Of a DNA stretch of 64,000 nt, positions 1 to 64,000 are shown one piece after another. Source of the stretch: the human T2T-CHM13v2.0 reference genome, Homo sapiens. The notes beneath the pieces are model-generated. The model made no database searches. It had not been told where the DNA came from and worked only from the letters and a program-made list of their open reading frames with translations. The stretch lies in assembly GCF_009914755.1 (NCBI RefSeq), contig NC_060937.1. One strand, 5' to 3'. Both the position numbers and the translations under genes were made by a program. The stretch's first letter is position 1. Every line of letters starts with the position of its first letter.

Positions 1-3000
1 GTTCTAGTCGGTGAGATGAATGCACACATCACAAAGAAGTTTTTATGAATGCTTCTGTCTGGTTTATATTGAAGATATTTCCTTTTTCACCGTAGGCCTC
101 AGAGTGCTTAAAATATCCATTTGCAGATACTAGAAAAGACTGTTTCCAAACTGCTCAATCAAAATAAAGTTCAACTCAGTGAGATGAATGCACACATCAC
201 CAAGACGTTTCTGAGAAAGATTCTGTCTCGTTTTTATGTGAAGATATTTCCTGTTTCCCCAGAGGCATCAATGGGCTCACAAATATTCCTTTGCATATTC
301 TACAAAATGACTGTTTAGAAGGTGCTCAATCAAAAAAAAAGTTCAACAGTGTGAGATGAATGCGCCCACTCAAAGGAAGTTTCTCAGAATTCTTCTATCT
401 AGTTTTCATGTGAAGATATTTCCTTTTTCACTATAGGCCACAAAGTGCTCCAAATATCCACTTGCAGACTCTACGAAACGAGTGTATCCACACTGCTCAA
501 TCAAAAGAAAATTTCAACTGTGTGAGATGAATGCACACATCAAAATAAATTTCTCCAAAACTTCTGCCTACTTTTTATGGGAAGATATTTCGTTTTTCAA
601 CGTAGGCCAAAAGCACTCCAAATATCAATTTGCAGATTCTACAAAAAGACTGTTTCCAAACTGCTCAATCAACAGAAAGTTTCAACCCGGTGAGTAGAAG
701 ACACACATGACAAAATAGTTTCTCAGAAAGTATCTGTCTAGTTTTTACGTGAAGATATTTCCTATCACCCCAGAAGCCTCAATGGGCTCACAAATATTCC
801 TTTGCAGATTCTACAAAACGACAGTTTCAAAACTGCTGAATCAAAAGAAAGGTTCAACTCTGGGAGATGAATGCACAGATCACAAATAAGTTTCTCAGAA
901 TGCTGCTGCCTAGTTTTAATGGGAAGAGATTTCCTTTTCCACCATAGACCTCAAAGCTCTCCAAATAGCCATTTGCAGATACTGTAAAAAGACTGTTTCC
1001 AAACTGCTGAATCAAAAGAAAGGTTGAACTCCATGAGTTGAATGCACACGTCATAAAGAAGTTTCTCAGAATGCTTCTGACTAGTTTTTATGTGAAGATA
1101 TTTTCTTTTCCACCATAGGCCTCAAAGCGCTGAAAATATCCACTTGAAGATTCTACAGAAAGAGAGTTTCAAAACTGCTCAAACAAAAGAAAGATTCAAC
1201 TCTGTGAGATGAATGCACACATCACAAAGAAGTTTCTCAGAATGCTTCTGTCTAGTTTTATGTAAAGATATTTCCTTTTCTACTATAGGCCACAAAGCAC
1301 TCCAAATATCAACTTGCAGATTCTGCAGAAAGAGTTATTCAAAGCTGCTCAATCAAAAGAAAAGTTCAACTCCTTGAGACGAATGCACACATCATGAAGT
1401 TCCTCAGAATGCTTCTATTTTTATGTGAAGATATATCCTTTTCTACCATAGACCACAAAACGCTCCAAATATCCCCTTGCAGTTTCTACTAAAAGAGTGT
1501 TTCCAAAAGGCTCAATCAAAAGAAAGTTTCAAATCTGTGAGATGAATGCACACATCACAAAGAAGTTTCTCAGAATGCTTCTGTCTAGTTTTATGTAAAG
1601 ATATTTCCTTTTCTACTATAGGCCACAAAGCACTCCAAATATCAACTTGCAGATTCTGCAGAAAGAGTTTTTCAAAGCTGCTCAGTCAAAAGACAAGTTC
1701 AACTCTTTGAGATGAATGCACACATCATGAAGTTCCTCAGAATGCTTCTATTTTTATGTGAAGATATATCCTTTTCTACCATAGACCACAAAACGCTCCA
1801 AATATCCCCTTGCAGTTTCTACTAAAAGAGTGTTTCCAAACGGCTCAATCAAAAGAAAGTTTCAACTCTGTGAGATGAATGCACACATCATTAAGAAGTG
1901 TCTCAGTAATTTTCTGTCTAGTTTTTATGTGAAGATATTTCCTTTCCTACTATAGGCCTGAAAGTGCTGCAAATATCCGTTTGCAGATACTGCAAAAAGA
2001 CTGTTTCCACACTGCTCAATCAAAGGAAATGTCCAACTCTGTGAGTTGAATGCACGCATCTCAAAGAGATTACTTATAATGATTCTGTCTGGTTTTGATG
2101 TGAAGATATTTGCTTTTCCACCAGTGGCCTCAAACTCTCCAAATATCCACTTGCAGATTCTACAATAAGAGTGTTTCAAAACTGCTCAATCAAAAGAAAG
2201 GTTCAACACTGTGAGATGAATGCACACGTCACAAAGCACTTTCTTAGAATGCTTCTGTCTAGCTTTTATGTGAAGATATTTCCTTTTTCACCATAGGCTG
2301 CAAAGCGCTCCAAATATCCCTTTCAGATTCTACAGAAAGAGTATTTCAAAACTGTTCAATCAAAAGAGAAACTCAACTCTGGTGATGAATGCACGCATCA
2401 CAAAGCAGTTTCTCATAATGTTTCTGTCTAGTTTTTATGTGAAGATATTTCATTCTCCACTATAGGCCGTAATGCACTCCTAATATCCACTTGCAGATTC
2501 TACAAAAAGACTGTTTGCAAACTGCTCAAACAAAAGAAAAGTTCAACTCTGTGAGTTGAATGAGCACATCACAAAGAAGTTTCTCAGAATGCTTCTGTCT
2601 AGTTTTTATGTGAATATATTTCCTTTTCCACTATAGGCCGTCATGCGCTCCAAATATCCACTTGCAGATTCTACAAAAAGACTGTTTCCAAACTGCTCAA
2701 TCAAAAGAAAAGCTCAACTCTGTGAGTTGAATGAGCACATCACAAAGAAGTTTCTCAGAATGCTTCTATCTAGTTTTTATGTGAATATATTTCCTTTTCC
2801 ACCACAGGCCACAAACCCTCCAAATATCCACTTGAAGATTCTACAAAAAGAGTGCTTCAAAAATACTCAATCAAAAGAAAGGTTCAACTCTTCGAGATGG
2901 ACGCACACATCACAAAGAAGCTTCTCAGAATGTTTCTGTCTAGTTTTTTTGTGAAGATATTTCCTTTTCCACTGAAGTCCTCAAGTCTCTCCAACTATCT

Positions 3001-4248
3001 ACTTTCAGAATCTCCAAAAAGAGTGTTTTAAATCTGCTGTACCAAAGAAAGTTTCATGTCTGAGATATGACTGCATACAACACAGAGAACTTTCTCAAAG
3101 TGCTTCTGTTTATTTTTCTTATGAAGATATTTCCTTTTCCACTATGGGCCACAGAGCGCTCCAAATATCCACTGGCAGATTCTACAAAAAGAGTGTTTCA
3201 AAACTGCTCAATCAATAGAAAGTTTGAAGTCTGTGAGATGAATGTGCACATCACAAAGGAGTTTCTAAGAATGCTTCCATCTGAATTTTATGTGAGGATA
3301 TTTCCTTTTTCACCATAGGCCTCAATACACTCCAAATATCCATTTACAGATAATACAAATGACTGTATCCAAACTGCTCAATCAAAAGAAAGTTCAACTG
3401 TGCATGATGAATGCACACATCACAAGGGTGTTTCTCAGAAAGATTTTGTCTTGTTTTTACGTGAAGATATTTCTTATTTCCCCAGAGGCCTCAATGGGCT
3501 CTCAAATATTCCCTTTCATATTCTACTAAATGACTGTATCGAAGCTGCTCAATCAAAAGACGGGTTTAACAGTGTGAGACGAAAATACACCTTCCTAGGA
3601 AGTTTCTCAGAATTCTTCTTTCTAGTTTTTTATGTGAAGATATTTCCTTTTCCACTATAGGCCTCAAAGCGTTCCAAATATCCACTTGCAGATACTACAA
3701 ATAGAGCGTTTCAAAACTGCTCAATCAAAAGAAAGGTTCAACTCTGTGAGATGAATGCAGACATCAAAAAGAAGTTTCTCAGAATGCTTCCGCCTTGTTT
3801 TTATGTGAAGATATTTCCTTTTTCACCATAGGCCTCAAAGCACTGGTAATATCCATTTGTAGATACTACAAAAAGACTGTTCCCAAACTGCTCAATAAAA
3901 AGAAAGTTTCAACTCTATGAGATAAAAGCTAATATCACAAAGAAGTTTCTCAGAAACTTTCTATCTAGTTTTTATGTGAACATATTTCTTATCACCCCAT
4001 AGACCTCAATCGGCTCACAAGTATCCTTCTGCAGATTGTAAAAAACTACTGTTTCCAAACCGCTCAATCACAGGAAAGTTTTAACTCTGTGAAATGAATG
4101 CATCCATCACAGAGAAGTTTCTCAGAATGCTTCCGTCTCGTTTTCATGTGAAGAAGATTCCTTTTCCACCATATTCCTCATGCGCTCCAAATAAACACTT
4201 GCAGATTCCGCTAAAAGAGTGTTTCAAAACTGCTCAATCAAAAGAAAG
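1..4248 (-). repeat. HOR copy 1, 25-mer variant (2-monomer duplication)
   Basis: Unit length 4248 vs 3914; 1201-1533 is repeated at 1534-1866. Confidence 0.93.
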
Positions 4249-7200
4249 GTTCTAGTCGGTGAGATGAATGCACACATCACAAAGAAGTTTCTATGAATGC
4301 TTCTGTCTGGTTTATATTGAAGATATTTCCTTTTTCACCGTAGGCCTCAGAGTGCTTAAAATATCCATTTGCAGATACTAGAAAAGACTGTTTCCAAACT
4401 GCTCAATCAAAATAAAGTTCAACTCAGTGAGATGAATGCACACATCACCAAGACGTTTCTGAGAAAGATTCTGTCTCGTTTTTATGTGAAGATATTTCCT
4501 GTTTCTCCAGAGGCATCAATGGGCTCACAAACATTCCTTTGCTATTCTACAAAATGACTGTTTAGAAGGTGCTCAATCAAAAAAAAAGTTCAACAGTGTG
4601 AGATGAATGCGCCCATTCAAAGGAAGTTTCTCAGAATTCTTCTATCTAGTTTTTATGTGAAGATATTTCCTTTTTCACTATAGGCCACAAAGTGCTCCAA
4701 ATATCCACTTGCAGACTCTACAAAACGAGTGTATCCACACTGCTCAATCAAAAGAAAATTTCAACTGTGTGAGATGAATGCACACATCAAAATAAATTTC
4801 TCCAAAACTTCTGCCTACTTTTTATGGGAAGATATTTCGTTTTTCAACGTAGGCCAAAAGCACTCCAAATATCAATTTGCAGATTCTACAAAAAGACTGT
4901 TTCCAAACTGCTCAATCAACAGAAAGTTTCAACCCGGTGAGTAGAAGTCACACATGACAAAATAGTTTCTCAGAAAGTATCTGTCTAGTTTTTATGTGAA
5001 GATATTTCCTATCACCCCAGAAGCCTCAATGGGCTCACAAATATTCCTTTGCAGATTCTACAAAACGACAGTTTCAAAACTGCTGAATCAAAAGAAAGGT
5101 TCAACTCTGTGAGATGAATGCACAGATCACAAATAAGTTTCTCAGAATGCTGCTGTCTAGTTTTTATGGGAAGAGATTTCCTTTTCCACCATAGGCCTCA
5201 AAGCTCTCCAAATAGCCATTTGCAGATACTGTAAAAAGACTGTTTCCAAACTGCTGAATCAAAAGAAAGGTTGAACTCCATGAGTTGAATGCACACGTCA
5301 CAAAGAAGTTTCTCAGAATGCTTCTGACTAGTTTTTATGTGAAGATATTTTCTTTTCCACCATAGGCCTCAAAGCGCTGAAAATATCCACTTGAAGATTC
5401 TACAGAAAGAGAGTTTCAAAACTGCTCAAACAAAAGAAAGATTCAACTCTGTGAGATGAATGCACACATCACAAAGAAGTTTCTCAGAATGCTTCTGTCT
5501 AGTTTTATGTAAAGATATTTCCTTTTCTACTATAGGCCACAAAGCATTCCAAATATCAACTTGCAGATTCTGCAGAAAGAGTTTTTCAAAGCTGCTCAAT
5601 CAAAAGAAAAGTTCAACTCTTTGAGATGAATGCACACATCATGAAGTTCCTCAGAATGCTTCTATTTTTATGTGAAGATATATCCTTTTCTACCATAGAC
5701 CACAAAACTCTCCAAATATCCCCTTGCAGTTTCTACTAAAAGAGTGTTTCCAAACTGCTCAATCAAAAGAAAGTTTCAACTCTGTGAGATGAATGCACAC
5801 ATCATTAAGAAGTTTCTCAGTAATTTTCTGTCTAGTTTTTATGTGAAGATATTTCCTTTCCTACTATAGGCCTGAAAGTGCTGCAAATATCCGTTTGCAG
5901 ATACTGCAAAAAGACTGTTTCCACACTGCTCAATCAAAGGAAATGTCCAACTCTGTGAGTTGAATGCACGCATCTCAAAGAGATTACTTATAATGATTCT
6001 GTCTAGTTTTGATGTGAAGATATTTGCTTTTCCACCAGTGGCCTCAAACTCTCCAAATATCCACTTGCAGATTCTACAATAAGAGTGTTTCAAAACTGCT
6101 CAATCAAAAGAAAGGTTCAACACTGTGAGATGAATGCACACGTCACAAAGCACTTTCTTAGAATGCTTCTGTCTAGCTTTTATGTGAAGATATTTCCTTT
6201 TTCACCATAGGCTGCAAAGCGCTCCAAATATCCCTTTCAGATTCTACAGAAAGAGTGTTTCAAAACTGTTCAATCAAAAGAGAAACTCAACACTGGTGAT
6301 GAATGCACGCATCACAAAGCAGTTTCTCATAATGTTTCTGTCTAGTTTTTATGTGAAGATATTTCATTCTCCACTATAGGCCGTAATGCACTCCTAATAT
6401 CCACTTGCAGATTCTAGAAAAAGACTGTTTGCAAACTGCTCAAACAAAAGAAAAGTTCAACTCTGTGAGTTGAATGAGCACATCACAAAGAAGTTTCTCA
6501 GAATGCTTCTGTCTAGTTTTTATGTGAATATATTTCCTTTTCCACTATAGGCCGTCATGCGCTCCAAATATCCACTTGCAGATTCTACAAAAAGACTGTT
6601 TCCAAACTGCTCAATCAAAAGAAAAGCTCAACTCTGTGAGGTGAATGAGCACATCCCAAAGAAGTTCCTCAGAGTGCTTCTATCTAGTTTTTATGTGAAT
6701 ATATTTGCTTTTCCACCACAGGCCACAAACCCTCCAAATATCCACTTGAAGATTCTACAAAAAGAGTGCCTCAAAAATGCGCAATCAAAAGAAAGGTTCA
6801 ACTCTTCGAGATGGACGCACACATCACAAAGAAGCTTCTCAGAATGTTTCTGTCTAGTTTTTTTGTAAAGATATTTCCTTTTCCACCGTAGTCCTCAAGT
6901 CTCTCCAAATATCTACTTTCAGAATCTCCAAAAAGAGTGTTTTAAAACTGCTGTACCAAAGAAAGTTTCATGTCGGAGATATGACTGCATACAACACAGA
7001 GAACTTTCTCAAAGTGCTTCTGTTTATTTTTCTTATGAAGATATTTCCTTTTCCACTATGGGCCACAGAGTGCTCCAAATATCCACTGGCAGATTCTACA
7101 AAAAGGGTGTTTCAAAACTGCTCAATCAATAGAAAGTTTGAAGTCTGTGAGATGAATGTACACATCACAAAGGAGTTTCTAAGAATGCTTCCATCTGAAT

Positions 7201-8162
7201 TTTATGTGAGGATATTTCCTTTTTCACCATAGGCCTCAGTACACTCCAAATATCCATTTACAGATAATACAAATGACTGTATCCAAACTGCTCAATCAAA
7301 AGAAAGTTCAACTGTGTATGATGAATGCACACATCACAAGGGTGTTTCTCAGAAAGATTTTGTGTAGTTTTTAGGTGAAGATATTTCTTATTTCCCCAGA
7401 GGCCTCAATGGGCTCTCAAATATTCCCTTTCATATTCTACTAAATGACTGTATCGAAGCTGCTCAATCAAAAGACGGGTTTAACAGTGTGAGACGAAAAT
7501 ACACCTTCCTAGGAAGTTTCTCAGAATTATTCTTTCTAGTTTTTTATGTGAAGATATTTCCTTTTCCACTATAGGCCTCAAAGCGTTCCAAATATCCACT
7601 TGCAGAAACTACAAATAGAGCTTCTCAAAACTGCTCAATCAAAAGAAAGGTTCAACTCTGTGAGATGAATGCAGACATCAAAAAGAAGTTTCTCAGAATG
7701 CTTCCGCGTTGTTTTTATGTGAAGATATTTCCTTTTCCACCATAGGCCTCAAAGCACTGGTAATATCCATTTGCAGATACTACAAAAAGACTGTCCCCAA
7801 ACTGCTCAATAAAAAGAAAGTTTCAACTCTAGGAGATAAAAGCAAATATCACAAAGAAGTTTCTCAGAAACTTTCTATCTAGTTTTTATGTGAACGTATT
7901 TATTATCACCCCATAGACCTCAATCGGCTCACAAGTATCCTTCTGCAGATTGTAAAAAACTACTGTTTCCAAACTGCTCAATCACAGGAAAGGATTAACT
8001 CTGTGAAATGAATGCATCCATCACAGAGAAGTTTCTCAGAATGCTTCCGTCTCGTTTCCATGTGAAGAAGATTCCTTTTCCACCATATTCCTCATGCGCT
8101 CCAAATAAACACTTGCAGATTCCGCTAAAAGAGTGTTTCAAAACTGCTCAATCAAAAGAAAG
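4249..8162 (-). repeat. HOR copy 2, canonical 23-mer
   Basis: GTTCTAGTCGGTGAG landmark at 4249 and 8163; 3914 bp. Confidence 0.93.
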
Positions 8163-11100
8163 GTTCTAGTCGGTGAGATGAATGCCCACATCACAAAGAG
8201 GTTTCTATGAATGCTTCTGTCTGATTTATATTGAAGATATTTCCTTTTTCACCGTAGGCCTCAGAGTGCTTAAAATATCCATTTGCAGATAGTAGAAAAG
8301 ACGGTTTCCAAACTGCTCAATCAAAGTAAAGTTCAACTCAGTGAGATGAATGCACACATCACCAAGACGTTTCTGAGAAAGATTCTGTCTCGTTTTTATG
8401 TGAAGATATTTCCTGTTTCCCCAGAGGCATCAATGGGCTCACAAATATTCCTTTGCATATTCTACAAAATGACTGTTTAGAAGGTGCTCAATCAAAAAAA
8501 AAGTTCAACAGTGTGAGATGAATGCGCCCATTCAAAGGAAGTTTCTCAGAATTCTTCTATCTAGTTTTTATGTGAAGATATTTCCTTTTTCACTATAGGC
8601 CACAAAGTGCTCCAAATATCCACTTGCAGACTCTACAAAACGAGTGTATCCACACTGCTCAATCAAAAGAAAATTTCAACTGTGTGAGATGAATGCACAC
8701 ATCAAAATAAATTTCTCCAAAACTTCTGCCTACTTTTTATGGGAAGATATTTCGTTTTTCAACGTAGGCCAAAAGCACTCCAAATATCAATTTGCAGATT
8801 CTACAAAAAGACTGTTTCCAAACTGCTCAATCAACAGAAAGTTTCAACCCGGTGAGTAGAAGTCACACATGACAAAATAGTTTCTCAGAAAGTATCTGTC
8901 TAGTTTTTACGTGAAGATATTTCCTATCACCCCAGAAGCCTCAATGGGCTCACAAATATTCCTTTGCAGATTCTACAAAACGACAGTTTCAAAACTGCTG
9001 AATCAAAAGAAAGGTTCAACTCTGTGAGATGAATGCACAGATCACAAATAAGTTTCTCAGAATGCTGCTGTCTAGTTTTTATGGGAAGAGATTTCCTTTT
9101 CCACCATAGGCCTCAAAGCTCTCCAAATAGCCATTTGCAGATACTGTAAAAAGACTGTTTCCAAACTGCTGAATCAAAAGAAAGGTTGAACTCCATGAGT
9201 TGAATGCACACGTCACAAAGAAGTTTCTCAGAATGCTTCTGTCTAGTTTTTATGGGAAGATATTTTCTTTTCCACCATAGGCCTCAAAGCGCTGAAAATA
9301 TCCACTTGAAGATTCTACAGAAAGAGAGTTTCAAAACTGCTCAAACAAAAGAAAGATTCAACTCTGTGAGATGAATGCACACATCACAAAGAAGTTTCTC
9401 AGAATGCTTCTGTCTAGTTTTATGTAAAGATATTTCCTTTTCTACTATAGGCCACAAAGCACTCCAAATATCAACTTGCAGATTCTGCAGAAAGAGTTTT
9501 TCAAAGCTGCTCAATCAAAAGAAAAGTTCAACTCTTTGAGATGAATGCACACATCATGAAGTTCCTCAGAATGCTTCTATTTTTATGTGAAGATATATCC
9601 TTTTCTACCATAGACCACAAAACTCTCCAAATATCCCCTTGCAGTTTCTACTAAAAGAGTGTTTCCAAACGGCTCAATCAAAAGAAAGTTTCAACTCTGT
9701 GAGATAAATGCACACATCATTAAGAAGTTTCTCAGTAATTTTCTGTCTAGTTTTTATGTGAAGATATTTCCTTTCCTACTATAGGCCTGAAAGTGCTGCA
9801 AATATCCGTTTGCAGATACTGCAAAAAGACTGTTTCCACACTGCTCAATCAAAGGAAATGTCCAACTCTGTGAGTTGAATGCACGCATCACAGAGAGATT
9901 ATTTCTAATGATTCTGTCTAGTTTTGATGTGAAGATATTTGCTTTTCCACCAGTGGCCTCAAACTCTCCAAATATCCACTTGCAGATTCTACAATAAGAG
10001 TGTTTCAAAACTGCTCAATCAAAGAAAGGTTCAACACTGTGAGATGAATGCACACGTCACAAAGCACTTTCTTAGAATGCTTCTGTCTAGCTTTTATGTG
10101 AAGATATTTCCTTTTTCACCATAGGCTGCAAAGCGCTCCAAATATCCCTTTCAGATTCTACAGAAAGAGTGTTTCAAAACTGTTCAATCAAAAGAGAAAC
10201 TCAACTCTGGTGATGAATGCACGCATCACAAAGCAGTTTCTCATAATGTTTCTGTCTAGTTTTTATGTGAAGATATTTCATTCTCCACTATAGGCCGTAA
10301 TGCACTCCTAATATCCACTTGCAGATTCTACAAAAAGACTGTTTGCAAACTGCTCAAACAAAAGAAAAGTTCAACTCTGTGAGTTGAATGAGCACATCAC
10401 AAAGAAGTTTCTCAGAATGCTTCTGTCTAGTTTTTATGTCAATATATTTCCTTTTCCACTATAGGCCGTCATGCGCTCCAAATATCCACTTGCAGATTCT
10501 ACAAAAAGACTGTTTCCAAGCTGCTCAATCAAAAGAAAAGCTCAACTCTGTGAGTTGAATGAGCACATCCCAAAGAAGTTCCTCAGAGTGCTTCTATCTA
10601 GTTTTTATGTGAATATATTTGCTTTTCCACCACAGGCCACAAACCCTCCAAATATCCACTTGAAGATTCTACAAAAAGAGTGCCTCAAAAATGCGCAATC
10701 AAAACAAAGGTTCAACTCTTCGAGATGGACGCACACAACACAAAGAAGCTTCTCAGAATGTTTCTGTCTGGTTTTTTTGTGAAGATATTTCCTTTTCCAC
10801 CGTAGTCCTCAAGTCTCTCCAAATATCTACTTTCAGAATCTCCAAAAAGAGTGTTTTAAAACTGCTGTACCAAAGAAAGTTTCATGTCGGAGATATGACT
10901 GCATACAACACAGAGAACTTTCTCAAAGTGCTTCTGTTTATTTTTCTTATGAAGATATTTCCTTTTCCACTATGGGCCACAGAGTGCTCCAAATATCCAC
11001 TGGCAGATTCTACAAAAAGGGTGTTTCAAAACTGCTCAATCAATAGAAAGTTTGAAGTCTGTGAGATGAATGTACACATCACAAAGGAGTTTCTAAGAAT

Positions 11101-12076
11101 GCTTCCATCTGAATTTTATGTGAGGATATTTCCTTTTTCACCATAGGCCTCAGTACACTCCAAATATCCATTTACAGATAATACAAATGACTGTATCCAA
11201 ACTGCTCAATCAAAAGAAAGTTCAACTCTGTATGATGAATGCACACATCACAAGGGTGTTTCTCAGAAAGATTTTGTGTAGTTTTTAGGTGAAGATATTT
11301 CTTATTTCCCCAGAGGCCTCAATGGGCTCTCAAATATTCCCTTTCATATTCTACTAAATGACTGTATCGAAGCTGCTCAATCAAAAGACGGGTTTAACAG
11401 TGTGAGACGAAAATACACCTTCCTAGGAAGTTTCTCAGAATTCTTCTTTCTAGTTTTTTATGTGAAGATATTTCCTTTTCCACTATAGGCCTCAAAGCGT
11501 TCCAAATATCCAATTGCAGATACTACAAATAGAGCGTTTCAAAACTGCTCAATCAAAAGAAAGGTTCAACTCTGTGAGATGAATGCAGACATCAAAAAGA
11601 AGTTTCTCAGCATGCTTCCGCCTTGTTTTTATGTGAAGATATTTCCTTTTCCACCATAGGTCTCAAAGCACTGGTAATATCCATTTGCAGATACTACAAA
11701 AAGACTGTCCCCAAACTGCTCAATAAAAAGAAAGTTTCAACTCTAGGAGTTAAAAGCAAATATCACAAAGAAGTTTCTCAGAAACTTTCTATCTAGTTTT
11801 TATGTGAACGTATTTCTTATCACCCCATAGACCTCAATCGGCTCACAAGTATCCTTCTGCAGATTGTAAAAAACTACTGTTTCCAAACTGCTCAATCTCA
11901 GGAAAGGTTTAACTTTGTGAGATGAATGCATCCATCACAGAGAAGTTTCTCAGAATGCTTCCGTCTCGTTTCCATGTGAAGAAGATTCCTTTTCCACCAT
12001 ATTCCTCATGCGCTCCAAATAAACACTTGCAGATTCCGCTAAAAGAGTGTTTCAAAACTGCTCAATCAAAAGAAAG
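8163..12076 (-). repeat. HOR copy 3, canonical 23-mer
   Basis: Marker spacing 8283 to 12197 = 3914. Confidence 0.93.
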
Positions 12077-15000
12077 GTTCTAGTCGGTGAGATGAATGCA
12101 CACATCACAAAGAAGTTTCTATGAATGCTTCTGTCTGATTTATATTGAAGATATTTCCTTTTTCACCGTAGGCCTCAGGGTGCTTAAAATATCCATTTGC
12201 AGATACTAGAAAAGACTGTTTCCAAACTGCTCAATCAAAATAAAGTTCAACTCAGTGAGATGAATGCACACATCACCAAGACGTTTCTGAGAAAGATTCT
12301 GTCTCGTTTTTATGTGAAGATATTTCCTGTTTCCCCAGAGGCATCAATGGGCTCACAAATATTCCTTTGCATATTCTACAAAATGACTGTTTAGAAGGTG
12401 CTCAATCAAAAAAAAAGTTCAACAGTGTGAGATGAATGCGCCCATTCAAAGGAAGTTTCTCAGAATTCTTCTATCTAGTTTTTATGTGAAGATATTTCCT
12501 TTTTCACTATAGGCCACAAAGTGCTCCAAATATCCACTTGCAGACTCTACAAAACGAGTGTATCCACACTGCTCAATCAAAAGAAAATTTCAACTGTGTG
12601 AGATGAATGCACACATCAAAATAAATTTCTCCAAAACTTCTGCCTACTTTTTATGGGAAGATATTTCGTTTTTCAACGTAGGCCAAAAGCACTCCAAATA
12701 TCAATTTGCAGATTCTACAAAAAGACTGTTTCCAAACTGCTCAATCAACAGAAAGTTTCAACCCAGTGAGTAGAAGTCACACATGACAAAATAGTTTCTC
12801 AGAAAGTATCTGTCTAGTTTTTATGTGAAGATATTTCCTATCACCCCAGAAGCCTCAATGGGCTCACAAATATTCCTTTGCAGATTCTACAAAACGACAG
12901 TTTCAAAACTGCTGAATCAAAAGAAAGGTTCAACTCTGTGAGATGAATGCACAGATCACAAATAAGTTTCTCAGAATGCTGCTGTCTAGTTTTTATGGGA
13001 AGAGATTTCCTTTTCCACCATAGGCCTCAAAGCTCTCCAAATAGCCATTTGCAGATACTGTAAAAAGACTGTTTCCAAACTGCTGAATCAAAAGAAAGGT
13101 TGAACTCCATGAGTTGAATGCACACGTCACAAAGAAGTTTCTCAGAATGCTTCTGACTAGTTTTTATGTGAAGATATTTTCTTTTCCACCATAGGCCTCA
13201 AAGCGCTGAAAATATCCACTTGAAGATTCTACAGAAAGAGAGTTTCAAAACTGCTCAAACAAAAGAAAGATTCAACTCTGTGAGATGAATGCACACATCA
13301 CAAAGAAGTTTCTCAGAATGCTTCTGTCTAGTTTTATGTAAAGATATTTCCTTTTCTACTCTAGGCCACAAAGCACTCCAAATATCAACTTGCAGATTCT
13401 GCAGAAAGAGTTTTTCAAAGCTGCTCAATCAAAAGAAAAGTTCAACACTTTGAGATGAATGCACACATCATGAAGTTCCTCAGAATGCTTCTATTTTTAT
13501 GTGAAGATATATCCTTTTCTACCATAGACCACAAAACGCTCCAAATATCCCCTTGCAGTTTCTACTAAAAGAGTGTTTCCAAACGGCTCAATCAAAAGAA
13601 AGTTTCAACTCTGTGAGATGAATGCACACATCATTAAGAAGTTTCTCAGTAATTTTCTGTCTAGTTTTTATGTGAAGATATTTCCTTTCCTACTATAGGC
13701 CTGAAAGTGCTGCAAATATCCGTTTGCAGATACTGCAAAAAGACTGTTTCCACACTGCTCAATCAAAGGAAATGTCCAACTCTGTGAGTTGAATGCATGC
13801 ATCTCAAAGAGATTACTTATAATGATTCTGACTAGTTTTGATGTGAAGATATTTGCTTTTCCACCAGTGGCCTCAAACTCTCCAAATATCCACTTGCAGA
13901 TTCTACAATAAGAGTGTTTCAAAACTGCTCAATCAAAAGAAAGGTTCAACACTGTGAGATGAATGCACACGTCACAAAGCACTTTCTTAAAATGCTTCTG
14001 TCTAGCTTTTATGTGAAGATATTTCCTTTTTCACCATAGGCTGCAAAGCGCTCCAAATATCCCTTTCAGATTCTACAGAAAGAGAGTTTCAAAACTGTTC
14101 AATCAAAAGAGAAACTCAACTCTGGTGATGAATGCACGCATCACAAAGCAGTTTCTCATAATATTTCTGTCTAGTTTTTATGTGAAGATATTTCATTCTC
14201 CACTATAGGCCGTAATGCACTCCTAATATCCACTTGCAGATTCTACAAAAAGACTGTTTGCAAACTGCTCAAACAAAAGAAAAGTTCAACTCTGTGAGTT
14301 GAATGAGCACATCACAAAGAAGTTTCTCAGAATGCTTCTGTCTAGTTTTTATGTGAATATATTTCCTTTTCCACTATAGGCCGTCATGCGCTCCAAATAT
14401 CCACTTGCAGATTCTACAAAAAGACGGTTTCCAAACTGCTCAGTCAAAAGAAAAGCTCAACTCTGTGAGGTGAATGAGCACATCCCAAAGAAGTTCTTCA
14501 GAATGCTTCTATCTAGTTTTTATGTGAATATATTTGCTTTTCCACCACAGGCCACAAACCCTCCAAATATCCACTTGAAGATTCTACAAAAAGAGTGCTT
14601 CAAAAATGCGCAATCAAAAGAAAGGTTCAACTCTTCGAGATGGACGCACACATCACAAAGAAGCTTCCCAGAATGTTTCTGTCTAGTTTTATTGTGAAGA
14701 TATTTCCTTTTCCACCGTAGTCCTCAAGTCTCTCCAAATATCTACTTTCAGAATCTCCAAAAAGAGTGTTTTAAAACTGCTGTACCAAAGAAAGTTTCAT
14801 GTCTGAGATATGACTGCATACAACACAGAGAAGTTTCTCAAAGTGCTTCTGTTTATTTTTCTTATGAAGATATTTCCTTTTCCACTATGGGCCACAGAGT
14901 GCTCCAAATATCCACTGGCAGATTCTACAAAAAGGGTGTTTCAAAACTGCTCAATCAATAGAAAGTTTGAAGTCTGTGAGATGAATGTACACATCACAAA

Positions 15001-15990
15001 GGAGTTTCTAAGAATGCTTCCATCTGAATTTTATGTGAGGATATTTCCTTTTTCACCATAGGCCTCAATACACTCCAAATATCCATTTACAGATAATACA
15101 AATGACTGTATCCAAACTGCTCAATCAAAAGAAAGTTCAACTCTGTATGATGAATGCACACATCACAAGGGTGTTTCTCAGAAAGATTTTGTCTAGTTTT
15201 TAGGTGAAGATATTTCTTATTTCCCCAGAGGCCTCAATGGGCTCTCAAATATTCCCTTTCATATTCTACTAAATGACTGTATCGAAGCTGCTCAATCAAA
15301 AGACGGGTTTAACAGTGTGAGACGAAAATACACCTTCCTAGGAAGTTTCTCAGAATTCTTCTTTCTAGTTTTTTATGTGAAGATATTTCCTTTTCCACTA
15401 TAGGCCTCAAAGCGTTCCAAATATCCACTTGCAGATACTACAAATAGAGCGTTTCAAAACTGCTCAATCAAAAGAAAGGTTCAACTCTGTGAGATGAATG
15501 CAGACATCAAAAAAACTTTCTCAGAATGCTTCCGCCTTGTTTTTATGTGAAGATATTTCCTTTTTCACCATAGGCCTCAAAGCACTGGTAATATCCATTT
15601 GCAGATACTACAAAAAGACTGTTCCCAAACTGCTCAATAAAAAGAAATTTTCAACTCTATGAGATAAAAGCTAATATCACAAAGAAGTTTCTCAGAAACT
15701 TTCTATCTAGTTTTTATGTGAACATATTTCTTATCACCCCATAGACCTCAATCGGCTCACAAGTATCCTTCTGCAGATTGTAAAAAACTACTGTTTCCAA
15801 ACCGCTCAATCACAGGAAAGGTTTAACTCTGTGAAATGAATGCATCCATCACAGAGAAGTTTCTCAGAATGCTTCCGTCTCGTTTTCATGTGAAGAAGAT
15901 TCCTTTTCCACCATATTCCTCATGCGCTCCAAATAAACACTTGCAGATTCCGCTAAAAGAGTGTTTCAAAACTGCTCAATCAAAAGAAAG
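12077..15990 (-). repeat. HOR copy 4, canonical 23-mer
   Basis: Marker spacing 12197 to 16111 = 3914. Confidence 0.93.
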
Positions 15991-18900
15991 GTTCTAGTCG
16001 GTGAGATGAATGCACACATCCCAAAGAAGTTTCTATGAATGCTTCTGTCTGATTTATATTGAAGATATTTCCTTTTTCACCGTAGGCCTCAGAGTGCTTA
16101 AAATATCCATTTGCAGATACTAGAAAAGACTGTTTCCAAACTGCTCAATCAAAGTAAAGTTCAACTCAGTGAGATGAATGCACACATCACCAAGACGTCT
16201 CTGAGAAAGATTCTGTCTCGTTTTTATGTGAAGATATTTCCTGTTTCCCCAGAGGCATCAATGGGCTCACAAATATTCCTTTGCATATTCTACAAAATGA
16301 CTGTTTAGAAGGTGCTCAATCAAAAAAAAAGTTCAACAGTGTGAGATGAATGCGCCCATTCAAAGGAAGTTTCTCAGAATTCTTCTATCTAGTTTTTATG
16401 TGAAGATATTTCCTTTTTCACTATAGGCCACAAAGTGCTCCAAATATCCACTTGCAGACTATACAAAACGAGTGTATCCACACTGCACAATCAAAAGAAT
16501 ATTTCAACTGTGTGAGATGAATGCACACATCTAAATAAATTTCTCCAAAACTTCTGCCTACTTTTTATGGGAAGATATTTCGTTTTTCAACGTAGGCCAA
16601 AAGCACTCCAAATATCAATTTGCAGATTCTACAAAAAGACTGTTTCCAAACTGCTCAATCAAGAGAAAGTTTCAACCCAGTGAGTAGAAGTCACACATGA
16701 CAAAATAGTTTCTCAGAAAGTATCTGTCTAGTTTTTATGTGAAGATATTTCCTATCACCCCAGAAGCCTCAATGGTCTCACAAATATTCCTTTGCAGATT
16801 CTACAAAACGACAGTTTCAAAACTGCTGAATCAAAAGAAAGGTTCAACTCTGTGAGATTAATGCACAGATCACAAATAAGTTTCTCAGAATGCTGCTGTC
16901 TAGTTTTTATCGGAAGAGATTTCCTTTTCCACCATAGGCCTCAAAGCTCTCCAAATAGCCATTTGCAGATACTGTAAAAAGACTGTTTCCAAACTGCTGA
17001 ATCAAAAGAAAGGTTGAACTCCATGAGTTGAATGCACACGTCACAAAGAAGTTTCTCAGAATGCTTCTGACTAGTTTTTATGTGAAGATATTTTCTTTTC
17101 CACCGTAGGCCTCAAAGCGCTGAAAATATCCACTTGAAGATTCTACCAAAAGAGAGTTTCAAAACTGCTCAAACAAAAGAAAGATTCAACTCTGTGAGAT
17201 GAATGCACACATCACAAAGAAGTTTCTCAGAATGCTTCTGTCTAGTTTTATGTAAAGATATTTCCTTTTCTACTATAGGCCACAAAGCACTCCAAATATC
17301 AACTTGCAGATTCTGCAGAAAGAGTTTTTCAAAGCTGCTCAATCAAAAGAAAAGTTCAACTCTTTGAGATGAATGCACACATCATGAAGTTCCTCAGAAT
17401 GCTTCTATTTTTATGTGAAGATATAGCCTTTTCTACCATAGACCACAAAACGCTCCAAATATCCCCTTGCAGTTTCTACTAAAAGAGTGTTTCCAAACGG
17501 CTCAATCAAAAGAAGTTTCAACTCTGTGAGATGAATGCACACATCATTAAGAAGTTTCTCAGTAATTTTCTGTCTAGTTTTTATGTGAAGATATTTCCTT
17601 TCCTACTATAGGCCTGAAAGTGCTCCAAATATCCGTTAGCAGATACTGCAAAAAGACTGTTTCCAAACTGCTCAATCAAAGGAAATGTCCAACTCTGTGA
17701 GTTGAATGCACGCATCTCAAAGAGATTACTTATAATGATTCTGTCTAGTTTTGATGTGAAGATATTTGCTTTTCCACCAGTGGCCTCAAACTCTCCAAAT
17801 ATCCACTTGCAGATTCTACAATAAGAGTGTTTCAAAACTGCTCAATCAAAAGAAAGGTTCAACACTGTGAGATGAATGCACACGTCACAAAGCACTTTCT
17901 TAGAATGCTTCTGTCTAGCTTATATGTGAAGATATTTCTTTTTCACCATAGGCTGCAAAGCGCTCCAAATATCCCTTTCAGATTCTACAGAAAGAGTGTT
18001 TCAAAACTGTTCAATCAAAAGAGAAATTCAACTCTGGTGATGAATGCACGCATCACAAAGCAGTTTCTCATAATGTTTCTGTCTAGTTTTTATGTGAAGA
18101 TATTTCATTTTCCACTATAGGCCGTAATGCACTCCTAATATCCACTTGCAGATTCTACAGAAAGACTGTTTGCAAACTGCTCAAACAAAAGAAAAGTTCA
18201 ACTCTGTGAGTTGAATGAGCACATCACAAAGAAGTTTCTCAGAATGCTTCTGTCTAGTTTTTATGTGAATATATTTCCTTTTCTACTACAGGCCGTAATG
18301 CGCTCCAAATATCCACCTGCAGATTCTACAAAAAGACAGTTTCCAAACTGCTCAATCAAAAGAAAAGTTCAACTCTGTGAGTTGAATGAGCACATCACAA
18401 AGAAGTTTCTCAGAATGCTTCTATCTAGTTTTTATGTGAATATATTTCCTTTTCCACCACAGGCCAAAAACACTCCAAATATCCACTTGAAGATTCTACA
18501 AAAAGAGTGCTTCAAAAATGCTCAATCAAAAGAAAGGTTCAACTCTTTGAGATGGATGCACACATCACAAAGAAGCTTCTCAGAATGTTCCTGTCTAGTT
18601 TTTTTGTGAAGATATTTCCTTTTCCACCGTAGTCCTCAAGTCTCTCCAAATATCTACTTTCAGAATCTCCAAAAAGAGTGTTTTAAAACTGCTGTACCAA
18701 AGACATTTTCATGTCTGAGATATGACTGCATACAACACAGAGAAGTTTCTCAAAGTGCTTCTGTTTATTTTTTTTATGAAGATATTTCCTTTTCCACTAT
18801 TGGCCACAGAGTGCTCCAAATATCCACTGGCAGATTCTACAAAAAGAGTGTTTCAAAACTGCTCAATCAATAGAAAGTTTGAAGTCTGTGAGATGAATGC

Positions 18901-19903
18901 ACACATCACAAAGGAGTTTCTAAGAATGCTTCCATCTGAATTTTATGTGAGGATATTTCCTTTTTCACCATAGGCCTCAATACACTCCAAATATCCATTT
19001 ACAGATAATACAAATGACTGTATCCAAACTGCTCAATCAAAAGAAAGTTCAACTGTGTATGATGAATGCACACATCACAAGGGTGTTTCTCAGAAAGTTT
19101 TTGCCTAGCTTTTAGGTGAAGATATTTCTTATTTCCCCAGAGGTCTCAATGGGCTCTCAAATATTCCCTTTCATATTCTACTAAATGACTGTATCGAAGC
19201 TGCTCAATCAAAAGACGGGTTTAACAGTGTGAGACGAAAATACACCTTCCTAGGAAGTTTCTCAGAATTCTTCTTTCTAGTTTTTTATGTGAAGATATTT
19301 CCTTTTCCACTATAGGCCTCAAAGCGTTCCAAATATCCACTTGCAGAAACTACAAATAGAGCGTTTCAGAACTGCTCAATCAAAAGAAAGGTTCAACTCT
19401 GTGAGATGAATGCAGACATCAAAAAGAAGTTTCTCAGAATGCTTCTGCCTTGTTTTTATGTGAAGATATTTCCTTTTTCACCATAGGCCTCAAAGCACTG
19501 GTAATATCCATTTGCAGATACTACAAAAAGACTGTTCCCAAACTGCTCAATAAAAAGAAAGTTTCAACTCTATGAGATAAAAGCAAATATCACAAAGAAG
19601 TTTCTCAGAAACTTTCTATCTAGTTTTTATGTGAACATATTTCTTATCACCCCATAGACCTCAATCGGCTCACAAGTATCCTTCTGCAGATTGTAAAAAA
19701 CTACTGTTTCCAAACCGCTCAATCACAGGAAAGGTTTAACTCTGTGAAATGAATGCATCCATCACAGAGAAGTTTCTCAGAATGCTTCCGTCTCGTTTTT
19801 ATGTGAAGAAGATTCCTTTTCCACCATATTCCTCATGCGCTCCAAAGAAACACTTGCAGATTCCGCTAAAAGAGTGTTTCAAAACTGCTCAATCAAAAGA
19901 CAG
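15991..19903 (-). repeat. HOR copy 5, canonical 23-mer
   Basis: Marker spacing 16111 to 20024 = 3913. Confidence 0.93.
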
Positions 19904-21609
19904 GTTCTAGTCGGTGAGATGAATGCACACATCACAAAGACGTTTCTATGAATGCTTCTGTCTGATTTATATTGAAGATATTTCCTTTTTCACCGTAGGC
20001 CTCAGAGTGCTTAAAATATCCATTTGCAGATACTAGAAAAGACTGTTTCCAAACTGCTCAATCAAAATAAAGTTCAACTCAGTGAGATGAATGCACACAT
20101 CACCAAGACGATTCTGACAAAGATTCTGTCTCGTTTTTATGTGAAGATATTTCCTGTTTCCCCAGAGGCATCAATGGGCTCACAAATATTCCTTTGCATA
20201 TTCTACAAAATGACTGTTTAGAAGGTGCTGAATCAAAAAAAAAGTTCAACAGTGTGAGATGAATGCGCCCATTCAACGGAAGTTTCTCAGAATTCTTCTA
20301 TCTAGTTTTTATGTGAAGATATTTCCTTTTTCACTATAGGCCAGAAAGTGCTCCAAATATCCACTTGCAGACTCTACAAAACGAGTGTATCCACACTGCT
20401 CAATCAAAAGAAAATTTCAACTGTGTGAGATGAATGCACACATCAAAATAAATTTCTCCAAAACTTCTGCCTACTTTTTATGGGAAGATATTTCGTTTTT
20501 CAACGTAGGCCAGAAGCACTCCAAATATCAATTTGCAGATTCTACAAAAAGACTGTTTCCAAACTGCTCAATCAAGAGAAAGTTTCAACCTGGTGAGTAG
20601 AAGTCACACATGACAAAATAGTTTCTCAGAAAGTATCTGTCTAGTTTTTATGTGAAGATATTTCCTATCACCCCAGAAGCCTCAATGGGCTCACAAATAT
20701 TCCTTTGCAGATTCTACAAAACGACAGTTTCAAAACTGCTGAATCAAAAGAAAGGTTCAACTCTGTGAGATGAATGCACAGATCACAAATAAGTTTCTCA
20801 GAATGCTGCTGTCTAGTTTTTATGGGAAGATATTTCCTTTCCCACCATAGGCCTCAAAGCTCTCCAAATAGCCATTTGCAGATACTGTAAAAAGACTGTT
20901 TCCAAACTGCTGTATCAAAAGAAAGGTTGAACTCCATGAGTTGAATGCACACGTCACAAAGAAGTTTCTCAGAATGCTTCTGACTAGTTTTTATGTGAAG
21001 ATATTTTCTTTTCCACAGTAGGCCTCAAAGCACTGAAAATATCCACTTGCAGAAACTACAAATAGAGCGTTTCAGAACTGCTCAATCAAAAGAAAGGTTC
21101 AACTCTGTGAGATGAATGCAGACATCAAAAAGAAGTTTCTCAGAATGCTTCTGCCTTGTTTTTATGTGAAGATATTTCCTTTTTCACCATAGGCCTCAAA
21201 GCACTGGTAATATCCATTTGCAGATACTACAAAAAGACTGTTCCCAAACTGCTCAATAAAAAGAAAGTTTCAACTCTATGAGATAAAAGCAAATATCACA
21301 AAGAAGTTTCTCAGAAACTTTCTATCTAGTTTTTATGTGAACATATTTCTTATCACCCCATAGACCTCAATCGGCTCACAAGTATCCTTCTGCAGATTGT
21401 AAAAAACTACTGTTTCCAAACCGCTCAATCACAGGAAAGGTTTAACTCTGTGAAATGAATGCATCCATCACAGAGAAGTTTCTCAGAATGCTTCCGTCTC
21501 GTTTTTATGTGAAGAAGATTCCTTTTCCACCATATTCCTCATGCGCTCCAAAGAAACACTTGCAGATTCCGCTAAAAGAGTGTTTCAAAACTGCTCAATC
21601 AAAAGACAG
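19904..21609 (-). repeat. HOR copy 6, 10-mer variant produced by a 1706-bp tandem duplication
   Basis: Marker spacing 20024 to 21730 = 1706; chimeric monomer at ~21000-21080. Confidence 0.92.
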
Positions 21610-24600
21610 GTTCTAGTCGGTGAGATGAATGCACACATCACAAAGACGTTTCTATGAATGCTTCTGTCTGATTTATATTGAAGATATTTCCTTTTTCACC
21701 GTAGGCCTCAGAGTGCTTAAAATATCCATTTGCAGATACTAGAAAAGACTGTTTCCAAACTGCTCAATCAAAATAAAGTTCAACTCAGTGAGATGAATGC
21801 ACACATCACCAAGACGATTCTGACAAAGATTCTGTCTCGTTTTTATGTGAAGATATTTCCTGTTTCCCCAGAGGCATCAATGGGCTCACAAATATTCCTT
21901 TGCATATTCTACAAAATGACTGTTTAGAAGGTGCTGAATCAAAAAAAAAGTTCAACAGTGTGAGATGAATGCGCCCATTCAACGGAAGTTTCTCAGAATT
22001 CTTCTATCTAGTTTTTATGTGAAGATATTTCCTTTTTCACTATAGGCCAGAAAGTGCTCCAAATATCCACTTGCAGACTCTACAAAACGAGTGTATCCAC
22101 ACTGCTCAATCAAAAGAAAATTTCAACTGTGTGAGATGAATGCACACATCAAAATAAATTTCTCCAAAACTTCTGCCTACTTTTTATGGGAAGATATTTC
22201 GTTTTTCAACGTAGGCCAGAAGCACTCCAAATATCAATTTGCAGATTCTACAAAAAGACTGTTTCCAAACTGCTCAATCAAGAGAAAGTTTCAACCTGGT
22301 GAGTAGAAGTCACACATGACAAAATAGTTTCTCAGAAAGTATCTGTCTAGTTTTTATGTGAAGATATTTCCTATCACCCCAGAAGCCTCAATGGGCTCAC
22401 AAATATTCCTTTGCAGATTCTACAAAACGACAGTTTCAAAACTGCTGAATCAAAAGAAAGGTTCAACTCTGTGAGATGAATGCACAGATCACAAATAAGT
22501 TTCTCAGAATGCTGCTGTCTAGTTTTTATGGGAAGATATTTCCTTTCCCACCATAGGCCTCAAAGCTCTCCAAATAGCCATTTGCAGATACTGTAAAAAG
22601 ACTGTTTCCAAACTGCTGTATCAAAAGAAAGGTTGAACTCCATGAGTTGAATGCACACGTCACAAAGAAGTTTCTCAGAATGCTTCTGACTAGTTTTTAT
22701 GTGAAGATATTTCCTTTTCCACTATAGGCCTCAAAGCGTTCCAAATATCCACTTGAAGATTCTACAAATGAGAGTTTCAAAACTGCTCAAACAAAAGAAA
22801 GATTCAACTCTGTGAGATGAATGCACACATCACAAAGAAGTTTCTCAGAATGCTTCTGTCTAGTTTTATGTAAAGATATTTCCTTTTCTACTATAGGCCA
22901 CAAAGCACTCCAAATATCAACTTGCAGATTCTGCAGAAAGAGTTTTTCAAAGCTGCTCAATCAAAAGAAAAGTTCAACTCTTTGAGATGAATGCACACAT
23001 CAGGAAGTTCCTCAGAATGCTTCTATTTTTATGTGAAGATATAGCCTTTTCTACCATAGACGACAAAACGCTCCAAATATCCCCTTGCAGTTTCTACTAA
23101 AAGAGTGTTTCCAAACTGCTCAATCAAAAGAAGTTTCAACTCTGTGAGATGAATGCACTCATCAATAAGAAGTTTCTCAGTAATTTTCTGTCTAGTTTTT
23201 ATGTGAAGATATTTCCTTTCCTACTATAGGCCTGAAAGTGCTCCAAATATCCGTTTGCAGATACTGCAAAAAGACTGTTTCCAAACTGCTCAATCAAAGG
23301 AAATGTCCAAATCTGTGAGTTGAATGCACGCATCTCAAAGAGATTACTCATAATGATTCTGTCTAGTTTTGATGTGAAGATATTTGCTTTTCCACCAGTG
23401 GCCTCAAACTCTCCAAATATCCACTTGCAGATTCTACAATAAGAGTGTTTCAAAACTGCTCAATCAAAAGAAAGGTTCAACACTGTGAGATGAATGCACA
23501 CGTCACAAAGCACTTTCTTAGAATGCTTCTGTCTAGCTTTTATGTGAAGATATTTCCTTTTTCACCATAGGCTGCAAAGCGCTCCAAATATCCCTTTCAG
23601 ATTCTACAGAAAGAGTGTTTCAAAACTGTTCAATCAAAAGAGAAACTCAACTCTGGTGATGAATGCACGCATCACAAAGCAGTTTCTCATAATGTTTCTG
23701 TCTAGTTTTTATGTGAAGATATTTCATTTTCCACTATAGGCCGTAATGCACTCCTAATATCCACTTGCAGATTCTACAGAAAGACTGTTTGCAAACTGCT
23801 CAAACAAAAGAAAAGTTCAGCTCTGTGAGTTGAATGAGCACATCACAAAGAAGTTTCTCAGAATGCTTCTGTCTAGTTTTTATGTGAATATATTTCCTTT
23901 TCCACTATAGGCCGTAATGCGCTCCAAATATCCACCTGCAGATTCTACAAAAAGACCGTTTCCAAAGTGCTCAATCAAAAGAAAAGTTCAACTCTGTGAG
24001 TTGAATGAGCACATCACAAAGAAGTTTCTCACAATGCTTCTATCTAGTTTTTATGTGAATATATTCCCTTTTCCACCACAGGCCACAAACACTCCAAATA
24101 TCCACTTGAAGATTCTACAAAAAGAGTGCTTCAAAAATGCTCAATCAAAAGAAAGGTTCAACTCTTTGAGATGGATGCACACATCACAAAGAAGCTTCTC
24201 AGAATGTTCCTGTCTAGTTTTTTTGTGAAGATATTTCCTTTTCCACCGTAGTCCTCAAGTCTCTCCAAATATCTACTTTCAGCATCTCCAAAAAGAGTGT
24301 TTTAAAACTGCTGTACCAAAGAAAGTTTCGTGTCTGAGATATGACTGCATACAACACAGAGAAGTTTCTCAAAGTGCTTCTGTTTATTTTTTTTATGAAG
24401 ATATTTCCTTTTCCACTATGGGCCACAGAGCGCTCCAAATATTCACTGGCAGATTCTACAAAAAGAGTGTTTCAAAACTGCTCAATCAATAGAAAGTTTG
24501 AAGTCTGTGAGATGAATGCACACATCACAAAGGAGTTTCTAAGAATGCTTCCATCTGAATTTTATGTGAGGATATTTCCTTTTTCACCATAGGCCTCAAT

Positions 24601-25522
24601 ACACTCCAAATATCCATTTACAGATAATACAAATGACTGTATCCAAACTGCTCAATCAAAAGAAAGTTCAACTGTGTATGATGAATGCACACATCACAAG
24701 GGTGTTTCTCAGAAAGTTTTTGTCTAGCTTTTAGGTGAAGATATTTCTTATTTCCCCAGAGGTCTCAATGGGCTCTCAAATATTCCCTTTCATATTCTAC
24801 TAAATGACTGTATCGAAGCTGCTCAATCAAAAGACGGGTTTAACAGTGTGAGACGAAAATACACCTTCCTAGGAAGTTTCTCAGAATTCTTCTGTCTAGT
24901 TTTTTATGTGAAGATATTTCCTTTTCCACTATAGGCCTCAAAGCGTTCCAAATATCCACTTGCAGATACTACAAATAGAGCGTTTCAAAACTGCTCAATC
25001 AAAAGAAAGGTTCAACTCTGTGAGATGAATGCAGACATCAAAAAGAAGTTTCTCAGAATGCTTCTGCCTTGTTTTTATGTGAAGATATTTCCTTTTTCAC
25101 CATAGGCCTCAAAGCACTGGTAATATCCATTTGGAGATACTACAAAAAGACTGTTCCCAAACTGCTCAATAAAAAGAAAGTTTCAACTCTATGAGATAAA
25201 AGCAAATATCACAAAGAAGTTTCTCAGAAAATTTCTATCTAGTTTTTATGTGAACATATTTCTTATCACCCCATAGACCTCAATCGGCTCACAAGTATCC
25301 TTCTGCAGATTGTAAAAAACTACTGTTTCCAAACCGCTCAATCACAGGAAAGGTTTAACTCTGTGAAATGAATGCATCCATCACAGAGAAGTTTCTAAGA
25401 ATGCTTCCGTCTCGTTTTTATGTGAAGAAGATTCCTTTTCCACCATATTCCTCATGCGCTCCAAAGAAACACTTGCAGATTCCGCTAAAAGAGTGTTTCA
25501 AAACTGCTCAATCAAAAGAAAG
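21610..25522 (-). repeat. HOR copy 7, 23-mer (one monomer carries a foreign ~45-bp patch at ~22711-22755)
   Basis: Marker spacing 21730 to 25643 = 3913. Confidence 0.92.
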
Positions 25523-28500
25523 GTTCTAGTCGGTGAGATGAATGCACACATCACAAAGACGTTTCTATGAATGCTTCTGTCTGATTTATATTGAAGATAT
25601 TTCCTTTTTCACCGTAGGCCTCAGAGTGCTTAAAATATCCATTTGCAGATACTAGAAAAGACTGTTTCCAAACTGCTCAATCAAAATAAAGTTCAACTCA
25701 GTGAGATGAATGCACACATCACCAAGACGTTTCTGAGAAAGATTCTGTCTCGTTTTTATGTGAAGATATTTCCTGTTTCCCCAGAGGCATCAAGGGGCTC
25801 ACAAATATTCCTTTGCATATTCTACAAAATGACTGTTTAGAAGGTGCTGAATCAAAAAAAAAGTTCAACAGTGTGAGATGAATGCGCCCATTCAACGGAA
25901 GTTTCTCAGAATTCTTCTATCTAGTTTTTATGTGAAGATATTTCCTTTTTCACTATAGGCCAGAAAGTGCTCCAAATATCCACTTGCAGACTCTACAAAA
26001 CGAGTGTATCCACACTGCTCAATCAAAAGAAAATTTCAACTGTGTGAGATGAATGCACACATCAAAATAAATTTCTCCAAAACTTCTGCCTACTTTTTAT
26101 GGGAAGATATTTCGTTTTTCAACGTAGGCCAAAAGCACTCCAAATATCAATTTGCAGATTCTACAAAAAGACTGTTTCCAAACTGCTCAATCAAGAGAAA
26201 GTTTCAACCTGGTGAGTAGAAGTCACACATGACAAAATAGTTTCTCAGAAAGTATCTGTCTAGTTTTTATGTGAAGATATTTCCTATCACCCCAGAAGCC
26301 TCAATGGGCTCACAAATATTCCTTTGCAGATTCTACAAAACGACAGTTTCAAAACTGCTGAATCAAAAGAAAGGTTCAACTCTGTGAGATGAATGCACAG
26401 ATCACAAATAAGTTTCTCAGAATGCTGCTGTCTAGTTTTTATGGGAAGATATTTCCTTTCCCACCATAGGCCTCAAAGCTCTCCAAATAGCCATTTGCAG
26501 ATACTGTAAAAAGACTGTTTCCAAACTGCTGTATCAAAAGAAAGGTTGAACTCCATGAGTTGAATGCACACGTCACAAAGAAGTTTCTCAGAATGCTTCT
26601 GACTAGTTTTTATGTGAAGATATTTTCTTTTCCACAGTAGGCCTCAAAGCGCTGAAAATATCCACTTGAAGATTCTACAAATGAGAGTTTCAAAACTGCT
26701 CAAACAAAAGAAAGATTCAACTCTGTGAGATGAATGCACACATCACAAAGAAGTTTCTCAGAATGCTTCTGTCTAGTTTTATGTAAAGATATTTCCTTTT
26801 CTACTATAGGCCACAAAGCACTCCAAATATCAACTTGCAGATTCTGCAGAAAGAGTTTTTCAAAGCTGCTCAATCAAAAGAAAAGTTCAACTCTTTGAGA
26901 TGAATGTACACATCAGGAAGTTCCTCAGAATGCTTCTATTTTTATGTGAAGATATAGCCTTTTCTACCATAGACCACAAAACGCTCCAAATATCCCCTTG
27001 CAGTTTCTACTAAAAGAGTGTTTCCAAACTGCTCAATCAAAAGAAGTTTCAACTCTGTGAGATGAATGCACTCATCAATAAGAAGTTTTTCAGTAATTTT
27101 CTGTCTAGTTTTTATGTGAAGATATTTCCTTTCCTACTATAGGCCTGAAAGTGCTCCAAATATCCGTTTGCAGATACTGCAAAAAGACTGTTTCCAAACT
27201 GCTCAATCAAAGGAAATGTCCAACTCTGTGAGTTGAATGCACGCATCTCAAAGAGATTACTCATAATGATTCTGTCTAGTTTTGATGTGAAGATATTTGC
27301 TTTTCCACCAGTGGCCTCAAACTCTCCAAATATCCACTTGCAGATTCTACAATAAGAGTGTTTCAAAACTGCTCAATCAAAAGAAAGGTTCAACACTGTG
27401 AGATGAATGCACACGTCACAAAGCACTTTCTTAGAATGCTTCTGTCTAGCTTTTATTTGAAGATATTTCCTTTTTCACCATAGGCTGCAAAGCGCTCCAA
27501 ATATCCCTTTCAGATTCTACAGAGAGAGTGTTTCAAAACTGTTCAATCAAAAGAGAAACTCAACTCTGGTGATGAATGCACGCATCACAGAGCAGTTTCT
27601 CATAATGTTTCTGTCTATTTTTTATGTGAAGTTATTTCATTTTCCACTATAGGCCGTAATGCACTCCTAATATCCACTTGCAGATTCTACAAAAAGACTG
27701 TTTGCAAACTGCTCAAACAAAAGAAAATTTCAACTCTGTGAGTTGAATGAGCACATCACAAAGAAGTTTCTCAGAATGCTTCTGTCTAGTTTTTATGTGA
27801 ATATATTTCCTTTTCCACTATAGGCCGTAATGTGCTCCAAATATCCACCTGCAGATTCTACAAAAAGACTGTTTCCAAAGTGCTCAATCAAAAGAAAAGT
27901 TCAACTCTGTGAGATGAATGAGCACATCACAAAGAAGCTTCTCAGAATGTTTCTGTCTAGTTTTTTTGTGGAGATATTTCCTTTTCCACCGTAGTCCTCA
28001 AGTCTCTCCAAATACCTACTTTCAGAATCTCCAAAAAGAGTGTTTTAAAACTGCTGTACCAAAGAAAGTTTCATGTCTGAGTTATGACTGCATACAACAC
28101 AGAGAAGTTTCTCAAAGTGCTTCTGTTTATTTTTTTTATGAAGATATTTCCTTTTCCACTATTGGCCACAGAGCGCTCCAAATATCCACTGGCAGATTCT
28201 ACAAAAAGAGTGTTTCAAAACTGCTCAATCAATAGAAAGTTTGAAGTCTGTGAGATGAATGCACACATCACAAAGGAGTTTCTAAGAATGCTTCCATCTG
28301 AATTTTATGTGAGGATATTTCCTTTTTCACCATAGGCCTCAGTACACTCCAAATATCCATTTACAGATAATACAAATGACTGTATCCAAACTGCTCAATC
28401 AAAAGAAAGTTCAACTGTGTATGATGAATGCACAAATCACAATGGTGTTTCTCAGAAAGTTTTTGTCTAGTTTTTAGGTGAAGATATTTCTTATTTCCCC

Positions 28501-29265
28501 AGAGGCCTCAATGGGCTCTCAAATATTCCCTTTCATATTCTACTAAATGACTGTATCGAAGCTGCTCAATCAAAAGACGGGTTTAACAGTGTGAGACGAA
28601 AATACACCTTCCTAGGATGTTTCTCAGAATTCTTCTTTCTAGTTTTTTATGTGAAGATATTTCCTTTTCCACTATAGGCCTCAAAGCGTTCCAAATATCC
28701 ACTTGCAGATACTACAAATAGAGCGTTTCAAAACTGCTCAATCAAAAGAAAGGTTCAACTCTGCGAGATGAATGCAGACATCAAAAAGAAGTTTCTCAGA
28801 ATGCTTCTGCCTTGTTTTTATGTGAAGATATTTCCTTTTTCAAAATAGGCCTCAAAGCACTGGTAATATCCATTTGCAGATACTACAAAAAGACTGTTCC
28901 CAAACTGCTCAATAAAAAGAAAGTTTCAACTCTAGCAGATAAAAGCAAATATCACAAAGAAGTTTCTCAGAAACTTTCTATCTATTTTTTATGTGAACAT
29001 ATTTCTTATCACCCCATAGACCTCAATCGGCTCACAAGTATCCTTCTGTAGATTATGAAAAACTACTGTTTCCAAACCGCTCAATCACAGGAAAGGTTTA
29101 ACTCTGTGAAATGAATGCATCCATCACAGAGAAGTTTCTCAGAATGCTTCCGTCTCGTTTTTATGTGAAGAAGATTCCTTTTCCACCATATTCCTCATGC
29201 GCTCCAAATAAACACTTGCAGATTCCGCTAAAAGAGTGTTTCAAAACTGCTCAATCAAAAGAAAG
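25523..29265 (-). repeat. HOR copy 8, 22-mer variant (1-monomer deletion)
   Basis: Marker spacing 3743; hybrid monomer GAATGAGCACATCACAAAGAAG-CTTCTCAGAATGTTTC at ~27916-27953. Confidence 0.92.
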
Positions 29266-31430
29266 GTTCTAGTCGGTGAGATGAATGTACACATCCCAAA
29301 GAAGTTTCTATGAATGCTTCTGTCTGATTTATATTGAAGATATTTCCTTTTTCACCGTAGGCCTCAGAGTGCTTAAAATATCCATTTGCAGATACTAGAA
29401 AAGACTGTTTCCAAACTGCTCAATCAAAATAAAGTTCAACTCAGTGAGATGAATGCACACATCACCAAGACGTTTCTGAGAAAGATTCTGTCTCGTTTTT
29501 ATGTGAAGATATTTCCTGTTTCCCCAGAGGCATCAATGGGCTCACAAATATTCCTTTGCATATTCTACAAAATGACTGTTTAGAAGGTGCTCAATCAAAA
29601 AAAAAGTTCAACAGTGTGAGATGAATGCGCCCATTCAAAGGAAGTTTCTCAGAATTCTTCTATCTAGTTTTTATGTGAAGATATTTCCTTTTTCACTATA
29701 GGCCACAAAGTGCTCCAAATATCCACTTGCAGACTCTGCAAAACGAGTGTATCCACACTGCTCAATCAAAAGAAAATTTCAACTGTGTGAGATGAATGCA
29801 CACATCAAAATAAATTTCTCCAAAACTTCTGCCTACTTTTTATGGGAAGATATTTCGTTTTTCAACGTAGGCCAAAAGCACTCCAAATATCAATTTGCAG
29901 ATTCTACAAAAAGACTGTTTCCAAACTGCTCAATCAAGAGAAAGTTTCAACCCGGTGAGTAGAAGTCACACATGACAAAATAGTTTCTCAGAAAGTATCT
30001 GTCTAGTTTTTATGTGAAGATATTTCCTATCACCCCAGAAGCCTCAATGGGCTCACAAATATTCCTTTGCAGATTCTACAAAACGACAGTTTCAAAACTG
30101 CTGAATCAAGAGAAAGGTTCAACTCTGTGAGATGAATGCGCAGATCACAAATAAGTTTCTCAGAATGCTGCTGTCTAGTTTTTATGGGAAGATATTTCCT
30201 TTTCCACCATAGGCCTCAAAGCTCTCCAAATATCCATCTGCAGATACTGTAAAAAGACTGTTTCCAAACTGCTGAATCAAAAGAAAGGTTGAACTCCATG
30301 AGTTGAATGCACACGTCACAAAGAAGTTTCTCAGAATGCTTCTGACTAGTTTTTATGTGAAGATATTTTCTTTTCCACCATAGGCCTCAAAGCGCTGAAA
30401 ATATCCACTTGAAGATTCTACAGAAAGAGAGTTTCAAAACTGGTCAAACAAAAGAATGATTCAACTCTGTGAGATGAATGCACACTTCACAAAGCACTTT
30501 CTTAGAATGCTTCTGTCTAGCTTTTATTTGAAGATATTTCCTTTTTCACCATAGGCTGCAAAGCACTCCAAATATCCCTTTCAGATTCTACAGAGAGAGT
30601 GTTTCAAAACTGTTCAATCAAAAGAGAAATTCAACTCTGGTGATGAATGCACGCATCACAGAGCAGTTTCTCATAATGTTTCTGTCTATTTTTTATGTGA
30701 AGTTATTTCATTTTCCACTATAGGCCGTAATGCACTCCTAATATCCACTTGCAGATTCTACAAAAAGACTGTTTGCAAACTGCTCAAACAAAAGAAAAGT
30801 TCAACTCTGTGAGTTGAATGAGCACATCACAAAGAAGTTTCTCAGAATGCTTCTGTCTAGTTTTTATGTGAATATATTTCCTTTTCCACTATAGGCCGTA
30901 ATGCGCTCCAAATATCCACCTGCAGATTCTACAAAAAGACTGTTTCCAAACTGCTCAATCAAAAGAAAAGTTCAACTCTGTGAGATGAATGAGCACATCA
31001 CAAAGAAGTTTCTCAGAATGCTTCTATCTAGTTTTTATGTGAATATATTTCCTTTTCCACCACAGGCCACAAACACTCCAAATATCCACTTGAAGATTCT
31101 ACAAAAAGAGTGCTTCAAAAATGCTCAATCAAAAGAAAGGTTCAACTCTTCGAGATGGATGCACACATCACAAAGAAGCTTCTCAGAATGTTTCTGTCTA
31201 GTTTTTTTGTGAAGATATTTCCTTTTCCACCGTAGTCCTCAAGTCTCTCCAAATATCTACTTTCAGAATCTCCAAAAAGAGTGTTTTAAAACTGCTGTAC
31301 CAAAGAAAGTTTCATGTCTGAGATATGACTGCATACAACACAGAGAAGTTTCTCAAAGTGCTTCTGTTTATTTTTTTTATGAAGATATTTCCTTTTCCAC
31401 TATGGGCCACAGAGCGCTCCAAATATCCAC
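29266..31430 (-). repeat. HOR copy 9, terminal partial unit with an internal 4-monomer deletion
   Basis: Marker-to-MRSKYP distance is 1515 vs 2188 in copy 2 (673 bp shorter); HOR identity is lost after ~31430. Confidence 0.9.
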
Positions 31431-34400
31431 TTGCAGATTCTACAAAAAGAGTGTTTCAAACCTGCTCAATCAAAAGGAAGATTTTACTCTATGAGATGAA
31501 TGGACACATCACAGAGAAGTTTCTCAATATGCTTTTGTCTAGTTTTTATGTTAAGATGTTTCCTTTTCCATTCCATGAAGTAAAGTGATGCAAATATCCA
31601 TTTGTAGATATTACAAAAAGACTGCTTCCAAACTCCTCGATCAAAAGAAAGGTTCAACTCTGTGAGTTGAATGCACACATCACAAAAAATTTTCTCAGAA
31701 TGCTTCTGTCTAGTTTTTATGTGAAGATATTTCCTTTTCCACCATAGGCCTCAAAGCACTCAAAATGTCCGTTTGCAGACACTACAGAAAGACGCTTTCC
31801 AAGCAGCTCAATCAAAGGAAATGTTCAGCTCTGTGAATTGAATGCACATCACAAAGTAGTTTCCCAGAATGTTTCTTTCCTGTATATATGTGAAGATATT
31901 TCCTTTTCCAATATAGGCCTCAAAGCACTCCAAATATCAACTTGCAGATTCTGTGAAAAGGGTGTTTCAAACTTCCCAATCACAGGAAATGTTCAACTCT
32001 GTGAGATGAATGCACACAACATGAAGAATTTACTCAGAATGCTTCTGTCTGGTTTTTATTTGAAGATATTTCCTTATCCACTATAGGCCACAAAGCGCTC
32101 CATATATCCACTTGCAGATACTACAAAAAGAGTGTTTCCAAACTGCTCAATCAAAAGAAAGGTTCAACTCCGTGAGTTGAATGCGCACATAACAAAGAAT
32201 TTTCTCAGAATGCTTCTGTCTAGTTTTCATGTGAAGATATTTCCTTTTCCACCACATGCCTCAAAGCGCTCCAAAAATCCACAAGCAGATTCCATAAATA
32301 GAGTATTTCAAAACTGCTGAATCAAAAGAAAGTTTCAGCTCTGTGAGATGAATGCACACTTCACAATGAAGATTCTCAGAATGCTTCTGTCTAGTTTTTA
32401 TGTGAAGATAATTCCTTTTCCACATTAGGCCTCAAAACTCTTCAAATATGCCTTGCAGATTCTACAAAAAGAGTGTTTCAAAACTGCTCAATCGAAAGAA
32501 AGGTTCAAGTCTGTGAGATGAATGCACATCTCAGAAAGACGTTTCTCAGAATGCTTCTGTCTAGTTTTTATTTGAAGATTTATCCTTTTCCACAATAGGC
32601 TGCAAAGTGCTCCAAATATCCACTTACAGATTCTTCAAAAAGAGTGTTTCCAGACTGCTCAATCAAAAGAAAGGTTCAACTCTGTTAGTTGAATGCACAC
32701 ATTACAACAAAGTTTATCAGAATGCTTCTGTCTAGTTTTTAGGTGAATATATTCCCTTTTAAACTGTAGTCTGCAAAGCACTCCAAATATTCACTTGCAG
32801 ATTCTACAAAAAAAGTGATTCAAAATTGCTCAATCAAAAGAAGGGTTCAACAGTGTTAGTTGAATGCACACATCACAAAGAAGTTTCTCAGAATGCTTCT
32901 GTCTAGTTTTTATGTGAAGATATATCCTTTTCCACCGTAGGCCCCAAAGCACTCCAAATATCCACTGGTAGAGTCTACAAATGTGCGTTTCAATACTACT
33001 CAATCAAAAGAAACGTTCAACTTTGTGAGATGAAAGCACGCATCACAAAGTTGTTTCTCAGAATGCTCTGTCTAGTTTTTATGTGAAGATATTTCCTTTT
33101 ATACCATAGGCCCCAAAGTGTTCCAAATATCCACCTTCAGATTCTACAAAAAGTGTGTTTCAAAACTGCTCAACCAAAAGAAAGGTTCAAACCTGTGAGA
33201 TGAATGCACACATCACAAAGGAGTTTCTCAGAATGCTTCTGTCTAGTTTTTGTGTGAAGTTATTTCCTTTACCACCATAGGACTGAAAGAGCTCCAAATG
33301 TCCACTTGCAGAATCTACAAAAAGAGTGTTTCAAAATTGCTCAATCAAAATAAAAGTTCAACTCTGTTAGAAGAATGCACACATCACAAAAATTTCACAG
33401 AATGCTTCTGTCTATTTTTTATGTGAAGATATTTCCTTTTCCACTTGAGACTGGAAAGAGCTTCAAATATCCAATTGCAGATTCTGCAAAAGAGTGTTTC
33501 AAAACTGCTCAATCAAAGGAAAGGTACAATTCAGTGAACTGAATGTGCACATCAGAAGGAAGTTTCTTAGAATACCTCTGTGCAGTTATTATGTGAAGAT
33601 ATTTACTTTTCCACCATAGGCCCCAAGGCTCTCCAAATATCCAATTGCAGATTCAACAAAAAGTGTGTTTCAAAACTGCTCAATCAAAAGAAAGGTTCAA
33701 CTCTGTGGGAGGAATGCTCACATCACACACAGGTTTCTCAGAATGCTTCTGTCTTTTTTCTGTGTGAAGATATTTCCTTTTCCACTAGAGGATGCAAAGC
33801 GCTCAAAATATCCACTTGCAGATTTTACAAAAGGGTGTTTCTAAAATGCTAAATCAAAATAGTTTCAAGTCTGTGAGATGAATGCATATATCCCAAAGAA
33901 GTTTCTCAGAATGCTTCTGTCTAGTTTTTATGTGAAGATATAAAATTTTCCACTATAGGCCACAAAGCGCTTCAAATATCCACTTGCATATTCTTCAAAA
34001 AGAGTGTTTCAAAAGTGATGAATCAAAAGAAAAGTTCAACTGTGTGAGATGAATGCACACATCACAAAGAAGTTTCTCAGAATGCTTCTGTCTAGTTTTA
34101 TGTGCAGATATTTCCTCTACAATAGGGAACAAAGCACTCCAAATATCCACTTACAGATTCTACAAAAGCGGTGTTTCAAAACTGCTCAATCAAAACAAAG
34201 TTTCAACTCTGTGAGATCATTGCACACATCATAAAGAAGTTTCTCAGAATGCTTCTGTGTAGTTTTTATGTGAAGATATTTCCTTTTCCACCATAGGCCT
34301 CAAAGTGTTCCATATATCTACCTGCAGATTCTAGAAAAAGAGTGTTTCAAAACTACTTAATCAAAAGAAAGGTTCAACCCAGTGAGATGAATGCACTCGT

Positions 34401-37400
34401 CACAGAGAAGATTCCCAGAATGCTTCTGTCTAGTTTTTATGTGAAGATATTTCCTTTTTCACTATAGGAGGCAAAGCTTTCCAAATATCCAATTGCGGAT
34501 TCCACAAAAAAAGTGTTCCAAAACTGCTCAATGAAAGGAAATGTTGAATTATGTGAGATAAAAGCACACATCATAAAGGAGTTTCTAAGAATGCTTTTGT
34601 CTGGTTTTTATGTGAAGATATTTCCTTTTCAACTATAGGCCTCAAAGCGCTCCAAATATACATTTGCAGATGCTACAAAAAGAATGTTTCCAAACTCCTC
34701 AAAGATATGTTCAACTTTGTGAGTTGAATGCACATATCACAAAGTAGTTTCTCAGAATGCTTCTGTCCAGATTTTATTTGAAGATATTTCCTTTACCAAC
34801 ATAGGCCTCAAAGCTCTCCAAATATCGAATTGCAGATTCCACAAAAACAGTGTTTGAATACTGCTCAAACAAAAGAAAGGTTCAACCCTGTGAGATGAAT
34901 GCATACATCACACAGAAGTTTCTCAGAATGCTTCTGTGTAGTTTTTATGTGAAGATATTTCCTTTACCACCATAAGCCTCAAAGAACTCCAAATATCCAC
35001 TTACAGATTCTACAAAAAGAGTGCTTCAAAACTGCTCAACCAAAAGAAAGGTTCAACTCTTTGTGATGAATGCACACATCACAAAGTAATTTTTCAGAAT
35101 GCTTCTGTCTAGTTTTTATGTGAATATACATCCTTTTCCACTATAGGCCACAAAGTGCTCCAAACACCCACTTGCGGATTCTACAAAAAGAGTGTTTTAA
35201 ACCTCCTCAACAAAAAAGTTTCAACTCTGTGAGGTGAATGCACACCTCACAAAGAACATTCTCAGAATGCTTCTCTCTAGTTTTTATGTGAAGATATTTG
35301 CTTTTCCACCATAGGCCACAAGGCGCGCCAAGTATCCACTTGCAGATTTTACAAAAATAGTGTTTCAAAACTGCTCAAACAAAAGAAAGGTTCAACTCTG
35401 TGAGTTGAATGCACACATCACAAAGAAGTTTCTCAGAATGCTGCTGTCTAGCTTTTATCCAAAGTTATTTCCTTTTCCACTATACTCCACAAAGCCCTCT
35501 GAATATCCACTTGCAGATTCTACAAAAGAAGTGTTTCAAAACTGCACAATCAAAAGAAAGTTTCGACTCTGTGAGTTGTATGCACACATCAGAAAGAAGT
35601 TTCTCAGAATGCTTTTGTGTAGTTTTTATGTGAAGATATTTCCTTTTCCACCATAGGCACCAAAGCTCTCCAAATATCCACTTGCAGATTATACAAAAAG
35701 AGGGATTCAAAACTGCTCAATCAAAAGAAAGGTTCAACTCTGTGAGTTGAAGGCACACATAACAAAACCGTTTCTCAGAATGCTTCTCCATAGTTTTTAT
35801 ATGAAGATATTTCCATTTCCACCATTCTCTCCAAAGTGCTCCAAATATCCACTTGCAGATTCTATAAAAAGAGTGTTTCAAAACTGCTCAATGAAAAGAA
35901 AGTTTCACCTCTGTTAGATGAATGGACACATCACAAAGACGTTTCTCAGAATGCTTCTGTCTAGTGTTTACGTGAAGATATTTCCTTTTCCACCACACGA
36001 CTCAAAGCACTCTAAATATGCACTTGCAGATTCTACCAAAAGAGTGTTTCAAAAATGTTCAATCAAAGGAAAGTTTCAAATCTGTGAGATGTACGCACAC
36101 ATCACAAAGAAGTTTCTCAGAATGCTTCTGCCTTGTTTTTATGAGAAGATAATTCTTTTCCACCATAGGCCCCAAAGGGCTCCAAATATCCACCGCAGAT
36201 CCTACAAAAAGTGTTTAAAAAATGCTAAGTCAATAGAAAGTTTAAACTCTGTGAGATGTATGCACACATAACAAAGAAGTTTCTCAGAATGCTTCTCTCT
36301 AATTTTTATGTGAGGATATTTCCTTCTCCACCATAGGCCTGAAAGCACTCGAAATATCCCCTGGCAGATCCTAAAAAAAAGAGCGATTCAAAACTGCTCA
36401 ATCAAAAGAAATTTTCAAATCTGAGATGAATGCGCACATCACAAAGAAGTTTCTCAGGGTACTTCTGTCTAGTTTTTATGTGAAGATATTTCCTTTTCCA
36501 CCATACTCATCAAAGTGTTCCAAATATCCACTTGCACATTCTACAAAGAGAGTGTTTCAAAACTGCTCAATCAAAAGAATGGTCCAACTATGTGAGATGA
36601 ATGCACACATCACAAAGAAGTATCTCAGAATGCTTCTGTGTAGTTTTTATGTGAAGATATTTCCTTTACCACCATAGGCCTCAAAGCGCTCCAAATATCC
36701 ACTTACAGATTCTCCAAAAAGCGTGTTTCAAAACTGCTCAATCAAAAGAAAGGTTGAACTTTTTGAGATGAATGCACACATCAAAAATAAGTTTTTCAGA
36801 ATGCTTCTGTCTAGTTTTTATGTGAATATACATCCTTTTCCACTATAGGCCACAAAATGTTCCAAACACCCGCTTTCAGACTCTACAAAAAGAGTGTTTC
36901 AAACCTCCTCAATAAAAAAAGTTAAAACTCTGTGATGTGAATGAACACAGCACAAAGAAGATTCTCAGAATACTTCTGTCTAGTTGTTACGTGAATATAT
37001 TTGCTTTTCCACCATAGGCCGCAAAGTGCACCAAATATCCACTTGCAGATTTTACAAAAGCAGTGTTTCAAAACTGCTCAATCAAAAGAAAGTTTCAACT
37101 CTGTGAGTTGAATGCACACATCACAAAGAAGTTTCTCAGAATGCGTCTGTCTAGCTTTTATGCAAAGTTATTTCCTTTTCCACAATACTCCACAAAGCCC
37201 TCTGAGTATCTACTTGCAGATTCTACAAAAAGAGTGTTTCAAAACTGCATATTCAAAAGAATGGTTCAACTCTGCGAGTTGTATGCACACATCACAAAGA
37301 AGTTTCTCAGAGTGCTTTTGTATAGTTTTTATGTGAAGATATTTCTTTTCACCAGAGGCCCCAAAATGCTCCAAATATCCACTTGCAGATTTTACAAAAA

Positions 37401-37620
37401 GAGGGATTCAAAACTGCTCAATCAAAAGAAAGGTTCAACTCTGTGAGTTGAATGCACACATCACAAAGACGTTTCTCACAATGCTTCTCCATAGTTTTTA
37501 TATGAAGATATTTCCATTTTCACCATTCTCTCCAAAGCGTTCCAAATATCCACTTGCAGATTCTACAAAAAGAGTGTTTCAAAACTATTCAATCGAATTA
37601 AAGTTTCTTCTCTTTGAGAA
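31431..37620 (-). repeat. Monomeric (non-HOR) alpha satellite, layer 1 (mostly CTGTCTAGTTTT / AAAGAAAGGTT; SF4/M1-like)
   Basis: 171-bp period continues in phase with no 3.9-kb period; monomers are mutually divergent and carry A-type boxes. Confidence 0.88.
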
Positions 37621-40600
37621 GAATGCACATATCACAAAGAAGTTTCTCAGAATGCTTCTGTGTAGTTTTTATGTGAAGGTATTTCCTTTTACACCATAGG
37701 TCAAAAAGGGCTCCAAATATTCACTTGCAGATTCTACATAAAGAGAGTTTCAAAACTCCTCTATCAAAAGATAGGTACAACGCTGAGTTCAATGCACACA
37801 TCTCAAAGAAGTTTCTCAGAATGCTTCTGTTTAGTTTTTATGTGAAGATATTTCCATTTCTACAATAGGCCTCAAAACGCTCCAAGTATCCACTTGTAGA
37901 TTTTACTAAAAGAGTGTTTCCAACTGTTCAATCAAAATAAATTTACAACTGTGAGATGAATGCACAAGTCACACAGAACTTTCTCATAATGCTTCTGTGT
38001 AGTTTTTATGTGAAGATATTTCCTTTTCCACAATGGGCCTCAAAGTGCTCTATGAGATGAATGCACACGTCAAAAGACATTTCTCAGAATGCTTCTGTGT
38101 AGTTTTTATGTGAAGATATTTCCTTTTCCACCATAGGCCACAAAGGCCTCCAAATATCCACTTGCAGATTCTACAAAAAGAGAGTTTCAAAATTGCTCAA
38201 ACAAAAGATAGGTTCAACTCTGTGATCTGAATGCACTCATCACAAACAAGCTCTTCAGAATGCTTCTGTGTAGTTTTTATGTGAAGATATTTCCTTTTCC
38301 ACAATAGGCCTCTAAGCACTACAAATATCCACTTGCAGATTCTACAAATAGTGGTTTTCAAAACTGCTCAATCAATAGAAATCTTCATCAACGTGTGTTG
38401 AACGAACATGTCACAAAGAAGTTTCTCAGAATGCTTCTGTGTAGCTTTATATGAAGATATTTCCTTTTCCACCATAGGCCTCAGTGCACTCCAAATATCT
38501 ACTTGCAGATTATACAAAAAGTGTGTTTCAAAATTGCTCAATCAAAAGAAAGTTGAACTCTGTGAGATGAATCCACACATTGCAAAGAAGTTTCTCAGAA
38601 TGCATCTGTGTTGTTTTTATGTGAAGATATTTTCTTTTCCACAATAGGCCTCAAGGGGCTCCAAATATCCACTTGCAGATTCTACAAAAAGACTGTTTCA
38701 AAACTGCTCAGTGAAAAGAAAGGTTCAACTCTCTGAGATGAATGCACACATGACAATGAAGTTTCTCAGAATGCTTCTGTGTAGTTTTTATGGGAAGTTA
38801 TTTCCTTTTCCACCAGAAGCCACAAAGGGCTCCAAATATCCACTTGCAGATTCTACAAAAAGAGAGTTTGAAAACTGTGCAATTAAAAGATAGGTTCAAA
38901 TTTGTGATTTGAAGGCACACATCAGAAAGAAGTTTCTCAGAATGCTTCTGTGTAGATTTTATGTGAAGATATATCCTTTTCCACCATAGGCCTCAATGTG
39001 CTCCAAATATCCACTTAGAGATATTACAAAAACAGTGTTTGAAAACTGCTCAATAAAAAGAAAAGTTCAACTCTGTGAGATGAACACACACATCGCAGAA
39101 AGTTTGTCTGAATGTTTCTGTGTTGTTTTCATGTGAATATATTTCCTTTTCCACAATAGGCCTCAAAGTGCTCCAAATATCCACTTGCAGATTCTACAAA
39201 AAAGAATGTGTCAAAACTGCTCAATCAAAAGCAATGTTCAACTCCTTGAGATTAATGTACACATCACAAAAAAGTTTCTCAGAATGCTTCCATGTAGTTT
39301 TTATGTGAAGTCATTTCCTTTTCCAACACAGGACTCAAAAGGCTCCAAATATCCACTTGAAGATTCTACAAAAATAATGTTTCAAAACGCTCAATCAAAA
39401 GAAATGTTGAACTCTGTGAAATGAATGCACACATAACCAAGAAATTTTTTCAGAATGCTTCTGTGTAGCTTTTAAGCGAAGATATTACATTTTCCACCAC
39501 AGGCTGCAACAGGCTCTAAATATCCACTTGCAGATTCTACAAAAAGAGATTTTCAAAGCTTCTCAATAAAAAGATAAGTTCAACTCTGTGAGTTGAATGC
39601 ACACATCACAAAGAAGTTTCTTTGAATGCTTCTGTGTAGTTTTTATGTGAAGATATTACCTTTTACACCATAGGCCTCAAAGCGCTCCAAATATCCACCT
39701 GCAGATTCCAAAAAAAGAGAGTTTCAAAACTGCTTATCAAAAGACAGGTTCAACTCCGTGAGTTGAATGCACACATCACAAATAAGTTTCTCAGAATGCT
39801 TCTGTGTATTTTTTATAGGAAGATATTTCCTTTTCCTCAATATGCCACATAGCACTGCAAATATCCACTTGCAGATCGCACTAAGAGTATTTCCAAACTG
39901 CACAGTCAAAAGAAAGGTGAAATGAATGCACATATTGCAAAAAGTATCTCAGACTCTTTTGTGTAGTTTTTATTTGAAGATATTTTCTTTTCCACAATAG
40001 GCCTCAAAGCTCTCCAAAGATCCACTTGCAAATTCTACAAAAGAGTGTTTCAAAACTGCTCCATCAAAAGAAAGATTCAACTCTGTCAGATGAATGCGCA
40101 CATCACAAGATAGTTTGTCAGAATGCTTCTGTGTAGTTTTTATGTGAAGATATTTCCTCTTCCACCTTAGGCCGCAAAAGGCTCCACATATCCACTTGCA
40201 GTTTCTGAAAAAATAATGTTTCCAAACTGGTCAATCAAAAGAAAGTTTCAACTCTGTGAGTTGAATGCACACATCATAAAGAAGTTTCACAGAATTCTCC
40301 TGTGTAGTTTCTATGTGAAGATATTTCCTTTTCCACAATAGGCCTCAAAGCGTTCCAAGTATCCACTTGCAGATTATACAAAAAGATTGTTTCAAAACTG
40401 CTCAATCAAAAGATTGGTTCAACTCTGTGAGAGGAATGCACACATCCCAAATAAGTTTCTCAGAATGTTTCTGTGTAGTTTTTATGTGATAATATTTCCT
40501 TTTTCCACCGTAGGCTGCAAAGGGTTACAAATATACACTTGCAGAGTATCCAATAAGAGAGGTTCGAAAGTGCTCAATCAAAAAATAGGTTGAATTCTGT

Positions 40601-43600
40601 GAGTTCAATGCACACATCACAAAGAAGTTGCTCAGAATTCTATTGTGTAGTTTTTATGTGAAGATATTTAATTTTGCAAAATAGGCCTCAAAGCACACCA
40701 AGTATCCAATGGCAGATTCTACAATAAGAGTGTTTTAAATCTGTTCAATCAAAAGAAAGGTTCAACTCTGTGAGATGAATACACACATCACAAAGAAGTT
40801 TCTCAGAATGCTTCTGTGTAGTTTTTATGTGAAGATATTTCCTTTTCCAAAATAGGCCTTAAAGCCCCCGAAGTATCCACTTGCAGATTCTACAAAAAGA
40901 CTCTTTCAACACTGCTCAATCAAAAGAAAGCTTCAACTCTGTGAGATGAAGGCACACATCACAAATAAGTTTCTCAGAATGCTTCTGGGTAGTTTTTATG
41001 TGAAGAAATTTGCTTTTCCAAAATAGGCCCCAAAGCCATCCAAATATCCACTTTCAGATTCTCCTAAAGGGATTTTCCAAACTGCTCAATCAAAAGAAAG
41101 GTTCAACACTGTGAGATGAAAGCACACATAACAAAGAAGTTTCTCTGAATTCTTCTGTGTAGTTTTTATGTGAAGATATTTCCTTTTCCACCATAGGCCA
41201 CAAAGGGCTCCAAATATCCACTTGCAGATTTGACAAAAAGAGAGATTCAAAACTGCTCAATCAAAAGATAGTTTCAACTCTGTGAGTTGAATGCACACAT
41301 CACAAAGAAGTTTCTCTGAATGCTTTTGCTTAATTTCTATGTGAAGATATTCCCTTTTCTACCACAGGCATCAAAACGCTCCAAATATCCACTTGAAGAT
41401 TCTACAAAAAGAGTGTTTCCAATCTGCTCATTCAAAAGAAAGGTTAAAATCTGTGAGATGAATTCACACATCACAAAGAAGTTTCTCAGAATGCATCTGC
41501 GTAGTTTTTATGTGGAGATATTTCCTTTTCTACCTTAGGCCTCAAAGTGCTCCAAATATCCACTTGCATATGCTACAAAAAGAGTGTTTCAAAACTGCTC
41601 AATCAAAACATATGTTCAGCTCTGTGAGATGAAAGCACACATCACAAAGACGTTTTTGAGAACGCTTCTGTGTAGTTTTGATGGGAAGATAGTTCCTTTT
41701 TCACAATAGGCCTCAAAGCGCTCCAAATATCCAGTTTCAGATTCTTCAAAAAGAGTGTTTCAAAACTGCTCAATGAAAAGAAAGATTCAACTCTGTGAGA
41801 TGAATGCACACATCACAATGTAGTTTCTCAGAATGCTTCTGTGTAGTTTTTATGTGAAGATATTTCCTTTTCCACAATAGACCTCAAATCTCTCCAAATA
41901 TCTACTTCCTGATTCTACAAAAAGTGTTTTTCCAAACTTCTCAATCAAAAGCAACGTTCAACTCTTTGAGATTAATGCACACATCCAAAGAAGTTTCTCA
42001 GAATGCTTCTGTGTAGTTTTTATGTGAACATATTTCCTTTTCCACCATTGGCCACAATCGGCTCCTTATACCCACTTCCAGATTCTACAAAAAGAGAGTG
42101 TCAAAACTGCTCAATCAAAAGATCAGTTCAACTCTGTGAGTTGAATGCAGACATCACAAAGGAGTTTCTCAGAATGTCTCTGTGTAGTTTTTAGGTGAAG
42201 ATCTTTCATTTTCTACAATAGGCCTAAATGTGCTCCAAGTATCCACTTGCAGATTCTACAAAAGGAGTTTTTCAAAACTGCTCAAACAAAAGAAAGGTTC
42301 AACTTTGTGAGATGAATGCATACATCCCAGAGAAGTTTCTCAGAATGCTTCTGTGTAGTTTTTATGTGAATGTATCTCCTGTTTCACCATATGCCGCAAA
42401 GGGCTCCAAATAGCAACTTGCAGTTTCTACAAAAAGAGTGTTTCAAAACTTCTCAATCAAAACAAATTTCAACTCTTTGAGATTAATGCATGACTCACAA
42501 AGAAGTTTCTCAGAATGTTTCTGTGTAGTTTCTATCTAAAGATATTTCCTTTTCTAATATAGGCTGCAAAGGGCTCCAAATATCCAGTTGCGTATTCTAC
42601 AAAAACAGTGTTTCAAAACTGCACAATCAAAAGAAAAGTTCATCTCTGTGAGATGAAAGCACACATCACAAAGTTTCTCAGAATGCTTCCGTGTAGTTTT
42701 TATGTGAAGATATTCTCTTTTCCACAACAGGCTTGAAATCCCTCCAAGTATCCACTTGCAGATTCTACAAAGAGAGTGTTTCAAAACTGCTCAATCATAA
42801 GAAAGGTTCAAATCTATGAGATGAATGCACACATCACAAAGAAGATTCTCAGAATGCTTCTGTGTAGTATTTGTATCAGGATATTTCCTTTTCCTCCATA
42901 GGATACAAAGGGTTTCAAATATCCACTTGCAGATTCTACAAAAAGAGAAATTCAAAACTGCTCAATCAAAAGATAGGTACAACTCTGTGAGTTGAATGCA
43001 CACATCACAAAGAAGTTTCTTTGAATGCTTCTTTGTAGTTTTTATGGGAAGATAAATCCTTTTCCACCATAGGCCTAAAATATCTCCAAATATCCACTTG
43101 CAGATTCTACAAAGCCAATGTTTCAAATCTGATCAATCATAAGATAGGTTAAACTCTGTGAGATGAAAGCGCACATCACAAAAAAGTTTCTCAGAATGCT
43201 TCTGTATAGTTTTTATTTGAAGATATTCCCTTTTTCTCCATTGGCCACTAAGATCTCCCAATATCCACCTGCAGATTCTACAAAAAGAGAGATTCAAAAC
43301 TACTCAAGCAAAAGATAAGTTCAATTCTGTGAGTTTAATGCATACATAAAAAAGAAGTTTCTCAGAATGCTTCTGTGTAGTTTTTATTTGAAGATATTTC
43401 CTTTTCCACCATAGGCTGCAAAGGGCTCAAAATATCCACTTGCTGATTTTACAAAAAGAGAGATTCAAAACTGCTCAATCAAAAGGTATGTTGAAATCTA
43501 TGCGTTGAATGCACTCATCACAAGGAAGTTCTCAGAATGCTTTTGTCTAGTGTTTATGTGAAGATATTTCCTTTTCCACAAAAAGCCTCAAAACGCTCCA

Positions 43601-46600
43601 AATATCCACTTGCAGATTCTACAAACAGGTTATTTCAAAACTGCTGAATCATAAGATAGGTTCAATTCTGTGAGATGAATACACACATCACAAAGATGTT
43701 TCTCTGAATGCTTCTGTGTAGTTTTTATGTGAAGATATTTCCTTTTCCACAATAGTCCTGAAAGCGCTCCAATTATCTACCTGTAGATTCTACAAAAAGA
43801 GTGTTTCAAAACTGCTCAATTATAAGATAGGTTCAACTCTGTGAGATGAATGCACACATCACAAAGATGTTTCTCAGAATAATTCTGTGTCGTTCTTTTC
43901 TGAAGATATTTGCTTTTCCACAGAAGGCCTCAAAGCACTCCAAATATCTAATTTCAGATTCTACAAAAACAGTGTTTCAAAACTGCTGAATCATAAGATA
44001 GGATCAACTCTGTGAGATGAATGTACACATCACAAAGAAGTTTCTCAGAATGCTTCCTTGTAGTTTTTATTTGAAGATATTTCCTTTTTCTCCATGGGCT
44101 GCAGAGGGCTCCAAATATCCACTTGCAGCTTCTACAAAAAGAGATATTCAAATCTGCTCAATCAAAAGATAAGTTCACCTCTGTGAGTTTAATGCACACA
44201 TCACAAAGTCGTTTCTCAGAATGCTTCTTTGTAGTGTTTATGTGAAGATATTTCCTTTTCCACAATATACCTCAAAGTGCTCCAAATATCCACTTCTAAA
44301 TTCTCCAAAAGAGTGTGGAAAAACTGCTCATACGAAGGAAAGTTTCAACTCTGTGAGATGAATGCACACACCACAAAGAAATTTGTCATTTTTCTGTGTG
44401 GTTTTTATGTGAAAATATTTCCTTTTCCACATTAGGCCTCAAAGCGCTCCAAATATCCACTTGCAGCATCTACAAAGCCAGTGTTTCAAATTTGCTCAAT
44501 CATAAGATAGGTTCAACTCTGTGAGATGAATGCACACATCATGAAGAAGTTTCTCAGAATACTTCTGTGTAGTTTTTATGTGAAGATGTTTCCTTTTCCA
44601 AAATAGGCCTCAAAGCCCACCAAATATCCACTTGCAGATTCTACAAAAAGAGAGATTCAAAACTGCTCAATCAAAAGATAGGTTAAACTCTGTGACTTGA
44701 ATTCACACATCACAAACAAGTTTCTCAGAATGCTTATTTGTAGTTTTTATGTGAAGATATTACCTTTTCCACAATAGGCCTCAAAGCACTCCAAATATCC
44801 ACTTGCAGATTCTACAAACAGAGTGTTTCAAAACTTCTCAATCAAAAGATAGGTTCAACTCTCTGAGTTGAATGCATACATCATAAAGAAGTATCTCAGA
44901 ATGCTTTTGTGAAGTTTTTACGTGAAGATATTTCCTTTTCCACAACAGTCCTGAAAGCCCTCCAAGTATCCACTTGCAGATTCTACAAAGAGAGTGTTTC
45001 AAATGTACTCAATCATAAGATATGTTCAAATCTATGAGATGAATGCACACATCACAAAGAAGTTTCTCAGAATGCTTCTGTGTAGTATTTATTTGAAGAT
45101 ATTTCCTTATCCTCCATTGGCTGCAAAGGGTTTCAAATATCCACTTGCAGATTCTGCAAACAGAGAAATTCAAAACTGCTCAATCAAAAGATAGGTTCAA
45201 CTCTATGAGTTGAATGCACACATTGCAAAGAAGTTTCTCAGAATGCTTCTGTGTAGTTTTTATGGGAAGATATTTCCTTCTCCACAATAGGTCTAAAAGC
45301 ACTCCAAATATCCACTTGCAGATTCTACAAAAAGAGTGTTTCAAAAGTTCTCAATCAAAAGAAACTTTCAACTCTGTGGGATGAATGCACACATCACAGA
45401 GTTGTTTCTCAGAATGCTTCTGTGTGGTTTTTACGTGAAGATATTTGCTTTTCCACAGTAGGCCCCAAAGCGCTCCAAATATCCACTTGCACATTCTGTA
45501 AAAACTGTGTTTCAAAACTGCTCAATCAAAAGAAACGTACAACTCTGTTAGATGAATACACACAACAAAAAGTAGTTTCTCAGAATAAATCTGTGTAGGT
45601 TTATGTGAAGATATTTCCTTTTACACAATAGGCCAAAAAGCACTCCAAATATACACCTGAAGATTTTGCAAAGAGACTGTTTCAAAGCTGCTCAGTCATA
45701 AGATAGGTTCATCTCTGTGAGATGAATGCACACATCACAAAGAAGTTTCTCAGAATGCTTCTGTGTAGTTTTTATTTGAAGATATTTCCTTTGCCTCCAT
45801 GGACTGCAAAGGGCTCCAAATATCCACTTGCAAATCCGAGAAAAAGAGAGATCCAAAAATGCTCAATTGAAAGATAGGTTCAAGACTGTGAGTTGAATGC
45901 ACACATCACAAAGAAGTTTCTCAGAATGCTTCTGTGTAGTTTTTATGTGAAGATGTTTCCTTTTCCAAAATAGGCCTCAAAGCCCACCAAATATCCACTT
46001 GCAGATTCTACAAAAAGAGAGATTCAAAACTGCTCAATCAAAAGATAGGTTAAACTCTGTGACTTGAATTCACACATCACAAAGAAGTTTCTCAGAATGC
46101 TTATTTGTAGTTTTTATGTGAAGATATTACCTTTTCCACAATAGGCCTCAAAGCACTCCAAATATCCACTTGCAGATTCTACAAACAGAGTGTTTCAAAA
46201 CTTCTCAATCAAAAGATAGGTTCAACTCTCTGAGTTGAGTGCATACATCATAAAGAAGTATCTCAGAATGCTTTTGTGAAGTTTTTACGTGAAGATATTC
46301 CCTTTTCCACAACAGTCCTGAAAGCCCTCCAAGTATCCACTTGCAGATTCTACAAAGAGAGTGTTTCAAATGTACTCAATCATAAGATATGTTCAAATCT
46401 ATGAGATGAATGCACACATCACAAAGAAGTTTCTCAGAATGCTTCTGTGTAGTATTTATTTGAAGATATTTCCTTATCCTCCATTGGCCGCAAAGGGCTT
46501 CAAATATCCACTTGCAGATTCTACAAAGAGAGAAATTCAAAACTGCTCAATCAAAAGATAGGTTCAACTCTATGAGTTGAATGCACACATCACAAATAAG

Positions 46601-49600
46601 TTTCTTTGAATGCTTCTGTGTAGTTTTTATGGGAAGATATTTCCTTTTCCACAGTAGGTCTAAAAGCGCTCCAAATATCCACTTGCAGATTCTACAAAAA
46701 GAGTGTTTCAAAAGTTCTCAATCAAAAGAAACTTTCATCTCTGTGGGATGAATGCACACATCACAAAGAAGTTTCTTAGAATGCTTCTGTGTAGTTTTTA
46801 TTTGAAGATATTTCCTTTGCCTCCATGGACCGCAAAGGGCTCCAAACATCCACTTGCAGGTTCCTGAAAAAGAGAGATCCGAAACTGCTCAATCAACAGA
46901 TAGGTTCAAGGCTGTGAGTTGAATGGACACATCACAAAGAAGTTTCTCAGAAGGCTTCAGTGCAGTTTTTATGTGAAGGTATTTCCCTTTCCACCATAAG
47001 CCACAAAGGTCTCCAAATATCCACTTGCAGATTCTACAAAAAGAGTGCTTCAAAACTGCTCAATCAAAAGAAAGTTTTATCTCTGGGAGATGAATGCATA
47101 CATCATAGGGAAATTTCTCAGAATGCTTCTGTGTAGTTTTTATGTGAAGATATTTCCTTTTCCAAAAAGCCTCAAAGCCCACCAAATATCTACTTGCTGA
47201 TTCTACAAAAAGAGTGTTTGAAGTCTGCTGAATTAAAAGACAGGTTCAACTCTGTGAGATGAATGCACAAATCACGTAGAAGTTTGTGAGAATGCTTCTG
47301 TGTAGTTTCTATTTGAAGATATTTCCTTTTCCTCCATAGACCACAAATTGCTCCAAATATCCACTTCCAGATTCTAGAAAAAGAGAGATCCAAAATTGCT
47401 CAATCAAAAGAAAGGTTCAAGACTGTGAGTTGAAGACACAAACCACAAAGAAGTTTCTCAGAATGCTTCTGTGTAGTTTTTATGTGAAGATATTTCATTT
47501 TCCCAATAGGCCTCCAAGCCCACCAAATATCCACCTGCTGATTCTACAAAAAGAGTGTGTCAAATCTGCTCAATCAAAAGACAGGTTCAACTCTGGGAGA
47601 TGAATGCACACATCACAGGGAAGTTTCCCAGAATGCTTCTGTGTAGTTTATATGTGAAGATATTTCCTTTCCCAAACTAGACCTCAAAGCGCTCCAAATA
47701 TCCACTTGCAGATTCTACCAAAAGAGTGTTTCAAAACTGCTCAAAGAAAAGAATGGTTCAACTCTGTGAGATGAATGCACACATCACAAAGAAGTTTCTC
47801 AGAATGCTTCTGTGTAGTTTTTATGTGAAGATACTTCCTTTTCCAAAATAAGCCTAAAAATCCCTCCAAATATCCACTTGCAGATTCTACAAAAAGAGTG
47901 TTTCAAAACTGCTCAATCAAAAGAAAAGTTCAAATCTATGTGATGAATGCACTCATCACAAATTAGTTTCTCAGAATGATTAGTTTCTCAGAATGTTTCA
48001 CAGTAGTTTTTATGTGAAATTATTTCGTTTTCCACAATAGGCCTCAAAGCGCTCCAAACATCCTCTTGCAGATTCTACAAAACAGTGTTTCAAAACTCCT
48101 CAATCAAAAGAAAGTTTCAACACTGTGAGATGAATGCACACATCACAAAGTAGTTTCTCAGAATGCCTCTGTGTGGTTTTTATGTGAAGATATTTGTTTT
48201 TCCACAGTAGGCCTCAAAGGGCTCCAAATATCCACTTGCAGATTCTACAAAAACTGTGTTTCAAAACTGCTCAATCAAAAGAAACTGTCAACTCTGTCAA
48301 ATGAATGCACACATCACAAAGAAGTTTCTCAGAATCCTTCTGTGTAGTTTTTATGTGAAGATATTTCATTTTCCACAATAGGACACAGAGTGCCCCAGGT
48401 ATCCACTTTCAGATTCTACAAAGAGAGTGTTTCAAAACTGCTCAATCATAAGATAGTTTCAACTCTGTGGGATGAATGCACACATCACAAAGAAGTTTCT
48501 CAGAATGCTTCTGTGTAGTATTTATTTGAAGATATTTCCTCTTTCTCCATAGACTACAAAGGTATCCAAATATCCTCTTGCAGATTCTACAAAAAGAGAG
48601 ATTCAAAACTGATCTATCAAAAGATAGGTTCAACTCTGTGTGTTGAATGCTCACATGGCAAAGAAGTTTCTCAGAATACTTCTGTGTAGTTTTTATGTGA
48701 AGATATTTCCTTTTCCACTATAGTCCTCAAAGTGCTCAAAGTATCCACTTGCAGATTCTACAGAAAGAGTGTTTCAAAATTGCTCAATCAAAAGAAATGT
48801 ACAACTCTGTGAGATGAATGCACACATCACAAAGTACTTACTCAGAATGCCTCTGCATAGTTTTTATGTGAAAATATTTACTTTTCCACAGTAGGCATCA
48901 AGGCGCTCAAAATATCCTCCTGCAGATTTTACAAAAACCGTGTTTCAAAACTGCTCTACCAAAAGAAAGGTTCACATCTGTGAGATGAATGCACACATCA
49001 CAAAGAAGATTCTCATAATGCTTCTGTGCAATTTTTATGTGAAGATGTTACTTTTCCACAGTAGGCCTCAAAGTGCTTCAAATTTCAACTTGAAGATTAT
49101 ACAAAGAGAGTGTTTCAAAACTGCTCAATCATAAGATAGCTTCAACTCTGTGTGGTGAATGCACACATCAAATGAAGTTACTCAGAATGCTTCTTTATAG
49201 TTTTTATGTTATCATATTTACTTGTCCACAATAGGCCTCAAAGTGCTCCAAATATCCTCTTCCAGATTTTTCAAAAACAGTGTTACAAAAATGCTCTACC
49301 AAAAGAAAGGTTCAACACTGTGAGATGAATGCACACAACCAAAAGAAGATTCTCAGAATGCTTCCGTGTAGTTTTTATTTCATGATACTTCCTTTTCCTC
49401 CATAGGCTGAAAAGGGCTTCAAATATCTACTTGCAGATTCGACATAAAGAGAGATTCAAAACTACTGAATCAAAAGATAGATTCAACTCTGTGTTATGAA
49501 TGCACTCATCACAAAGATGTTTCTCAGAATGCTTCTGCATAGTTTTTATGTGAAGATATTTACTTTTACACCATAAGCTTCAAAACTCTCTAAATATCCA

Positions 49601-52272
49601 CTGCAGATTCTACAGAAAGAATGATCCCAAACAGCTCAAACAAAAGAAATGTTCAACTCTGTCAAATGAATGCACACATCACAAAGAACTTCCTCAGAAT
49701 GCTTCTGTGTAATTTCTACGTGAAGATATTTCATTTTCCACAATAGGCCTCAAAGAGCTCCAAATATCCACTTGCAGATTCTAGAAAAAGAATGTGAAAA
49801 CTGCTCAATCAACAGAAAGGTTCAACTCTGTGAGATGAATGCATACGTCACAAAGAAGTTTCTCAGAATGTTTCCATGTGTTTTTTTTTTTTTTGAAGAT
49901 ATTTCCTTTTCCACAATAGGCACCAAAGCGCTCCAGATACCCACTTTCAGATTCTTCCAACAGAGGGTTTCAAAATTGCTCAAAAGATAGGTTCAAGTGT
50001 ATGAGTTGAATGCACACAACAGCAAAAATTTTCTCAGAATGCTTCTGTGTAGTTTTTATGTGAAGATACTTCCTTTTCCACCATAGGCCGCAAAGGGCTC
50101 CAAATATCCACTTGCAGATTCTACAGAAGGAGAGATTCAAAACTACTCATTCAAAGGTAGCTTCAACTCTGTGAGTTGAGTGCACACATCACAAAGAAGT
50201 TTCTCAGAATGCTTCTGTGTAGTTTTTATGTGAAGATATTTCCTTTTGCAATATATGCCGCAAAGGCCTCCAAATACCCATTCCAGACTCTTCAAAAAGA
50301 GAGTTTCAAAACTGCTCCATCAAAAGATAGGTTCAACTCCATGAGATGAATGCACACATCACAAAAAGTTTCTCAGAATGCTTCTGTGTAGTTTTTATGT
50401 GATGATATTTTTTTTTCCACCATGGGCCGCAAAGGGCTGCAAATATCCACTTCCAGATTCCACAGAAAGAGAGACTCAATACTGCTCAATCAAAAGATAG
50501 ATTCAACCCTGTGAGTTGAATGACCAGATCACAGAGAAATTTCTCAGAATGCTTCTGTGTAGTTTTTATGTGAAGATGATATTTCCTTTTCCACTAGAGG
50601 CCTCTAAGTGCTACAAATATCAACTTGCACATTCTGCAAAACGAGTGTTTCCTAACTGTTCAACCAAAAGAAACGTTCAACACTCTGAGGTGAATGCACA
50701 CATCACAAAGAAGTTTCTCAAAATTCTTCTGTGTAGTTTTTATGTGAAGATATTTCCTTTTCCATATTAGGCTGCATAGGGCTCCCAATATCCACTTGCA
50801 GATTATTGAAAAAGAGAGTTTCAAAACCGCTTAATCAAAAAATACGTTCAACTCTGTGAATAGAATGAATACATCACAAAGAAGTTTCTCAGAATGCTTG
50901 TGTGTACTTTTTATGAGAAGATACTTCCTTTTCCACCATAGGCCACAAGGGTTTCCTAATATCCACTTGCAGATTCTACAAAAAGAGAGTTTCAAAACTG
51001 GTCAACCAAAAGATAGGTTCAACCCTGTGAGTTGAATGCATGCACAACAAAGAAGTTTCTCACAATAGTTTTTTGTAGTTTTTATGTGAAGATATTTCCT
51101 TTTCCACTGTAAGCCTCAAAGTGCTTCAAATATTAAATTGCAGATTCTACAGAAAGAGTGTTTCCAAACTGCTAAAACTAAAGAAAAGTTCAACTCTGTC
51201 AGATGAATGCACACATCATGATGAAGTTTCTCAGAATGTTTCTGTGTAGTTTTTATGTGAAGATATTTCCTTTTCCACAATAGGCCTTAAAGCACTCCAA
51301 ATATCCATTGAAGATTCTACAAAAAGTGTTTCCAAACTGCTCAATCAAAACAAAGGTTCAACTCTGTGAGATGAATGTACACGTCACAAAGAAGTTTCTC
51401 AGAATGTTTCTGTGTAGTTTTAAAGTGAAGATATTTCCTTTTACACCATAGGCCACAAATGGCTCCAATATCCACTTGCAGGCTCTAGAAAAAGAGAGTT
51501 TCAAAACTTCTTGATCAAACGATAGGTTCAACTCTGGAAGGTGAATGTACACGTCACAAAAAGTTTCCCAGAATGCCTCTGTATTTTTCATGTGACGACA
51601 TTTCCTTTACCACCATAGGACTCAAAACCCTCCAAATATCCACCTACAGATTCTACAAAAAGAGTGTTTCCAAACTGCACAATCAAAAGAAAAGTTCAAC
51701 TCTGTGTGATGAATGCACACATCACAAAGCAGTTTCTCAGGATGCTTCTGTATAGTTTTTATTTGAGGATATTTTCTTTTATACCATAGGCCACAAAGGG
51801 CTCCAAATATCCACTTGCAGATTCTACAAAAAGAGAGTTTCAAGACTGCTGTATCAAAATATAGGTTCAACTCTGTGTGTTGAATACACAAATAACAAAG
51901 AAGTTTCTCAGAATGCTTCTGTGAAGTTTTTATGTGAAGATATTTCCTTTTCTACAATAGGTCACATAGCGCTCCAAATATCCACTTGCAGATTCTACAG
52001 AAACAGTGTTTCAACCTGCACAATCAAAAGAAATATTCAACTCTGTGAGATGAATGCACACATCACCAAGAAATTTCTCAGAACGCTTCTGTTTAGTTTT
52101 TATGTGAAGATGTTTCCTTTTGCACCATAAGCCACAAAGGGCTCCATATATCCACTTCCAGATTCTACAAAAAGATATTTTCAAAACTGTTCAACCAAAA
52201 GATATGTTCAACTCTGACAGTTGAATGCACACACTGCAAAGAAGTTTCTCAGAGTACTGCTGTGTATTTTTT
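37621..52272 (-). repeat. Monomeric alpha satellite, layer 2 (CTGTGTAGTTTT, frequent AAAGATAGGTT; probably an older family)
   Basis: Diagnostic positions switch consistently near 37.6 kb; same orientation and phase as layer 1. Confidence 0.85.
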
Positions 52273-52300
52273 TTAGAATTTATTTTATTTTATTATTATT
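52267..52300 (-). terminator. L1 polyadenylation signal and degenerate poly(A) tail
   Basis: TTTTTTTTAGAATTTATTTTATTTTATTATTATT; AATAAA on the minus strand at 52289-52294. Confidence 0.8.
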
Positions 52301-52501
52301 ACACTTTAAGTTTTAGGGTACATGTTCACATTGTGCAGCTTAGTTACATATGTGTACACGTGACATGTTGGTAGGCTGCACCCATTAACTTGTCATTTAG
52401 CATTAGGTATATCTCCGAATGCTATCTCTCCCCCCTCCCCCACCCCACATCTCTCCCCAGAGTGTGATGTTCCCCTTCCTGTGTCCATGTGTTCTCATTG
52501 C

Positions 52502-55500
52502 TCAATTCCCACCTATGAGTGAGAACATGCAGTGTTGGGTTTTTTGTCCTTGCGATAGTTTACTGAGAATGGTGATTGCCAATTTCATCCATGTCCCTAC
52601 AAAGGACACGAACTCATCATTTTATGGCTCCATAGTATTCCATGGTGTATATGTGCCACATTTTCTTAATCCACTCTGTTATTGTTGGACATTTGGGTTG
52701 GTTCCAAGTCTTTCTTATTGTGAATAGTGCTGCAATAAACTTATGTGTGCATGTGTCTTTATAGCAGCATGATTTATAGTCCTTGGGTATATACCCAGTA
52801 ATGAGATGGCTGGGTCAAATTGTATTTCTAGTTCTACATCCCTGAGGAATGACCACACTGACTTCCACAATGGTTGAACTAGTTTACAGCCCCACAAAAA
52901 GTGTAAAAGTTTTCCTATTTCTCCACATCCTCTCCAACACCTGTTGTTTCCTGAATTTTAATGATTGCCATTCTAACTGGTGTGAGATGGTATCTCATTG
53001 TGGTTTTGATTTGCATTTCTCTGATGGCCAGTTAAGGATGAGCATTTTTTCATGAGTTTTTTGGTTGCATAAATGTCTTCTTTTGAGAAGTGTCTGTTCA
53101 TGTCCTTCGCTCACTTTTTGATGGGGTTGTTTGTTTTTTCTTGTAAATTTGTTTGAGTTCATTGCAAATTCTGGATATTAGCCCTTTGTCAGATAAGTAG
53201 GTTGTGAAAACTTTCTCCCATTTTGTACATTGCCTGTTCACTCTGATGGTAGTTTCTTTTGCTGTGCAGAAGCTCTTTAGTTTAATTAGATCCCATTTGT
53301 CAATTTTGGCTTTTGTTGCCATTGCTTTTGGTGTTTTAGACATGAAGTCCTTGCCCATGCCTATGTCCTGAATGGTAATGCCTGTGTTTTCTTCTAGGAT
53401 TTTTATGGTTTTAGGTCTAACGTTTAAGTTTTTAATCCATCTTGAATTAATTTTTGTATAAGGTGTAAGGAAGGGATCCAGTTTCAGCTTTCTACATATG
53501 GCTAGCCATTTTTCCCAGCTCCATTTATTAAACAGGGAATCCTTTTCCATTGCTGGTTTTGTTCAGGTTTATCAAACATCAGATAGTTTTAGATATGCAG
53601 CGTTATTTCTGAGGGCTCTGTTCTGTTCCATTGATCTATTTCTCTGTTTTGGTACCAGTACCATGCTGTCTTGGTTACTGTAGCCTTGTAGTATAGTTCG
53701 AAGTCAGGGAGCGTGATGCCTCCAGCTTTGTGCTTGTGGCTTAGGATTGACTTGGTGATGAGGGATCTTTTTTGATTCCATATGAACTTTAAAGTAGTTT
53801 TTTCCAATTCTGGGAAGAAAGTCATTGGTAACTTGATGGGGATGACATTGAATCTATAAATTACTTTGGGCTGTATGGCCATTTTCACGATATTGATTCT
53901 TCCTACCAATGAGCATGGAATGTTCTTCCATTTCTTTGTATCCTCTTTTATTTCATTGAGGAGTGGTTTGTAGTTCTCCTTGAAGAGGTCATTCACGTCC
54001 CTTGTAAGTTGGATTCCTAGGTATTTTATTCTCTTTGAAGCAATTGTGAATGGGAGTTCACTCATGGTTTGGCTCTCTGTTTGTCTGTTATTGGTGTATA
54101 AGAATGCTTGTGATTTTAGTACATTGATTTTGTATCCTGAGACTTTGCTGAAGTTGCTTATCAGCTTAAGGAGATTTTGGGCTGAGACAATGGGGTTTTC
54201 TAGATATACAATCATGTCTTCTGCAAACAAGCACAATTTGACTTCCTCTTTTCCTAATTGAATACCCTTTATTTCCTTCTCGTGCCTAATGGCCCTGGCC
54301 AGAAATTCCAACATTATGTTGAATAGGAGTGGTGAGAGAGGGCATCCCTGTCTTGTGCCAGTTTCCAAAGGGAATGCTTCCAGTTTTTGCCCATTCAGTA
54401 TGATATTGGCTGTGGGTCTGTCATAGCTAGCTCTTATTATTTTGAGATACGTCCCATCAATACCTAATTTATTCAGAGTTTTAAGCATGAAGTGTTGTTG
54501 AATTTTGTCAAAGGCCTTTTTTGCATCTATTGAGATAATCAGGTGGTTTTTGTCTTCGGTTCTGTTTATATGCTGGATTACATTTATTGATTTGCATATA
54601 TTGAACCAGCCTTGCATCCCAGGGATGAAGCCCACTTGATCATGGTGGATAAGCTTTTTGGTATGCTGCTGGATTCTGTTTGCCAGTATTTTATTGAGGA
54701 TTTTTGCATCAATATTCATCAAGGATATGGGTCTAAAGTTTTGTTTTTTGGTTGGGCCTCTACCCGGCTTTGGTATCTGGATGATGCTGGCCTCATAAAA
54801 TGAGTTAGGAAGGATTCCCTCTTCTTCTGTTGATTGGAATAGTTTCAGAAGGAATGGTACCAGTTCCTCCTTGTGCCTCTGGTAGAATTTGACTGTGAAT
54901 CCATCTGGTCCTGGACTGTTTTTCGTTGTTAAGCTATTGATTATTGCCACAATTTCAGAGCCTCTCATTGGTCTATTCAGAGAGTCAACTTCTTCCTGGT
55001 TTAGTCTTGGGAGGGTGTATGTGTCAAGGAATTTATTCATTTCTTCTTGATTTTGTAGTTTATTTGTGTAGAGGTGTAAGTAGTAGTCTCTAATGGTAGT
55101 TCATATTTCTGTGGGATTGATGTTTATACCTGCTTTATGATTTTTTATTGCATCTATTTGATTGTTCTCTCTTTTCTTCTTTATTAGTCTTGGTAGCAGT
55201 CTATCACTTTTGTTGATCTTTTCAAAAAAACAGCTCCTGGATTCATTAATTTTTCAAGGGTTTTTTGTGTCTCTATTTCTTTCAGTTCTACTCTGATTTT
55301 ACTTATTTCTTGCCTTCTGCTAGCTTTTGAATATGTTTGCTCTTGCTTTTCTAGTTCTTTTAATTGTGATGTTAGGGTGTCAATTTTCGATCTTTCCTGC
55401 TTTCTCTTGTGGGCATTTAGTGCTATAAATTTCCCTCTACACACTGCTTTGAATGTGTCCCAGAGATTCTGGTATGTTGTGTCTTTGTTCTCGTTGGTTT

Positions 55501-56316
55501 CAAAGATCATCTTTATTTCTGCCTTCATTTCGTTATGTACCCAGTAGTCATTCAGGAGCAGGTTGTTCAGTTTCCATGTAGTTGAGTGGTTTTGAGTGAG
55601 TTTCTTAATCCTGAGTTCTAGTTTGATTGCACTGTGGTCTGAGAGACAGTTTGTTATAATTTCTGTTCTTTTACATTTGCTGAGGAGGGCTTTACTTCCA
55701 ACTATGTGGTCAATTTTGGAATAGGTGCAGTGTGGTGCTGAAAAAAATGTATATTCTGTCAACTTGGGGTGGAGAGTTCTGTAGATGTCTATTAGATCCT
55801 CTGGTGCAGAGCTGAGTTCAATTCCTGGGTATACTTGTTAACTGTCGCTTTGGTCTGTCTAATATAGACAGTGGGATGTTAAAGTCTCCTATTATTAATG
55901 TGTGGGAGTCTAAGTCTCTTTGTAGGTCACTCAGGACTTGCTTTATGAATCTGGATGCTCCTGTATTGGGTGCCTATATATTTAGGATAGTTAGCTCTTC
56001 TTGTTGAATTGATCCCTTTACCATTATGTAATGGCCTTCTTTGTCTCTTTTGATCTTTGTTGGTTTAAAGTCTGTTTTATCAGAGACTAGGATTGCAACC
56101 CCTGCCTTTTTTTATTTTCCATTTACTTGGTAGATCTTACTCCATCGTTTTATTTTGAGCCTATGTGTGTCTCTGCACGTGAGATAGGTTTCCTGAATAC
56201 AGCACACTGATGGGTCTTGACTCTTTATCCAAATTGCCAGTCTATGTCTTTAATTGGAGCATTTAGTCCATTTACATTTAGAGTTAATATTGTTATGTGT
56301 GATTTTGATCCGTCTT
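52502..56316 (-). pseudogene. L1 ORF2p (APE endonuclease, reverse transcriptase, C-terminal domain), disrupted
   Basis: Fragments at 55184-55762 (SDHSAIKLE, endonuclease), 53589-55040 ([10 protein letters not shown]; catalytic FADD changed to FAED), 53098-53550 and 52715-52897. Start codon mutated (CAT to CTT on + strand at 56314-56316). Multiple stops and frameshifts. Confidence 0.95.
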
Positions 56317-56379
56317 TATGATGTTAGCTGGTTATTTTGCTCTTTAGTTGATGTAGTTTCTTACTAGCCACAATGGTCT

Positions 56380-57396
56380 TTACAATTTGGCATGATTTTG
56401 CAGTGGCTGGTACTGGTTGTTTCTTTCCATGTTTAGTGCTTCCTTCAGGAGCTCTTTTAGGGCAGGCCTGGTGGTGACAAAATCTCTCAGCATTTGCTCG
56501 TCTGTAAAGTATTTTATTTCTCCTTCACTTCTGAAGCTTAGTTTGGCTGGATATCAAATTCTGGGTTGAAAATTCTTTTCTTTAAGAATGTTGAATATTG
56601 GTCCCCACTCTCTTCTGGCTTGTAGAGTTTCTGCCAAGAGATCAGCTGTTAGTCTGATGGGCTTCCCTTTGAGGGTAACCTGACCTTTCTCTCTGGCTGA
56701 CCTTAACATTTTTTCCTTCATTTCAACTTTGGTGAATCTGACAATTATGTTTCTTGGAGTTCCTCTTCTCGAGGAGTATCTTTGTGGCATTCTGTGTATT
56801 TTCTGAATCTGAATGTTGGCCTGCCTTGCTAGATTGGGGAAGTTCTCCTGGATAATATCCTGCAGAGTGTTTTCCAACTTAGTTCCAATCTCCACATCAC
56901 TTTCAGGTACACCAATCAGACATAGATATGGTCTTTTCACATAGTCCCATATTTCTTGGTGGTTTTGTTAATTTCTTTTTATTCTTTTTTCTCTAAACTT
57001 CCCTTCTCACTTCATTTTATTCATTTCATCTTCCATCACTGATACCCTTTCTTCCAGTTGATTGCATTGTCTCCTGAGGCTTCTGCATTCTTCGCGTTGT
57101 TCTGGAGCCTTGGCTTTCAGCTCCATCAGCTCCTTTAAGCCCTTCTCTGTATAGGTTATTCTAGTTATACATTCGTCAAATTTTTTTTCAAAGTTTTTAA
57201 CTTCTTTGCCTTTGGTTTGAATTTCCTCCTGTAGCTCGGAGTGGTTTGATCGCCTGAAGCCTTTTTCTCTCAACCTGTCAAAGTCATTCTCTGTCCAGCT
57301 TTGTTCCATTGCTGGTGAGGAACTGCATTCCTTTGGAGGAGGAGAGGCACTTTGTTTTTTAGAGTTTCCAGTTTTTCTACTCTGTTTTTTCCTCAT
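56380..57396 (-). pseudogene. L1 ORF1p (coiled-coil/RRM/CTD RNA-binding protein), disrupted by premature stops
   Basis: MRKKQSRKTGNSKKQSASPPPKE... (57007-57396) and ...RLTADLLAETLQARREW... (56554-56940) are in the same frame. The span of 1017 nt is the canonical length; in-frame stops at ~57007 and ~56554. Confidence 0.95.
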
Positions 57397-57523
57397 CTTT
57401 GTGGTTTTATCTACTTTTGGTCTTTGATGATGGTGATGTACAGTTGGGTTTTTGCTGTGGATGTCCTTTCTGTTTGTTAGTTTTCCTTCTAACAGGTAGA
57501 CCCTCAGCTGCAGGTCTGTTGGA

Positions 57524-57652
57524 GTTTGCTAGAGTTCCACTCCAGATCCTGTTTGCCTGGGTATCAGCAGCGGTGACTGCAGAACAGTGGATTTTCATGA
57601 ACCACGAATGCTGCTGTCTGATCTTTGCTCTGGAAATTTTGTCTCAGAGGAC
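57524..57652 (-). promoter_or_regulatory. ~129-bp 5'UTR segment (ZNF93-binding region) that is deleted in late L1PA3, L1PA2 and L1HS
   Basis: Extra sequence TTTGCTAGAG...GTCTCAGAGGA lies between CAGGTCTGTTGGA and TACCCGGCTGTGTGAGG, which are contiguous in L1HS. Confidence 0.75.
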
Positions 57653-57978
57653 TACCCGGCTGTGTGAGGTGTCAGTCTGCCCCTACTGGGTTGTGCCTCT
57701 CAGTTAGGCTGTTCATAGTTCAGGGGTCAGGGACCCACTTGAGGAGGCAGTCTGCCCGTTCTCAGATCTCCAGCTGTGTTCTGGGAGAACCACTGTTCTC
57801 TTCAAAGCTGTCAGACAGGGACATTTAAGTCCGCAGAGGTTACTGCTGCCTTTTTGTTTGTCTGTGCCCTGCTCTCAGATGTGGAGCCTACAGAGTCATG
57901 CAGGCCTCCTAGAGCTGTGGTGGTCTACACCCAGTTCGAGCTTTCCAGCAGCTTTGTTTACCTAAGAAAGCCTGGGCA

Positions 57979-58195
57979 ATGGAGGTTGCCCCACCACCAG
58001 CCTTACTGCCACCTTGTACTTTGATCACAGACTGCTGTGCTAGCAATCAGTGAGACACTGTGGAGGTAAGACCCTCCGAGCCAGGTGTGGGATATAATAT
58101 CCTGGTGTGCCATTTTTTAAGCCTGTTTAAAAAGTGCAGTATTAGTGTGGGAGTGACCTGATTTTCCAGGTGCCATCTGTCGCCCCTTTATTTGA
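57979..58195 (+). pseudogene. L1 antisense ORF0 remnant, truncated
   Basis: ATG at 57979 gives MEVAPPPALLPPCTLITDCCASNQ* (ORF0 reads MAGAPPPASLPPCSLISDCCASNQR...); CGA to TGA stop at 58051-58053. Confidence 0.75.
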
Positions 58196-58410
58196 TTAGG
58201 AAAGGGAACTCCCTGACCACTTCCACTTCCCATGTGAGGAAACGCCTCGCTCTGCTTCAGCCCATGCATGGCACCCTGCACCCAGTATCCTGTGCCCACA
58301 GTCTGGCACTCCCTAGTGAGATGAACCTGGTATCTCAGATGGAAATGAAGAAATCACCCATCTTCTGTGTTGCTCATGATAGGAACTGTAGAACAGAGCT
58401 GTTCCCATTT

Positions 58411-58420
58411 GGCCATCTTG
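58411..58420 (-). promoter_or_regulatory. YY1 binding site at the L1 5' end
   Basis: GGCCATCTTG on + is CAAGATGGCC on the L1 strand, at the canonical position about +13 to +21. Confidence 0.8.
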
Positions 58421-58442
58421 ACTGCTGCCTCATTTGCCAGTT

Positions 58443-61400
58443 TGCTTCTGTGTAGTTATTATGTGAGAATATTTCCTTTACTACCATAGGCTGCAAAGGG
58501 CTCAAAATATCCACTTGCAGATTCTACAAAAAGAGAGTTTCAAAACTGCTCAATCAAAAGATAGGTTCAACTCGGTGAGTTGTATGCACACATTCCAAAG
58601 AAGTTTCTCTAAATGCTTCTGCATAGTTTTTTTGTGAAGATATATCCATTTCCAACATAGTCCACAAAGTGCTCCAAATATCCACTTGCAGATTCTACAA
58701 AATGAGTGTTTCAAAACTGCTCAATCAAAAGAATGGTTCATCATTGTGAGATGAAATCACACATCACAAAGAAGTTTCTCAGAATGCTTCTGTGTAGTTC
58801 TCATGTGAATATATTTCCTTTTCCACCATAGGCCTCAATATGATCCAAACATCCAATTTTAGATACCACAAAAAGAGTGTTTCCAAACTGCTCAATCAAA
58901 AGAAAGGTTCAATTCTGTGAGATGAAGGCACACATGACCAAGACGTTCCTCAGAATTCTTTTTTGTAGTTTTTATGTGAAGGTATTTCCTTTCCCACTAT
59001 AGGCTGCAAAGGGCTCCAAATATCCTCCTGCGGATTCTACAAAAAGAGAGTTTCAAAACTGCTCAATCAAAAGATAGTTTCAACTCTGTGAGTTTAATGC
59101 ACACTTAACAAAGTTGTTTCTCAGAATGCTTCTGTGTAGTTTTTATGTGAAGATATTCCCGTTTCCACCATAGGCCTTGAAGCACTCCAAATATCCACTT
59201 GCAGATTCTACAAAAATAAAGTTTCGAAACTGCTGAATGAAAATAAAGGTTTAACACTGTGAGATGAATGCAAATATTGTACAGAAGTTTTTCAGAATGA
59301 TTCTGTGCAGTTTTTATGTGAAGGTATTTCCTTTTCCACAATAGGAATCTAAGAGCTCCAAATATCAACTTGCAGATTCTACATAGAGAGTTTTTCAAAA
59401 CTGCTCAATCAAAAGAAAAGTTCAATTCTGTGAGATGAATGCACACATCCCAAAGAGGTTACTTGGAATGCTTCTGTGTACATTTCATGTGAAGATATTT
59501 TCTTTTCAACAATAGGCCTCAAAGCGCTCCAATTATCCACTTGCAGATTCTACAAAAAGAATGTTTCAAAACTACTAACTGAAAAGAAAGATTCATCTCT
59601 GTGAGATGAATGCACACATCACCATGAAGTTTCTCAGAATGATTCTGTGCAGTTTTTAGTTGAAGATATTCCCATTTCCACCATAGGCCACAAATGGCCC
59701 CAAATATCCACTTGTAGATTCTACAAAAAGATAGTTTCAAAACTGTTCAATGAAAAAATAGGTTCAACACCGTGAGTTGAATGCACACATCACAGAGAAG
59801 TTTCTCAGAAAGTTTCTGTGTAGTTTTTATGTGAAGATGTTTCCTTTTACACAATAGACCTCAAAGTGCTCCAAATATTCACTTGCAGATACTTCAAAAA
59901 GATTGTTTCAAAACTGCTCAATCAAGAGAAATGTTCATCTCTGTGAGATGAATGCACACATCACAAAGAAGTTTCTCAGAATACTTCTGTCTGTTTTTTA
60001 TGTGAAGGCATTTCCTTTTCCACAACAGGCCACAAAAGGCTGTAAATGTCCACTTGCAGATACTACAAAAAGAGAGTTTCAAAATGGCTTAATCAAAAGA
60101 TAGGTTCATCTCTGTGAATTGAATGCACACATCACAAAGGAGTTTCTCAGAATACTTCTGTCTAGTTTTCATGTGAAGGCATTTCCTTTTCCCCCATAGG
60201 CATCAAATGGTTCCAAACATACACCTGCAGATACTACAAAAAGAGAGCTTCAAAACTGCTCATCAAAAGATTAATTCACATCTGTGAGTTGAATGCAAAC
60301 AACACAAAGAATTTTCTCAGAATGCTTCTGTGTGGTCTTAAGTTATTTCCTTTTCCACAATAGGCCTCAAAGCGTTCCAAATATGAACTTGCAGATTATC
60401 CAACAACAGTGTTTCAATACTGCTCAATCAAAAAAAAAAAGGTACAACTCTGTGAGATGAAGGCACACATCACAAAGAAGTTTCTCAGAATGATTCTGTG
60501 TAGATTTTATGTGAAGATATTTCGTTTTCCAAAATAGGCCTCAAAGCCCTCCAAATATCCACATGCAGATTCTACAAAGTGAGTGTTTCAAAACTACTCA
60601 ATCAAAAGAAAGGTTCAACTCTGTGAGTTGAATACACACATCACAAAGAAGTTTCTCAGAATGCTTCCATGTACTTTTTACATAAAGATATTTCCTATTC
60701 CACCATAGGCATCAAAGCGCTCCAAATACCCTCTTGCAGAACCTACAAAAAGAGTGTCACAAAACTGCTCAATCAAAAGAACGTTCAACTCTTTGAGATG
60801 AAAGTAGATATCACAAAAATGTTTCTCAGAATGCTTCTGTGTAGTTTTTATGTGAAATATTTGCTTTTCCAGAGTAGGCCTCAAAGCGCTTCTAATATCC
60901 ACTTGCAGATTCTGCAAAAACTGTGTTTCATAACTGTGCAACCAAAAGAAAGTTTCAACTCTGTGAGATGAAAGCACACAATGCAAAGACTCTTCTCAGA
61001 ATGCTTCTGTGTAGTTTTTATGTGAAGATATTGCCTTTTGGACAATAAGCTTCAAAGCGCTCCAAGTAACCTCTTGCAGATTCTACAAAAAGAGTGTTTC
61101 AAAACTGCTCAATCAAAAGAGAGGTTCAACTCTGTGAGATGAATGCACACATCACAAAGAAGTTTCTCAGACTGCTCCTGTGTAGTTTTTTTTTGAAGAT
61201 ATTTCCGTTTCCACCATAGGCCACAAAGGACTCCAAACATCCAGTTGCATATTCTACTAAAAGAGATTCAAAACCGCTCAATCTAAAAATAAGTTGAACT
61301 CCGTGAGTTGAATGTACACATCTCAAAGAATTTTCTCAGAATGCTACTGTGTAGTTTTTATGTGAAGATATTTCCTTTTTCAAAACAGGCCTCAAAGACC

Positions 61401-64000
61401 CCAAATATCCACTTGCAGATTCTACAAAAAGTGTGTTTCAAAACTGCTTGATCAGAAGACATCTACAATCTGTGTGATGAATGTACTCATCTCAAAGTAG
61501 TCTCTCAGAATGCTTCTGTGAAATTTTTATGTGAAGATATTTCCTTTTCCACAATAGGCCTCAAAGCGCTCCAAATATCCACTTTCAGATTCTACAAAAA
61601 GAAAGATTCAAAACTGCTCAAACAAACCCTAGGTTAAACTCTGTGTGTTGAATTCACAATTCACGAAGAAATTTATCAGAATGCTACTGTGTAGTTTTTA
61701 TTTGAAGATTTTTTTTTGCACAATCTGCATCAAAGTTCTCCAAATATCAAAAGGCAGATTCTACAAAAAGAGTGTTTCAAAACTGCTCAATCAAAAGAAA
61801 GGATTAACTCTGTGAGATGGATGCACACATCACAAAGAAGTTTCTCAGAAAGCTTCTGTGTGGTCTTTAAGTGAAGATATTTTCTTTTAAAGAGTAGGCC
61901 TCATGCGCTCCAAATATCCACTTGCAGATTCTACAAAAAGAGTGTTTCAAAACTGCTCAATCATAAAATAGGTTCAAACATGTGAGCTGAACGCACACAT
62001 CACACAGAAGTTTCTCAGAATGCTTCTGTGTAGTTTTTATGTGAAGATATTTCCTTTACCACCACAAGCCTCAAAGCACTCCAAATATCCACATGCAGAT
62101 TCTACAAAAAGAGTGTTTCAAAACTGCTCAATCAAAAGAAAGATTCATCTCTGTAAGGTGAATGCACATATCACAATGTAGCTTCTGAGAAGGCTTCAGT
62201 GTACCTTTTATGTGAAGATATTTCCTTTTCCACAATGGCCTCAAACTGCTCCAAATATCCACTTGCACATTCTACAAAAAGAGTATTTCACAACTGCTCA
62301 ATCATAAGATAGGTTCAACTCTGTGAGATGAATGCACACATCACAAAGAAGTTTCTCAGAATGCTTCTGTGTAGGTTTTATTTGAAGACATTTCCTTTCC
62401 CACCACAGACCGCAAATTGCTCCAAATATCCACTTGCAGATTCTATAAAAAAAGAGATTCAAAACTGATCAATCATAAGATAGGTTCAACTCTGTGAGAT
62501 GTATGCACATTTCACAAAGAAGTTTCTCTGAATTCTTCCGTATAGTTTTTATGTGAAGATATTTCCTTTTCCACAATAGGCCTCAAAACGCCCCAAATAT
62601 CCACTTTCAGATTCTACAACTAGAGTGTTTCAAATCTACTAAATCATAAGACAGTTTCAAATCTGTGAGATGAATTCACAAATCACAAATATGTTTATCA
62701 GAATACTTCTGTGTAGTTTTCACATTAAGATATTTCATTTTCCACAATAGGCCTCAAAGCACTCCAAATATCCACTTGCAGATTCTACAAAAAGATTGTT
62801 TCAATACTGCACAATCATAAGACAGGTTCAACTGTGTGAGATGAATGCAGACATCACAAAGAAGTTTCTCAGAATGCTTCTGTGAAGTTTTTATGTGAAG
62901 ATATTTGCTTTTCCACAGTAGGCCTCAAAGCACTCCAAATATGCACTTGAAGATTCTACAAAAACAGTGTTCCAAAACTTTTGAATCATAAGATAGGTTC
63001 AACTCTGTGAGTTGAATGCACACATTGCAAAGAAATTCCTCAGAATGCTTCTGGGTAGTTTTTATTTGAAGATATTTCCTTTTCCTCCATAGGCCACAAA
63101 GGGCTCCAAATGTCCACTTGCAGATCCTACAAAAAGTGGGAATGAAAACTGCTCAATGAAAAGATATGTTCAACTCTGTGAGTTTAATGCACATATCACC
63201 AAGTAGTTTCTCAGAATGCTTCTGTGTAATTTTTATGTGAAGATATTACCTTTTTCACAATAGGCAACATGGGCTCCAAATACACACTTGCACTTTCTAC
63301 AAAAAGAGTGTTTCAAAACTGTTCAATCATAAGATAGGTTCAACATTGTGAGATGAAAGCACACATCACAAAGAAGTTTCTCAGAATGCTTCTGTGTAGT
63401 TCTCATGTGAAGATATTTCCTTTTCCACCATAGGCCACAAAGTGATACAAACATCCACTTGTAGATACTACAAAAAGAGTGCTTCCAAACTGCTCAATCA
63501 AAAGAAAGGATCAACTCTGTGAGATGAAGGCACACATGACCAAGACGTTCCTCAGAAATCTTTTTTGTAGTTTTTATGTGAAGGTATTTCCTATTCCACC
63601 ATAGGCCGAAAAGGGCTCCAAATATCCTCTTGCAGATTCTACAAAAAGAGAGATTCAAAACTGCTCAATCAAAAGATACTTTCTACTCTGTGAGTTTAAT
63701 GCACACTTAACAAAGTTGTTTCTCAGAATGCTTCTGTGTAGTTTTTATGTGAAGATATTCCCATTTCCACTATAGGCCTCGAAGCGCTCCAAATATCCAC
63801 TTGCAGATTCCACAAAAATAAAGTTTCAAAACTGCTGAGTGAAAAGAAAGGTTCAACACTGTGAGATGAATGCACATATCGCAAAGAAGTTTCTCCGAAT
63901 GATTCTGTGCAGTTTTTATGTGAAGATATTTCCTTTTCCACAATAGGAATCTAAGCACTCCAAATATCAACTTGCAGATTGTACAGAAAGAGTGTTTCAA
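58443..64000 (-). repeat. Monomeric alpha satellite (layer 2 continued)
   Basis: Resumes at TGCTTCTGTGTAG in the monomer phase at which it was interrupted; same diagnostic motifs as 37621-52272. Confidence 0.92.

What the first reader, a model, noticed from the sequence alone, without database searches (positions are those of the whole stretch)
19290..22770. 1706-bp tandem duplication with reciprocal chimeric junctions, a possible re-integrated satellite circle (eccDNA)
Seen: 19341-21000 is repeated almost exactly at +1706, sharing private variants (ACGATTCTGACAAAG, GGCCAGAAGCAC, AAAAGACAGGTTCTAG). Call the monomer at ~19270-19370 X and the one at ~26595-26690 Y, each with left, middle and right parts (L, M, R). 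Junction 1 (~21000-21080) reads L(Y) M(Y) R(X): TTTTCTTTTCCACAGTAGG...TGAAAATATCCACTTG|CAGAAACTACAAATAGAGCG. The end of the second copy (~22681-22770) reads L(Y) M(X) R(Y): CTGACTAG...|TTCCTTTTCCACTATAGGCCTCAAAGCGTTCCAAATATCCACTTG|AAGATTCTACAAATGAG. A single unequal crossover gives one hybrid and cannot place M(X) at the distal end. Inference: a 10-monomer circle closed at L(Y)|M(X) and inserted at M|R of monomer Y gives exactly this order. Alternatives are a double template switch, a separate gene conversion, or an assembly artefact.
Basis: partly seen in the sequence, partly recalled or inferred. Interest (0 to 1): 0.8.

Follow-up and report, generated by a model that had tools for sequence, protein, structure and literature searches.

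The report
Satellite duplication with swapped junction segments
A 1.7-kb tandem duplication inside a chromosome 13 short-arm alpha-satellite array is real, and a twin copy on chromosome 21 shows that it began as an ordinary unequal crossover and that the odd "reciprocal" junctions on chromosome 13 come from a later swap of a short segment between the two repeat ends.

Summary
Window 19331-21006 equals 21037-22712 base for base (1676 bp, offset 1706). It is a 10-monomer duplication inside one copy of a 23-monomer alpha-satellite HOR.

The junction monomer (20977) reads L(G) M(G) R(T).

The same genome carries the same duplication on chr21 at about 8.2413-8.2449 Mb, with the same private variants and 99.8% identical flanks. 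There the structure is simple. The junction monomer is L(G)|M(T)R(T) and the distal G is unmodified.

chr13 differs from chr21 by an exact reciprocal swap of the M segment (30 bp or more) between two positions 1706 bp apart.

No other internal foreign patch of this size (four or more sites) occurs in 1,068 HOR monomers on chr13, chr14 and chr21.

Best reading: plain unequal crossover first, then one reciprocal exchange between the two repeat ends on the chr13 lineage. Pop-out and re-insertion of a circle is one physical route to that swap. It is not needed to create the duplication and cannot be told apart from other routes here. Interest is moderate.

The parts
1..31360 (+). 23-monomer alpha-satellite HOR array. 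It runs on upstream of the window to about chr13:11.1556 Mb. Structural variants inside it: an extra H-I pair at 1245-1910, monomer O missing at 27949|27950, and H-K missing at 30509|30510.
   Evidence: Monomer chopping and clustering; TRF period 171
19270..19441 (+). Its R part carries private variants.
   Evidence: Alignments
19331..21006 (+). Duplicate copy 1, the stretch that is perfectly identical to copy 2.
   Evidence: 0 mismatches to +1706
20977..21147 (+). Junction hybrid monomer L(G) M(G) | R(T). The G-type M segment is 21007-21036 and includes a private A at 21032. The G to T switch lies within 21037-21049.
   Evidence: (pattern ggggxggg|tttttttt); the 31-mer around 21032 is unique in the genome
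21037..22712 (+). Duplicate copy 2.
22683..22852 (+). Distal monomer G carrying an internal T-type patch: L(G) | M(T) 22713-22742 | R(G).
   Evidence: (ggg|ttttt|gggggggg); its M(T)|R(G) joint is unique in the genome
26596..26765 (+). It is unmodified and shows the ancestral state of M(G) and R(G) for this sub-lineage.

Best explanation
I propose a two-step history.

Step 1. G and T are the second most similar pair of the 23 HOR monomers (90%). An out-of-register homologous exchange between them, within the 19-bp stretch identical in both at the L|M boundary, produced an ordinary 10-monomer (1706-bp) tandem duplication. It had one hybrid monomer, L(G)|M(T)R(T), followed after the second copy by an intact G. 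The chr21 array still shows this form. The duplication is shared by chr13 and chr21 because their short-arm arrays are near-identical pseudo-homologous copies.

Step 2. On the chr13 lineage the two ends of the duplication paired with each other, that is, the hybrid monomer with the distal G, one unit out of register. They exchanged a segment reciprocally. Its right end lies in the 13-bp identical stretch after M. Its left end lies anywhere in the 1.7 kb of identical sequence to the left. M(G) moved into the junction monomer and M(T) into the distal G.

Because both changes sit on one DNA molecule, the exchange was most likely intramolecular. It could have been a double crossover between direct repeats, which is formally pop-out and re-insertion of one unit. 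It could also have been a branch-migrated symmetric heteroduplex left unrepaired.

Shown: both structures, their identity by descent, and the exact reciprocity. Inferred: the polarity (chr21 form older) and the physical mechanism of the swap.
For: - chr21 has the same 1706-bp duplication (8241341-8243065 against +1706, 1 mismatch), with the same private variants.
- chr13 window 4000-33891 and chr21 are collinear. They show 63 differences in 29.9 kb and only one 1-bp indel. Thirteen of the 63 lie in two 30-bp patches exactly 1706 bp apart.
- Swapping those two 30-bp segments in the chr21 copy reproduces chr13 19200-22900 except at 19227, 21032 and 22517.
- The chr21 junction monomer is ggg|ttttttttttttt at 16 diagnostic sites and the chr21 distal G is pure G. 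This is what one crossover predicts.
- G-T consensus identity is 90.1%, rank 2 of 253 pairs.
- All other structural-variant junctions in the three arrays are single-breakpoint hybrids: D/E, M/N, G/K and I/x.
- Among 1,068 HOR monomers only the chr13 distal G has an internal foreign patch that gains 4 or more sites.
- 0 of 46 other G and 0 of 43 other T monomers are G/T mosaics.
- The M(G) in the chr13 junction monomer carries the CACAG sub-variant. Otherwise that is found only in the distal G of chr21 and in the next G of both chromosomes, so it came from that position or its neighbour.
Against: - Polarity rests on parsimony only. No outgroup haplotype was available, and a swap works equally in both directions.
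- One exchange point lies where the partners are only about 90% alike, in a 13-bp identical stretch flanked by mismatches, although 1.7 kb of perfect homology lies next to it. This is unexpected for homologous exchange. Exchanges wholly inside the identical part would be invisible, however.
- The junction monomer's M(G) has an extra base change (21032 A) found nowhere else in the genome. A pure swap does not explain it, so a later mutation or an error-prone step is needed.
- Only one genome was examined, and read-level support for the assembly was not checked.
Confidence: 0.55

Rival explanations
1. Two separate non-reciprocal gene conversions, or an unrepaired heteroduplex at the original junction plus one later conversion. 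One route: the original crossover left heteroduplex over M, which segregated into L(G)M(G)R(T) and L(G)M(T)R(T) junction forms, and the distal G on chr13 was later converted by a junction monomer carrying M(T), in trans from chr21 or a sister. The other route: starting from the chr21 form, the junction monomer was converted by a G, and the distal G was converted by the junction monomer, in two events.
For: Conversion-like in-register tracts are active in this array after the chr13/chr21 split. Two clusters of differences (window 4286-4543 and 12114-12350) match variants shared by several chr21 HOR copies. Both conversions would use the long identical sequence on the left, and a tract can run to the edge of homology. 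Passages read in PMC12724521 report that 14 of 103 de novo short-arm SNVs, 8 of them in alpha satellite, look like interlocus conversions.
Against: It needs two events whose right ends fall in the same 13-bp interval and whose content is exactly reciprocal. Yet no other G/T patch exists in 89 other G and T monomers, nor in 1,068 HOR monomers.
Confidence: 0.15
2. A 1706-bp circle (eccDNA) closed at L(G)|M(T) was inserted at the M|R boundary of a G monomer and thereby created the chr13 duplication. The chr21 form came from the same kind of circle integrating inside the homologous part, or from a later swap.
For: The order on chr13 is exactly a circular permutation of the unit. Intrachromatid recombination between G and T, or between the two duplicate copies, would release such a circle. 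eccDNA-mediated spread of satellites is a proposed mechanism in papers I saw only as search listings (PMC2543021, PMC7403614).
Against: The chr21 form is fully explained by one unequal crossover, so a circle is not needed for the origin of the duplication. The supposed circle joint exists as a chromosomal joint. Integration would have to occur at a 13-bp identity inside about 90% homology while 1.7 kb of perfect homology was available. No direct trace of a circle can exist in an assembly.
Confidence: 0.12
3. One complex break repair produced the chr13 form directly. A double-strand break at M|R in G was followed by both ends invading the out-of-register T. The left end copied R(T) through F and L(G). 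The right end copied M(T). The two new strands then annealed in the 19-bp identical stretch (two-ended synthesis-dependent strand annealing, or break-induced replication with template switches). The chr21 form would then be separate or derived.
For: It explains in one event why the junction monomer and the distal monomer share the M|R boundary. Error-prone repair synthesis could account for the private change at 21032. Out-of-register break-induced replication has been proposed for HOR evolution (bioRxiv 10.1101/731430, abstract seen in the listing).
Against: It leaves the chr21 form unexplained. That form shares the same private variants and the same HOR copy, so a second event is needed anyway. 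None of the other structural-variant junctions shows such complexity.
Confidence: 0.08
4. An assembly, polishing or chr13/chr21 assignment artefact, or a change that arose in the CHM13 cell line.
For: The two arrays are 99.8% identical, and between window 19228 and 25793 they differ only by the two patches and one SNV. The region is therefore hard to assign to the right chromosome.
Against: The two patches are only 1.7 kb apart, so any long accurate read phases them. A mapping shift of one unit would also have altered R. The junction monomer carries a unique variant, which argues for real reads of that sequence. Not testable here.
Confidence: 0.07

Closest known systems
Structural-variant HOR copies with hybrid monomers, produced by out-of-register unequal crossover in alpha satellite (HORmon, PMC9248890; review PMC9549924; both seen only as search listings)
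   Same: It is an in-register duplication of a whole number of monomers, with a hybrid monomer at the junction, between two highly similar monomer types. The chr21 copy is a textbook case.
   Different: On chr13 the junction monomer and the monomer beyond the second copy have exchanged a segment of 30 bp or more. No single crossover gives this, and none of the other junctions in these arrays shows it.
The chr21 '23/25mer HOR array' of T2T-CHM13, described by Gluncic et al. 2025 (PMC12385485; passages read)
   Same: It is the same HOR family and the same array on chr21, from 8,180,952. Their second variant copy, which lacks t10-t22, corresponds to the 10-monomer partial copy. They also note a period-33 pattern.
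   Different: In the passages I read they describe the order of monomer types only. There was no junction sequence analysis, no chr13 array and no comparison of junction forms. I did not see their supplementary figures.
Pseudo-homologous regions of acrocentric short arms (Guarracino et al. 2023, PMC10172130; passages read)
   Same: They report a core region shared at more than 99% identity by chr13, chr14 and chr21, in the same orientation on chr13 and chr21 and inverted on chr14. This array shows the same orientation pattern, and chr13 against chr21 is 99.8% identical.
   Different: I did not confirm that these coordinates lie inside their defined regions. Their work concerns exchange between chromosomes, not this local rearrangement.
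eccDNA excision and re-integration of satellite repeats (listings only)
   Same: The chr13 order equals a circularly permuted unit inserted into a monomer.
   Different: There is no joint unique to a circle, and a simple chromosomal precursor exists on chr21.

Membership tests
HOR structural variant by unequal crossover | Tandem duplication of a whole number of monomers, in register | tested here: met
   10 monomers (T-F), 1706 bp, 1676 bp identical
HOR structural variant by unequal crossover | Exactly one hybrid monomer with one breakpoint, and flanking monomers unchanged | tested here: not met
   Met on chr21. Not met on chr13, where the distal G carries an internal T patch
HOR structural variant by unequal crossover | Parental monomers similar enough to pair out of register | tested here: met
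   G-T 90.1% identity, rank 2 of 253 pairs
Non-reciprocal interlocus gene conversion | A short patch identical to a donor, with the donor left unchanged | tested here: inconclusive
   The patch is identical to M(T). Relative to chr21, however, both partners changed reciprocally. Polarity is not established.
Re-integrated eccDNA | The insert is a circular permutation of a nearby chromosomal segment | tested here: met
   Permuting the two units of the chr21 copy gives the chr13 order
Re-integrated eccDNA | A circle-closure joint that no chromosomal arrangement explains | tested here: not met
   The L(G)|M(T) joint is the ordinary crossover joint of the chr21 duplication
Re-integrated eccDNA | Physical evidence of the circle | not testable with these tools
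   No read or Circle-seq data are available here
Assembly artefact | Long reads fail to support the structure | not testable with these tools
   No reads are available

The most novel reading that the evidence does not exclude
One 1706-bp unit popped out of the tandem duplication as a free alpha-satellite circle. It re-entered the chromosome by homeologous recombination at the M|R boundary of the G monomer. In that case the chr21/chr13 pair would preserve the 'before' and 'after' states of an eccDNA re-integration in human satellite DNA within one genome.
Probability: 0.12. Interest if true: 0.75.

Novelty: new variant of a known kind. Interest (0 to 1): 0.45.

Why it matters
Alpha-satellite arrays are thought to evolve by unequal crossover and gene conversion, but individual events are rarely caught with both a 'before' and an 'after' sequence. 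Here two near-identical paralogous arrays in one complete genome differ by an exactly reciprocal exchange of a short segment between the two ends of a recent duplication. Reciprocal exchange between direct repeats on one molecule is hard to see in natural human DNA. It may be a double crossover, a symmetric heteroduplex, or a pop-out followed by re-insertion.

The four junction forms can be told apart by short diagnostic sequences. Pangenome assemblies could therefore show which intermediates exist, and so which mechanism acts on acrocentric short-arm satellites. This remains a single event in non-coding satellite DNA, with no known functional consequence.

Tried and rejected
- hg38 '33mer HOR' of chr21/13/14/22 (PMC6718397, Results section read). 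I considered it as a possible amplified 23+10 unit. I set it aside because its period is 5,639 bp, not 5,619, its copies differ by 5%, and the 2025 paper says it is absent from T2T-CHM13.
- Recombination hot spot inside the monomer. The breakpoints of the other structural-variant junctions are scattered: monomer positions 13-32, 62-75, 71-89, 87-98, 130-158 and 150-153. No hot spot is supported.
- Ancient internal periodicity of the HOR at a shift of 10 or 13 monomers. Mean identity at shift 13 is 0.797, no higher than at other shifts. Only the G-T pair stands out.
- The chr21 single-base difference at 8244576 as a polarity marker. It is private to chr21 copy 2 and is uninformative.
- A donor for the 21032 A variant. 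There is none in the genome.
- No other human haplotype or ape assembly is reachable with these tools.
Full report
WHAT IS THERE

The window is alpha satellite. TRF finds a 171-bp period over 11-52272 and again over 58443-64000. I chopped the window into 305 monomers and clustered them. Positions 1-31360 form a 23-monomer higher-order repeat (HOR). I label its monomers A-W. The period is about 3914 bp, and copies are mostly 95.5-99.8% alike over ungapped 400-bp blocks. The rest of the alpha satellite shows no such HOR.

The array holds several structural variants:
- an extra H-I pair at 1245-1910;
- monomer O missing at 27949|27950;
- H-K missing at 30509|30510;
- the duplication in question.

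Window 19331-21006 is identical to 21037-22712, 1676 bp without a mismatch at offset 1706.

An alignment of all G and T monomers of the window shows three things:
- The junction monomer at 20977 is G-type through L and M. It switches to T-type within 21037-21049. From there on it carries variants private to the T at 19270.
- The monomer after the second copy (22683) is G-type in L, T-type at least over 22713-22742, and G-type again from 22756. Its R variants are shared only with the next G at 26596.
- The seven other G monomers of the window have M(G), and all seven T monomers have M(T).

THE DECISIVE NEW EVIDENCE

The window's own genome is held, and the same HOR occurs on contigs 21 and 14. 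I fetched those arrays and the chr13 sequence upstream of the window, then typed their monomers:
- chr13 has about 9.5 HOR copies.
- chr21 has about 19.
- chr14 has about 19, in inverted orientation, without the T-F duplication.

chr21 carries the same 1706-bp duplication (8241341-8243065 against +1706, one mismatch). It has the same private T variants. The F-hybrid-U junction has high-identity matches only on chr13 (100%) and chr21 (98%). The next best matches are 92%, among the 40 candidates scored out of 5,563.

Window 4000-33891 and chr21 are collinear, with 63 differences in 29.9 kb and a single 1-bp indel. All the structural variants of this part of the array are therefore shared.

On chr21 the structure is the simple one. 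The junction monomer (8243036) is L(G)|M(T)R(T) with one breakpoint in the 19-bp identical stretch at L|M, and the distal G (8244742) is unmodified.

Thirteen of the 63 chr13/chr21 differences lie in two 30-bp patches exactly 1706 bp apart: 21007-21036 and 22713-22742. Swapping those two segments in the chr21 copy reproduces chr13 19200-22900 except at 19227, 21032 and 22517. chr13 and chr21 therefore differ by an exact reciprocal swap of M between the junction monomer and the distal G.

HOW UNUSUAL IT IS

Inside the HOR arrays the only G/T mosaics are the chr13 junction monomer, the chr13 distal G and the chr21 junction monomer. None of the 46 other G monomers has a T-type M, and none of the 43 other T monomers has a G-type M. 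Three further mixed patterns are not HOR mosaics: two divergent monomers outside the HOR on chr13, and the first monomer at the edge of the chr14 array.

I also scanned 1,068 HOR monomers for an internal patch better explained by another monomer class. The chr13 distal G is the only internal patch gaining four or more sites. The other hits are terminal, meaning they are single-breakpoint hybrids at structural-variant junctions.

Those other junctions are all simple single-breakpoint hybrids, and their breakpoints are scattered along the monomer:
- D/E on chr14;
- M/N on chr14;
- G/K at the array end;
- the I monomer before the extra H.

The M(T)|R(G) joint is unique in the whole genome. A 47-mer across it has one exact match, plus one unrelated 1-mismatch match on contig 3. 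The M(G) of the chr13 junction monomer carries one extra change (A at 21032), and a 31-mer around it is likewise unique.

G and T are the second most similar of the 253 monomer pairs (90.1%). Only the adjacent pair M-N is higher. This explains why this pair misaligned.

INTERPRETATION

The chr21 form is exactly what one out-of-register crossover between G and T predicts. The chr13 form is that structure with M exchanged between the two repeat ends.

A swap works in either direction. But the chr21 form needs only one simple event to arise from the unduplicated array, whereas the chr13 form needs a complex one. Parsimony therefore makes the chr21 form the older one. This is an inference, since I had no outgroup.

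For the second step, the natural pairing is the hybrid monomer with the distal G, one unit out of register. These two share 1.7 kb of identical sequence on their left. Because both changes sit on one DNA molecule, an exchange between two chromatids would place only one change on each. I conclude that the exchange was most likely intramolecular. It could be a double crossover between direct repeats, which is formally the pop-out and re-insertion of one unit. It could also be a symmetric heteroduplex formed by branch migration and left unrepaired, which after replication puts both swapped strands in one daughter.

The left exchange point is invisible, anywhere within the 1.7 kb of identity. The right one lies in the 13-bp identical stretch after M.

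It is not needed for the origin of the duplication, and it cannot be distinguished here from a concerted exchange.

RIVALS

- Two non-reciprocal conversions, or segregation of an unrepaired heteroduplex at the original junction plus one later conversion. These are plausible because in-register conversion-like tracts clearly occurred after the chr13/chr21 split: the difference clusters at window 4286-4543 and 12114-12350 match variants shared by several chr21 copies. But they require two tracts that end in the same 13-bp interval and have exactly reciprocal content.
- A one-step complex repair making the chr13 form directly (two-ended strand annealing or template switching). This would explain the shared M|R boundary and perhaps the extra mutation at 21032. 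It leaves the chr21 form to a second event.
- An assembly or assignment artefact. This is unlikely because the patches are 1.7 kb apart and any long read phases them, but I could not examine reads.

CONTEXT FROM PAPERS

- Gluncic et al. 2025 (PMC12385485; passages read) describe the chr21 '23/25mer HOR array' from 8,180,952. It has five variant copies, the second of which lacks t10-t22. That copy is the 10-monomer partial copy. They also describe a resulting period-33 pattern. In the passages I read there is no analysis of junction sequences and no chr13 counterpart. I did not see their supplementary figures.
- My searches for the chr13 array and the passages found in PMC11276891 gave no description of it.
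- Guarracino et al. 2023 (PMC10172130; passages read) report a region around the SST1 array shared at more than 99% identity. It has the same orientation on chr13p11.2 and chr21p11.2 and is inverted on chr14p11.2. This array shows the same orientation pattern. I did not verify that it lies within their defined regions.
- Hybrid monomers (PMC9248890, PMC9549924), a break-induced-replication model of HOR evolution (bioRxiv 10.1101/731430) and eccDNA spread of satellites (PMC2543021, PMC7403614) were seen only as search listings.

VERDICT

The circle-origin inference is not supported. The finding becomes an ordinary HOR duplication followed by an unusual, exactly reciprocal exchange of a short segment, with 'before' and 'after' states preserved on chr21 and chr13 of one genome. 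It is a new variant of a known kind and of moderate interest.

Noticed in passing
window 52272-58443: The alpha satellite is interrupted by a roughly 6.2-kb LINE-1 element on the minus strand. Its reading frames are broken. One ORF matches RVT_1 (E 5.7e-45) and another matches the L1 ORF1 trimerisation domain.
   Followed up: partly
window 1245-1910; chr21 loci L004-L008: An extra H-I monomer pair makes a 25-monomer variant of the HOR. It occurs once on chr13 and six times on chr21. The first I of each extra pair has an altered 3' end at monomer positions 150-153.
   Followed up: partly
window 4286-4543 and 12114-12350: These are clusters of 7-8 chr13/chr21 differences in the W, A and B monomers of two HOR copies. 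The chr21 alleles recur in about four chr21 copies. This looks like in-register homogenisation after the chr13/chr21 split.
   Followed up: partly
chr14 loci L009-L016 (array read in inverted orientation): The chr14 array has its own structural variants: N missing in several copies with M/N hybrids, D/E hybrids at 8183121 and 8179381, and a 'G A B C x F G' segment. It lacks the T-F duplication. It shares the distal array end (G followed by L M N O P) with chr13 and chr21.
   Followed up: partly
window 21032: There is a private G to A change at a CpG inside the swapped M(G) segment, directly next to a G/T-diagnostic site. It is one of only two single-base chr13/chr21 differences in the 6.5 kb around the duplication, so it may be tied to the exchange event itself.
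   Followed up: partly
window 31361-52270: Directly after the HOR array, which ends at a Q-like hybrid monomer at 31361, the alpha satellite shows no HOR except a short local five-monomer repeat seen in the clustering string.
   Followed up: no
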